Shown one piece after another: positions 1 to 64,000 of a stretch of 64,000 nt of DNA. Under the pieces are notes generated by a model, which worked only from the letters and a program-made list of their open reading frames with translations, did no database searches and was not told where the DNA came from. Both the position numbers and the translations under genes were made by a program. Numbering within the stretch: the stretch's first letter is position 1; the number at the start of each line of letters is the position of its first letter. Source of the DNA: Anthoceros angustus (Eukaryota > Plantae > Anthocerotophyta); the NCBI GenBank assembly GCA_010909165.1, contig MU008149.1:372001-436000 (forward strand), written 5' to 3'.

Positions 1-94
1 GACTTCGGCGGCAGATGTGCCTCGTCAGCTGGCCTTGCAGGCTCCCTGGCCTCTCCCCCTTCTCCTCTCCAACCTATAAAAGGAACCCACAGCC

Positions 95-250
95 AGCCCT
101 AGAACCTCACTTCTCCTCTTCCCCTCGCCAGCTCCAGCTCCTCCTTGAGCTCTCTTCCTCTCTTCCCCTGGCCAGCTCCAGCTCCTCCTTGACCTCTCTT
201 CCTCGCTTCCCCTCGATCGCCAGCTCCTCGTTGCGCTCTCGTTGCCATGG
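95..250 (-). repeat. Pyrimidine-rich GAGCTC-containing degenerate repeat; inverted relative of the 21560-22900 array
   Basis: The reverse complement contains units such as gaggaagagagctcaaggaggagctgg. Its flank gaagtgaggttctagggctggctgtggg matches gaagtgagcttcttgaaatggctgtggg near 22838. Confidence 0.75.
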
Positions 251-516
251 AGGTAGCAGACATACCCAGCTGGTGGTTGTCTGGCGCTGGAGCCGCTCTT
301 GTCCCTCGTGTATTACTGTGTCTGCTGCATCGTCTGAGAGTGGTGTTGCCAATGCTGTGAATGTGGTTGGGCTCTCTCCTGTTCCAGGGTTCTTCCGCAT
401 CCCGCCACCCCACTGCAGTTGCAAGCTCTAGCAACTTCGGCATTGCTCCCCTTTCCACGCGCCACCCTCCGGTCCCAAGCTCCCGTGACGATCAGGATAC
501 AAGGTGAGGTTTCCCA

Positions 517-846
517 CCTGGTCCCTTTCCTTGAGGCGGTCCATGGACCTGGGGTCCTGATGCTCCCCAGGTCCTGCTCCGCCTTAAGGACATTGACCGG
601 GCGGACTTACGGCGTTGTATCTCCCTGTCTTCCTTCCCAGGATGTGATGCCCCCGAGCGGCCGCCATCTCAACTTCGTGCCTCCCTGGTCCGTGCGGAGC
701 AGTTTTTCCCCCGGCGGGAGTGACGATCAGGATAGAGAAGATGGCGAACTTCCCGGTCGACTCCGCGACCCTCCCCACCCGGTCCCTTTCCTTGAGGCGG
801 TCCATGGACCTGGGGTCCTGATGCTCCCCAGGTCCTGGTCCGCCTA
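517..846 (+). repeat. ~70-bp direct repeat, 2 copies (about 517-588 and 776-846)
   Basis: ggtccctttccttgaggcggtccatggacctggggtcctgatgctccccaggtcctg occurs twice. Confidence 0.9.
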
Positions 847-1929
847 AAGGACATGGGCCGGGTGAACTTCAGGCGTTGGTCCCCCTCTCTTCTGAGCACG
901 TGATGCCCCCGAGCTGGCGCCATCTGAAGTTCGTGCTTCCCAGGTCCGTGCGTATCGCCGCCTTCCGTCGGGCCTGGTGTGCGTGTTCTGAATGCCGAGC
1001 CTGTATGTTGGGTGCATTTGGAAGCGGAAAAGGGAGACGTTGAAGCTAGAAGAGGTGGCCAAGCTGTCCGACGACGTGCTGGATGAGAGGAAGCTCCCGT
1101 CGTTTTTACCCGTGTCCTGGTTTGCTGCTGCTGAAAATTTGCTGATATCACTATCAAAGATGTACCGATGCAGCCTGTGTGCAACCTGCTTGGGACGGAG
1201 GTGGACTGGTGGCGGTTGCCCATCAGTTCACTCAACCTGGTCTGTCGGGGCCTCTAAGGCGACATGCCGCTCATCCCTCGCGTGTACGCTTCATTCCTAG
1301 GGAGAACAGCAATGAGTAGGCGATTACGAAGCTCCTGATGATGTGTACTCTATCTTTAGCTCTAGGTTTTCCTTTCTAGCCGACAGATCGCGAAGAGGAA
1401 GAGATTTCTCAGGTTACGCTGGTTGCCGTTCCTGCTGCGGCACGTCTAAGAATCGTTCCCACGTACAAAATACTACATATGGAATTTGGGATGGGCGACA
1501 ACGGAATCCCCATACCACACCGATTTGCTCAAGAAATGGAATAGCTAAAGAACGCCGACATGGAACGGCTCTACTAAAAACTCTAGCAGCCTCAATTTCC
1601 TGGAGCAGTCAATAGATACGGCCCTAATCTCTTATCTATTGCGGCCGGAGGTATCTTATCCTCACTTCCTGCATCCCCCTTCCGATATCTAAACTCCTGC
1701 TGATAATTATAACATTCACCCCAATGGCCACAGTGCCAGGATCATGAAAGATTGTAGAACTTGATTTGCATCACAGCTGTAGGAAGCACAGGTAGCACAA
1801 AGTTGGCACCATAGAGGAAGAAGCCGACTTTAGCACCCACTAGCCGTTGAACGTAGCTATGAAAGAACAAGGTAGCATTGCCTCATGATGAGAGCCAGAA
1901 CTCCATGATGAGTAGTACAACTCGAGTAA

Positions 1930-2760
1930 TTGCTGAGCCCCAACAAGGGGCGTGCAAATGCAGACGTTCAGGCAGATGACGGGACGATCAAGCTCATTAT
2001 TGTGCCAGCTGAGCAGATTTTGAATACCCATTGGTCGGTGGTGTAGAAGCTCATCCATTCCAAGCCTTAACGCCGTGGGCACGGAAACGGAGGACCACGT
2101 ATGCGCGTCACCTGCCCTCACTTCCAATCCGCAAGATGACTCCCCGTTGTTGCTGACGATGATTAGAGCTGCCCTCCAGATGTGCTCGACTTCATGTCCT
2201 GTGGGTGACCACTGGGGAGCCACGATTGCCTTATGCAACAGGCCAGAAAGCACAACACGAGATTTTCCTGAGAGTCAGAGAGCTGGAGAATAGTGGATGA
2301 AGAGTTGGAGAGCATTCGTGAAAGGGTTGTGAGATATACGCTCTCCGGATGGCCGTATGTCAGTCCCAGATCCACAGCCTTGAGGATAGGCAGGTTGGGC
2401 GTGTTCACGCTGTTGTAACCAGCATCGTGGACGTGAACATCAGCAGATCCCTCGCTAACGTTGTGCGCGAAGTCTCCGCTAGCAGGGTACTCGCGGAGAT
2501 GGGGGTCGGCCTGGTCGGCAGATCAAGAGTCCCTCTTCCCTATTGGCCAATACGGAAGCCTCATTTCACGCTCCACCAGAGCAAAACCAGTTTTCCTCTG
2601 GCTCTCCAGGAGCTCGTGCAGTTGGATCTCGTCCAGATCCCACGCATCAGCCAGGATTTGTTCTGACGCCGTGGAGGATTCCTCTGAATTCCTCCTGCTC
2701 ACGTCCCTCGCGATCATAATCCTGTTCCCACTGCCTTCCCCGGCTGCTTTCGGTAGCACA
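1930..2760 (-). pseudogene. Truncated, frameshifted 11S globulin-like bicupin paralogue (exon 3 to start of exon 5)
   Basis: Fragments QEEFRGILHG, LADAWDLDEIQLHELLESQRK, LPILKAVDLGLTYG and AIVAPQWSPTGHE are collinear with the gene at 23066-33108. Splice acceptors are mutated and exons 1-2 are absent. Confidence 0.9.
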
Positions 2761-3561
2761 AAATGCCTCCCCAACGTAAACGAGGTTTCCATGACCGTTT
2801 AGGTTTCCAAGCAAATAATAGACTCTCATTTCCGATTTTCACCGAATATCCCAGGTAATTCATGGATTTCGAGGAGGGGCTAGGAACATGGTGGTGAGGC
2901 CGCTGCTCTGGAGGTGCGGTTTTCAGGGCCTAGGCGTGTTCTTTCCACGGGCTTGTCGTGGTCTGATATTTTGGTGGTGTCCCTTGTGTCATTCAAATTG
3001 GAGCACGGCAGCCTGGTGAGCTCACATTGGCAGGTGCGGCATCCATGTGCGCGTTGTCACTTTTAGCTCACGTTTCAAAATGTCAGTCCGCATTGGGCAA
3101 TTTACGCCTGGACAAGACTGTCGGGTATGACCGCAATTCTCTGACTACTCCCATGACTTTGGTCCACACAAGGGCTGCCAGTATGTTATGCTGCAAATGA
3201 AAACTAAGTGGAGTGGGATAAGTTTCTTTTTGAATTATGACATCAGCAAGAGTTAGGATATATAGTTAATTAATCTAATATTAACTATGCTTAGATTCAT
3301 TACTTAACATTACTTAATAGCTAGGTCATTATACCCCTTCACCAAGGGGCACACCCTTTGGCTTATATGCCTTTGAGCGTTGTTACTCTTTATATTATAC
3401 TAATGCTATGCTTCTAGCAACCCAGCTAGCTCTATGATTTTTAGTATGGTATCAGAGCAGAGCATGATTCTCTCTATCTCTAAGTTTTATGATTTCTAGC
3501 ATGTATCAGAGCACGATTTATCCCTTTTGATTTGTCATAAGGTCTAGTCCATTGTAGATAG

Positions 3562-3818
3562 TGAAGATTTTATGTGAATTGAATTAATAAAACACAATTA
3601 CATTATTGATTGAATTGAAAGATCAAATAAAAGAGTAACTTGCTTATGCTTAAAACAACCTAATTAAGATACCAAGTGTTACGTCTACTCGTAAGAGTCA
3701 CAACCCTACCGAAAGGGTACTAGGTGACTAGACCTAGTTTACACATCAGATAGGTTAACTAAACTAAGGTAACATAACCCTAGCATGAGTCAACACATAA
3801 ACAATAATTATTCCTTCA
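3562..3818 (-). repeat. 3' LTR of Copia A
   Basis: Direct repeat of 10081-10335, adjacent to the PPT. Confidence 0.95.
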
Positions 3819-4079
3819 CTCCCACTTGTTGATCATGACTTGTTCTTCTCGCGTGGGTTCCTTGTGTGTCCCTGACGGTCATTTGTCTGCGGCATCATTA
3901 CGCCCTAGTTCGCACGGAGTACCATAGACTGAGCTTACGCCCCTCCTTGGCGAATAAAAGCATGGAGACACCCGGTGTGAAGTGGTGCACCAAGGTGCGC
4001 CGCTTACTCAACAATAGCATACGCCTGCTTGAGTGTAGTTCTCATTATCCTGGCTAAGGAGTGCGAGAAGGTGAGCATC

Positions 4080-4875
4080 ATGTCTTCGCCTCCCATCCGA
4101 GACTCCGGCCCAAGCGTAGAAATCACCTAGGGACCGCATGGGCGGGTTTACCACAACTAGAACAATGCTGTGTTCACGATGTGAGCACTCCACAGGGGGT
4201 ACTGTAATCGCCTCGGAAGGCGAGGCACGACCAAGGAGGTCCTAGCAAGGCGAGCCACGCCCCAGCAAGTGAGCCCATGGGCGGGCTGCAGACGCGCCGC
4301 CTCATCCGCACTCCAAAGGGCGACAAGAGTAAAGGCCCATGTTAATCCCGATTTCGGCTTTTCCGAGAATGAGACTAACCCCGTGAAGAGCCTAGCTTTC
4401 CTAAGCTGCAGACTGCTCAAGGAGACTGATCGCCTCTTATGGCTCCATCAAGCATCCGCAGCCCTCGTGGTATGGGTTTATGTGGGCGTTACCAAAGCCG
4501 TGATGAGACGTGTCAAGGTCGAACCGGGCTTACCCATTTCATGTGGTCGACTTATAGTAAGATCCCGCTTCAATACTCGTTGCAATCTTTTCTATTGTGC
4601 ATGTGAGATGCTATACTAAGCTCCCATCGTGGCGGGATCCAACATACGCTGGAAGAAGAATCGAACCTCCAATCAAGAGGATTTCGTGCAAGGAGAGAGT
4701 GGAGGAAAACCACCGCTCCTATAGCAGCCACGATCCTTCAAGATGAGGAGGAGAGTCACAGCTTGCAGTCTGGAGAATCGGAGTCCGATGGGGATTCCTA
4801 TTCTTTGAAGTCTCGTGATGAGACAAACTTCAACGACTACACCGACGACGAATGCTCTTCTTTCGTGCCGTAGCT
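4080..4875 (+). pseudogene. Degenerate antisense extra gene of Copia A (exon-1 homologue of 28804-29362, acidic tail)
   Basis: RDRMGGF resembles RDSLGRF; GRRGTTKEVLARR resembles PRGTTKAFLEQRR; GSIKHPQPSWY resembles GSIAIPCTPLWY. A GTAAGA donor at 4557 lies at the equivalent position. Confidence 0.65.
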
Positions 4876-5054
4876 AGAATGCTGCGAATGACTTGACTTT
4901 ATGCACTACTACCTAGGGACTCGAGGAGTCACCTAGGCCTAAAAACTTTACATGCTTCTCATGTAGATCCCGCCTAGAGCCTTTGTGAAAATGTCACTGG
5001 GTTTTCTTGTGTTGCTATGTATTCCGAGATATTGTGCTTGCAGCTAGTAGCTCT

Positions 5055-8000
5055 CTAATCCAGTGGTATTCCATTGCCACGTGCTTTTGTCCTGGAGTGG
5101 AAGACGGGATTTTCAGCTAGTGAAATTGACCCTCGGTTGTCGGTTCTGATTTTTGTGCAGGCGAGCAACTCAATGCCAAGCTCCGAAAACAGCAGTTTTA
5201 GCCAAATAACCTCCTTCGTTGCAGCGGTTAGTACTCTGTATTCCGCCTCTGTGCTTGAGAGTGCAACTGTTGGTTGCTTTTTGCTTGACCAACAAATAGG
5301 TCCTCCAGCATAGCTCACCACATAACCTGAAACTGACCTCCTCGTATCTATGTCACCTGCATAATCAGAATCGGTGTACACGTCGAGGTCTGCCACACCA
5401 TCTTTGTGAGTATACACAATACCCCTGTTTGGTGTGCCTTTCAGATACCGGAAAACTCTCTTAACACAAGTCCAATGTGTCTGCCCAGGGTTTTCGAGAT
5501 ACTGTGATAGAGCACTTGTCGAGTACGCTACCTCTGGTCGTGTTGTGTTTGCAGCATATATGAGTTTGCCCACACCTTGCCTGTATGGCACATTTCTCAT
5601 ATCGTCCTTCCTGACCGTAATCGACATATCTTTGCTCAACTTGAGACCACTTGGAAGAGGTGTTGCAGTTTGGCATCTTTGAGTCCTAATCGCCTGCACT
5701 TTCCAAGAGATCGTGAGTCATGGTAAGGATCCTTTTTCTCGCTATACCGAATGTGTATTCCTAAGCAACTTTGCAAAGGTCCAAGGTCCGACATCTTGAA
5801 TTTTTGTGCCAACAGATTCGTGATCAAGAGATAAAGTCCAGTGTTGCTTGCAAGGATGAGGTCATCGACATAAACTAAGTAACAGTTACATCATTCTTGA
5901 TGTATACGATAAGTCAGTCACCTTACTTTTTGTAAAACCTAGAGCTCGCAACTCCTTGTCCAAAGGCATTCCATTTCATTCATCGCTTAAGTCCATAGAG
6001 GCACTTAATTAGTTTGCAAGCATAATCCTCCTTGCCGTTAACCTCATAACTGTGTAGATCTGCATGTAGATCTCGTATCAAGGATTCCATGCAAGAAAGC
6101 CGTCTTCACATCAAACATCCTCACTCGTAGTCCTTGTCGCAGCAATCGCACACATGGTCCGAAAAGTAGCAAGCTTGACGATAGGAGCAAAGGTTTCGAG
6201 GTAATCTAAACCTGGAATTTGTGTGAAACCTCTAGCAACCAATCTGGCCTTGTATCTATCAAACGATCCATCCGCCTTGACCTTCAATTTAAAAACCCAT
6301 TTACATGACACGTTTTACGCCTTGGGCAACTTTGCTAGTTCCCAAGTTCCATTCTCGATAAGAGAATCATATTCATCGGATTGCCTTTCTCCATTCCTTG
6401 TGATCGCTGCGAGAGCTTCCTCATAAGACGTGGCTCTATGGGATCTAATGTCGTGGCGCATAAGCCTTCACATGAGAAGAGGTAATCAAGTCGGTGCATG
6501 ATAGTAGTCGGAGGTCGACGCTCACGTAGGGTAACGCCGGGCGCTCGCTCAGTTCGCAGAAGTACATCATTAACTTCCTCTAATTCCTCGCCGAGCATCC
6601 GATCGCATCACCGTTGCATCATCGATCGCTATCCCGGTTGAGGAATGTGATCCTAGATCCGCGCGGCATCGGGTTGAATGTCAAGTTCAGTTGTTCTTCT
6701 CCTAACATTGCTGATTGCCCCTCCTGCAGGAGCATGTTCCTCAACAGTGGAGTATGAGCATGAGTGCCATGATCCGTCAGTCAAGAGGAGAGTGGTAGGT
6801 TTCAGACTTGTTTCATCAAATGTAACACTCGAGCATAGATGACTCTATTGTGGGGACATCATATAGCTTGTAAGCTTTAATCCCTCAGATACCCCAAAGA
6901 TAAGCATTTATGTGCCTTATCCGATGACTTATCGCTTCGCTTAGGGATGAAGGCATATGCGAGACAGAAGGTCCTCAAGTGTTGAATAGAGGGCTTCACC
7001 GTAAAAGCCTCATAAGGAGTTTTGCCTTCAAGCTGCGGTGGTGGGTAACTGCTCGAGAAAAGTTGAAGTCATCAAAGCCTCAGAGGGTAGTGGCAAATGA
7101 GCATCATGTAACAATGAGGAGACCATCTCCGCAATGTGAGGTTCAAGCGCCCGCCACTCCATTCACCGTGGAGTGTATACGGTGAGTTGGCGTCCAATGC
7201 CTTCATCTTTCTGTAATGGAATTCATTAGATGTAAATTCCCGCCATTATCGATCTCGTGGTCTTGAGCTTTTCTGTCCAACGCTCAATTTGATGTATTCC
7301 TTGAAGTAGGAGAAACATTCGCTTTTGTTCTTAGGATATAGGTGGTGACAACCGCTCTTGTCATCTCAGAACGTTAGAAAATAACGTCCACCTCCTATGG
7401 ACGCTTGAGATAAGGGTCCACATAGGTCGATGTACAAGCTCAAGGAGATCATCGACGATGAGGTGCTTTGTTCTTGAAGGCAGCTTGGTGTTTCTTCGAC
7501 AACACACAAGCCTCACATAAAGGTATGGCGGTCAAAGGGCCAATAGGTCCATCTTGATACAGTCACCACACCAATTTTTGCAGCTTTGCCATGTGAGGGT
7601 GACCAAGCGTGCATGCCACAACTTAGACTTTGTTTGTTGTGCGGATGCAAGGAGACGTCTTGTGTCGTGGGACTCGCTACTCCATGCAAATGGAGACGGA
7701 ATGATCGTGGTCCAAGACCCATGTGCAAGGACCTTTCTAGGGTCAATAGCATCTATGATTCTACAATCTGTCCTAGTGAAAACAACGTGACTGTTGTTAT
7801 CTGCATTCAATCTTCTGACTGAAATAAGGTTTCTAGTCATTTCTGGCACATAGTAGACTTCTAACAACATGAGTGTGATCCCTGTAGGAACTAGCAACTC
7901 AACTGTGCCACGACCAGGTGAGACTAGAGACCTGTCGTCCCCAAGGTAAACATACTGATCTGGAAAAGACCTATATGTTTTGAAAGCATTTCTATCAAAG

Positions 8001-8940
8001 CAGATGTGTGCAGTAGCACCCGTATCTAAATACCATTCATCTATTGGTTTCGATTAGCTTTGGCGAAAGGCAAGTGGAAGCGACAATGGACTAGCAACTC
8101 CCTAGTCCCAACCGTAAGAGCTGATGGGGTATTAGCCTTCTTTACCACAACATTGGCGTCTGGTGCCCTCCTTGCGAGGAATTCCAGCTTGCTTTTGCGA
8201 CACTCTTTTCCCAATGTCCAGCGGCTTGCACCAGGTGCCTTTTTTAGTCTTCTTCGATGAGGATCCGCTGAGCTACCTCCCTTGGAAGGATTTCCACCAC
8301 CTCCTTTGGAGAAGGATTTCTTGCCTCCTCGCCCTTGATTTGAGGTGTACAGGGCCTGTTGTTTCCCTGCTTTCTTGTGATTAGTTCTGCTTGCCTCTTC
8401 TTGCAGCATGGAACTCACAAGTTGTGAGAAGTGTGACCAAGACTCAGGAAGCGAAAGAAGGAGCCTCATCACCATCTCATCATCCTTGATGGCAACTTTA
8501 GAGGCACCCTGAAGCCGGGAGGCTAGGGTCCTAAAGGTACTCACGTGCTTCTCCACTGAGTCCCCATCCTTCATTCTCAAGTTCTGGAAATTTCTTAAAG
8601 CTGTCATTGCACTGACCATGTTCTGGCCTGCGTAGAGTTCCTTTAGACGATTCATGATTTCGGCTGAAGTTTCCACCCCCGCTGTCTGCGCCTCAACATT
8701 TCAGTTGTCAGGCCACTGCGAATGAGGTACTTGGCTCCGCTATCCTTAGCTAACCATTCTTCTTCTCCCGAAGATCCCTCGTCTGGTTTCACTACCTTTC
8801 CGGTTGCATGTTTCAGCAGGCCCCTCATTTCGAGGACGCCCTCCATCCGGATCTGCCATATGTCAAAGTCATTGCCATTGAACCGATCCTTCTCCTTGAA
8901 GGATTCATTACCTCCATAGTTTGGAGTTGAGGTGTTGCCA
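5055..8940 (-). pseudogene. Copia A gag-pol polyprotein (frameshifted)
   Basis: Gag FNGNDFDIWQIRM and LLLSLPESW; protease WYLDTGATAH; KLWHARL; RT CKWVFKLK...YKARLVARGFTQIPGLDY; RNase H YTDSDYAGD...STEAEY...TDNRG. Confidence 0.95.
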
Positions 8941-9166
8941 TGTTTATGGCTTGTTGTTCGACCTCGTGTTCAAATTCAGTATTGAATATATCCCCAAAAC
9001 CGTCTGATCGGACACACCGCTCATAACGCTTGTTGATTGCGCGTGTTTTGATCCCATCCTCCTCGTAGCTGCAATTTTGGAGCTCCTCATCTCGAACCTA
9101 TTGTAGGCATACGTGGAGCAAGATGGACACGAGTTAAGTGAGCTAAAGCTTCGCTCACGATTTGTC

Positions 9167-9718
9167 TTACTGCGTGTTTACAGCCGTGTTCAACATTGGA
9201 TTTTTGAGCATCTCGGGCTTCGAAGATAACCAGCTTGTAGTCCAAGTGTGCAACTTGCTCCTTCGATCCCGTAAGTCAACGCTTGCTGTAGACAAGTGTC
9301 CATTAATTTGTGTGCAGCGTCTGTCCACTATCCTGTTATTTGCTTCGATGCGATTAATTATTGTGCTGACACTCGTGTTTGTGGCAGCTTGAGTTGTGAT
9401 GAAACCACGGGGCTGCCCGTTTCCATCAAAAGCTCTTTGTACACGCACTTCTGGCAAATTTAGTGGATTTCTTGGAGGAAGAGTAAACACCAGATTCTGC
9501 TCTTGAGGATAGAGAAATTCCACAATAGTATTAAATGCGTCTCTCAGATCAGCAATTTGCATAGGTCTATTTTGGTTTTGTTGGCTCCATTGTAGGATGC
9601 CAGAATGTAACTGAGAAGCAATTGTGTGCCCATCAGCAATTCTTGACCTATTTTGCCTAGGATGATTCTGAGTAGCAGGGTGTTGCGGCCACTGCTGGTG
9701 CGCATCTAAATTGGCCAT
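9167..9718 (-). CDS. Unknown 183-aa ORF between the PBS and gag of Copia A (ORF0)
   Basis: ATG-initiated uninterrupted ORF, Gln/Asn-rich, with TATA-like motifs ~25 and ~70 nt upstream. No recognisable domain. Confidence 0.45.
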   Translation of the reverse strand: MANLDAHQQWPQHPATQNHPRQNRSRIADGHTIASQLHSGILQWSQQNQNRPMQIADLRDAFNTIVEFLYPQEQNLVFTLPPRNPLNLPEVRVQRAFDGNGQPRGFITTQAATNTSVSTIINRIEANNRIVDRRCTQINGHLSTASVDLRDRRSKLHTWTTSWLSSKPEMLKNPMLNTAVNTQ

Positions 9719-10080
9719 GTGCCAGAAAAGGGATTTGTGTTTTATAAGTGCAGAAATTCTGCATCTTATATTTCTTTTGTATTTTTCTATATATAATTTT
9801 GCCCATTGGGCATTGTTCTAGTGTATGTTCATTGCAATTGCTCAAGGAGCAATTCAATGAATGCACGCTAGAATGGCTACCTAATGCAGCAAGAATTTGT
9901 ATAGATTTTTAAAGAAAAACAACACAAAATTCATTTCTTGATGTTTCTTTAAAAGTTCCTTTTCAAGAACATGTTATTATTCAAAACAATAATAAAACAC
10001 ATCTTTCTGCACATCTTCTAATGCAGAAAATTTGTGTGTGCATACTAGATGCATCTCCATCTATCCCTGTTCTGATACCA

Positions 10081-10335
10081 TGAAGATTTTATGTGAATTG
10101 AATTAATAAAACACAATTACATTATTGATTGAATTGAAAGATCAAATAAAAGAGTAACTTGCTTATGCTTAAAACAACCTAATTAAGATACCAAGTGTTA
10201 CGCCCACTGTAAGAGTCACAACCCTACCGAAAGGGTAGTAGGTGACTAGACCTAGTTTACACATCAGACAAGTTAACTAACTAAGGTAACCTAACCCTAG
10301 CATGAGTCAACACATAAACAATAATTATTCCTTCA
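10081..10335 (-). repeat. 5' LTR of Copia A
   Basis: Direct repeat of 3562-3818, adjacent to the PBS. Confidence 0.95.
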
Positions 10336-11197
10336 GATAGATCAGAGGTCAAACCTTCATTAGGCCATTCCGATGAGCCTGCTTGGTTGGATAAGGGTGC
10401 TCTTGCACAATCTAAGATTAGTTTACATATTAGTGATAAATTATTGCCCAAAATCAAAAGATGTAAAACATCTTAGTCTACGTGGGATATGTTACAAGGT
10501 TCATTCCAGGTAGTTAGCATGATCACAAAAATGATAGCACAAGAGAAGTTGGCTGCACAAAAACTTAGATCTAGTGAGTCCGTCTCAGATTTCTTTGAGT
10601 CTTGGGAAGCAACCTTAGATGAAGCCATGTCTTTTGGGCTCAAAATCCTTGATGATCACCAAGTCATCTTGTTATTAAAGGCTTTGCCACCGACGTGGTA
10701 ACTCTTCATTTCAACACAATCTAGCCTACATGAACACACTCCCCTAGACCTTAACTCTCTCCTTGCCAAGATCCGTTATGAAGTTCTCATGAGGTCAGAT
10801 AGCTCTGCCTCACAATCTTCACTCGGCTCGGCGGCCTCCTATGTTGGAGGTCGATCTTGGAAGAGCCAAAGATCACTGGAGTCATCAGCCTTGTTGGACG
10901 AAGCGCTAAACAAGTAGGCATCCTTCCCCGCGGGGGGAGAAGCTGAAGCTGTAGCGACAGAAGTCGAGGGCGCCCGCTCGGACTCCCTATTTTTTCTTCG
11001 CTTGCACAATCAGGTGCAATATGCCCTTTCTTCTTGCAATAATGGCAAGTCTTGTCCTTGTGAGCATGATTGTTAAGAGGAAAGCTACTTGCTTTGTTTG
11101 TTGACAACGAGTAGAAGAGGAACGTGAGCAGAGGTGAATACCAACAACACACTGCCAAAAAGAGTTCCTACTGGTCGTCTACCAGTCGTCCTACTAG

Positions 11198-12720
11198 TCA
11201 GGAGGTTGTCCATCGTCGCTTACTCCTTCGGGCTCCTGTGACCTCATCCTCTTCTCCATTTTCCGCTGGTCGCTTGGCCCCTCCTGACTCGGAGAACTCC
11301 CCTTTTGGACTCGTCCTGGTCACATTTCTTACCACATTTGCTTCGATGGGTAGGTCCTTCACTTGGGTAGGATGTGTATCACCTGCTACCTCTTCACTCG
11401 TAGGAGGTATACCTCCTACCAATTCATCCGTAGGAGGTTTACCTCCTACCAATTCATCCGTAGGAGGTTTACCTCCTACCAATTCATCCGTAGGAGGTTT
11501 ACCTCCTACCAATTCATCCGTAGGAGGTTTACCTCCTACCAATTCATCCGTGGAGGTTTACCTCCTACCAATTCATCCGTTGGAGGTTTACCTCCTACCA
11601 ATTCATCCGTTGGAGGTTTACCTCCTACCAATTCATCCGTTGGAGGTTTACCTCCTACCAATTCATCCGTTGGAGGTTGACCTCCTACCAATTCATCCGT
11701 TGGAGGTTTACCTCCTACCAATTCATCCGTAGGAGGTTTACCTCCTACTAATTCATCCGTAGGAGGTTTACTTCCTACCTTCAATACTTCCGCAGGTACT
11801 ACTCCTACGGCTTCTCCAACAATGGTAGGAGATCGTCGTCCTACCATATATTTCACGCTTGTTTGTGGGCACGAGCCCCTCCACAATTCCTCTTCTATCT
11901 ACGGGAGGTAATTCTCCCGCTTCCTGCTCTATCGCCAGGGGCGATGAATGTTCCTTGGCCTCCTCTATTCCAACCCTAGTAGGAACACTGGTAGGATTAG
12001 GCCAACCTCCCTCTTTCTCCTCTCCACTCGACAATTCCACCAAGGAAGGTCCCACCAGGGTGGTACCGGGTACGTCTTGGCTCGCTTGATTGGCTATGTT
12101 CAGCACAGGCCTTCTCTCCTCATACCATCCAATCACTTCGGCCTCCAAGGCTACTACTCCTTCAGGTTTCAAAACAGCAAGGTCTGTTTCCTCATCCTCC
12201 TTGTTGTATCGCTCCTCAATCGCCTCCAGGAGGTTGTTGTAGTAAGTTGCTACCCTGCCGCTCTCTCGCTTTTGCGCGTCCATGATCCTGGGCTCTTAGT
12301 GGGGTCGCACGCTCTCTCCGCACTCAACTACATCCATCCCTTCGTTAAAGCGGCCTCTCTTTCGATCACCGCCCTTTCCAGTTCTAAGGTGAGTCTCCCA
12401 ATTTCTCCGTCTTTTCGCCTGGCGTCGGTCCCCACGCGTTTCACCACCGCTACTGTGGCTCTAGCTTGCTCTTCTCGAAGAGCTTGTACTGCCTCCAGGG
12501 TGTGACGCACTGTCAACACATCCATTGGAAAAGAACTATAGGATTCCTAAAGTTCTTTGCCTCCGCTCCGTAGGCACTTGCAAGGTCGTTTAATTGCTTT
12601 CGTTGTTGATCCAGGAGCTCTCTTGTGATGCGGAGTTCCTCCTCGTCACCTTTAGCCATATCAGAGAGCTTTGAATTGGATGCCACCTCAAGTTGTGATC
12701 GTGCCAAGCGGAAAGCATTG
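11198..12720 (-). pseudogene. Coiled-coil plus repeat C-terminal part of the retroelement antisense gene family
   Basis: KDGEIGRLTLELERAVIEREAAL...MDAQKRESGRV matches KDKEIGRLALELEGAIVEKEAAL...MDAQKKESGRV at 29896-30090. AKRPAENGE resembles AKRPVEGE. Confidence 0.75.
11400..11780. repeat. 30-bp minisatellite, ~13 copies, with an internal 9-bp palindrome; encodes DELVGGKPPT on the - strand
   Basis: Unit gtaggaggtttacctcctaccaattcatcc repeated head to tail, with one 29-bp unit near 11550. Confidence 0.98.
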
Positions 12721-13429
12721 ATATGATGTTCGATGGAGTCCGACTGCTTCCCTTTCTACACAGACGCTGTTAAGAGATGTCATGAGTTTAATGACAGTCA
12801 CTCGCAACTTCCACAACCTCAAGACTCCCGTCAAAAGGGGTTTTGGAAAAAACCCCAACCCTATTTCGCCGGAAATTGAAGTTGGTTTGGTTTTTGTTGG
12901 TTTTTGTAGGTGTTCATCTATCGGTTTCGGGCATTCTCGGCTCCGGCAGCACTTCGTGTCAAGTCATCTACACCGCGCTGGCGCCTTGTACTCAGATTCA
13001 TGGCGATTTAGTCGGTGTGATAAAGGGCCATTGACCTCATTGTTCCATAATTTCGTCATGTCCGTAGTTTCTGCATTTTGTGTGGTTTTGTATATTTTTG
13101 TATACCAGAGAAGCCTAGGCGCGCATAAGTGCGCGTCTAAACAACGCTATGCGCAAACTTGTGCACACACTGTGCAAAAAGAACGCGAAAAATGATCTCC
13201 TGATGGGGAAACATGTCCTTTTGGAGGTTTGAGGATGTGCCGGAACTTTCAACAAAATAACAAATAGTAGACATCGGCGGAGGTTCACCAAGACCGCTCT
13301 CATATATCTATCCTATGCCCTAATGCGACTAAGAACACCCTATCCCCTTTGTATCCTTTACGGTGTTTCCGTCTTTTTCGGCGGTGACCTAGTACCGGGT
13401 TATCATCAAACATACTAGGGGGGCCAAGC

Positions 13430-15562
13430 TGGGTGAACAAGTGCATGCACCGGGCAGGGGCCCAGTGCACGCACTGTGGCAAGGGGCCCAGTGCACGCAC
13501 TGTGGCAAGGGGCCCAGGTGCGCTCACTTGTGCACGCACGAGGCAAGGGCAGTGCGCACTTGTCGCACAGTGGCAAGGGGCCAGGCGCGCACCAGTGCAG
13601 GCCCAGGCGCAAGGGGCCTAGGTGCGCACTTGTGCATGCACCGAGGGGCAAGGGGCCAGTGCGCACTTGTGCACGCACTGTGGCAAGGGGCCCAGTGCAC
13701 GCACTTGCGCACCCAAGGTCAAGAAGGGCCTAAGAGCATGAACCCATATGGTTCATGCCTCCTAGTGCATTCGACGGTTCATTCAAAGAAAAAAAGAACA
13801 AAAAATCTAAAAAACTCCAAAAAGATCCCAAAAAAATTCAATTTTTTGAGGCAAGTGCGTGCACAAGTGCACGCACTTGCCCTAAAATTTTGATATTTTT
13901 TGAATTTTTTGGTATTTTGTTTTATATTTTTGTTGGTTTAAAGGGTTCCTTTCGACGTTTTGAACCTTTTTTGTGCACCTCCCTAATGTGGATATGTTCT
14001 TATCTTTACTTAGCCCTCATCTTTTTTCTAGTGGTTAAAACTTTGAACTAGTAGTGAGAACCTTTGCATCTTTTGAATCTTGAGGCGTTTGGCGTGGGCC
14101 CGGCTCAAGTGCGAGACCATGCCACCCTCATTTCGCACTTTTGGATCAAAGAGCATCAGTTAACGAATATATTATTGTCCCAATGTCTAAGAAACAAAGT
14201 CTGTAAAATTCGGGCGAGTATAGTCTTAGGATTGACTAGTATAAATGAAAGGTTGGTGTGCAAACAAGTTTGCGCCAAAAATTACAACAAGCCCTAAAAA
14301 CTCTACAAGTTTGTATCGTCCAACACCGCAATGATTGCGGATGTTGGAAACTATAGATGTAAATGCGCGCATAAGTTTGCGCCGCAATTGTCCGATTTGA
14401 AAGAAAAGCCAAACGAGAATGGGACTTTAGGTTTTGCCATGTACTTGCAATCTACGATCTCAAATAACGTGTATTAAAACAATTATTCAAAAGGTTGCTT
14501 GGGTGACATGTCCGCAGAGAAATACCAAAAGGCTGATTATAGTGCGGATTTTTCAAGTGCAAAAGGGTCCGCCACGTCCATAGTTGAGCAAGACAAGTGC
14601 GCACAAGTGCACGCACTGTGGCAAGGGGCCCAGTGCACAAGTGCACGCACTTGCGCGCGCACCCAAGGTCAAGAAGGGCCTAAGAGCATGAACCCATATG
14701 GTTCATGCCTCCTAGTGCATTCGACGGTTCATTCAAAGAAAAAGAACAAAAATCTAAAAACTCCAAAGATCCCAAAAATTCAATTTTTTGAGGCAAGTGC
14801 ACAAGTGCACGACTTGCCCTAAAATTTTGATATTTTTGAATTTTTTGTATTTTGTTTTATATTTTTGTTGGTTTAAAGGGTTCCTTTCGACGTTTTGAAC
14901 CTTTTTTGTGCACCTCCCTAATGTGGATATGTTCTTATCTTTACTTAGCCCTCATCTTTTTTCTAGTGGTTAAAACTTTGAACTAGTAGTGAGAACCTTT
15001 GGCATCTTTTGAATCTTGAGACGTTTGGCGTGGGCCCAGCTCCAAGTGCAGACCATGCCACCCTCATTTTCGCACTACACGCGGATCAAAGAGCATCAGG
15101 TTAACGAATATATTATTGTCCCAATGTCTAAGAAACAAAGTCCTGTAAAATTCCCAGGGCGAGAGTATAGTCTTAGGATTGACTAGTATAAATGAAAGGT
15201 TGGTGTGCAAACAAGTTTGCGCGCCAAAATTACAGCAAGCCCTAAAAACTCTACAAGTTTGTATACGTCCAACACCTGGCAATGATTGCCAGGTGTTGGA
15301 GACTGTATAGATGTAAATGCGCGCATAAGTTTGCGCACGAATTCTGTGTCCAGTTTGAAAGAAAAAGCCAAACGAGAATGGGACTTTAGGTTTTTGCCAT
15401 GTACTTGCAATCTACGATCTCAAATAACGTGTATTAAAACAATTATTCAAAAGGTTGCTTGCGGGTGACATGTCTGCAGAGAAATACCAAAAAGGCTGAT
15501 TATAGTGCGGATTTTTTCAAGTGCAAAAAGGGGTCCGGCCACGTCCATAGTTGAGCAAGACA
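13430..15562. repeat. GTGCAC/GGGGCCC short-repeat block followed by a ~0.95-kb tandem duplication (about 13665-14594 and 14595-15562)
   Basis: Multiple gtgcacgcactgtggcaaggggccca units. Both long units end in tagttgagcaagaca. Confidence 0.9.
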
Positions 15563-15630
15563 GTCCCACATCTGTTTAGATGATCCTGCTTCACTTATGT
15601 GTCTCACCATTTGTTGTAAAAGACCACTGA

Positions 15631-16320
15631 TCAGGATATCTTGTGCCTTCTTCTTCTTTGCGTCCTAGGAACACTTATTCTCTTGCCCCCAAGCAGGGCA
15701 TTCAAGAGTTCCATTAACGACTTCCCAAAGCTCTCGGTTATGAAGGACTCTTCGCATTCGTAGGCGCTAGATGTCATAATCTTTGCCGTTGAATATGTCC
15801 TTCTCTTTAAAACCATCTCCATAATTGTGGATTATTGTTGACTTTGACTTGTTTCTCTATTGTCAACCCGTCATACTTCCCTTTGTACTACTCCGTCCGT
15901 TTCTCTATGGTAACTATCCTCTTCTGTAGGAGGTCCTTCTCATCTGCGAGGTCCTTTCCGGCCTTGCTGGCTATCGTAGTCACTGCCTTTCTCTCTTGAT
16001 TTGCTTCTCCTACCCTCTCCAGGGCAATTCTCAAACGTTCCTGCGCCTGATTCTTGGCGGTTTCCATCTCCTCAGCCTTCTTGGCTAAACTTGCTTCTCT
16101 CCCCAGGACCTGATCTATCATCTCCCACACATTCACCAACTGGGTGGTGATCCTATCTCGCTCTTTGGCCATGTCAAGGACAAAATGCTGTTTCTTTGAG
16201 GACGTCTTCAAGGCTCCTTTGAGTTTCTTCTCCACATCCTCCAATTCCTTTTTCACATCTCGAAGTTCAGCACAAACTTCGGCTGCTTCTCTCAAACTTT
16301 CCATTAGGCGTCAACTGGCC
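15631..16320 (-). pseudogene. Another coiled-coil member of the retroelement antisense gene family
   Basis: RIALERVGEANQ...SKAGKDLADEKDLLQKRI...YKGKY aligns with EAALARVG...SKAQRDLEDEKDLLRKKL...YKGKY at ~29530-29680 across frameshifts. Confidence 0.7.
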
Positions 16321-16400
16321 CCAACCCAATCTCTGGTAACTCAGCAGCCATCCTCTAAAACATGCCGACTGCACCCATGTACCAGGGAAAGCAGCCAGAT

Positions 16401-16500
16401 GGTAGATTGAGCCCCCGGATTGGGGTGCAGCTGTCCGGGGGAAGCTAGTAGATTGAGCCCCCGAATTGGGGTGCAGCTGTCCCGGGGAAAGCTGGTAGAT
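16401..16500. repeat. ~46-bp tandem repeat, 2 copies
   Basis: gtagattgagcccccg-attggggtgcagctgtcc-gggga-agct duplicated. Confidence 0.85.
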
Positions 16501-18389
16501 TGTCGACCATGTGCCCAGCCTTCGCACGGCAGCCAGCTCTAGTGGTGGTAGGCTCGTTGATCACGCTTCTTGGAGAGCTCAAGGCGCATTTCATATTCGC
16601 CCGCAACGCCGGGTTATGTACTGCTCTACATAAAACTGTTCTGAAGTCAAGCATGACTTGATTTTACGTATGTACATCTAGTGCACCCAATTCACGCATC
16701 GAACCTTTTGCCAGACTGGATTTAGATGGTTTATACTGGATTTTCTTCCCCCTCCTTCCCCAAGCACCCAAACGTCCGTATCACATAAAATTTTCCAAAG
16801 AAGCTTCAAACCACCGGTCATTTAGGAAAGCCAGACCCAGAAGATCAAGTCCATCGCCAAACAAAACCTTAGGCGACCACGTGATTTCAAGCGACCCTCC
16901 AATCCCAATCTATCACGGCACAGAGCTACCTTTGGAAGAACAAGGTATGTATGTAGCATAGCCTGATGAAAACCAAAACCGGCCATGATGACACACCGCA
17001 ACGCAATACCAGCCCACAGCAAGCTGCAGGAGAAGACGTAGGTAGTATCACTGAGTCTGTGCAAAAATGGAGGTAGTTGCTGCCCACTCAAGACCAGACA
17101 GGATGGGGGTATGAACTGAAGGTGGGTCATTCATACGCAAAAAGGTTATGAATACAGTCAGGACATGGATGACATGCAGGAGGAGGCACATGACCAGGAA
17201 GACGAGGCCTGAGATGATTCTTCTTCAGAGGCAGATGACGAGTACAGGAAGTGAGGATAAGATACCTTCGTTATTGTGAAGGGTACCTGGGTGGTTTTAG
17301 CCCAGCACAAGATACAGGCGTGAGGTTTTGGCCCAGTAAAGGTTGAGAGGGTTTTGGCCCAGTAAAACCTGACGGCATCCTTCACCCAGCACAAGATTCA
17401 GGCGTTTCTCAAAACCGATCTCCACTCAGTTTGACCATGTCACCAGTCGGCATGTTAGGTTACTCGGGATGAGATCTGCCGGGCTTCCGGAGTCCAGGGA
17501 ATCTCAAGCTGTTTGCAAATTTCAAGCAGCGACAAGATAGCCGGGATATCCAGCTGAGGAATCCTATCCTGCTTGCCTGGGCCAGGGCCAGGGCTTTCAA
17601 GAAATTCAGGTCAGCTGTTTCTTCTTGCATGGAAGCACAACATGTCCCGCACAAGAATGCAAGGAAGATCGTCCACAAATTGTGCCCTGGAGGAAGTTGA
17701 AGGTGGTGACTGCAAGCAAATTTTTGTGGAGCTTATCTGGAAAAGGTAGACGTGATGAAGGTGTCCTTGCTTAGAATCCCGGAGGAGAGCTTGGAGGCTC
17801 ATGAAAATTTGACACAGGTGGTGCAAGACTCTTTCGACGAGAAACACAGGGCTCAAGCTGAACTAGCAGCTGCCGTCACCCCCAGGCTAGGGTGAGCAAC
17901 AAGGTGAGAGCTCATAGGCGAAACAAGTACCTTGATACTATTCCTCTACAGGTCTTGGCTTGGATGGAGTAAATAACAGACAGACAAATTGGGAACCGGG
18001 GGATACTCACCCATCAACAGAGTCTTCCAAACTTGCTTGGCAGGAAACCAACATTCCAGACGAGGTAGCTTTTTTTCTCACCTTTCGGCAGCGGCCGCTC
18101 GGGCACGACCACAATGTCCAGACCATCCATAACTTTTAGGATTGCAGGCTTACTCTTCTGCTCTTCTTTTAGAAACTGACGGTCGTTTGAAACTGACGGT
18201 CGTTTTTCTGCTCTCTTTTCAGCTTGAGCACGATGACACTGCCCTGACCATCCATTAGTTTCAGGATAGCAGCCTCACCTAATTAGTTAGCCGTATGAGT
18301 GGACGTAGCTAATTATAACAATATTTATATATTCATTCGAATCTGCCTTAAATCTCCCAAGCCTTGGGTGACGTTGGTTGTGGTAAGGA

Positions 18390-18483
18390 GCGGTCGTTCC
18401 TTGGCCTACCTAAGGACCGGTCGTTCCTTGGATTCCCTAAGAACCGGTCGTTCCTTGGCGCTCGTACGGAGCGGCCGTTCCTT
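18390..18483 (+). repeat. 27-bp-period tandem repeat just upstream of the Hsp70-like ATG
   Basis: cggtcgttccttgg core four times (last copy variant). Confidence 0.85.
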
Positions 18484-18532
18484 ACAAGGAAGCAGGCTCC
18501 GGCGGTTCATCACGATTGAGTTTGATTCCACG

Positions 18533-20692
18533 ATGGCGGAGCCGAAGGTGGTGGTGGGGTTGGACTTAGGAGCGACATTTTCGGGATTTTCCTTCGCTGA
18601 GACGTCGAATCCGCAGAATATTTATACCTTCAAAGAGTGGTCCATGCCGAATGAAGGAGGCGGAAAGACGTATTGCAAGACGCAGACGAGCTTGTACTAC
18701 GTGCGCGATTCCGGAAAGAGCAGCGGATCATCAGATCCCGATATTTCAATTTCGGGATCATCAGATCCCGAGTTTGTGGTCAAGGATTGGGGCTGGGGTG
18801 CGCAGATGCAGTATATCGAAGCTCTGCACACCGTGTCCGAAATTCAGAGCCAGCTTGCCTCCGATTCGGGAAGGGTTTCCATGGAAGACCAAATTATAGC
18901 TTCAACCAAAGTGTGGCCATTGGAGTCGCAGCAAGAGGTAGGCTGTTTTGTGAGAAAGTTCTTGGGGGACTTCAACAAGGAGACGAAGGACAAGACGAGC
19001 TTGGAGGCCTTCAACGAGGAGAAGGCCGAGGGGAAGGAGTCCGGCAGCAGGAACGGGAAAGGGTTGAAGAAGAAAATTAAGGTGATTCGAAATCGTTTAT
19101 GGAAGGCCTTGAGGGAAACTTCGACCACGAGAGCACGGCAAGACGATGATGCGAGCACGCCATGGCTGGAGGCAGAGACGGTGCTGGAGGCAGAGATGGT
19201 GTACTCGCTTCCACATGGTTTGACGATGCATAGAGCTACAGTTGACTACCTTGGGAGCATTGCGGATTTCATCATACGCCATTTGCAGACCAGGTACGGC
19301 AAACGTTTGTCGAAGAGGGAAGTGCAATGGTGTCTGACAGTGCCTGCCATCATGGACCAAAACGCCAAGCAGCATATGAGGTACTGTGCGGAGAGAGCAG
19401 GGCTGGTGGTCGGTCCTTACTGTCCGTGGGAGATGGTAGACGCTGCCAGCCCCTTTCCTCTGCTCATGCCTTTGGAGCCGGATGCTGTGGCCGGTTATTG
19501 CATCAAGCACTGGACGCACCTGGCGATGCCTTGGAAGAGAGGAGCGGAGTTCTTGGTGGTCGATGCGGGAGGAGAAACAGTGGACATCGCGCGCGTGTAT
19601 GCGACGAAGACTCGCGGAATTAGGGCGCACATCGCGGGTCCTATCACGCAGGATGCGTGCGGAGGGACGTTCGTGGACAGGAATTTCATGAATTTTCTGT
19701 CCACGAAGGTAGGTCGCTTCCTTCCGGATTTTAGCAAGGAGAATCCGCTGGCCATAGCATCGTTGCTGCGGAAGTGGGAGGATTTGAAGAGGAGGTTCGA
19801 CGGGAGCCTAGCGGGGGGGTTCAACTTCGAGCTGCCCGACAAGCTGGCTAGGGCTTGGCAAAGGCACGAAGCCAATGGCATGCAGGCTGGGACGTTAACT
19901 ATCAGGAAGAGCTACCATGAGGTCAAGCTCACGATGCGGGACATGCTCGACATCTTCGACCCTGTAGTGGATCAAATCCTCAGCTTCATCAAGAAACATT
20001 TATCTTCCACTGTTCATCAGCTAATCTTGGTGGGGGGTTTCTCCGCATCGCCTTACTTCTTGAAGCGCGTGCACTATGCCTTCCATAACCACGACATGGT
20101 GAGGGAAATCCTGTGCCCTCCAGACCCTGGTAGCGTCATCTGTCAAGGTGCAGTCGTGCTAGGAGTGTCGCAGCCGGACATCCTCAGTGAGTTGATTAGG
20201 ATTTCACGCAGAACATATTGTTTCCGGGTTCTCAGGAAATTCGAGGCACACAAGGATCCAACTGACTTGCTGGTCATGGTAGATGGCAAATCCAAGTGTC
20301 TCAACGCCTTCGAGTTCGAAGTCCTTGTCAAGAGCGGCGAGCCGGTGGGCGTCAATCGGTGTGTGGAGGTGAGAGTTAATCCTGTCTCCTTGGGTCAAGA
20401 GCGAATAGGTGTGGTGCTGTACAGCACTTATGATCCTAGCCCGCGCTACACTTCTGATCCAGGTGTGAAAGAAGAGGGCTCTTTCTTCCTCGATATTTCT
20501 GAGGACGATCAGGGTTTTGACATTCCGTGTTGGCTGTCTCTCTATTTTTGTTTCGGAAGATCTTATATTCAAATGAAAGCCAAGCGTGAAAATTTTGGGA
20601 ATACTTATGAAGTGGTTCAAGGGTTGAATAAAATAGATTTTCTTTCTGATTATGTTCAATTTTTACCATGGAAATTTGGAGAGTATTTTTAA
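18533..20692 (+). CDS. Intronless HSPA12-type atypical Hsp70 / actin-like ATPase protein, ~719 aa
   Basis: VVVGLDLGATFSGFSFA, WCLTVPAI...AKQHMR..AERAGL, LEPDAVAGYC, FLVVDAGGETVDI, CGGTFVDRNF and LILVGGFSASPYF follow the HSPA12 motif series. The first ATG is at 18533 (the ORF track starts at an upstream GTG). No EEVD tail. Confidence 0.88.
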   Translation: MAEPKVVVGLDLGATFSGFSFAETSNPQNIYTFKEWSMPNEGGGKTYCKTQTSLYYVRDSGKSSGSSDPDISISGSSDPEFVVKDWGWGAQMQYIEALHTVSEIQSQLASDSGRVSMEDQIIASTKVWPLESQQEVGCFVRKFLGDFNKETKDKTSLEAFNEEKAEGKESGSRNGKGLKKKIKVIRNRLWKALRETSTTRARQDDDASTPWLEAETVLEAEMVYSLPHGLTMHRATVDYLGSIADFIIRHLQTRYGKRLSKREVQWCLTVPAIMDQNAKQHMRYCAERAGLVVGPYCPWEMVDAASPFPLLMPLEPDAVAGYCIKHWTHLAMPWKRGAEFLVVDAGGETVDIARVYATKTRGIRAHIAGPITQDACGGTFVDRNFMNFLSTKVGRFLPDFSKENPLAIASLLRKWEDLKRRFDGSLAGGFNFELPDKLARAWQRHEANGMQAGTLTIRKSYHEVKLTMRDMLDIFDPVVDQILSFIKKHLSSTVHQLILVGGFSASPYFLKRVHYAFHNHDMVREILCPPDPGSVICQGAVVLGVSQPDILSELIRISRRTYCFRVLRKFEAHKDPTDLLVMVDGKSKCLNAFEFEVLVKSGEPVGVNRCVEVRVNPVSLGQERIGVVLYSTYDPSPRYTSDPGVKEEGSFFLDISEDDQGFDIPCWLSLYFCFGRSYIQMKAKRENFGNTYEVVQGLNKIDFLSDYVQFLPWKFGEYF

Positions 20693-21324
20693 ACTGGTTT
20701 AATAATTTTATATCTTAGAAATATTTTTTGAGTACATACAATTCTAAGCGTGAAAATTTATGGAATACTTCTTAAACAGTCTAAAAAATAATTAATACCA
20801 TTAGTTATAACCAATCATTAATTTTATATAATATTCAATGAGGATGTAGATTGGATAGAGAAAAAAGTTATCTTAAAGCGATGTCATTTATCAGTGAGTC
20901 TTTTTGTCAATGAGAACCTATTAGCAATTCTTTTTGTGAAGAACTCATCACATGCTGAAGAATTTGTACTTTTGGTCAGGCATATGTACGGATGGAAAAA
21001 AAAACCTTTATTATAAAAAAAAGATGGGAAAAAACCAACCACCGTCGTGTGATCGGGAAGTGCATAGTTGCACCCACCAGGACCAATGCTTGGAGTACGC
21101 GCATCCATAGCGTTGAGGCGGTCCATGGACATGGAGAGCAATTAAAGGACCTCGATAACAACCGACGAAGGAACCAGGTCCTCTAGTGTTAGAAGTGATT
21201 TATTACAATATATCAAAATATGTTATGAATTGTACCCTAAAAGCAGGTTACTAAGAGTGCCCTAAAAATAACAAATTTGAAAGTCATGCATCTTCTAGAA
21301 AGCCCAAAATAAAAGACATGACCA

Positions 21325-21412
21325 GTAGGATTCAAGGTCAAGTAACCTGTAGGATTCAAGGTCGAGTAACCAATAGAATTCAAGGTCAAGTGACCAATAG
21401 GATTCAAGGCTA
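21325..21412. repeat. 24-bp tandem repeat, ~4 copies, in an LTR-like AT-rich block
   Basis: taggattcaaggtcaagtaacc variants. Confidence 0.8.
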
Positions 21413-21559
21413 GGACTAAATAAGGCCAAGCCCACAAACATGTGAGGTGCGGTGTGTGCAAGTGTTCTTGTGTGATTGTGTGCTAGTATCTAGTGTGATG
21501 TTCATCCGAGCCATATTGCTATCCAACTCCCATATTGCCAAACTAGCTTGTCGCTATTG

Positions 21560-22900
21560 CAATCCATAGCGGAGATGAAAGCCTTCATGGCAATCAGAGG
21601 GCAAGGAGGAGCTGGCAAGGGGAAGAGGGAAAGAGAGCTCAAGAGGAGCTAGCCCTCATGGCAACGAGGGGGCAAGGAGGAGCTAGCAAAGGGAAGAGGG
21701 GAAGAGAGCTCAAGAGGAGCTGGAGAGGAAAGAGAGGAAGAGAGCTCAAGGGGAGGAGGGAAAGAGAGCTATGGAGATGAAAGCCTTCATGACAACAAGA
21801 GGGCAAGGAGGAGTTGGCAAGGGGAAGAGGAGAAGAGAGCTCAAGAGGAGCTGGAGAGGAAAGAGAGGAAGAGAGCTCAAGGGGAAGAGGGGAAGAGATG
21901 GAGAGGAAAGAGAGGAAGAGAGCTCAAGGGGAGGAGACGAAGAGAGCTATGGAGATGAAAGCCTTCATGACAACGAGAGGGCAAGGAGGAGCTGGCAAGG
22001 GGAAGAGGGAAAGAGAGCTCAAGAGGAGCTAGCCCTCATGGCAACGAGAGGGCAAGGAGGAGCTGGCAAGGGGAAGAGGGAAGAGAGCTCAAGAGGAGCT
22101 AGCCCTCATGGCAACGAGAGGGCAAGGAGGAGCTGGCAAGGGGAAGAGGGGAAGAGAGCTCAAGAGGAGCTGGAGAGGAAAGAGAGGAAGAGAGCTCAAG
22201 GGGAAGAGGGGAAGAGAGCTCAAGAGGAGCTGGAGAGGAAGAGAGGAAGAGAGCTCAAGGGGAAGAGGGGAAGAGAGCTCAAGAGGAGCTGGAGAGGAAA
22301 GAGAGGAAGATAGCTCAAGGAGGAGCTGGCGACGGGGAGAGAGGAAGAAAGCTCGAGAGGACAAGGAGGAGAGGAAGAAAGCTCAGAGGACAAGGAGGAG
22401 CTGGCAAGGGGAAGAGGGGAAGATAGCTCAAGAGGAGCTGGAGAGGAAAGAGAGGAAGAGAGCTCAAGGGAGAGAGGAAGAGAGCTCAAGGGGAGAGGAA
22501 GAAAGCTCGAGAGGACAAGGAGGAGTTGGCAAGGGGAAGAGAGCTCAAGAGAAGCTAGAGAGGAAAGAGAGGAAGAGAGCTCAAGGAGGAGAGGAAGAGA
22601 GAAAGAGAGGAAGAGAGCTCCAGGAGGAGAGGAAGAGAGCTCAAGGAGGAGAGGAAGAGAGCTCAAGGAGGAGCTGGCGATGGGGAGAGAGGAACACAGC
22701 TCTAGAAGGAGCTGGCGACGGCGAGGGAGAATGGAGAGCCCAAGGACCACTGGCGAAGGGTAGAGAAGAAGTGAGCTTGTTGAGATGGTGGCGAGGGGAG
22801 AATGGAGAGCCCAAGAGGGCTGGCAAAGGGTAGAGAGGAAGTGAGCTTCTTGAAATGGCTGTGGGAGAGAGGAAGAAAGCTCTAGGAGGAGCTGCCTGGA
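21560..22900 (+). repeat. 1.3-kb extremely purine-rich degenerate tandem array with GAGCTC-containing units
   Basis: Units such as gaggaagagagctcaagaggagctgg, plus higher-order ~60-bp and ~180-bp repeats. Confidence 0.95.
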
Positions 22901-23065
22901 TCTTTCTTGCTTGAAAGCCTGAGTAGTGGACGAAAAGGTTCCAACTTGAAAGCCCAGTAGTCGACAAAAATTCTTTCCCTTCACCATATTCAAAAACTAA
23001 GCTGTGTTACGTACACTGTGAATGCCTACACGGCTGAACCACTCGAATGGACTATCACGGTTCTT

Positions 23066-26000
23066 TTAAAACTTGAGGAACCTGCTGACAAAGGAAGACT
23101 TCCTCTGCCGGCCCGCAGCTAGCAGCAAAAGAGCCTCCCGCTCCCGCCGAGTCTCTCTCGCTTCTCGTACCTGCTCCACATCAATGTTGAAAGCTGCTGC
23201 AGCCACCTCCTCCGGGAGCCTCCTCAACACGGAGGTCCTGCCTGCAAGAGCCTCAACAAGCACTACAACAAAATGCTTGGATTTATGACGGGCTCGTAAT
23301 GACGGGTTTCCAGTTGCATTGCTATTGGGGCTTAAAAACCACGGCGCGGCAGATGTATGACGGTTTGGGTTGCACGTCATTGTGCCTGAATGACGGATAG
23401 CCAGCCCATCTTTTTCCATGTCATACCCTCGCAGCCCGGTGCCATGGTTGGCCCCAACAGGTCCGGAAGACCTTGCGGTTGACCGCTTCACCGGTTCAGA
23501 TGCTCACGGCGCATTCCAATCCCCCGCCCCCCCCGCCCCCCATCCGTCCATGCCGTGGCATCTGGATAGCCCAAAAGAGTGCGGCATCGGACGCGGGGTT
23601 TGTCAGAGCATGCTGGTAAAGTCCGTTGAACGGCACTCCGTGCCGTTCAACGGAATGGATGAGAATGACAGACGGCCTTCCGTTGGATTCACGACAATGC
23701 CGTGTCCCGGGCTACGGATAAAACCGTAAGGTCCTTCACCGCTTCGCTGTTCGGCCGCCCCTCCCTTTTCGCACATCGCAATGGATGCTCCACGCAACAA
23801 CCGCCAGATCCCAAGGATTCTCTGCGCTTGCCCAGGCTGCGCCGGTAGCACCCGCGCCATCCGGGCAGACATTGCGGCCCGCCATGAACGCTCTTGGGCG
23901 CGGCTTCTTGCCGAGGTATCGTTTTCCTTTTCCGCCCTACCCCACGCGTACCACCCCACCCAGCGATGGAACCTAACCGCGTATTGTTTTTTGACAGGCC
24001 CGAGCCGACGACCAAGGCCATGAAACTGCCCCGGAATTGGACCTTCCCAACCCGGAGCCGGCGCCGATTCCCCGAGACCAAGCAAGGGCCATTCATCCAG
24101 AACGGGCCGGCATGCCACAGTCGCCGCCATCATCGCCTAGGTCTGACTTTCCAATGGCCGACGACCCCCCAGTGGCCGCCACAGAACACATGGCCAACAC
24201 AATGCAGGAATTGAGAGAGGCGATGGGGGGTGCCGCATGTGACAACCTACGCAAGGCTGCCACAATGCCTATGTGGACAGTCGAGGAGCCCGAACGGGCT
24301 TCCCACACACGGCTGTCTGGGGTTCTTGCATTACTGGCCATCCAGGACCGGTTCAGAATCTCCGACGCGGGCATTAATGCTATTTTCAGCCTCTTGGCGT
24401 CGGACTTCCTCCCCAAGCGCAACACAGTCCCCCGCTCCAGGTCGGAAGTCAAATCAATGCTCCTGCGCGTAGGTCAGAAATGCATCCGCATTGATGCGTG
24501 TGTAGGTGATCGCATCATCGCTGGGGCCCCGCCAAGAAACCGTCTCATGAGTTCTCAAGAGCCCAGTTCCGGCCGGCAGGTCACGATCTGGAAAACGATG
24601 TTTTACTTCCCAATTGTTGATCGACTAAGACGGATGTTTGCGTGCTTGTCCACCGCGGGGCAGCTCACATGGTGGAAAAAGCACCGCAGCACAGATGGGC
24701 TGCTACGTATAATGAGCGACACCCCCGCTTGGAGACAATTGGATGCAGTGGACGGATTCGGAGAGGAGGACAAGAATATTCGTCTGGGCCTAGCAACTGA
24801 CGGCTTCAACCCCAGTGGCCACCGTTCATCGGCTTATACCATATGGCCGGTTCTCCTCCTCATCCATAACCTGCCTCCATGGGTAGCAACCAAACGCCAA
24901 CGTATCCTCATGCCCATCATTATTCCTGGCCCGAAGCAAGTGAAGAACATGGATGTATATATGGCCCCCATGCTCGAGGAACTGCCGACGTTGTGGACGG
25001 GTGTCCCGGCAGCTGACCTTTCCAAACCGGTGGATGACCCAGCTCATTTGTTCACCCTCCGCGCTGCCATTCTACATGCAACTTGCGACTACCCGGGGTT
25101 GGGAGCACTATTTGGGCTACAAGTACGGGGCTACTTGTGCTGCATTGATTGTGGGCACCAGTTAGGCCCCCGCTGGTCCAATGCTCTTGACAAAGTTGTT
25201 GTCGAGGGTCACCGGCATTGGTGTGTAGCTGGAAATGACCCGCGGAGGAAGAGCACATTGAGTCCTTCAACAACCTTCCGGAACGACGACCACCTCCGCT
25301 CCAACAGTCCGTGCAGGATATAGCAGCACAGATGGAAGCATGGGTGAACGCCACCCCTGTTGAGAGGAGCAGCAGTAGGCCGTGGGCCGTGAAGCGCCAG
25401 TCCGCCATTCTTTTCAACCTGCCATACTTACTCCGCAAAACCGGGAGGAAGCGGAAAGAGGAAGGATCCATTTGACGAGGCCGGTGCTAGAGGAAGGGGA
25501 AGCAATCGATGTAGCGGCATCAGAGTGTGGCAAGGAGCAATGAGGATGTAACGGGGGGTTAGAGACCCCGCCAGGTTGAATGTGTGGGCGTTTTTGGGAT
25601 GACCTGTATCTGGCAAGCCGAGTCGGAATGTGTCGGAGCATGCTGACTGGCAGCAGACGAACTGCATAGGCTCTGTTTTGTTTAACGGAGACGCACCAGA
25701 CACCAATCATGCATAACAGTAATATAATCGTTTTTGCCCGATTTAGGCTTGCATCAACGTTATTCAAATCGGGCGGTAGGGCAGATGCTCCCGCAAATGA
25801 ATGACCCGTGGCGGGTAACGCTGGACCCGTGCGCTGAGCTGGTTCGATATGCATCACCAGGCGTATCAAATGTCAGAGCATGTGGGCTGGCTCGGAGGAC
25901 GAATCAGGGAACAAGGGTACGGCAGACGGCCGCAGCCAGGGTCGACCGATAGCTCCCAATGGACGAACAGCGGTGATGGACGGACGGGGACGGACGCCGC

Positions 26001-29000
26001 TCTGGAGCGTCCAACCGGCGTCCAGACGGCCTTCGGCATCGTCCGCAAGAGAGGAGGGGGCCCACCGGAGGTCGGTCATGTCGGAACCGGTCCGCGAGGA
26101 CAGCGGAAGAAGTCCGGTTAGCCCAGCGTTATTGAGGGACCCCGTTCGAGTGGCGTCATTCATTTCGCGAGCACGTTCTTTCAATGACTAGTATTATGAC
26201 AGAAACCCATCCCACCCTCCGTGTCATTAGCAAGCCCGAATCGTGTTTGTCTCATCCATGTCCGCGTCATAAAACTAGACGTTGTGTTGTAGTGAAGGGG
26301 CCTGCAAATGCAAAAGTTCACTCAGATGACGAGATCACCAGATACGATCAGCCTCATCATTGTGCTAGCTAATTGTATAAACAGAGTCTGAGTACGTACT
26401 GGTCGGTGGTGTCGAAGCTGATCCATTCCAAGCCTTCATCGCCAGCCTGAACGCCGTGGGCATGGAAACGGGGAACCACGTATGCGTCACCTTCCCTCAC
26501 TTCCCTATCCACAAGCTGCTCCCCGTTATTGCTGACGATCTGCAGATTAGCGCTGCCCCTCAGGATGTGCACGATTTCATGTCCCGTGGGTGACCACTGT
26601 GGAGCCACGATCGCGTTCTGCACAGGCCAGAAGACATGACTGTTGAAGACCCAGCTGACCAGCTTGAATAGTTCATACCACTCATCGAACAGATACACCC
26701 GACCATCATCCCTTCTCAACCGTCGCACCTCCTCACTCACCTGCACCTACACATGCTCACAAGACTTAGCATACATGACAACAAGAGTAACGTTGAGATG
26801 AAATCTGACTGATCTGTAACAAGGAAAACTATTGTCGTACCTTTGTGCATTTCCTTATGGTATCAGAGCATCAGGATCAGACATGCCACTGAAAGGGTCA
26901 CCTCATGGCTCGTGGCAGGGGAGCCCGTCCATGGGCAAGACCGGCGCATGAGGAACACCGGTCTCCCTAACTACCTTATTCCCCTAACGGTGCTCTACGC
27001 TGCGAATGTAGACCCGTGAAGAGAATCGAACAAGTAGCCACAAATCGAACCAGCAAACCCCTACCTTCGACAACGCGTCTTTGAGGAAGCTCTACCGGAT
27101 TGAAGATAAGGTCCATGTTGAGACCCGCTGCGCAGCTTCCTTGGCATCATTTTGAGAGGCGTAAAGGACCTCCTCCAGCGTGTGAGGTCCCAATCCCAAT
27201 CCATCGTTGTCATCCGGTCTGAGTAAACCCTAACCATGTCCACCGGAGGAGGCGCCCGTGGTGGAAACCGCCGGTAGTCGGCTGTGGCGGGGCGCTGCCG
27301 GAGGTGCAAATCTTGCGGTGGTGCAATGCGATTCGCGGTGGTGCGGCAGCAAACCCTATCGCCCCACACTATGCTAACCTCCGCATAGAAATAAAGGAAA
27401 AGAATAGATTCACGGGTGTAGACTACGATGTCTGGGCTAATCGGATGCAGGGACATCTTGAAGACGCAGACCTATGGACAATAGTCAATGGGTCGGTGCC
27501 CTGCCCTGCAAATGGAACCCCAAACTATGATCAGTGGATAAAATCCGACAGACGAGCCGCAATCTGCTAATTGCCGGCCTCGACAAAAATATGGTTCACC
27601 ACACCTTCGGTGCCTCAACGGCACAAACCATCTGGGAACGCTTCACTCAAATGTTCGAAGCCACCGACGCCCAACACTCCGCCCACTGCCGTAAGGAACT
27701 TCCACAACCTTAAATATAAGGACGGGGAAAGTATCCAGGCACACCTTAGCATCTTCCGCACATTGAGAGCAAGACGCCTCCTGGGACTACCTATGAGGAT
27801 CAGCGCCATAGCCTCCTGACCACATTTCTGACATTTGTGGCAACCCAGAATGCTCTCATGAAGCAGTCTGCACACGCGAAGAAGCTTAAGCTAGGAGAAC
27901 TCATGACCCTCTCGGAGGTCATTGCTGCAATAATTGAGGAGGACTCTGCTAGGGGTCCTTCAAAGAGTGTAGCCCCTGCACAAGCTCTCTTCACCTCACG
28001 TTCTAATGGACAGAGACAGACACGAAACAAGAATTGGCAAAGCAGGAAGGGAGGGGAAGGTTCTTCCCAATCAGGCCCTGCCAACCCCCATCGTAAGGGG
28101 AACTGTAATTGGTGCAGGAAGTTGGGGCACTATGTGCGAGAGTGCTGCAGCAAGCAAGTCGGTGAACCAAGGAAACAAGGTTCCCCAAGTGCTCACCTTA
28201 CACAGAGACCGCCAACAATTCTGATCACCACGCTGACCACCACCACTAGAAGCTGCTCCTCCTGGTACTTGGACAGCGGTGCGTCAGCTCATTGACATTT
28301 TACATGGATAGATGCAAATCAATTAGATTAATAATTACATTATGTATAAAGAAGAAGTACTTACTATATGTGTGTTCAGACAAACCTAGAGCTAACTTAA
28401 CTTGTAGTGAACGGGTGTGACTATACGAAACAACGTAACCCTAGCGAAGAGGTAAGTCTCTTAAGCTACGTACACACTATTTAATATCTGGATATATCTT
28501 GACCCAATCTCATGAGGCTAACATAAATACTTCCTTTACTCCCAATTGTTGGATCATGACGATTTGGACGTCTCCTCTTCGTCTTCTCCTCCGCGGGTAG
28601 CATATGAGACTGTGAAATCAGCTGAGCGTGAAGCCCACCTGTCGGTGTGTACTGGACTACGCCCGCACCTCTAATTCTTTAGAAACGCGATGGAGCGTAT
28701 CTGTGAAACTTTGGAGAGGTGCGCGGCGCTCATTATAGCATTCCTTTATGCTTTGAGTCTTTTATTCTGCAAGCTGCTGGGGCATAAGATCAGTAGGCTC
28801 AGCATGGCGTTCTCTTCAGATGAGTCCGGCTCCTCTCCTACTAAGTGCCGTGTGTATCATCGCGATAGCTTAGGCAGGTTTGTCAGTACTCCTGCTAGAA
28901 CAGCTGCCTCCACTCCGCGTCAAAGACAAGCAGAGATGCCAGCTCCTGCTGCGAGAGGTGGAGGGCGGCCAAGAGGAAGGCCTCGCGGGACTACTAAGGC

Positions 29001-32000
29001 TTTTCTGGAGCAGAGGCGCCTGGGGACAGTATCCTCTCATAAGAATGTCGGTTCTTCTAGCATGGCATCCCCTTGCAGGACTGCCACGCCTGAGGAACAC
29101 ATGTTCACCAGAGACGCCAGTGATAAAATTCGCTTCAAAGCAGGTGAGTTTGAATACGCCGAATCTGACTACCGCCCAGCTGTGCCGCTTAAGTTTCCTG
29201 TGCCAGCAGACTCTGATGATGAGACAAAGATTGTGAGCCTTGGCTCCATCGCCATTCCATGCACTCCTTTGTGGTACAAGTGTCTGTATACCCGACTGAG
29301 GATGGTTCGTGTGAGGGTTGAGCACTGCCGTGAATACGAGAGGCATGTCGTCAGCTACTACCGTGAGTACCACACCGTAATATGTCAACATCCCAGTTTG
29401 TTCTTTCCACTTTCCTAATTGCTCCCACTTGCTGTGCAGGTTCTGAGGCCAGACTTGAAGATGAGCATAGCTTGGAAACTAAAGAGCATATCTCTTATTC
29501 AGAGCCCAGGAAGGAGGCAGAAGGGAAGTTGGAAGCCGCCCTAGCAAGGGTAGGGGCGAAGCTGACAGGGGCAGGCGGCATCTCAGCAAGGCCCAGCGAG
29601 ACCTTGAAGACGAGAAGGACCTCCTACGAAAGAAGTTAGTTGCCATGGAGCAACGGAGGAGCATTACAAGGGAAAGTACGTGACTTGGTGAAAGAACGAC
29701 AAGGATGGGACAATGTGACCAAGGGTCACAAAGAGGAGCTTCGACACGAGAGAACTTTTGGAGCAACAACGAAGAAGGCCGACGACCTTACCCACGCCTA
29801 TGAGACAGAGGCAAGGAACTGCCGGAAGGAAGTTTTGATGGCCCAACGATCTTTGGAGGGTCTTCAGGTCATTCGAGGAAGCGGAGGTAGCCATAGTGAA
29901 ACACATGGCAATGGAAGCCATGGAGAAAGATAAGGAGATTGGGAGATTAGCCCTGGAGTTGGAGGGAGCGATAGTGGAGAAAGAGGCCGCATTGGTAGGA
30001 GTGGCACAACAGGCCAGGTGGGACGAGTGTGTCATCCCGCTAAGGGTCCGCATCATGGACGCACAAAAGAAGGAGAGTGGTAGGGTTTAGGGTTTAGGGT
30101 TTATGGTCACCAGGCGCTACCAGGCAGAGTCATGGTAAAGACTCCCTGGAGGTGGATAAGGCTAAGCGACCCGTCGAGGGGGAAGACATTGAAGGCAAGG
30201 CGAACAAAAGCGTGACGTGGGGACGTCGGTGGGACCTTTTCAAGAGGACGTTTGTCCCAAGTGGTGCACACCTTGGGAAGTGTGAGTATTTAAGAGTGGC
30301 GGCGATAGACTAGGATATTCCGGTCAAGGTGAGTCAATGGTGAGAGGATAAGCGGAAGGGGTGACAAGAGTCCTATTGTTGGACTTGGCAAGTCGCCTAG
30401 CATTAAAGCGCACGAGTGACTAGTCGACTCCCCACCTATAAAAGGGAGGGTGGGAGAATGAATAAACACCGGACCTTGCTTTGCTATGCATTCTTCGCCT
30501 CCCGCATTCCTTTGTGTCTGTGGCCGTCGTCAGCGGCGAAGGGTGAGGTTCGGTCGGAGGCCCTCGCGGCGGGTTCGCTCGACGCAGGCCCCTCCTCTCG
30601 TGAAAGATTGTTGTTGGATGTGCTTTGTGCTGCTGTGGGTTGGCCACTTGCAGGGTGACTAGCGCTCGACTACGCTCGCGCCAGGTGTTCGTGCACGGCA
30701 ATCGGCCCGGGAGAAATACCCAGCTAGTCGCCACCCCAGGCAGATGTGCCGCAAGGGAGGCGTGCAAACTGGTGAACGTTACGAGTAGAGTTAGATTTAG
30801 GGATCGAATGAAGTGGGCTTGAATGGGATTGTTCGCGAGTTATGTTTATGTTGAGAGTAAATTGATCGGTTGCGGGTGTGTCGTTGTAGAGTGAATTGAT
30901 CGGTTGCGGGTGTGTCGTTGTAGAGTGAATTGATCGTTGTAGTTGGCATAGGAGAGTGTTGAGAAGTAAGGAATCCTGGAAGGCGTGGAGCGGGGGCCGA
31001 TAACCCAAAACGCACACGTCATGCAGCGAGGACAAGTAGACCGGGGCGGGAGTATGAGAACGAGAGAGTGAGAGGAACGACTCGCAAACAATCCGAACCA
31101 AATCTCTTGGGATCGAACCTACGTATTCAACGACCGTGGGATAAGTGTGGCCACCGAGGCGAGTTCCGGGTGACCGGGGCTAACCTACCACAGAGAGTGA
31201 GTATGGAGCATTGTCAAAGGCAGGAAGAGAGGTCATTCATTGTAGACAGATCCTTAAGGATCTCGACTATGATCAGTCCGACCCTACCATCCTACACTGT
31301 GATAACACAGCTGCGATATCTTTGACAGAGGGTGACAGATTCCATGCTAGAACCAAGCATATAGAAGTAGCCTATCACTTCATCAGGCACTTGGTAGCCA
31401 AGAGCATTGTAAAAATGGTCTATGTCCCCACAGAGTCCAACCTCGCAGACATGCTCACAAAGTCAGTACCTAGGATCCGTCATTAATCACTTACAACATC
31501 CCTAGGACTGGTGGACACTGCAAGCAAGGAACATTCATGAGATGAGATGGCTTGAAGGCGGGCGAGTGTTGAAGACCTGACAGCTTGAATACCATACCAC
31601 TCATCGAATGTAGACACACCACGGCCGGCTTGAGCAGTTCATACCACTCATCGAATGACACACCACGGCCGGCTTGAGCAGTTCATACCACTCATCGAAC
31701 AGACACACCCTGACCAGCTTGAACAGTTCATACCACTCATCGAACAGACACACCCAACCATCATCCCTGCTCAACCGTCGTACCTCCTCACTCACCTGCA
31801 CCTACACATGCTCACAAGACTTAGCATACATGAGAGCAAGAGTAACGATGAGATGAAATCTGACTGATCTGTAACAAAGAAAACTACTGATATGTAACAA
31901 AGAAAACTACTGTCGTACCTTTGTGCATTTCCTTAACGACACGATCTCGTCATGAGTGAGAGAGCTCGAGAGTACTGCAGCTGGAAAGCATTCATGGATG

Positions 32001-33108
32001 GGTTATGAGCCTGAGGTATACGCTCTCGAGACGGCCGTATGTCAGTCCCAGGTCCACAGCCTTGAGGATAGGCAGCTTGAACCTGTTCACGCTGTTGTAC
32101 AAACCAGCGTCGCGGACGCGAACATCAGCGGATCCTTCGCGAACGTTGTACACGAACTCCCCGTTAGCAAGGTACTCGCGGAGATCGGGGTCGGCCCGCT
32201 CGGCAGATCGTGCGTCGCTGCGGCCCTCTTCCCTGTTGGCCGATTCCGGGACCCTGATCTCACGCTCCACCAGCACAATACCAGCGCCCCTCTGGCTCTC
32301 CAAGAGTTCGTCCACTCGGCTCTCGTCTAGGTCCCAGGCATCAGCCAGGAATTCCCTCCTGAAGCCGTGGAGGATTCCTCTGAATTCCTCCTGCCCACGC
32401 TCCTCACGCGCATGGCCCCGTTCCCGCCTGCTACCGTCGCTTCCGCTTCCGCCGCCGATCAGATGGAACGCCTGCAACAAGACTTGATGAGATGACAAAT
32501 GCGCTGAGTTTGTGGACTTGAGGCAGCTTGCGTCCACTTACAGTGAAGACACCGTCCTGTGAAGCAGATATGTCCGCGATGCCCAGGATGCGGAGTTCTT
32601 CCTTCCCACTGTTGTACCACCAGCCAGCGACTCCTCGGGGGAAGGCAACGACATCGCCACGCCTCACACGCCGAACTCCAGATAACTCACCCAAGGAGTA
32701 GCCGCTCAGAATCCCCACAATGCCCTTTCCTGCGCCAGCAGCGACAGTTGCAGGCAGCATTGTCAAACCAACGTGCTCGTGCTGCAGGAGCATTGATCGA
32801 GACGAGATCAATGCATCACATTACCACAAGGCAGGAGTTTCCTCACACCCACCTTCCTCAACGTATCCGATGGCAGCGGAATCAGCGTAGCGGGGCAGGA
32901 GCAGGCCGCGCTGCCTGAGAGTGACCCTGGCTCCTGCAACATTGGCGTCTCTCAGGGCCCGAAGGTCCCACTGTTCCAGCCGTCCTCCGTCTGTCCGGAG
33001 GATCTCTTGCGGCTCTTGAAGCTGCAGCTCCTCACGCTCAGCGCTCGCCAAGGATGCCACCAGGAGCAGGCCCAAGACCAAAGCCAAAGCTGAAGCTGAG
33101 CGACCCAT
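23066..33108 (-). CDS. 11S globulin/legumin-like bicupin with signal peptide; 5 exons (33108-32853, 32729-32542, 32471-32022, 26617-26400, 26301-26295 plus 23257-23066), ~436 aa; exon 5 interrupted by CACTA, so probably a null allele
   Basis: Hydrophobic leader MGRSASALALVLGLLLVASLASA; GLLLPRY; GDVVAFPRGVAGWWYNSG; beta-chain motifs LPILK, NAIVAPQW, AGDEGLEWISFDT and LAGRTSVLRRLPEEV. All introns are GT-AG and the exons total 1311 nt in frame. Confidence 0.92.
23261..26294 (+). mobile_element. CACTA/En-Spm DNA transposon (deleted derivative, ~3.03 kb), TSD AAG
   Basis: TIRs CACTACAACA (23261) and TGTTGTAGTG (ends 26294). AAG at 23258-23260 and 26295-26297. atgacgg-type subterminal repeats. Confidence 0.97.
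24037..25440 (+). pseudogene. TnpD-like (Transposase_21) transposase fragment
   Basis: RIDAC, YFPIVDRLRRMF, NIRLGLATDGFNP, IWPVLLLIHNLPPW, IIPGPKQ, TCDYPGLG and FNLPY are present. The C-terminus is missing. Confidence 0.9.
28293..28538 (-). repeat. 3' LTR of a nested, truncated A-related Copia (element D)
   Basis: Begins TG exactly where the protease of C stops. Ends ttccttta followed by ctcccaattgttggatcatgac, matching the LTR/PPT junction of A (ttccttca ctcccacttgttgatcatgac). Confidence 0.75.
28804..30230 (+). CDS. Spliced antisense extra gene of element D: AT-hook-like exon 1 (28804-29362), 77-nt intron (29363-29439), coiled-coil exon 2 (later frameshifted and deleted)
   Basis: GRPRGRPRG motif. 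GTGAGT donor, CTAAT branch-like site and TGCAG acceptor; splicing joins the 28690 ORF in frame with SEARLEDEH...KLEAALARVG. Confidence 0.7.
30081..30103 (+). repeat. Interstitial plant telomere repeat (TTTAGGG)n
   Basis: tagggtttagggtttagggttta. Confidence 0.8.
30860..30945. repeat. 34-bp tandem repeat (~2.5 copies) in an LTR-like block at 30280-31185
   Basis: aattgatcggttgcgggtgtgtcgttgtagagtg duplicated. Confidence 0.85.
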
Positions 33109-33165
33109 GGTGCAGGACACTGGCAGCCAGGTTCGAATACCCCATGAAAGAAGCAGCAGAGCCGA

Positions 33166-33448
33166 GAAGCATTTGTACTACTGGTGGGTGGCAGGGGCGG
33201 ATATGGCAAATGCATCAACATTCAGTCTCACTGGGGCAACACTGTCAGTTTACCACCTTGGGATCCATTAAAAGTTCCAAGGGACGCCCACTCACGCTGC
33301 GGAAGCATTTGTACTACTGGTGGGTGGCAGGGGCGGATATGGCAAATGCATCAACATTCAGTCTCACTGGGGCAACACTGTCAGTTTACCACCTTGGGAT
33401 CCATTAAAAGTTCCAAGGGACGCCCACTCACGCTGCGGAAGCATTTGT
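33166..33448. repeat. 136-bp perfect tandem duplication in the cupin proximal promoter/5' region
   Basis: gaagcatttgt starts at 33166, 33302 and 33438. Confidence 0.95.
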
Positions 33449-34956
33449 CGCATATCCTATACAGGCAATTTTGAGTACTCGTTCATGCACCTGCTCAATG
33501 GCCTGCGCCTTCGTCATGATTCACAGCTTCCAAGTTCCGACAGTTCCGAGTACGCTTAACTCGTGGTAGGCACCTGGTGCGGCGCTTACACATCGCTCAG
33601 GCCTGTGTGGAGGGCGTAAAGCCTGAAAATCTTTGGGGATCGTCTCAGCATCGGGATTGCAAAACCCTTTACCTCTCACAGCCTCACAACGCAATGAGTT
33701 CGTCCATACGTTCCCCTAGCTCTTATACGAGCCCTCACACGGAGTTCCTTCCAGCACAAAATGCTGCACCGAGTGGACGAGACCAGGCAAACAGGCAAAC
33801 CAGGTTTCCTGACTGTTTAGGTTTCGAGCCAAACAATAGACCTTCTCATTTCAGATTTTCTTGAAATAGGCCAGGTAATACATCTACAAGAGGTATTTCA
33901 GTAGGGGCATGTGGCCTATTTTCCTGATCAGGGTTTCGTGGATCATGTTCAAAGACACAGGCACGCTTAGGCTCCAAGTTCTCCAAGATTTAGAATTAAA
34001 GGTCTGGACTCCAAGGAACATGGTATGGGGTTATCAGCTCCTGGGCACGTTTTTATCTGAGTTCTGACCAAAACATCCAAGATCCTCAAGCCGATTGGAT
34101 TTATACCAGGTGCTGGACTCCTGGAGTGGCCCCCGCTGTGGATACTGGGAGTCGACTGATTTCCTGGATGGCTGCAGAGTGCAGACTCTGCAGTCTGCAC
34201 CTAGGCAGTGCAGCAAACGACAAGAAACAGTGGCAGCAACTGGAGGCTGGCAGTACCCTTGCGGCGGCAGATGAGATCAGGAGCAACGAGATAATGTATA
34301 AAGTTCAGACTGCACTGTACAGGATCCCCTGCTATGGGATTCAAAAACCTGGGTTGAACGGTGGTGGGAGCACATCACCCTGATTTTTATGAGAGATTCG
34401 ACTTTGATCTGATCGACAAAGAACAGTGAGCATGATTAGTCAAAAGATTGGACGCTACAGCTCTGTCCCTGACGCTATTTCACTTACCATGTATAGGACA
34501 CAAAGATGTCAAGGACAACTGCACCTGACAGGCAATCAGAGACATGACTTTTCATTCCGACAATATTTAGAACAGAGTATTGTCCGGACCCACATCCGCA
34601 ACGTGACTTCAGAAGCAGACAAAATATAAACTGTTAAGTCGGTTGCAATCGCTACAATGCATATGATAGGCCACATTTTACTCATCAAATTTAGCCAGTA
34701 CCACAATCCAATCACTGTTGACAAGATGCAACGCAATCCCAGATCTCAATCGCAGATTGCCCTGCAGGTGACAACCAGCTCCTTGTTCCACCAACCAGGA
34801 TGTACAGTTCGGTGTGGACAAACAGTGCAAGACTGACAGTGCTGATGAGTGATTTTCAGGTAATTAAACGTCGACGAAAGCATGGACAACCCATCGCTTC
34901 TAGGATACGAAGAAGGTTGGATGGCATGTCCTTTTCTACACTCTCCTCTACCGGAC

Positions 34957-37900
34957 CTAATGGTAAGCTAATGGCCCAGACCTCGACAAAACAAAGCGCC
35001 TTAGTGGACTCAGTCTTCCGTCCCTTCTCTTATCCCCCTTGAACGTGGAGCTATATTCTAAAGGACCAGAATAACGAACTCTACTGTTGGGATTGTGTTC
35101 ACCTGGATCCGGGAAGGAGGCCGACTCCATCGCACGCCTCCGTTGAGAATGGATTTTTAAAGGACCTGTCAATATCGAGCCCCTGGAACCTGAATCAGTT
35201 TCACCACCAGTATCACTTATGTTCCAGCCTTTACCTGGACTAGCAGAAATCCCTTGCGAATGCCGTCGAGAAAGGCTGACAACAGCCAAGGTTGGTACAG
35301 CATTCTCATAATAGAGCTGGTATATTGAACGCAGAACTGTGTAGGGCACAGATGCTTCCAGCGTGCTCCGAGGAAGGTGACTGGAAAACTCGCAAAGGTG
35401 ATCAAGAAACACCAACTTTGCAACAAGAGGGCTCCTGAGAAACAACACAACATAAAGAATCATGTGGATACCAAGGCTCACGCAAAAGCAAGACGCAGTA
35501 GTTCTGAAGTAAAATCGCACCTGACTGTGTCATTCCAAGCCTCTAGGATAATTGCTGAAGAACACTGCACAAAGACTTTCATGTTGGCCTTTGTGTTGGT
35601 TTCAACATCTGCTGTGGTCTCCTTCGGAAGAACCTCAAAACCAATCTCGTCTCTTCTGTGCGGTTGCTGAGCAAGGAGCTGCTTCTGAAGCTCCTTGCGT
35701 TCAGAGCGAACCAACTCACTAGCAAACAGGACAGCATTGATACACCTATTTGAGACACCACATCAGCTTATCAATCACTCACAGCGACCATTAGAATGGA
35801 GGATCGGCAGTAAAACAACTGCATAAACTCACCTGGCTAAACAGTGAACACTGTTGTTGAAACCTCCTGTGAGCACATTGAACGCGCTCATTTGCCAGAC
35901 ATTCGACGTCATACAAGCTATATAAAAGTATGGGAGAAGAGCCCAGGTTGAATCGCCTGCGCCCCCTATGTCCATCATAATAGAGTGCACCATCACCGCA
36001 TCTTGCTCTACACTTGCTCCAATGCGGCTGGCCAGCAACTTCAGTTTCAAGAGATCTTGCCTTTCTGGTATGGATGAAGGACAGAACTTGACAAAGTCTG
36101 CAAAAACTGAGAATAGAAGGGGTGTACTTGACTCAAGCACCTGGGAGGCAGCTCTAGCTAATAAAGCCCTCATACTCAAGGTGTGGCCAATCTGTAGTGA
36201 AAGTTTCATAAAATTTTCCAGGTCTGAGATGTGTTTCAATCCGTACTCCCTCTCCACACGATCATGAATGTTGGAAGCGAATGCTTCTAAGGCTTCTTTG
36301 TTTGATCGCAGGATCAGGTCCACGGAATTGAGAAGGGTAGCAAGATGCTCTCTAAGACCAGCATCGAGCTTATCCATTCCATATGGTCCAAACACACGAA
36401 CAAAAGCCCTTAACTCTGCTACATCAGTCAAAGACTCGGCAGATGCTAAACCTACGAGCTTCAGACTCTTGAAACACGAATCCAAAGGTGAAAAGCAAAC
36501 TCCAGCAGACTTTACATCCTTGATGACGTTCTCCAAATACCAGTCACAAATTGAGGAGACTGCTCCACCACCAGGACTGAGGTTGCTACCAGGAGGGTGA
36601 AGGTCTCGCATCCGTCCTGAGAATGCCTCAGTAAGGAGGACTTCTCTAAGGCCTCGTGTCAGATCCATGCTTACATGCTGCTCGATAAGATGCACAATGG
36701 TCATGTGTCGCAATATTTGACTCTCAAACACAGATGGTCGCTGAAGGTCTCCCTCCACAAATATTGTGTTCAGAAGTCGAGAGCGAAAGTTGTTGAGTAG
36801 CCTGTCCCGCAGAAACTACAGAACCCATGGAAACCGATTAGACAACTTTAAAGAAGCCCATACCCGTGTGGGGAAAGACATCAGCAGAGTAACCTGAAGG
36901 GGGCACTTCTGAGCCATCTACTTACTTCTCTGGGAACAAAGACATGGTTTTGAATCCGCAGAGGTTCTAGTTCATTGAGCTGGGAACAGAGACTCGTTAG
37001 CCTTTGCACGGCTGCCTCAAACCTGCCAAGGACAAATGAGACCAATCAAACTACACATCTCAGAACAACATTCAGTGCCAACCAAGACTAACAGCTGCAG
37101 TACTCACGTTCTAATGGAGCTCCGGCTTGCAGGTTCACTTTCAGAGCCCGGAAGATCGATGCTGCCTTTCACTGATCTTAAAGTTGAGATGCCATTCTTC
37201 GCAGCTTGGTTCATTAGTATTGCAGCATGTTCCGGAAGAAGCTGCACTCGTGCAAGCCAGAAGATAAATCTAAGGACACCATGGATATAACCAAAGTCCC
37301 TAGGTCTTCAGAGCTCCAAACAGAAGCAAGAAGGTGAATATACGTACCTTCCTATCAAGAGCACCATATCCTCCCTCAGTGTCGAGGATATTAATGAGGC
37401 CCTCCAGGCCCCCCATAACCGACTCCAATATGGATTCCGCATATACAACTGAATCCTTTGAGAGTTTTGGAAGCTGCTCACAGCATGCCAACAAGCATAG
37501 GCCAATAGACATAAAGGCCACTGGAATTATGAGCTTCCAGAAGTGATGCGCTTGTTTTCCTTTGAGATCAAAAGATGAAAAAACATACCTCATCGAGCAC
37601 ACTGCCATGAACATTTTCAGGAAAGCTGCTTGCAATGCTCAACCAAGCACAGCAATGTTGTGGGCGGCCCTCTGGTCCAAACATGGTGTGCTTGAACACC
37701 TGGGGCAATCAACAGATCCATTTGAAGCACATGAGTGAAGGAAGCGATACCAACATCATCCATATCAACGGCCTTTAGTTCCCTAGCACCAGGGCAAAAC
37801 CATTAGGGGCTGAGACCCTCAGTACCGCAGTGATTTGCTGGCGGTAGAAACAAAGTGCTTTAAGACTGCTATGCTGAGAAATTTGTTTTTCGACATCATC

Positions 37901-40900
37901 AACAGTCCTGCAAAAAACCATTGGGAGAGCCAAATTACTATCAAAATATCTCAAAAGAGGCACAGTACACTACACCAGATATTTCAGTTGCTAGTCTTCC
38001 AAGTACCTGGACCACAAGTAAGCCATATTTCCTTCTGAAACTATGCTCTCCTTTCCTGTGGAAATAGTGGCCTTGTCAAGGTGACGAATTGTCACAGAAG
38101 AGTGTGAGGATGAGATTATCATAATTACTCGAAGCCAATCCTTGCGAAATCCCTGAACAACACCAGCTTAGCTTATTCACTACACTTCAAGAAGCAGAAT
38201 TACTAAGGGGGACCAACGCTCTAAAATAGGAAGGGGACTGTGTGGGAGGTGGTAACTGAACCTGCAATTCGATAGCGGATGGTGAAGTGCGGAGAGATAA
38301 CTGAACTGCAGTCGTAACTAGCTTCTCACTCTGCAACTTTGGTACTCGTTCAAGATTATCAATCACGGACATGAAAAGTCCACGCAGTTCCGCATCAATG
38401 TCAAGAGCTATCATCCCAGGACAACCCAAGAGAAATCTTATTCTTTGTGCTCCAGCCGCAAGACAACCCAGTGCATACCCTCTGACAGCTGTAGTGTTTG
38501 CAAAGTGCAGGTTACAAACAGGCTTCACTGGCAGCAATAAATATATATACATACATGTACATACATAAGCATGCGAAAGACAAACCTGAGATATACTTGC
38601 GCAATAGTCCACATAATCGCTCCATCCCATCCAATAGGAAACCTATTGTCGCATCTGTCGTATCCTAAAATTATCAACAGCTCAGGTTATACGGCAGTTT
38701 ACTCTTACGAAATACAGAACTTGATGACCAACCACCAACTTCAACTTGGAAAGCTTTTGAAAGAGTTCTCATCTTACCATGTCAACTGGGACAACACGAG
38801 TCCCCTTGGCCCGTGTGATAACAACACCCACATGGCTGAAATACCATATGATTTCAGATCGTGCCATAGCCAGTGCGGAGAAAACCATCTGCAATATGCA
38901 ATGGCATCCACTTAAGGTTACCTGGTGCATTTGTTTGCCCACACAGGCTCTACAAAATAATCTTCATAATACCTGAATGTTTGGTGCTAACAGGCTTGGT
39001 TGATCTGAAAAAAAAAGAATCATACGACCAAGCTCCTGCTTCAACAGCATACGCTGCTGCCTGTGGGTTATATCAGAGCTGAGTATTGCAATGTCATATG
39101 CATCACTGCAAAATGCACATGACAAGAGTAAGCATGGCAGTGACACTGCAGGCAAAGAGCACACTAATCACTAAATTGTGTTAGACAAAGCCAAATAAAG
39201 AAGAGAAACCATTTTCCAATAGATGTAACAAAACAACCAAACGTGTCTGCAGGTTTAGAGTGTGTCAGCCGTACCAGATTGTTCGCTCAACCTGTTTGGC
39301 AAGATTGTATTCAAGATCTGCATCCTTCAGCCTCGTTCTCCCTGCTTTGGCTAGCTTTTTCGCATCCACCACTTTTGGGATGACATATTGTTGATACTCT
39401 TCATGCAAAAGAATGTACTGCAAAGGAACACCACGACCTAATCAGATTTTCACAACACCTAACAGCATCAGATTTTGTCACGATAAGCAACATCACAGAC
39501 TATAAACAGCTTACTTCGTCACGAAACAGAGGCAGCACCAGGCTGGTCTTAAATATGGCCTGCAAAACAATAAGATAACATAAGCCAAGGAACAAGTACA
39601 AGTAGGAAGCTGCTTCGACCTGCAACTGTTGGGTGGAGGGTTGTCATGAGACCCTAGTCATCATTTCAGGAAACAGCACAATTGGATCCAAAATTGAGAC
39701 CTCTTCATGCAGGAAAAGGTGTCTAGTAAAGTTCGCGAATCACAAACCATCAATACATCAATTGCATTGACTCTGAGAAGTTCACTTGGGCAGACAAGGT
39801 ACCCAAGCAGCACCCAATCACGATAAGAATCAATGTTGGCTAATTCCTGCGCTCTCTGCAGCCACAAACGAAAGGAACCTATGAGACCAGGGCCAGAAGC
39901 CAGAGCAAGCGCCCATATTAAGCAGCTTCAAAGTCATTAGCCATTCCATCAACTTCCAACATGAATACCCACAATCAAGCAGAGGGGCATTGAACAGGCA
40001 TACCGCAGGATGAGCAGAATTTGTGAGTTTATCAGGATATCTGGGATGAAAGGGGCTCAAAAATCCTTCACTTCGCAGCTTTTGGAAATTTGTACCAAGA
40101 TAAACTGTTGGCCGAATAGCCTCCAAGATCTGCATACTCATCTTCATTAGACATCTTCGAGACAATTTGGGACCTTCTGAAAGCACGAAACCTCCAGAAT
40201 ACAAAGTCTTGAACTCCAGAGAAAGCAACAGCCGACTGTATGCACTCTGGTAGAGATATCCACATAGCACATTACACACACCTCGCCAACACGAGGGCTC
40301 ACGAAATTGAGATCTTCGTGTAGTCCTTTCAGTGGTTCATCATATGAATCAACAAACTGAACCAGTCTGCACACAAAACAACAAGTGAATCGCTTGCCAG
40401 TTATCCGGGACAAACTCTGGAAAACTGCAAAAATGATTTTCATACCGGTGATAAAACTCATAGTCCCTCCCATTCTTGACATAGCTATGTGCTAGGTTAT
40501 AAACCTGCAAAAGCATCTTCCTCGGAACCTAGAAAGCAAGCACAGGCTCTCAACTGCTATTGCACAGCTGTGTTGGCAGAAAAAGAATACCACGTCTAAC
40601 AGGGTGCCTACCTTCTCTGCGTAGAGATTAACTCTCACGAAGGCACAGAACAGGTCCATGAAAGCATGAAGCACCAATGGGTTCTGATGCGGCTGCACAA
40701 GATATTCGTAAGGATTAGTTTTCAAGGTTTACAGACTTCTGCAACTGGGACCAGTTCACAAAAAGCTTGACATTGCTCTGTGTGACTGCTTTGAATTTCG
40801 TTCCATCGTAGATTTGAAGTGCAAGTTACATCAGGCCAAATAGTCAAGTACCAGAAGAGTGACCACAGTGCTGCTCAGGTAAAGAATCACCCGTAGTGCC

Positions 40901-41713
40901 TGTTCACGAAATGTCATCAAATCATAAAGCACCTGCCATATGTTTCAAGAAAACTGGTAAGATGGCCTCTGCGCCAGGCAATTCACGGTGGTAGCAAAAA
41001 AACCAGTGGCCAAGGTATTCGTCATGGTTTGAGAGAGGAACTGAGTTTGTAAAACGTCCGAACGGTATTAGTGTGGGAATCCTACCAAAAGCCAAGGCTC
41101 CAACGCAGCGAGATACTGCTCAGCGTTATCTTGCAGCACATCCAGACCGGCTTTGTCTACCTGCATTACACAGCGCACAAATGAGGAAGAGATGACACAT
41201 GCACAAGCAGAGTGTGTATGTGTCAACTCCCACCGGCGTCAAAGACAGTGAAACGAAGCAGAACCCCACCTTGTCGAGCTGCATTTTGCCAGGATGCTCG
41301 GGAAACCTTTTGGCAACATAAGTGCAGAGCTTCGGAATGTCAGGGAATAGCCCTGACTTGGTAAACGCCTCCGAAAACTGCAACGAGCCACTGTTAGGAA
41401 GATCGAGAATCTGCCGCAGCTGATACAACTTGGTCATCAGCCCCTCCGCGATGACGTTCAGATGGAATATTCCTTCTATCTGCCGGATCCGCTGGCTGCT
41501 TCTCCCATTGGTCTGCTGTCCGAGCATGCTCGGAATCCTCCTGTAAACAGACGAATGCGATGACGACCCCGAGCTGTAGTCGTTCCAGCCAAAAGCATCC
41601 TCACCATCGTCGCTCCTGGCGTGCCCCTCCGGAGCAGCGTCCCGCTTGAAGAAGCTGGACGGCTGCCGTGCGTAGCGCGGCGGCTGGCCATTGCCATACC
41701 TGTCGCCTTCCAT
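34957..41713 (-). CDS. NAP1: NCK-associated protein 1 (NAP1/NAPP/GNARLED), SCAR/WAVE complex subunit; ~23 exons
   Basis: Collinear exons match plant NAP1: HAFMDLFCAFVRVNL, LKGLHEDLNFVSPRVGEV, GFLSPFHPRYPD, WVLLGYLVCP, TMFGPEGRPQHCCAWL, MGGLEGLINILD, LQRPSV...EQHVSMDLT and SRSGPLAY-stop. Checked introns are GT-AG. Confidence 0.97.
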
Positions 41714-42975
41714 CTCCCCTTCCCAGCTCCCCTCCACAAGCACCTAAACTTGCTCTCCCCGACTGCTACCTCCCCTGCTGCAAATCGGGCACCCGAGCGT
41801 CACCAGCAGGCGCAATCCGTATCTAATTCGGAAGAAAGGCTCCAGCTTCTCTCCACATTGCATTGCCGAGCCGTCCCCGACCGCAGCTGGCAGGACATGA
41901 GGACAGGCTCCTGACGGGAGCAAGGTAATGAGGCTGCGCTCGCAGACTATGCCGGGGCTGATAGCAGCTGCAGTAGCCGGACAGACGAGAGCAGTGCTGA
42001 GCGGCAATGAAGGGAGCAAGCATTGAGAGGACGGCGTGCGTGTCAGGCTGCAAACACAGGTCGACTTGCTATCCGCCCGCGCCTGCGAAGTGCAGTGGAA
42101 GGACCCCACGGGTTCCTGCCATCACCACTGCCCAGAGAGTTAGCCCGGGCTCCCGAGACGAGGCCCGCGCGGCTCGTCTCGTCTCCTCTCGCGAGGTGGT
42201 GTGGACAGGAGAATCTGACTTGTGAACAGGAGTCACAGAGTCACGTTTTGAGAAACGCGACTCGAGCCTTTCGGACACTGTACGGAACGCGTCACTCCCT
42301 TCGCTCACTCGCCAACTAGGCTATACGGGACATACTGGATACATTCTACATGTACCAGTGTGCATATGAACGTGAAACTTGAAACGTCTTACATGGACGC
42401 ATTAATCAATCAGTCTTTATATTGTTAAAGAGAGATAGATCTACATTCAAATAGTGTGAAAGTGTGAAAAGAAGGTTTTAAAGATTTTATAAAGATATCT
42501 TATTATATTATATTAAAGTTTAAAATCCAAAAAAACTATTTGTTGTTAGGGTTGTATAGGAAGTATCTCTCGATGCAAATTTGTTGTTGGAAAGATTATT
42601 TATCGTTGTTGGGAGGATGGCTTTAACCATTACTCCCTCGAGCGCAAAGGATACCTATTGTCCAATGAAGGCTACGGATTAGGGATACCCACCTGGAGAG
42701 GTGTTCTATCGTAGAGCTGCCGAGGTGGCCGTCCCTATGGACGGGCGTTCCTACACGTAAGTGCGTGGGAAAGACGAGAGCTCCAACACACGAGGCTTTT
42801 GCTCTATGGACCGAGCGCATAGCGTGACGTCTGTTGTGTAACTTTAATCTGGTTGCCCGATTAGCAACCAAACTAAAAATCCGTATCTTTCTCCACAACA
42901 GTTGTGAGTTTTTATCGTGAAACAGCGAAGAGGTGAAAATCTATGAATGTTCCAAAATGTACGATTGAAATTTTA

Positions 42976-43353
42976 CTAATGACAAAATTCAATATTGGAT
43001 TCTTTGTCACGAAGTGCTTCCTCATATTTAGTAGACAGAGGGAGAATCTTTTCTACTATTTGGCTGAGGGTAGAACTAACCTCCATATTGTTTTGTATTA
43101 CTAGTTTCAAAGTGAATACCTTCTCGTGAAGTTTTAATAGATTCTTGTACATGCGTTCTGTAGATTTCAGAGTGTTTGTGGCACATCTGAAAATACCACT
43201 TATACCAAAATTAATGACACAAACAGGGAAGAAAACAAGAGGAGCAAAGCATAAGTTAATAAGCGTAATAACCGTAATAACACAATACATTGCTTTTAGC
43301 CATCGGCCATCTGCTAGAACAACGTGAGACAAGGTTAAATCTTTCTCAATCAT
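42976..43353 (-). other. AT-rich ~125-aa ORF with a hydrophobic segment and coiled-coil-like tail, unknown
   Basis: MIEKDL...YCVITVITLINLCFAPLVFFPVCVINFGI...LLKLHEKVFTLKL. No family recognised. Confidence 0.3.
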
Positions 43354-44132
43354 CAGACTTGGGCACACTCAACAAGCGAAGCCAAGCAGGACTATAGTGC
43401 ACAATACTCATGGTAACAGAAAAGCGGCCAGAGCAAGGTTCTGTCGCACGAGGTAAACACTTGCATTCATATGAGCACTTCCTCAATAGACAACCAAGCA
43501 ACACAAATCTAATACGCAAGTATACGGGCAAACCAATAACCATAGAAGGGAGTAGCTCGCACGCCGTGGCACAAACACACTCTCCCCACGAGAACAAGAC
43601 GCGAATTCCTCACACATCGCTCTCGGAGTCATAGCTTTGGCTTCCTCACTACCCTCTTTTGCATTGCATATCTAGAGGACAAACTATGATCTGAGCTTGT
43701 CCTCTGTGAAAGGGTCTGTATATACTAGCCCTTGGCATCAGCATATTCCTAAGATATCCTATTGGCAGCAGCATATGCCGAAAATATCCTAAGAATACAC
43801 TACAATATGCAAGGAGTATGCTAAAGCATATTACTTGAGCTTATCCACTTAGCTATTGCTAACCATGTTTAATCAACACTAATCAATGCTAATTAACATA
43901 AATACTTTAGATTAATTAATACTAATTACTTACTTAATGATAAATAATTAGATTAATTAATACTAATCAAACACTAAACCGAAGTGCAGTGATTAGTGTC
44001 ACACGACATGATAGCTCCGGTATTTCTCCTTACGAAATTCATCTTAAACTCCCTTCTTATATTGAGAGAGACACAAAGCTCGAAATAAACTTTGCAGTGC
44101 GCCAAGGGGCACCTTCGTTTCTTGTCCTTCAC

Positions 44133-44366
44133 TTTTCCTGCCTAAACTCTCATCTTTCCTGCCTGAACTCGTCTTTCCTGCCTAAACTCGTCTTTCCTGC
44201 CTAAACTCGTGTCTTAACTTATCAGTACACAAGTCTCGTTGGTTGTTTATTGGTGTTTTCCAAACTTTCCAATCCTTGGTCCTGAGCTTTGCTCTCCATT
44301 CAATACCAAAAACTCGAACAACTCGAACAACTCGAATAACTCGAATAACTCGAACAACTAGAACAA
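44133..44366. repeat. 19-bp (x4) and 9-bp (x6) tandem repeats
   Basis: tttcctgcctaaactcgtc at 44133-44210 and aactcgaa(c/t) at 44310-44366. Confidence 0.9.
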
Positions 44367-45249
44367 TGGTGGTTTGGTGCACTGAACAGCCACGGGCCTC
44401 AGGTTGATTGAGTAGCGGCCCTCAGGTCCTTCGCTACGGAAGCCCGACGCTGACCCCACGCACAGCCCCGCGCCACGGCACACCACACGCACCGTCGCCC
44501 CACCATGGCCCGCCGCGACTTCGCCATGAGCGAACAGGGATGGTTCGAGGACCTCCCGGTTACCCCACCTCAGGGAGTCAAGTGCTGGCAAACAACGAAG
44601 CTTCGAGGTCTCTTACACATTGTAAGGAGTCCAGCACATCCGACAATTCCTGTGGTTGGGAAACAGGTTTCCATCGATGGTCGTCGCCAGGAGCAGGAGC
44701 TCTTGCGGCCACACCTTTTTCTGGGCCGTACCATGTCATGAGATAACAGGCGAGACAAGAAGAGGTCTCGTCCGTCTGACTTCCGGCATAAGGGCTCCCT
44801 CGAGGTCCTCTGGTGGAACACTTGGGTGGATGAGCAGCTCGTTGCTTTGGATATGCAGATGGGTCATGCTGCATCTCCTTCCAAGGAGAGCTCGCCGCAA
44901 TCCTGGCAGGCATGCAAAATCGGGATGGGCGTCTTAGCGGGTGCAACCGGGAGCAAGTTATGTCAGCTATGGAAGCTTCCTGAGGCCGTTGGGGGCCCTG
45001 GAATACTTGACGCAGACAGGATGTCGTATTCCTCAGTCCCTCTTGTACACTGTGCCCAAACTGTGTGCAGTTAAGAAGGCTGTGGTTGCGAAAGTTCATG
45101 ATATCACTGTCAAACCTGGGGACCAGTCTAATACATCCTTGGGGAAACATATCTTGCGCAGGTATGCATGCGCGTGCGAAGGTAGGTTGAAGAGGCCATG
45201 GATGTGTACACCAGGGTAGGCATTGGGCAAACAACATTATCTCCGCAGA

Positions 45250-46045
45250 TGCTAAACATGGGGGGCCATACAACTGTACGTTGAAATGCGTACCTCAGGG
45301 TTTAAGGTGGGTGGGACGATTTTGCAGCTGCTCTTCAAGGTTGCGCATTTTCGGCCGACTTGGAGTCTGGCAGGATTGTGCATTGTGATGTGTTGCACAG
45401 TGGCATTGGCACCTGCCTGGTGGACATGTATGCTTTATGTGGCGAACTGGAAGATTCACGCCAGGTTTTTGACTTGGACGGCCCTCACTGCTGGGTATGC
45501 ACATCGTGGGCCCGGTGAAGAGGCGATTGATCTGTATGGACTAATTGAGCAGGGGGTCCTGATTTTGGCAAACCATTCCACTTTTGCGTGCCTTCTGAAG
45601 GGCTGTGCAAGTGCTGGTGCCTTACAGAAGGGCAGGCAGCTGCATTCACAGATTATGGAAAGAGGACTCCTAGATGGCACACTGGCTGGCACCTGCCCGG
45701 TGGACATGGCAGATACCCATGGTCAAAATGTGGCGAACTGGAAGATGCTCGCTGAGGTTTTGCCTGCTTGGTCACAAAGGATGTGGTGACATGGAATGCG
45801 CTGATTGCATGGTATGCAAACCATGGGCTCTGAAATGGCTTTGCGGGCATGCTGAGAAGCTAGCTCTGGCGTGTGGTGTCTTGAACACTCCAAGTGGCAC
45901 ACCTCGGCTGGTAACCAAAAATCTATGCATGGGCAGTGACGGCAACAGTCCCACCGAGATCATGTCGAGGGTTGAAAAAAGAGACATTGTTGTAAGGGAT
46001 GGGTACCGTGTGCATCGATTCGCAGCTGGTTGTTGCAGTTGAGGG
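45250..46045 (+). pseudogene. PLS-class PPR-DYW RNA-editing factor pseudogene, internally deleted
   Basis: TCLVDMYALCGELEDSRQVFD, WTALTAGYA, TFACLLKGCAS..ALQKGRQLHSQI and DVVTWNALI are followed directly by CGHAEKLALA...VTKNL...VVRD..RVHRF..GCCS. CxxC is degraded. Confidence 0.9.
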
Positions 46046-46859
46046 GAAGCCGGTGCGGTGGTGAAGGCTACGTTGGATGGGTGGTAGCTTCGGTGGCCTG
46101 GTGACTTGTGGGGACCCATTTGAGCCCTACCAAGTTGTCCTTCCCCTTGCCCTTGCCCTTGCCCTTGCTTGAGATTCTTCCGCTTTGAAAAACAGGATGC
46201 ATAGAACACAGCCTGCTGACAATAACGAATGAGTGCAGCAACTGATTGGGCTAATTTTCAGCTAGACTAACTATCATTCTAGGGCTAATAATAAAGCGAG
46301 CACAGCCTTTGCTGCTGAAGTGCGCAAAACAACCATCTATCCTACGTAGACATAGTGACTATTGTTCCGGCTGGCAATGCGGTGGAAGCAACGTATGCAC
46401 TAAAATCCCAATTCCTTCCATGACATCCCAAGCTATTAGTGTCTGTGGATAACTACGCACACAGTGACACCTCTGTGCATAACGTCCTCTCTACAGGTCG
46501 CGGAGGCAGGGTTGTCTCGTCTGAAGGTCTCGTGTCCCTCCTTCCCTTTTGCAATATATGGAACGTACATTCTCAACTGGAGCACATACCACCCCGGTCA
46601 GAGTGGAGTTTGCACGGTCGCAGGGTTCATGTTGAGAGGATGTACGTGCTTCCTGCAGGCACCTGCAGGAGGAATCACCAAACACAGCACTTGAAACTGG
46701 GAACAGCGAGTCGGCGATTATGTTCACAAAGTGTAGCAGCTCCCAAGATGCTCAGACGCAAACGTTGCTCCCTTGCCCTGCAGCTGGTAGCTCTGCAATT
46801 GCTGCATTTTAAAATTCATATTAGAATCTCAAAAACTACGCACGTAGGCACATTCCTGC

Positions 46860-47290
46860 AACGATGGCTCTGCAGCTCAGTGTGGGCGTCAGGGAGCGGC
46901 TCAGCCCAGGTTATTGAGGCCAAGCGGGCTGGGAAGTACGATGGCGAAGCCAAGCGGGAAGGGAGAGGGCGTGAAGTGGGCAACCGCTAGCACAGGCTGG
47001 GCTGGGAAACAGAAGTGCAGATCGTAGAGCGGAAATCGATACCAGGAGGATGCTGCGAAGTCGAGGGCTACACCACGCGGCAGCCTGACAGGTTGCTGCC
47101 ATGTCCCGCTTCCACATGACGCGCTCCAGGCCCGGCGGGGTGTAGTCTGTGCCCAGGTCCCGGTCGGAGAATGCCCCGGGCGTGGCAAAGAAGGAAGCTT
47201 TCCTCAGCGCCTGGGCACGGCCGTGATCAGGCGGGCCGTGGTGGCCATGGCGTCGGCGCACTCGTCCGGCCATGCTTGGTTTTTTGGTTT
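46860..47290 (-). pseudogene. Probable BAHD acyltransferase C-terminal fragment
   Basis: DFAASSWYRFPLYDLHF...GFAIVLPSP resembles the SW.rfp.Y..DFGWG...G...lP region. The DFGWG motif itself is degenerate. Confidence 0.5.
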
Positions 47291-47499
47291 TGTGTGCTGT
47301 AGGACCGAGTTGTGAAACTCCGAATCCTTTGCGGATGAGAATCATCCCTTTGATAACAAGCCTCTGAAGCCAGTTGTGATGCCTTGTAGAAAGGTTCGGG
47401 AGATGAGGCCACGAGAAAGGCGTGCTGCACCAAGGGCTCAAGCCTCCTGCTCTTAATTCTAGGCGATAGAGGGTAGATGCGCGTAGGTTTGCGATCTGT

Positions 47500-47935
47500 A
47501 TTGAGCCGTTTTCGCTTGCTCGTGAATTGCAGGGGTTCGTGCTACTCCCACGGTTGCTGAAGCTGGCAAGAAATAAAAGAGATCCGTGGTTTAGCTCGGA
47601 GGGGAAGGCCGAGCAGGTTTCAGCGTAGCAGTGCCAGAGTAGCTGACTATGGAAACTCACGCTCGGTTTTAAATCGTCCTGGCTGCAGGAGTGCAGTGTC
47701 ATTGAGTGTGCAGTGTCTTGAGCCGTTTTCGGTTGCTTGTGAATTGCAGGGGTTCGTGCTACTCCCACGATTGCTGATGCTGGCACGAAATGAAGAGATT
47801 TGTAGGTTAGTTCGGAGAGGAAGGCTGAGCAGGTTCACTGTTTCGGCGTAGCAGAGCCAGAGTAGCTGATTATGGAAAATCACGCTCGGTTTTGAATCCT
47901 CCTGGCTGAAGGAGGGCAGTGCAGTGTCATTGGTC
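47500..47935. repeat. ~220-bp diverged direct repeat, 2 copies
   Basis: ttgagccgttttcg...gaattgcaggggttcgtgctactcccacg...gcagtgtcattg occurs twice. Confidence 0.85.
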
Positions 47936-48039
47936 CAGCAGGTGCTGGGCTTGATGACGATGACTCGCGCCCTGTTGCTGAGGAAGCGTTCAGGCCCAGC
48001 TTTGTGAAGCATGTCGAGAAAGCGGTCACTTTGTTGCAG

Positions 48040-48420
48040 AGCATTGGAAGTCTGGCCATTTTCCATACATGTCCACCAGGCAACTAGTTGCCCAACACTG
48101 CGTCATTCGGCAGTCCTCTTTCGACAAGTGTGTGAGACTGTGCAGCTGCCTGCTCTTCTGTAAGGCACCAGTGCTTTAACAGACCTTTAGAACCCAAGCA
48201 GATGTAACATCGTCAGCCAACGATCTCTGGAAAATCCGTCCCCACTCAAACATTTTCTCGCGAGTGGGAGTACCCCAACAAAAACATGATGCTGATCGCA
48301 GTTTAGAAATTCGACCATGAGATTGAACGATCGTCGCAGATTTGGGCTGGGACAAGTGGCTAGGCAACTTTCAGGCAATTTGGGCGGGAGAATCTGCTCA
48401 TATCAACTGGAACTGCAGCG
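48040..48420 (-). pseudogene. PLS PPR fragment
   Basis: VTSAWVLKVC*STGALQKSRQLHS and TSCLVDMYGK. Confidence 0.65.
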
Positions 48421-48664
48421 GTGATTGTGGCCGCATGGCCCCAGTTGTTAGTGTGCAGCACTGTAATCCAATGGTGTCAGATTGTCAATGTGAGAGGTGT
48501 CTTGGGCTGTTGCGAGATTAGGAAAAAATTGGATATTCAATGCCGACAGTTCTCGAGCTTTCGAATCGCTACAAAAACAATCACAATGGTACGCCAATTA
48601 CATTGTCGGTGCTAATCTTTTGACCCATCACCTATGCATTGTGCGATAAAAACATCACCTATAT

Positions 48665-51600
48665 ATCTACCTATGCCTTTGCAATTTGAATCTTTTTGAC
48701 CAATGATTGATAACAATATGTGGCGCTCAGAACTAGGCCAACATCCAAATCACACAAGCCACCCATACGATTGATGACGAGATGGAAATGGCTATGCTAC
48801 TCAATTGTAAAATTCCTAAGAGGATGAAAATTGAGCCCCATGCAATCACAAAAAACTCAGCTAACATAAACAAAACGCATGGAGTTCTTCCTTCAAACAA
48901 CGAGATGACCACCACCGTCAGCGGCAAACACATGCGTTGCACCAGCACTACACCAAGTACGATGTGATGAAGACCCACCATAACTTGATTGGACCATCAA
49001 ACTTCCTCGCCAATACGGTGAGGGAACGAAATGATGCCAAGTGAGAGTTTCAAAGCAAATGGGATATTCACAAATTGGATATCTACTTGCGGTCATTAGC
49101 TTCAACACGATTGATTGTTCCATGGCCATTCCACCCTCACCTCCACTCCATTGATTGTTCCATGGCCATTTCCACCCTGTACATCCACTCCATCATCCGA
49201 GTGGTCATTTCCACCTAGTGTCTTCACTTCACCCTGTGACTGATGATGAGCACTGCCAGCTTCATCTTGATGTGACGAGAAACCCAACGCTACCGCCTTT
49301 GTCCCGGGCGATGAATTTTCAGCCCTGAATCCGAAATCCACCACTATAAACCCCTCTTCTTCTAATTCACTCATGATGAAAAATTTCACTTGAAGTCCTT
49401 GTTTCCCACCAAGGAGATGCCACACGAGCTAAGCAGCAAAGCGTGAAGATTAAAGGATAAGGGGACCCAACAATGTTTATGTAAATCCTGGGGTCTACGC
49501 CAACATATATAGTCTTCTATAGGTGTAATCTCTCGATAAGAAGAGATCAGCTTATTACAAATTGAAACATTTATATTAAATACTCGATAGTACTGTTAAG
49601 GTGTTGTTAAGGTGTATCTGACTTTAAGCGTCAACTATGTATCCGGACCTACAGACACATGCATGGGAAGGTAAGGTTACTAGACCGTATTCTTGCCCGT
49701 GACAAGATTGTGCCAAATCTTGATTAGGGTCACCTTGGACTATCGATATGGCGAGTTGAGCGGCGATGAACTCACGCAATGAACCCGATCAAGCGGGCAT
49801 ACGCATACATCAAGGGTGATAGGGTGAGGTCACAGCCAACGAACAAAGTGATCAATCAAACATGATCGATGATGTCCAAGCGTGGGCACTCCAACACCCA
49901 CTTATTTTACACTCCATTCGTTATACCAACGTATGACTTGGGGCGACCATGCGTCTAGCCTAGGGTATATATGGCCATTCCATTCGGGAGACTTTACCAT
50001 ACACCTTCTCGCACAAGAAATCAAGGTCACGAGAGTTCAAGAGAGCGTGGCCTCAACGCTGCAGTAAGGAGAGATCCTCTCAGAATGGGCACAAGGATGA
50101 CAGGCTCGGCACTGTTTCTTATTGTACTTTCTGGCGAGGAAAATGGAATACAATTTTATAGGATGTCCAAGGCATCTTTTCCCTCACGCTTTAACTGGTG
50201 ATGTGAGCCTTGTAAGTTGTGGCCACTGCACGTTTTCCCATAGCAGTCCTATAGCTCACGGATGCAGCTCTCATGTCCACAGTACTCGCCGGCTCTTTCT
50301 TGACAAAAGCACAATCTAATCTACCTATGCCTTTGCAATTTGAATCTTTTTGACCAATGATTGATAACAATATGTGGCGCTCAGAACTAGGCCAACATCC
50401 AAATCACACAAGCCACCCATACGATTGATGACGAGATGGAAATGGCTATGCTACTCAATTGTAAAATTCCTAAGAGGATGAAAATTGAGCCCCATGCAAT
50501 CACAAAAAACTCAGCTAACATAAACAAACGTGCGACAAGCCGAGTTCTTCCTTCAAACAACGAGATGACCACCACCCGTGCGGCAAACACCGCTGCGTTT
50601 GCACCAAGCACTACACCAAGTACAGTAGCGATGAAGACCCACCATAACTTGATTGGACCATCCAAACTTCCTCGCCAATACAGTAGGAACGAACAAATGA
50701 TGCCAAGTGAGAGTTTCAAAGCAAATGGGATATTCACAAATTGGATATCTACTTGCTGGTCATTGGCTTCAACACGATTGATTGTTCCATGGCCATTCCC
50801 ACCCTCTACCTCCACTCCATTGATTGTTCCATGGCCATTTCCACCCTGTACATCCACTCCATCATCCGAGTGGTCATTTCCACCTAGTGTCTTCACTTCA
50901 CCCTGTGACTGATGATGAGCACTGCCAGCTTCATCTTGATGTGACGAGAAACCCAACGCTACCGCCTTTGTCCCGGGCGATGAATTTTCAGCCCTGAATC
51001 CGAAATCCACCACTATAAACCCCTCTTCTTCTAATTCACTCATGATGAAAAATTTCGCCCAGAATCCCTTGTTTCCCCACCAAGGAGATGCCACACGAGC
51101 TAAACGCACAAACGTGTACAAGAAGATTAAAGGATAAGGGGACCCAACAATGTTTATGTAAATCCTGGGGTCTACGCCAACATATATAGTCTTCTATAGG
51201 TGTAATCTCTCGATAAGAAGAGATCAGCTTATTACAAATTGAAACATTTATATTAAATACTCGATAGTACTGTTAAGGTGTTGTTAAGGTGTATCTGACT
51301 TTAAGCGTCAACTATGTATCCGGACCTACAGACACATGCATGGGAAGGTAAGGTTACTAGACCGTATTCTTGCCCGTGACAAGATTGTGCCAAATACTGA
51401 TAGGGTCACCCTTCAGACTATCAGCATATGGCGAGTTGAAACTGAGCGATGAACTGGCTGCAATGAACCCGAGCGCATACGCATACATCAAGGGTGATAG
51501 GGTGAGGTCACGACCAGCGAACAAAGTGATCAATCGCAAACATGATCGATGATGTCCAAGCGGCACTCCAACACCCACTTATTTTACACTCGTTATACGA

Positions 51601-51979
51601 ACGTATGACTTGAAGGGCGACCATGCCTAGCCTAGGGTATATGGCCATTCCAAATAACGGAGACTTTACCACACCTTCTACGCAAGAAATCAAGGTCACA
51701 GGCGAGAGTTCAAGAGAGCGTGGCCTCAACGTCGATGAAAGGGAGATCCTCTCAAGAATGGGCACAAGGATGGGCTCACTGTTTGTTGTACTTTCAGCAG
51801 AAATGGAATACAATTTTATAGGATGTCCAAGGCATCTTTTCCTACGCTTTAACCACAAGGTGATCTTGTAAGTTGTGGCCACTCACGTTTTCCCATAGCG
51901 CCCCTATAGCTCACGGATGCAGCTCTCATGTCCACAGTACTCATGCTGGCTCTTTCTTGACAAAAGCACAATCTAATCT
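48665..51979. repeat. 1.65-kb tandem duplication (48665-50318 and 50319-51979)
   Basis: Both units start atctacctatgcctttgc and end gacaaaagcacaatcta. The first copy has many small deletions. Confidence 0.95.
50387..51043 (-). CDS. Candidate orphan 218-aa protein with a hydrophilic Gly/His/Asp N-terminus and ~4 C-terminal transmembrane segments; frameshifted copy at 48733-49374
   Basis: ATG at 51043 (MSELEEEG), TATATA ~140 nt upstream, repeated GGNGHGTIN, and a strongly hydrophobic C-terminal half ending at a stop. Confidence 0.5.
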   Translation of the reverse strand: MSELEEEGFIVVDFGFRAENSSPGTKAVALGFSSHQDEAGSAHHQSQGEVKTLGGNDHSDDGVDVQGGNGHGTINGVEVEGGNGHGTINRVEANDQQVDIQFVNIPFALKLSLGIICSFLLYWRGSLDGPIKLWWVFIATVLGVVLGANAAVFAARVVVISLFEGRTRLVARLFMLAEFFVIAWGSIFILLGILQLSSIAISISSSIVWVACVIWMLA

Positions 51980-52013
51980 TCCTCCTAACAGTACTGAGCT
52001 GCTAATTAATCAT

Positions 52014-52246
52014 ATTAAATATATCATTATAATGCCAGCATGGGCATTATAATGATATATTTAATTGCTGAAAATTGAAAATATAAATATTTATGTTGAA
52101 CCTTATAACATTTATGCTGAAATCTGAATAAGCATATTGGATAATGCTGAAAGTGATTTCAGCATTATCCAATAGGATAATGCTGAAATCATTTTTTTTT
52201 GAAAAAAAAAAGGTTCAACATAAATATTTATATTTTCAAATTTTCA
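52014..52246. repeat. AT-rich cluster of perfect and nested inverted repeats
   Basis: 23-bp perfect stem (52014-52036/52043-52065), 17-bp perfect stem (52136-52173) and ~35-bp outer arms (about 52070-52104/52210-52246). Confidence 0.92.
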
Positions 52247-52799
52247 AAATTTATGAAAAATAATTGTATTAATTTTTAATATTTTTTAAAATAGATATGT
52301 ATCTATATAGAACTAATGGATATGTATAGACCTCCCCTAAACAGGCCCTAATTTTCCACACAAACCCTAGTTTCCTTATTTTCGGCATCTTAAACTCATA
52401 AATTTTGTAATGATTTAGTATAATAATTTCTGGATTTCTCAATTTTACTAATTACCTCATTCAGTTGCACGATCGAGCAAGAACATCAACCATACATGCA
52501 GATGGTGCTCATTAGGTTTGATGCCGTGATTGATTGTGGCGCGACTTGTTGGCCGGCCGGTAGGCGCGCAATCCGTGCCGTTGTAGTAAGGAGTCCGTTC
52601 CCAAAGGAATGATGGGCTCGTGTACCGCGTTCGCGATTCTCCTCACTTTGCGTCCGTTTAGACTCAGCGCGCACACATTCGCCAGTTGCGTCTAACTACT
52701 GCATAGCGTTCACGGTTGAAGCGTTTAAGGGCGTCCGCGTCCGTATCGTTCTCGTTCGTCACGTTCCTCTAGTCCGTTCCTCTCCTACTCTTACTACAC

Positions 52800-55700
52800 T
52801 CGTCGTCTCTTGGGAAAGCGGGTGGCAGCGATCCGGACCTCCTCCGTCGTTCTACCAGGCCTCTCCGTCCGGGCTCTACCCCTCCGTCCCTGGCTCACTC
52901 GTTCGGTCCTTTGATGGACCTGCTCCGGACGAGCAAGGGTCTGTCGCTCTTCCCTGCACACCACCACCGTTAGGGTCGTCACGGGCCGGGATCGATCTCT
53001 CGGGGCATGTGCACCTTTCGGACTCGGGCCTCACGTTAGCAAGAAGACTCACAAGTGCAAAAGCGGCTTCTACCCCAAGAGAAGATGATTTATTGAGCGA
53101 CCTCGGCCCTCTTATACTCGCCCAAGTCGGCGTCTTTATTACCCTAATGCAGTGGTGGCGGCTCGATGCATGTCGGCCGCCTACCATCCTATTCCTCCTC
53201 CTATCTCCTTCGTCGGCGGTGGGGCTGGGAAGGTCGTTCCGCCTCATTGGTGGTCAATCTCCCGTCACGGCGATTCGCAGGCGCATCGGATGATCCGCGG
53301 ACCCCTTCCTCTTCCGGAATCACAGCCGGGTTGGGCTCGTGATGCGGCGGCCGTTACCCTAACGTCGTCCCCCGGCCCCGGTGGGTCCCCTTATGAGACC
53401 ACCGTGTCTGCTCCCCCGGTAAGTCGGAGGGACTCCTCCTTGCCGAGTCGGACCTCGGGTCGGTCTCGACTCGGAACGAGTCATCTTATTCCTGAGTCGT
53501 CTGCTGGGTCCGGTCTCATCTCACAGGGGTTCGGACCTCGGTCGAACTTATTCTGGTCCGGTCCCCAAGCTCCGGACCCCTTGTCTGCGGACCTCTTGCT
53601 AGGTCCTCATCCCTTCCACAGGCCCTTGTCTTGGGTGGTTTGGCTCCTCCTTGCGCCGCGCCTCTATCTTCCGGCGGGTTGCGGTGGACTTACCACAGGA
53701 TTCGTTGTATTGGCGCGTCTGCTCCTCTGAGGCTCTTCTCCCTTCCGTCGTCTCCAAGCAGGCCACTAGGGTCCCCGTCTGTCCCCATGCCCTTCATCCC
53801 TTGAGCCTTCCGGGGTCCGTCTCATGGCGGGCGAGGCTTCAATGCCTTAAGAGCTCGGCGTGGTAGTAGGCAAAATCCGAGTCAATTCTTTGGATTGCCT
53901 CTTCCACATGTGCGGAGCACCGATACTCCCTTCGCCATTGGTGCTCGGGGCGTCTTTGTCCGGCTTCTTTGGACCATCCCTCTGCCGAGTTCGTTGGGCG
54001 GGCGAATCTCGAGGCCACAAGGGCCTCGGTCACCTCCTGCCGCCTGTTGCTCACTTTGCTCCGGCTCCGTCGTTTTGCTCTGCCCGGCTTACGCCATAGC
54101 GGCGCTCCTTCCGCCTTCCTTGGACCAGCGGCTTCTTTTGCGTCCGGTGCTCTCGCTCCCGTTTATTACGGCCGTTAGCTCGCCATCTCCCTCTCCAGGT
54201 CGGGCAACTCTGCGGTGCGGGCTTCGAGTCCTTCTCCATTTCGGCGTGACTCCTGTTCCATGCCATGCCACTTCCTCCGTCCATGAGCTGGAGCGCTCTA
54301 TCTCGTTCGATCAGATCACGCCTGCGATACCATTCCTCTCAATGGTAACTTGGGCTGCGGCTCGAGTCTCCTGCGGTCTTCCATCTCCTGCTGTGCTCCA
54401 CCTCGCATGGCGGGCCGGAGATCCTCCATCTCCTTGCATGGGCTTCCTCCTCCTCGGCATGGTGGCCCGTACACTCCGCCGCCTCCTGCTCCTTCTTGAG
54501 TTAGCCGCTATCCTGCGTCTCCCTCCACGGTTCGATCACGCCGATAGTGATCGCGGTCGGTCTTAGCGGCTTCGCCTCCTCATTGCCTTCACGGGCTTCG
54601 CCCACTTGGCGGGTCGGGCGGTCAAGCCTTCTGCGCCGGGCCTCCTGCCTCTGCTGCTACTCCTCTCGCTGCGGTCTTGACCCTTGGGCCTCCTTGGTGC
54701 TCACCCGGTGAAGGAATTTAGTCAGTCTGTCGAATGGACGGACTTCCTCTCGGCCTCCTGCGTTTCCCTTCTTGATGCGGCCGAGGCTTGCCTTCCTCCT
54801 TGCCTCTGGGGCGCCTCCAGCTCTGGAGGAGCACCATCGCCTCTGGTGGCTTCTACTTCACAGGTCTTCTCGGTGTCCATGAGACCCCAAAGCACTCTGG
54901 TCCATGCGGTGGCAGGAACCGTGTCTCTTCCACGGCCGCCAGTGAGACCCCACGTCCGTAGTGGGAGGCGGGCATCTCACGCAGTCCAGGACCTCCATAC
55001 CAGTCCGGGAGTAAGTCGGTGGGGTTCTCCAGTTAATCGCCCTTAGGTCACGATTCTTGACTCGAGCTTCACCCTCCTTAGCCCTCTTGGCGCCAATTCC
55101 TTATTGCCCTCTTAGTCACAGGGCTCGGAGGGTGAGGGTCGGGCGGCCTTGCCTCTCGGTCAGCAGGGGGGCTCGGGTGGGGTTCTGCGGTGACCCCCTG
55201 CTCCTTGGGCGGCGTCCCTTTCTCTTCTTCACCGCCTCTTGACCTCTTGCCACTCCGTGGCGGGGTAGAGCCTGAGCACACAGGGGTCTTTGCGTTAGCG
55301 GATGGCACCGTCTTCCGCCTCTTGATTTGAGTCGTCGGGGCTCCTCTGCTTGTGGGTGGTGGGTGACATGTGTCGGCGTCTCTGCTGCCTTTGGTTGCTC
55401 GTGAGGCACCAAGAGGAGGAAGCGGGGATATCTTCCACACTTCCACAGGTGGTGAGGGTCCTCAGACGTATGGAGTCAGTATCCCTTCGATCGTCCTCCT
55501 CCGGACCGTTTGGCCCTAGGGGTGGGCCTCCCCCTCAGGCGCCCTTGCAGCTCCGGTAGGGCCGCCCCCTTTCCGGGCGCCCGCTCGATCTCCCCATCCT
55601 TGAGGGCTCGTAATGTCCCCATACATGGATCGGTATGGGGATAGTCAGAAGCGAGGGCTTCTCGCTCCCTCGGGCCTCACAGGCTGAACAGGCGAAGATA

Positions 55701-56830
55701 ATCCTTCCCAGTCGCCCTCTTGCCCGCAGCGCATGCGGGAACACCCAAATTATCACCAAGGTGATCCACCTTGGTGAGCAAGTTCCAATGGACAATGATG
55801 GGCTGACCCTCACTCTGCATCCGGCGGTCCGATATCAACCGGTGTTGGTTGTCCATTGCGTTCGGGCCTCGCCATCGCCGCCCGCTCTATCTTCCCCTCG
55901 CCTTGAGGGCTCGGGACTCGCCCCATCTTCCTCCTTTGGGCGGTTGTAGGCCGCCCTCGGGACCTCAAGGTCCATCGCAGGATCCTCCGGAGGTTCTTGG
56001 ACGAACCTCCTTGTTGGCCGCCAACATCTTGGCGAACTCCGGACCCGGTGTGTCAAGCGTCGAACGACTGGAACACGTCTAAGTGCCACTCCTCGACTAA
56101 TCCTCCGCTTCCTCCGACCATGGCCCAAAGTCCGGAGTAGCGCCGGGTCACAATGTTGCGCCTACCAGTTCCATGGCTCCCGGACCTCCATGACCTTTTT
56201 GGGTGCCATCGCCTTCTTCTCCCTTCGCCGTAGCGCTGTCGAGACCGGCACGATGCGCCTGGCTGTCACGCCCAACCCCAACGGTGAGCCGGCCAAGATG
56301 CCCGAGCTGCTCAAAGAGATAGCGCCAGAGAGCCGGGTTAAGTGAGCGCAAGAGATCGAGAATTGTCTCGAGGTCGCGCAGAAATGACCTCCTCCGCCGC
56401 CTGCTGAAGTAATCGGGCGGAAGGTGCCTCTTCATCCGTGGCTTTAAGTGCGCATGGCTTACCGCCTTACGCCTCCGCTTACTCCGCCTTACCGCCACGT
56501 ATTTCTAGTCGCCACGCCGCCCTGGGGCGTGAATACCGCTTATAACGCCTCGGCACCCCCTACGGCCCCGGTCCGTGATGCCCGTCCTCCTCTGACCGCT
56601 CACGTGGGCTCGCTGCTCGCCCAAACTCCTAAGTTACTTTACTTGGATTTATCTTATCCTGCGAGGTGGTCCGACTGCTCGCGCATTGCGGTCCGACCCA
56701 ACCCTCGGCTCCAGAATTCCGAGTCCCGGAACCCACTCGAGTGTAGTCCGAGTACGCCATATTCCTTCCTTTCCGCCTTATTTCTACTGACCTATGAAAA
56801 AACAAAACCCGACTCATTTCCTAACCTAAG
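52800..56830 (-). mobile_element. Degenerate GC-rich ORF-bearing repeat of unknown class (probably a retroelement accessory region); inverted relative at 60300-61720
   Basis: EDPAMDLEVPRAAYNRPKEE resembles EDPRRWTLEVLRAVYNRPAEE. The upstream block is also shared (aaataaggcggaaa, cggacta..ctc..agtgggt, ccacgtg). Confidence 0.55.
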
Positions 56831-56834
56831 GAAG

Positions 56835-57187
56835 TCATAGTCCACAATCGTCCATCATCGGGTTTGAGAATGCTTTGGTGGCTCTACCAAACCGACGACA
56901 AAAGTGTGAGAAACAGAGGAAAGTAGTAGCATCGAGCTCAACTCTATGCTGCTTGCATTTCTTGAAAACATCAAAAACCATTTCATTATTATTGCATTGG
57001 GCATAGCCATTCGTGAGCATTCCATGTCACCACATCTTTGTGGGCAATCTTTCAAATACTCTCCGTGCATCCTCTATGCTCCCACATTTTAAATACATGT
57101 CGACAAGGCTGCTTCCGATAATTACATCAGATTCCAGGGCTCTGTCCTTAATCTCAGAGTGAAGATCCTTGCCCTGTTTATTAGCAG
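56835..57187 (-). pseudogene. PLS PPR fragment
   Basis: QGKDLHSEIKDRALESDVIIGSSLVDMYLKCGSIEDARRVFERLP..DVVTWNA..GYAQ...DATTFL. Confidence 0.88.
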
Positions 57188-58099
57188 ATCGATATCGCGG
57201 TGGTACTGGGAATGATGCACGGTGATTGGATGCAATTGCATTCGATCCCTTTCAGATAGCGTTAGCCGGACCCTCCAACTCGTGCCAGCTACCTTCATGG
57301 GTTCAAGGAGGAAGTGGCTCTGATTCTCAAGTGGACACACCATTGCATCGAGGGCGACCCTCAAGGATTCAACCCCGTGGTCAACGACCTCATACAATCT
57401 GTGCAGTGGCCGGACGGCGTCATCACCCAGCCAGTTGAGGAGCCCGCGTCTACAGGTGTACCTGTATTATTGGCCTCTCTCCTTAGTCCTCAAAGGGAGA
57501 CGACTGCTCCGCCTGCAAAGAGCCAGCAACTTCAATTCCAGAAGAGCCAACCCTTTGAGTCTGAGGCCTTTGTTTGCTCTCCCATATGTTGGACGCTATT
57601 CTACACCGCTCTTTGACATCGACAGCTTGTCTCCATCTCATAGTGTCTCATAGTTAGAAGAAAAAGCAGACCACGTTGGTTTCGTATCATGTTGGTTAGT
57701 CTAACTAGGCCTTAGCTTTAAATGTAGTTAGTTAACTAGCAAGCTAGCGAAAGGACACAACCCTTCGTAACCCTTTAAAAGCCCACCTATGAACCTAAAC
57801 CTCAGTTGATTGTTTATCATTCTTAGTAAAGCATCTGCTTGATGCAAGACGCTTCCGCATGGCATTTCTAACTCTCATGGTCTCTAGTGCAAGCTTTAGG
57901 ATGTCTAGGAGGGATTGCATCTCCGAGGGTGACAATCTGACCAAGGTTGCTATGGGAATACTTTTGCTAGCGGACTAGCCGGGTGCACACTTATAACCCA
58001 TTATCGTGTAGTCATTGGTTCGGTCCCAAGGGAACGGATCATGCTACTTCTGCGTCTAGTTTCTCCGATCCTACCTATGCTAAATGAAACCTTGCCGCC

Positions 58100-59870
58100 G
58101 GACTTGCCTCTAACCTCTCAAACTCCTGCTTGAGGAAACGCTCAAGGTGCCGGATGGTTTCCAACAGCCAGCGCCAATCCTAACAGCCCATTGGAAATTC
58201 CACGTGTGCGCGTGTTACTTGTTCCACCGGACGTCGGGTGGTCTGCCAGACGAGCACCCGACGGAGTGAAATTCCTGCTACCCTTGTAGGAATTTACTTC
58301 GATGTTGTATAGGCTTCTCATCAATCGATCTCGGCCAACAGAACTCGAAAATAGAGGCGTACCGCCAAATTCCCCTTGTGCCAGAAGAAGTACCGGGGGA
58401 CAACCCTACTCGTAGGACTAGGTGATCACCTCGACATACCACTTGCTGGAGGACCAGCCGCCTTAGGGTATAACCTCGCGCCATGAACTCAGCCCGCCCC
58501 AGCTTCCTCACATGAACCAAGTTCTTTCTCATATATCACACTATCTACCAAAGGCAGACACAACTGGTTGAGGTCCAACGAACCCAGACGTTTAAAGACT
58601 CGTCCATGCCCTTCAATTAGACTCCGCTAGCTTTCCTTCCACTCGCTTCTCATCGTCTTGGTCTCCAACCTCCAACCTTCTTCCTCTCCCGCTCGTCAAT
58701 CTTGCTTAGCTTGGGATGCCAGCATTCCGGGGCATGCAAACCATCCGCTGCGCTTCCATGGCTGTTGCTTCCACGTTGGGCGGGGATGTGACCTTCCAGC
58801 CGGCTGTCAGCTCCAGCCTCTCCATTCCAGCGGCCTCCCAGTGCACGCGCCGCTCAAGGCCCTTGCTCTCAAGGGGCCGGACCTTGTGCTCTCCATAACT
58901 TGCACCAGCCACCACATATAAGCGAGGCTTGCCACCAGAGCCCAGGATTTCTTTTCCTACATCAGTCCACCCGCTTGGTGACGTGGGCAATGCGTCCACT
59001 CTCCACATGGTGGAGGGAAACCATGGACACAAATTCAAACTAAAAAAAGAATCAAATTACAGAGACAGCAACCTCCCCTCTTATACGGCTCCCAAGGCTG
59101 CGCCTTCATGACAACCATAGCTGGCATTGTCAGCTACCCTCTATCAACTAACCTAACCACTTACTATCCGCTGCTTGATACCGGATCACCCCCGCATGTG
59201 CCTACCTTCGCCAATGGCGACTGGGGCGTGGGCCTGGCCAATTCCCCTTATCGGAGGCCTCGTACCCCTTTTCGGTCATGAAGGGGTGTCCAAGCGGATT
59301 ATCCTTGACCCTGCCTACCTGTAGTAGCCCGGGCCTCCACTTCCCCAAAATTGGATCCCCCTCCCAGACCCACTCTGATGGGCGATCCCCCCACCGCATC
59401 CGCCTCGGCTTTCACCAACAATAGCATAGGGTTCTTGGGATTTCCCCCTCACCTGCAGCCATCCGCCGAGTCATCTTGCTCCTGTGGGAGGTGGGTCAAC
59501 ACCTCCATCTTCAGACTCCCCTACTCCCGGAGTCGGTCCCCGTCCTCTGGCGCCACTTCTCCTAGCGCTGGCTCCGTCTCCTCCAGGTCTGATGGCATGG
59601 TCCCCACCCTGCCGGGAGCCTAGATGTCTACTAGCTCCACTTCTTCACTCCCCGCCAGACTACTTGATACTGGACCCAACTGTGTTGCCTGTAGTTCTGG
59701 ACAGCATACCTCTTTGGCTGCCAGGGTTGGAGACCTTTTCGCCTATGGAACGCAAAAGTTTGGGCCACTAGATCAAGTGAGTTTGTTTTGGAACAAGTCC
59801 AAGTTCTTTTCATTAGAAATGATTTCGAGGAAACATGCCATAACTTTTTTGGTTCTTTTGAAGTTGGAGC
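58100..59870 (-). mobile_element. Highly degenerate Gypsy-like gag/pol relic
   Basis: Weak resemblance to RT C-terminal (NLVHVRKL...RGYTL) and RNase H (ISNGLLGLALAVGNHP) segments. No YxDD motif seen. Confidence 0.35.
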
Positions 59871-60299
59871 CATAGGACAGTGTTATGAAGGTAGGGAGAA
59901 AGCTTATGAGGAAGGTAGGGAGGACGCTTAGGTAGGGTTGAAATGACCTTGTGACGAGGAGAGTAGGTGCCAAACGTGAACGGTAGGGGTGCACCTACTG
60001 TGGTAGGAAAGCAACCTACCATGGTAAGTAGGTACTTACCACCATAGGGAGGCAACCTACCAAGGTAGGTGAGCACCTACCACCGTAGGTAGGAGCGTAG
60101 GTTACACAAGCATAAGGCAGAATAGGGTAGCTATATATGTAGTCTTTTAGTGGACTAGATAAATAGACCGAAATAGGAATTTAAGTAATTAGAGGCCAAT
60201 TTGGGAAAATAGAAAAATTAGGAAGATAGAGAAAATAGCACTTTAAGATAAGGCGAGTTGGGAAACTCCTATCAACGGTGGAGAAAAAGGCCACGTGGT

Positions 60300-61720
60300 G
60301 CACGTGGACAAGGAAAGAACTGTGGACTCCCCTTTAGGAAGATGATAGATGGATTTTTTTTTGTTTTCTTTAGTGTATGGTGTGGAAAATAAGGCGGAAA
60401 AGGGACAATAAGGTTGAAGAGGGGGAATTGCGATGGACAAGGAGACGGAAGAAAAGGTCAGGGCCGGACAACGTTGGACTAAACTCCTGAGAAGGTCACT
60501 TCGGACTAAACTCTACAGTGGGTCACTCCGGAAAAAACCCCAGAGCAGAACAAGGTAAGTCTGCTGGAAAAGGTAACTGTGGAAAAAGGGTGGAGCGTAA
60601 TAGGCAAGCGGGCCACGTGGACGGTGTTGAGTGGAGGATGGACATGCAGCGGACCAGGACCGCAGAGTTATCATCGACCATTATAGGTAGGTAACCACGA
60701 CCCAAGGACAACGCCAAGAAGGCGGCGGGCGTAAAGTTGGACTACGATGCGGGACTCGCGATTCACGGCGAAAGGGCGTCTTCCTACCACATCGATTCGC
60801 CCGGCCGATCTTGAGAAGACCATCTTTCCGGCCGACTTCTCGACAGTTTTCGCAGTCGCTCGCGCTTAGACACCCCGCTCTTTGGCTTTCTCTTCCGACG
60901 TTCGAGCGCAGCGCCAAGCGATCTTCGCCGTCAAACAGCGCGCCCATCTATTTTGAACTCTGAAGCCTCGTGGGAAGTATCTCAGTCCTCCATACCTCAG
61001 CGCCTGATCAAGCGGAGCGCAAGCATGGGACCCAAGAAGGCGGCGGAGGTTTGGGAGCCCTGGCGCATGGTAGAGAAGAACATCATCGCGCTACCTGGAT
61101 TTTGGTGGCCGAGGCGGAGGAGGCAGGAGTGGGGGTATGACATTTTCCAAGCGGTATGGACCTTTGATAAGCGTCATGTGCATGCGAGAATCGCCGGAAG
61201 ATGTTGGCTGCAGCCACCAAGGTTGTCCGCTCCAAAAGCTTGCGGGAGGACCCAAGGAGGTGGACACTGGAGGTCCTTAGGGCGGTCTATAATCGCCCGG
61301 CAGAGGAGGTAGGGGGGGTGGTGCCGGAGCCCCTGAAGGTGAAAGGGAAGGTGGAAGCTGCCAAGGTGGCGCTCTTGAGGCCGGGGACGTAGCAGTCCTC
61401 CAATGGTTGGCTCATGTCGGACTGCTTGGACCCGGGTGGTGATGGCGAAAATTATCTTCTGGGTGCGATGTCAAGGTAGACCACCTTGGTGACAATTTGT
61501 TGGTCTTTTCTGCACGCCCTCCAGAGGGGCAAGAGGGTGGATTGGGGGGCGAATCATCTTCGCTTGTATCGCTCCGGAGGCGAGAAATCTGCGGAACGAG
61601 AGGCCGCCCCCGTTGGCGTTGTCTCCGTTCATCGTCCATGTATGGGGACACCTCAACCTCATGAAGGAAGGAGAGGAGGAACGAGTCCTCCGGAGGGGGC
61701 TGCCGACCTTACCGGAGGCA
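60300..61720 (+). mobile_element. Second, inverted and truncated copy of the 52800-56830 family
   Basis: Protein and upstream similarity as listed for 52800-56830. Confidence 0.55.
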
Positions 61721-62339
61721 AAATGTTTCTAAATCAGATGTACTCATGCACACAGGTGCTTGAAATAAAGTGAGTTATGTATTATGAATACACAAAGTGT
61801 CTTATATCACAAAATTGTTCAAGAGTCATGTCTGTTCAAGTAACCTAGGTATTGACAACTAACTAATAAAATGGTTCGTTTATATATATAGGAACCTAGC
61901 AGGTTCTAGTCTAACTCTTGCCAAGTAAGCGAACCTGCGTTTAGGCATGTGACATAGCGTATGCGGCTCATGACTCTGTGTCTCGCACTTTGTGCCTTGA
62001 TTAGATCTACCTCTGTTCCGGCCTTTGGCGGGAAAAACAAAGTAGGAGGCAGACTGAGAGTGCATACGGCACCGGCCCAACCATCCTGCACTCATCGGGG
62101 AATACAGGATTTTCAAGCGAGCGTGTGGCGGGTGGTGGGAGTGCAATTGCAAGTCACAGCTCCTAAGAGGCAGACGACATCCAGTATTTACTCACGAAGA
62201 TGAAGAGGCATGTCATAATTCGGACGCGATATACAAGCCCTACAGGATAGCTAAGTGATATGCCAGCTGCAATATGCGATTAAGTTGAGCTTGTTGCTTC
62301 ATCCACCATAGTCTGCAGCTGGCTGTAGAGACATGAGAG

Positions 62340-63930
62340 CTAGGGCTGAGAGGCAGTGCAAGCCTGCACGCCCATGGCCTCCATGTGCTGATAGTGCTTG
62401 CCAGCAGGAAGATACTTCGTAAGAAGGTCTGCTGTGTTCAGGTCTGTTGGCAAATATTGAATCTTTACATGTCTTTGCTCCACAGAGTGTCTGATGAAGT
62501 GGTGATGCACTTCAATGTGCTTTGTACGCGCATGGAAGCGTGGATTGGCTGTCATAGCTATTGTGGACATGTTGTCACAGTAAATGGGAGTGGGCTGTGA
62601 CTGTGGATATCCAAGACCTGCCAGAAAACATCGCTCCCACACTGCTTCCTTAGCACCTTCTGTCAAGGCTTTATATTCAGCCTCGGTTGATGACAAAGCA
62701 ACCAAAGCTTGCTTCTTTGAGCTCCAGTGAATGGCAGCATCGTTCAAAGTAAAGCAATAGGCCGAAATGCTTCTCCGGCATGCAGGTGCATGGCCCGTCG
62801 GCGCCGACATACCCACACAAGGTAGGCTCTTGACCTCGCCCACAGCATAGGCCGTCTTGCCGCCAGGATATCGAGGCAGCGTTTAACCGCACTCCAGTGG
62901 GCCTGTCCAGGGTTATCCGGTGGGCGAAAGCGAGGCTCCTTGCACTGCTTGAATGTCCGTGGTCCGGCCAACTAATGTAATTGAGCAACCTCGCATGACG
63001 ATAGGGAACCTGAGCCATGGTCTGGCGCTCCTCATCTGTCTGGGGACACTGATCATGGGAAAGCTTCAGGCCTGCAACTCCTGGAGTAGAGACAGGTTTG
63101 GCAGTATCAAGGTGAAAGCGGTGCAGAGTCTCGGCAATGTATTTTGCTTGATGCAGCATAAGAGTGCCTTCTTCCATATTTCGGACGAGTTGAACGCCGA
63201 GAACAAAGGTAAGAGCACCAATATCTTTCATGTCGAACTTCTGGTGCAGCATGTCTTTGACCCAAGATAACAAACCTGGGTCATTTGATGCGAGGATGGC
63301 GTCGTCGACATACAAAGCGAGGACAACAAGTTTGCCATCCTTGGAGAAGTAATATACGTTTGCATCACCAGGATTCTGTATGAAACCAATGGACTTGAGG
63401 TACCTGTCAATTGTCTTGTACCACTCACGAGCTGATTGTTTTAACCCATAAATGGTTTTCTTAAGATGGCAGACCCAGTCTGGATGCTCGGGATCCACAA
63501 AGCCCTCGGGCTGCGACATATAAATGTCCTCTTCCAGTTCACCATAAAGGAAGGCCGTGCAGACATCCATCTGCTGGAGATCCCAAGCGTTTGCAGCAGC
63601 CAAAGCAAGGATCATGCGAATAGACTGGGTTTTCACAACAGGACTAAAAGTTTCTGTGAAATCTATGCCAGGAACCTGGGTGAAACCCCTAGCAACAAGC
63701 CTGGACTTGTATCGGGCAATCTCACCCTGGGCATTCAACTTATGTTTGAAGACCCACTTGCAACTGACCACCTTCCTACCCTTAGGTAGAGGACATAGTT
63801 CCCACGTGTCATTTTTGATTAAGGAGTCGTATTCATCCTTGATGGAAGGGATCCAGTGTGCCTTGTCAGCTCCAGTGATAGCCTCCTGATATGTCCTGGG
63901 TTCGTGCTTAACAAAAGGAGGGCTACTCAC
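62340..63930 (-). mobile_element. Copia RT-RNase H (element continues beyond the window; probable 3' LTR from ~61724)
   Basis: EPRTYQEA, CKWVFKHK, YKSRLVARGFTQ, QMDVCTAFL, YGLKQ, LYVDD, STEAEY, CDN and ADLLTK. Frameshifts around 62800-63000. Confidence 0.96.
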
Positions 63931-64000
63931 AGAAGACTTAGATGGTGGAATAGCAACCCTAGCTCTAGGACGTCGGAAATCAATAGAGGTGTATGGGGGT

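Follow-up and report, generated by a model that had tools for sequence, protein, structure and literature searches.

Antisense accessory frames in described elements

Open reading frames (ORFs) that lie between pol and the 3′ LTR and are read antisense to their element are grouped as aORF-3R, with maize Grande (gene23), rice RIRE2, Silene Retand, PvRetro13 and Botrytis Boty (brtn) as examples. Their products are described as lacking cellular homologs and as predicted DNA-binding proteins (PMC7264820, PMC11963269), and PMC7264820 states their function as unknown. In the REXdb survey, such ORFs are concentrated in Ty3/gypsy lineages (Retand 86%, Ogre 60%; PMC6317226). For Copia, the survey required a minimum of 250 codons and scored antisense 3′ ORFs in 1% of SIRE elements, with small percentages of ambiguous column assignment for Bianca and Ikeros and none for Lyco, Bryco and Gymco (Neumann 2019; PMC6317226). 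A 242-codon frame such as the one described below would be missed at this cut-off.

The window analyzed here is a 64,000-nucleotide stretch of Anthoceros angustus DNA (contig MU008149.1, positions 372,001–436,000). It contains a full-length Copia element, A, and a fragment, D, that carry homologous antisense frames. In the best reading of the data, these represent a real antisense accessory ORF of the known aORF-3R class, rare in Copia, to which a coiled coil was fused in D by a deletion that brought in another element's sense ORF. The A/D frame shares with aORF-3R its slot and orientation, the lack of a cellular homolog and predicted DNA binding. It differs in its Copia rather than Ty3/gypsy host, in a hydrophobic helix, and in that Pfam identifies no TRP28 (PF04195), PMD, DUF390 or SMC domain in the ORF. 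The Sirevirus env-like ORF resembles it in belonging to the Copia superfamily, in its position 3′ of pol and in its hydrophobic segments, but is sense-oriented; the A/D frame, being antisense, is therefore not a match. The gag of A also lacks a coiled-coil extension, with approximately 60 codons from the zinc-knuckle region to protease.

In the main survey, plant Gypsy lineages commonly carry antisense accessory ORFs and Copia almost never does (PMC6317226). A short Copia example encoding a protein unlike any known would show that this layout arose again independently, and that genes of this kind escape a search that ignores introns and is cut off at 250 codons. The compact 3′ region of the A/D Copia (1.2 kb, compared with 3–6 kb in Retand) would also be easier to test. 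The coil exon, which the sequence-only reading had joined to the antisense ORF, is probably borrowed from a neighbor, which lowers the surprise.

Copia A, fragment D and their antisense frame

The features of the two copies are as follows.

3562–10335, minus strand: full-length Copia A, with frameshifts in each of gag, protease, RT and RNase H
3962–4557, plus strand: antisense ORF homolog in A, with several frameshifts, ending at a TAG-TAA that overlaps GT 4557
4715–4870, plus strand: short acidic frame 3′ of the ORF of A (14 D/E in 51 residues), candidate second exon
28293–28538, minus strand: 3′ LTR of Copia fragment D, 246 nt, GC 0.33, homologous to the LTRs of A
28539–28551, minus strand: polypurine tract (PPT) of D, matching that of A at 3819–3831
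28690–29418, plus strand: antisense ORF of D, 242 codons long if unspliced and 224 codons up to the proposed donor

Copia A has a 5-bp target site duplication (GATAG), a tRNA-Met-type primer binding site (TGGTATCAG), a TG..CA LTR pair (249 matches, 6 mismatches, 2 gaps; 97% alike) and a PPT, and fits Ty1/copia with the order gag-PR-INT-RT-RH. Gag and protease were typed by Pfam, RT and RH by tblastx/tblastn against another Copia, and INT is assigned from its slot before RT rather than by profile match. RNase H ends near 5060 and the PPT is at 3819; the antisense ORF lies between them on the opposite strand. D is classed as Copia solely because its LTR, PPT and ORF are homologous to those of A. 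It is not a whole element: within the window no second D LTR was found, and no pol match better than E 2 occurs in 28293–31186, leaving a fragment without its own pol and second LTR.

The ATG at 28804 and the HRDSLGRF and GRPRGRPRG motifs previously listed for D are all present. The frame does not start inside the LTR as first described, but in the internal region beyond the PPT, 152–266 nt from the LTR depending on the ATG used. It is open from 28675, and an in-frame ATG at 28690 (3962 in A), upstream of 28804 (4080 in A), is conserved. This upstream ATG is probably the true start, adding a hydrophobic N-terminal helix that is followed by the second ATG, RDSLGRF, GRPRGRPRG and a possibly folded C-terminal stretch. 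In a single-sequence AlphaFold model (mean pLDDT 48.6), helix 2–37 is the sole confident part. The GRPRGRPRG core is, we assume, comparable to an AT-hook of the HMGA type, and RDxxGRF in D (RDxxGGF in A) is presumably comparable to the GRF motifs of NF-YA/CCT proteins. The GRP core is present in D. A Pfam search up to E 5 yields no AT_hook, and the corresponding position in A, as read, is RLGRRGTTK, in which the hook is not intact.

The exon 1 homolog reported for Copia A is confirmed at the same place and in the same orientation. The A–D DNA alignment scores 122; none of 300 shuffles under any of three nulls reaches this value, and the best of 402 other segments of the window scores 90. Besides the LTR and PPT, homology takes in the opening and closing thirds of the ORF (0/500 shuffles for each third); similarity in the AT-hook third is not significant (312/500). 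Both family members in the window carry the frame (2/2), and the comparison rests on these two copies. When A–D mismatch positions were randomized, the frame of D stood out (z 2.0–2.5, p 0.008–0.026; 500 simulations, three gap settings), and no other frame over the whole exon fell below p 0.13. The LTR, as negative control, was negative, and positive controls gave z 3.5–6.5. In the last third of the ORF two other frames score as well as that of D, and a third-position test gave p 0.03 at one gap setting and p 0.19–0.73 at two stricter ones. A and D also resemble each other in DNA between the two ATGs (2/1000). The hydrophobic stretch encoded there reaches hydropathy maxima of 2.36 (D) and 2.14 (A), and its protein match is not significant (675/2000). 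Taken together, the substitutions suggest that an antisense ORF between pol and the 3′ LTR of a Copia family, kept in two diverged copies, is probably protein-coding. Of the element-encoded factor proposed earlier as retained across lineages, the antisense ORF in A and D is supported; the spliced AT-hook/coiled-coil protein as a gene of the family is not supported.

That the frame is no working gene, and is homologous 3′ internal DNA or a decaying captured fragment open in D by chance, appears distinctly unlikely. The copy in A is broken in several places, its longest plus-strand stretch being 144 codons, and a frameshift-aware protein alignment of D with A is not significant (score 45, versus 29–46 in 12 shuffles). 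The opposite strand of D holds an element-sense frame of 202 codons (28873–29478), so long frames arise easily in such DNA. As a coding frame in its own right this was rejected (substitution test p 0.22–0.64). The absence of a homolog from every database searched also fits a non-gene. None of 583 candidates matched the ORF from 28804 at near lengths, and none of 799 the coil of the homolog H (below) at longer lengths; the ORF from 28690 gave one match among 1.84 billion representatives (E 2.6e-4), a tandem-repeat translation judged spurious. ESM Atlas returned no usable match to the ORF, PDB sequences one at E 6.2, and in metagenome and viral contigs 0/276, 0/9 and 0/595 pattern matches were confirmed. 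Against a non-gene, the substitutions favor the frame of D specifically, and two ATGs together with RCA, RD..G, RGTTK, GSI, P.WY and HVV line up after approximately 40% DNA divergence. The pol of A is also frameshifted although its LTRs are 97% alike.

A locus acting mainly through antisense RNA, with dsRNA tuning silencing of the element and the protein incidental, seems highly improbable. Such a role is raised for aORF-3R loci in general in PMC7264820, which also lists antisense promoters for AtRE1 and Mdoryco1-1; it would not be expected to leave a codon-level substitution pattern.

For a protein-coding frame, a tentative mechanism can be outlined from the sequence, though as a whole it is more doubtful than probable. 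Transcription would start from an antisense promoter within or beside the AT-rich 3′ LTR, and the mRNA would encode a largely disordered, basic protein. Through its RDxxGRF and GRP-type motifs, this protein would bind LTR DNA of its own element in the minor groove. The hydrophobic N-terminal helix could tether the protein to a membrane, and the outcome might be an aid to transcription of the element or to the entry of its cDNA into the nucleus. If the mRNA of A had a second exon, that exon would add a short acidic tail.

The intron-like segment and the coiled coil

Downstream of the D frame, and at the homologous coil (H) elsewhere in the window, the following features occur.

29363–29439, plus strand: putative intron-like segment, 77 nt, with GTGAGT, CTAAT and TGCAG
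29440–29504, plus strand: junction zone between D-type and coil-type sequence, not significantly like H or A
29505–30313, plus strand: frameshifted coiled-coil ORF (element G), homologous to H
30377–31185, plus strand: LTR-like segment of G, TGTTGG...CTAACC, with TATA then AATAAA at 30437
15860–16304, minus strand: first half of coil homolog H, its frame running approximately 65 codons upstream of the D-acceptor position
11198–12665, minus strand: second half of H, with a 30-nt tandem repeat tail
15557–15850, minus strand: Copia gag N-terminus (element E), directly behind the first coil half on the same strand

The GT-AG segment proposed as an intron is present with all three motifs, in phase 1. 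It is the sole plus-strand match in the window to a strict donor/branch/acceptor pattern (three occur on the minus strand), a pattern defined post hoc and expected 2.65 times per 128 kb in 20 Markov resamples. Its T+C content is 0.64, against 0.50 and 0.35 in the flanks, and its size is host-like, NAP1 exon gaps being mostly approximately 65–330 nt. The motif sits at the end of the D ORF, in frame and at most approximately 65 nt from coil homology, which makes coincidence through a random deletion unlikely. An alternative donor at 29144, also phase 1, is improbable as it would remove the conserved last third, and descent of the segment from degraded H-type coding sequence was rejected (655/1000 shuffles).

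These properties count toward a genuine spliced antisense gene in the D subfamily, made of exon 1 and a coil captured from G, with the LTR of G as polyadenylation site and the frameshifts as assembly errors or recent decay. Removal of the 77 nt eliminates the ORF stop and joins the frame to the first coil segment, and substitutions indicate that the coil evolved as coding sequence on the plus strand of the D locus (p 0.002–0.004). Window duplications differ mainly by indels (36 gaps/13 mismatches; 59/39), so some frameshifts may be sequencing errors. Such a gene is nonetheless unlikely. The long in-frame coiled-coil exon described earlier is not found: the spliced frame stops after 66 codons at 29637, four stops precede 30230, and coil homology is distributed over three frames. 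In A, GT 4557 is 2 nt off the D donor in an ungapped 34-nt block and overlaps the double stop; no CTRAY branch point and no canonical acceptor lie behind it, every YAG within 55–175 nt being preceded by purine-rich sequence. A has no coiled-coil region, and its downstream sequence is similar neither to H (154/300) nor to the coil of D (63/1000). Among the papers listed by literature searches, no title or abstract opening describes a spliced antisense ORF in plant Copia.

H bears on the same question. The coil homologs noted at 11198–12720 and 15631–16320 are real, but are two collinear halves of one copy rather than two copies. H has coding sequence at the position of the D intron, and neither exon 1 (295/300) nor a D-type LTR (263/300) occurs in the 2.1 kb upstream of it. 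D–H similarity is significant only from approximately 29505; the junction zone gives 321/1000 against H and 136/1000 (DNA) or 98/2000 (protein) against A. Similarity to H drops within the coil of G at a TTTAGGG doublet (30086). Pieces of Copia gag alternate with the halves of H along the same strand, the gag of element E continuing at 12660–12755 with a zinc knuckle near 11020–11060. The coil ORF of G and H is sense to the neighboring Copia gag, an arrangement comparable to the coiled-coil extension of Sirevirus Gag.

A bolder form of the spliced gene would place it in a Copia lineage of non-flowering land plants, where it would encode a membrane-anchored protein that binds DNA in the minor groove. 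Its two start codons would give an anchored and a free form, and its last exon would be exchangeable, supplying an acidic tail in A and, in D, a coil captured from another retrotransposon. We consider this very unlikely; if true, it would be an undescribed family of accessory proteins, akin to the antisense regulators of retroviruses, in a superfamily regarded as nearly devoid of them.

Outer Copia C and a proposed history of the D locus

The D locus lies within a further element.

26640–31935, plus strand: outer Copia C, with an LTR pair, gag-protease up to 28292 and RNase H from 31187

Integrase and RT are absent from Copia C. Both ends of 28293–31185 are LTR or LTR-like termini that abut C coding sequence: the outer end of the D LTR adjoins protease codons (DSGASAH), and the right end of the G segment adjoins RNase H codons at 31187. 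The G terminus thus borders the RNase H of C and not the pol of D, a further argument against a spliced D gene. The G segment is called an LTR by inference, because the window holds no second copy. Its TATA-AATAAA pattern, a post hoc one, marks it as plus-oriented; the pattern occurs only once more, in an LTR that follows a coil-like sense ORF (53370–56200). Homology of the coil to the ORF at 53370–56300 was rejected (no tblastn match at E 1), as was firm homology of the G LTR to that at 52578–53366 (2–5/500 shuffles, yet other window segments score alike).

The termini suggest that D inserted in the protease of Copia C and that a second LTR element, G, inserted in its RNase H. A deletion would then have removed the pol and 5′ LTR of D, the integrase and RT of C and the front of G, fusing the antisense ORF of D to the sense coiled-coil ORF of G. 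It is likely, from the arrangement of the sequence, that the coil in D belongs to a different element and was joined by deletion. The fuller account, a Copia lineage A/D with an antisense accessory frame of approximately 200–240 residues and a D coil of foreign origin, is somewhat favored on the same grounds.

One DNA run (share 0.05) gave 194 contig records on 26500–32000, with depth in 19 of 30 bins. Contigs cover approximately 29450–31280, with the largest summed depth at 29628–30547, and one lies on the D LTR; none fall on 28524–29443 or on most of the gag of C. The pattern fits a chimera, although uncovered parts and summed depth are not evidence and were not counted. Relative to the window, the contigs have one-base indels at several coil positions.

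The transposon nest and its Copia elements

The window is a transposon nest adjoining a host NAP1/Nckap1 gene with small introns. Of 22 matches to this gene, the best are 57–61% identical and have sources that include Riccia, Diphasiastrum, Calypogeia, and Selaginella; those named as flowering plants are 46–50% identical, which points to a non-flowering land plant as the likely host. This gene and the complete Copia element A are located as follows:

3562-10335, minus strand: Copia A, complete element
34960-41743, minus strand: NAP1/Nckap1 host gene

Copia A has an LTR pair with 249 matches, 6 mismatches, and 2 gaps, a TSD (GATAG), a PBS (TGGTATCAG), and a PPT. Gag, protease, RT, and RNase H domains were identified, and the 3' internal region is 1242 nt long. 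The 1.1-kb 5' leader contains a 216-codon sense frame (9170-9817, minus) upstream of gag, possibly a second extra ORF, with no real Pfam match. The remnants of a related Copia fragment, D, are a 246-nt LTR (28293-28538), similar to the A LTRs alone in an all-window comparison, a PPT, and approximately 1 kb of internal DNA, and nothing more; no pol was found behind this LTR. D is nested within an outer Copia element, C (26640-31935, plus), in which gag-protease breaks off at 28292 and RNase H picks up at 31187. C itself sits in a cupin (germin-like) gene copy (26372-26746 and 31956-33177), and near 1945-2860 there is another related copy.

Tandem duplicates in the window differ by many more indels than substitutions (36 gaps vs. 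13 mismatches; 59 vs. 39); errors in assembly may therefore account for some of the frameshifts. In the duplications at 13658-15562 and 48665-51983, copy differences are mostly homopolymer-type indels, which suggests an unpolished long-read assembly.

An antisense frame between pol and the 3' LTR

Judged from sequence, a frame running opposite to the element beside the 3' LTR, and in A between pol and that LTR, is real. The D–A alignment spans the LTR and then this frame, which in D is open from 28675 to 29418. D 28690-29362 aligns to A with a DNA score of 122, a value reached by 0 of 300 shuffles under each of three nulls; the maximum over 402 other window segments is 90. Divided into thirds, the exon is significantly alike at either end (0/500 shuffles each) and not in the middle, which contains the AT-hook (312/500). 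The frame is absent from the short 3' regions of two further Copia elements in the window, C and one with RT at 62680-63999.

Support for coding constraint on the frame is moderate. With aligned D–A blocks fixed and mismatch positions randomised, the D frame gave z of 2.0–2.5 (p 0.008–0.026) whichever of three gap settings was used. Over the whole exon it was the sole frame to score at this level; two others equal it in the last third. As controls, the LTR was negative, and RNase H and the coiled coil gave z of 3.5–6.5. A third-position test held at one gap setting out of three, and the score of a frameshift-aware D–A protein alignment lay within the range of 12 shuffles.

The sequence-only reading placed the start of the ORF in the 3' LTR. 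Both candidate start codons are in fact internal, ATG 28690 lying 152 nt and ATG 28804 266 nt from the LTR boundary, with counterparts in A at 3962 and 4080. D–A likeness of the intervening segment is significant as DNA (2/1000) and not as protein (675/2000), and the segment is hydrophobic in both elements (Kyte–Doolittle 19-residue maxima of 2.36 and 2.14). The 224 residues of the D ORF up to the proposed donor include 36 K/R and 23 D/E. A single-sequence structure model is poor overall (pLDDT 48.6). Its sole confident part is helix 2-37; a hairpin spans RDSLGRF, and the strands and helix predicted at the C-terminal end are of low confidence. The AT-hook-like GRPRGRPRG described earlier is present, but in D alone; A reads RLGRRGTTK. 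A Pfam scan of the antisense protein gave no match, even at E 5, and no relatives were found in searches of protein, PDB, metagenome, and viral sequences.

The coiled coil and the proposed intron

It had been proposed that the D ORF is spliced in frame to a long coiled-coil exon. The 77-nt intron segment is as first described and host-like in appearance; its strict motif, a pattern defined post hoc, is expected approximately 2.65 times per 128 kb, making one in 1 kb on one strand an approximately 2% event. A does not clearly share the donor: the GT at 4557 is offset by 2 nt from that of D, with no gap in the surrounding aligned block, and overlaps TAG-TAA, no branch point was found behind it, and the sole YAG acceptors (4724 and 4727) both follow purine-rich sequence. 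A second exon in A could be a short acidic frame (4715-4870), which resembles the start of D exon 2 at a borderline level (98/2000). As the simplest alternative, the ORF would be unspliced; it would then stop at TAG-TAA in A, and D would read on for another 18 codons.

In the sequence as it stands, the spliced D frame terminates at 29637, with four stops before 30230. The coil sequence evolved as protein on the D-antisense (plus) strand (p 0.002–0.004, D vs. the other coil copy, H); D–H similarity is significant from approximately 29505, and the D coil frame ends near 30313. A TTTAGGG doublet (plant telomere-type) at 30086-30105, where H similarity drops, is possibly filler from break repair. 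The two homologous stretches noted previously are both real, but are collinear halves of the single copy H, in which coil and Copia gag alternate:

16304-15860, minus strand: coil
15850-15557 and 12755-12660, minus strand: gag
12665-11198, minus strand: coil
near 11040, minus strand: zinc knuckle

This coil, gag, coil, gag order within 10860-16320 (minus), with coil halves collinear to approximately 10 nt, could stem from a template switch among co-packaged RNAs, from scrambling during repair, or from a chimeric assembly.

The coil is absent from A, whose downstream region was compared with H and the D coil, and neither exon 1 nor a D-type LTR occurs in the 2.1 kb upstream of H. At the position of the D intron, the H frame runs on for approximately 65 codons. 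Downstream of the D-side coil lies an 809-nt LTR-like segment, which has TGTT..TAAC ends, carries a TATA-AATAAA pattern on the plus strand, and adjoins the C RNase H codons at its right end. Since this segment and the D LTR both adjoin C coding sequence, both ends of the 2.9-kb block are outward-facing LTR termini. The simplest account would be two insertions into C, of D and of a second LTR element, G, followed by one deletion. With this block in place of C integrase and RT, the protease and RNase H motifs are spaced almost as usual (28272-31190; 2918 nt vs. 2774 nt in A).

On balance, a chimera of the D antisense ORF with the coil of G appears the probable reading. Against it stands the coincidence of a join in frame and within approximately 65 nt of a good acceptor; H carries a similar CAGGT at about the acceptor position, so the D acceptor may itself derive from G. 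That exon 1 and the coil form one spliced gene seems unlikely, and the spliced coiled-coil part is probably an accident of nesting.

Known antisense ORFs, possible function, and further features

Antisense 3' ORFs between pol and the 3' LTR are a class described in the available portions of PMC7264820 and PMC11963269, with Boty brtn as an example (PMC8365987, PMC4227169, in part), and the A/D ORF is a variant within it. The accessible REXdb data (PMC6317226) give antisense 3' ORFs in 86% of Retand and 60% of Ogre elements and, within Copia, in 1% of SIRE and none of Lyco, Bryco, or Gymco, with two rows illegible and a cut-off of 250 codons. Sirevirus env-like ORFs are sense, whereas the A/D frame is antisense. 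The terms 'intron', 'AT-hook', and 'coiled' are absent from the available text of PMC11963269, and that of PMC13468544 has nothing on extra ORFs.

Grande gene23 possesses an antisense promoter of its own, and its product is nuclear (PMC7264820, available portion); by analogy, the A/D frame may be transcribed from a promoter located within the 3' LTR or next to it. LTR GC is 0.32–0.33 vs. 0.50 for the window. The encoded protein, basic and for the most part disordered, would bind AT-rich DNA, for instance its own LTR, with the GRF and GRP motifs presumably contributing to this binding. Its N-terminal helix possibly holds it at a membrane, and it would assist transcription or cDNA import.

Elsewhere in the window, two related copies of a long ORF whose product begins M(A/G)PKK..EV.EPW occur at 53370-56900 (minus) and 60300-61750 (plus), with a DNA score of 557 vs. 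120 in shuffles and no Pfam match for three pieces; the former has a coil-like end, beyond which lie a tract rich in G and an LTR-like segment (52578-53366). A 719-codon intronless ORF with a weak Hsp70 match (18533-20692, plus; E 0.016) lies mid-nest, and a CACTA-type Transposase_21 ORF is found at 23995-25323 (plus; E 3.6e-46). Fragments of PPR and DYW deaminase genes are located at 45256-46042, and sequences related to them recur near 48100 and 57100.
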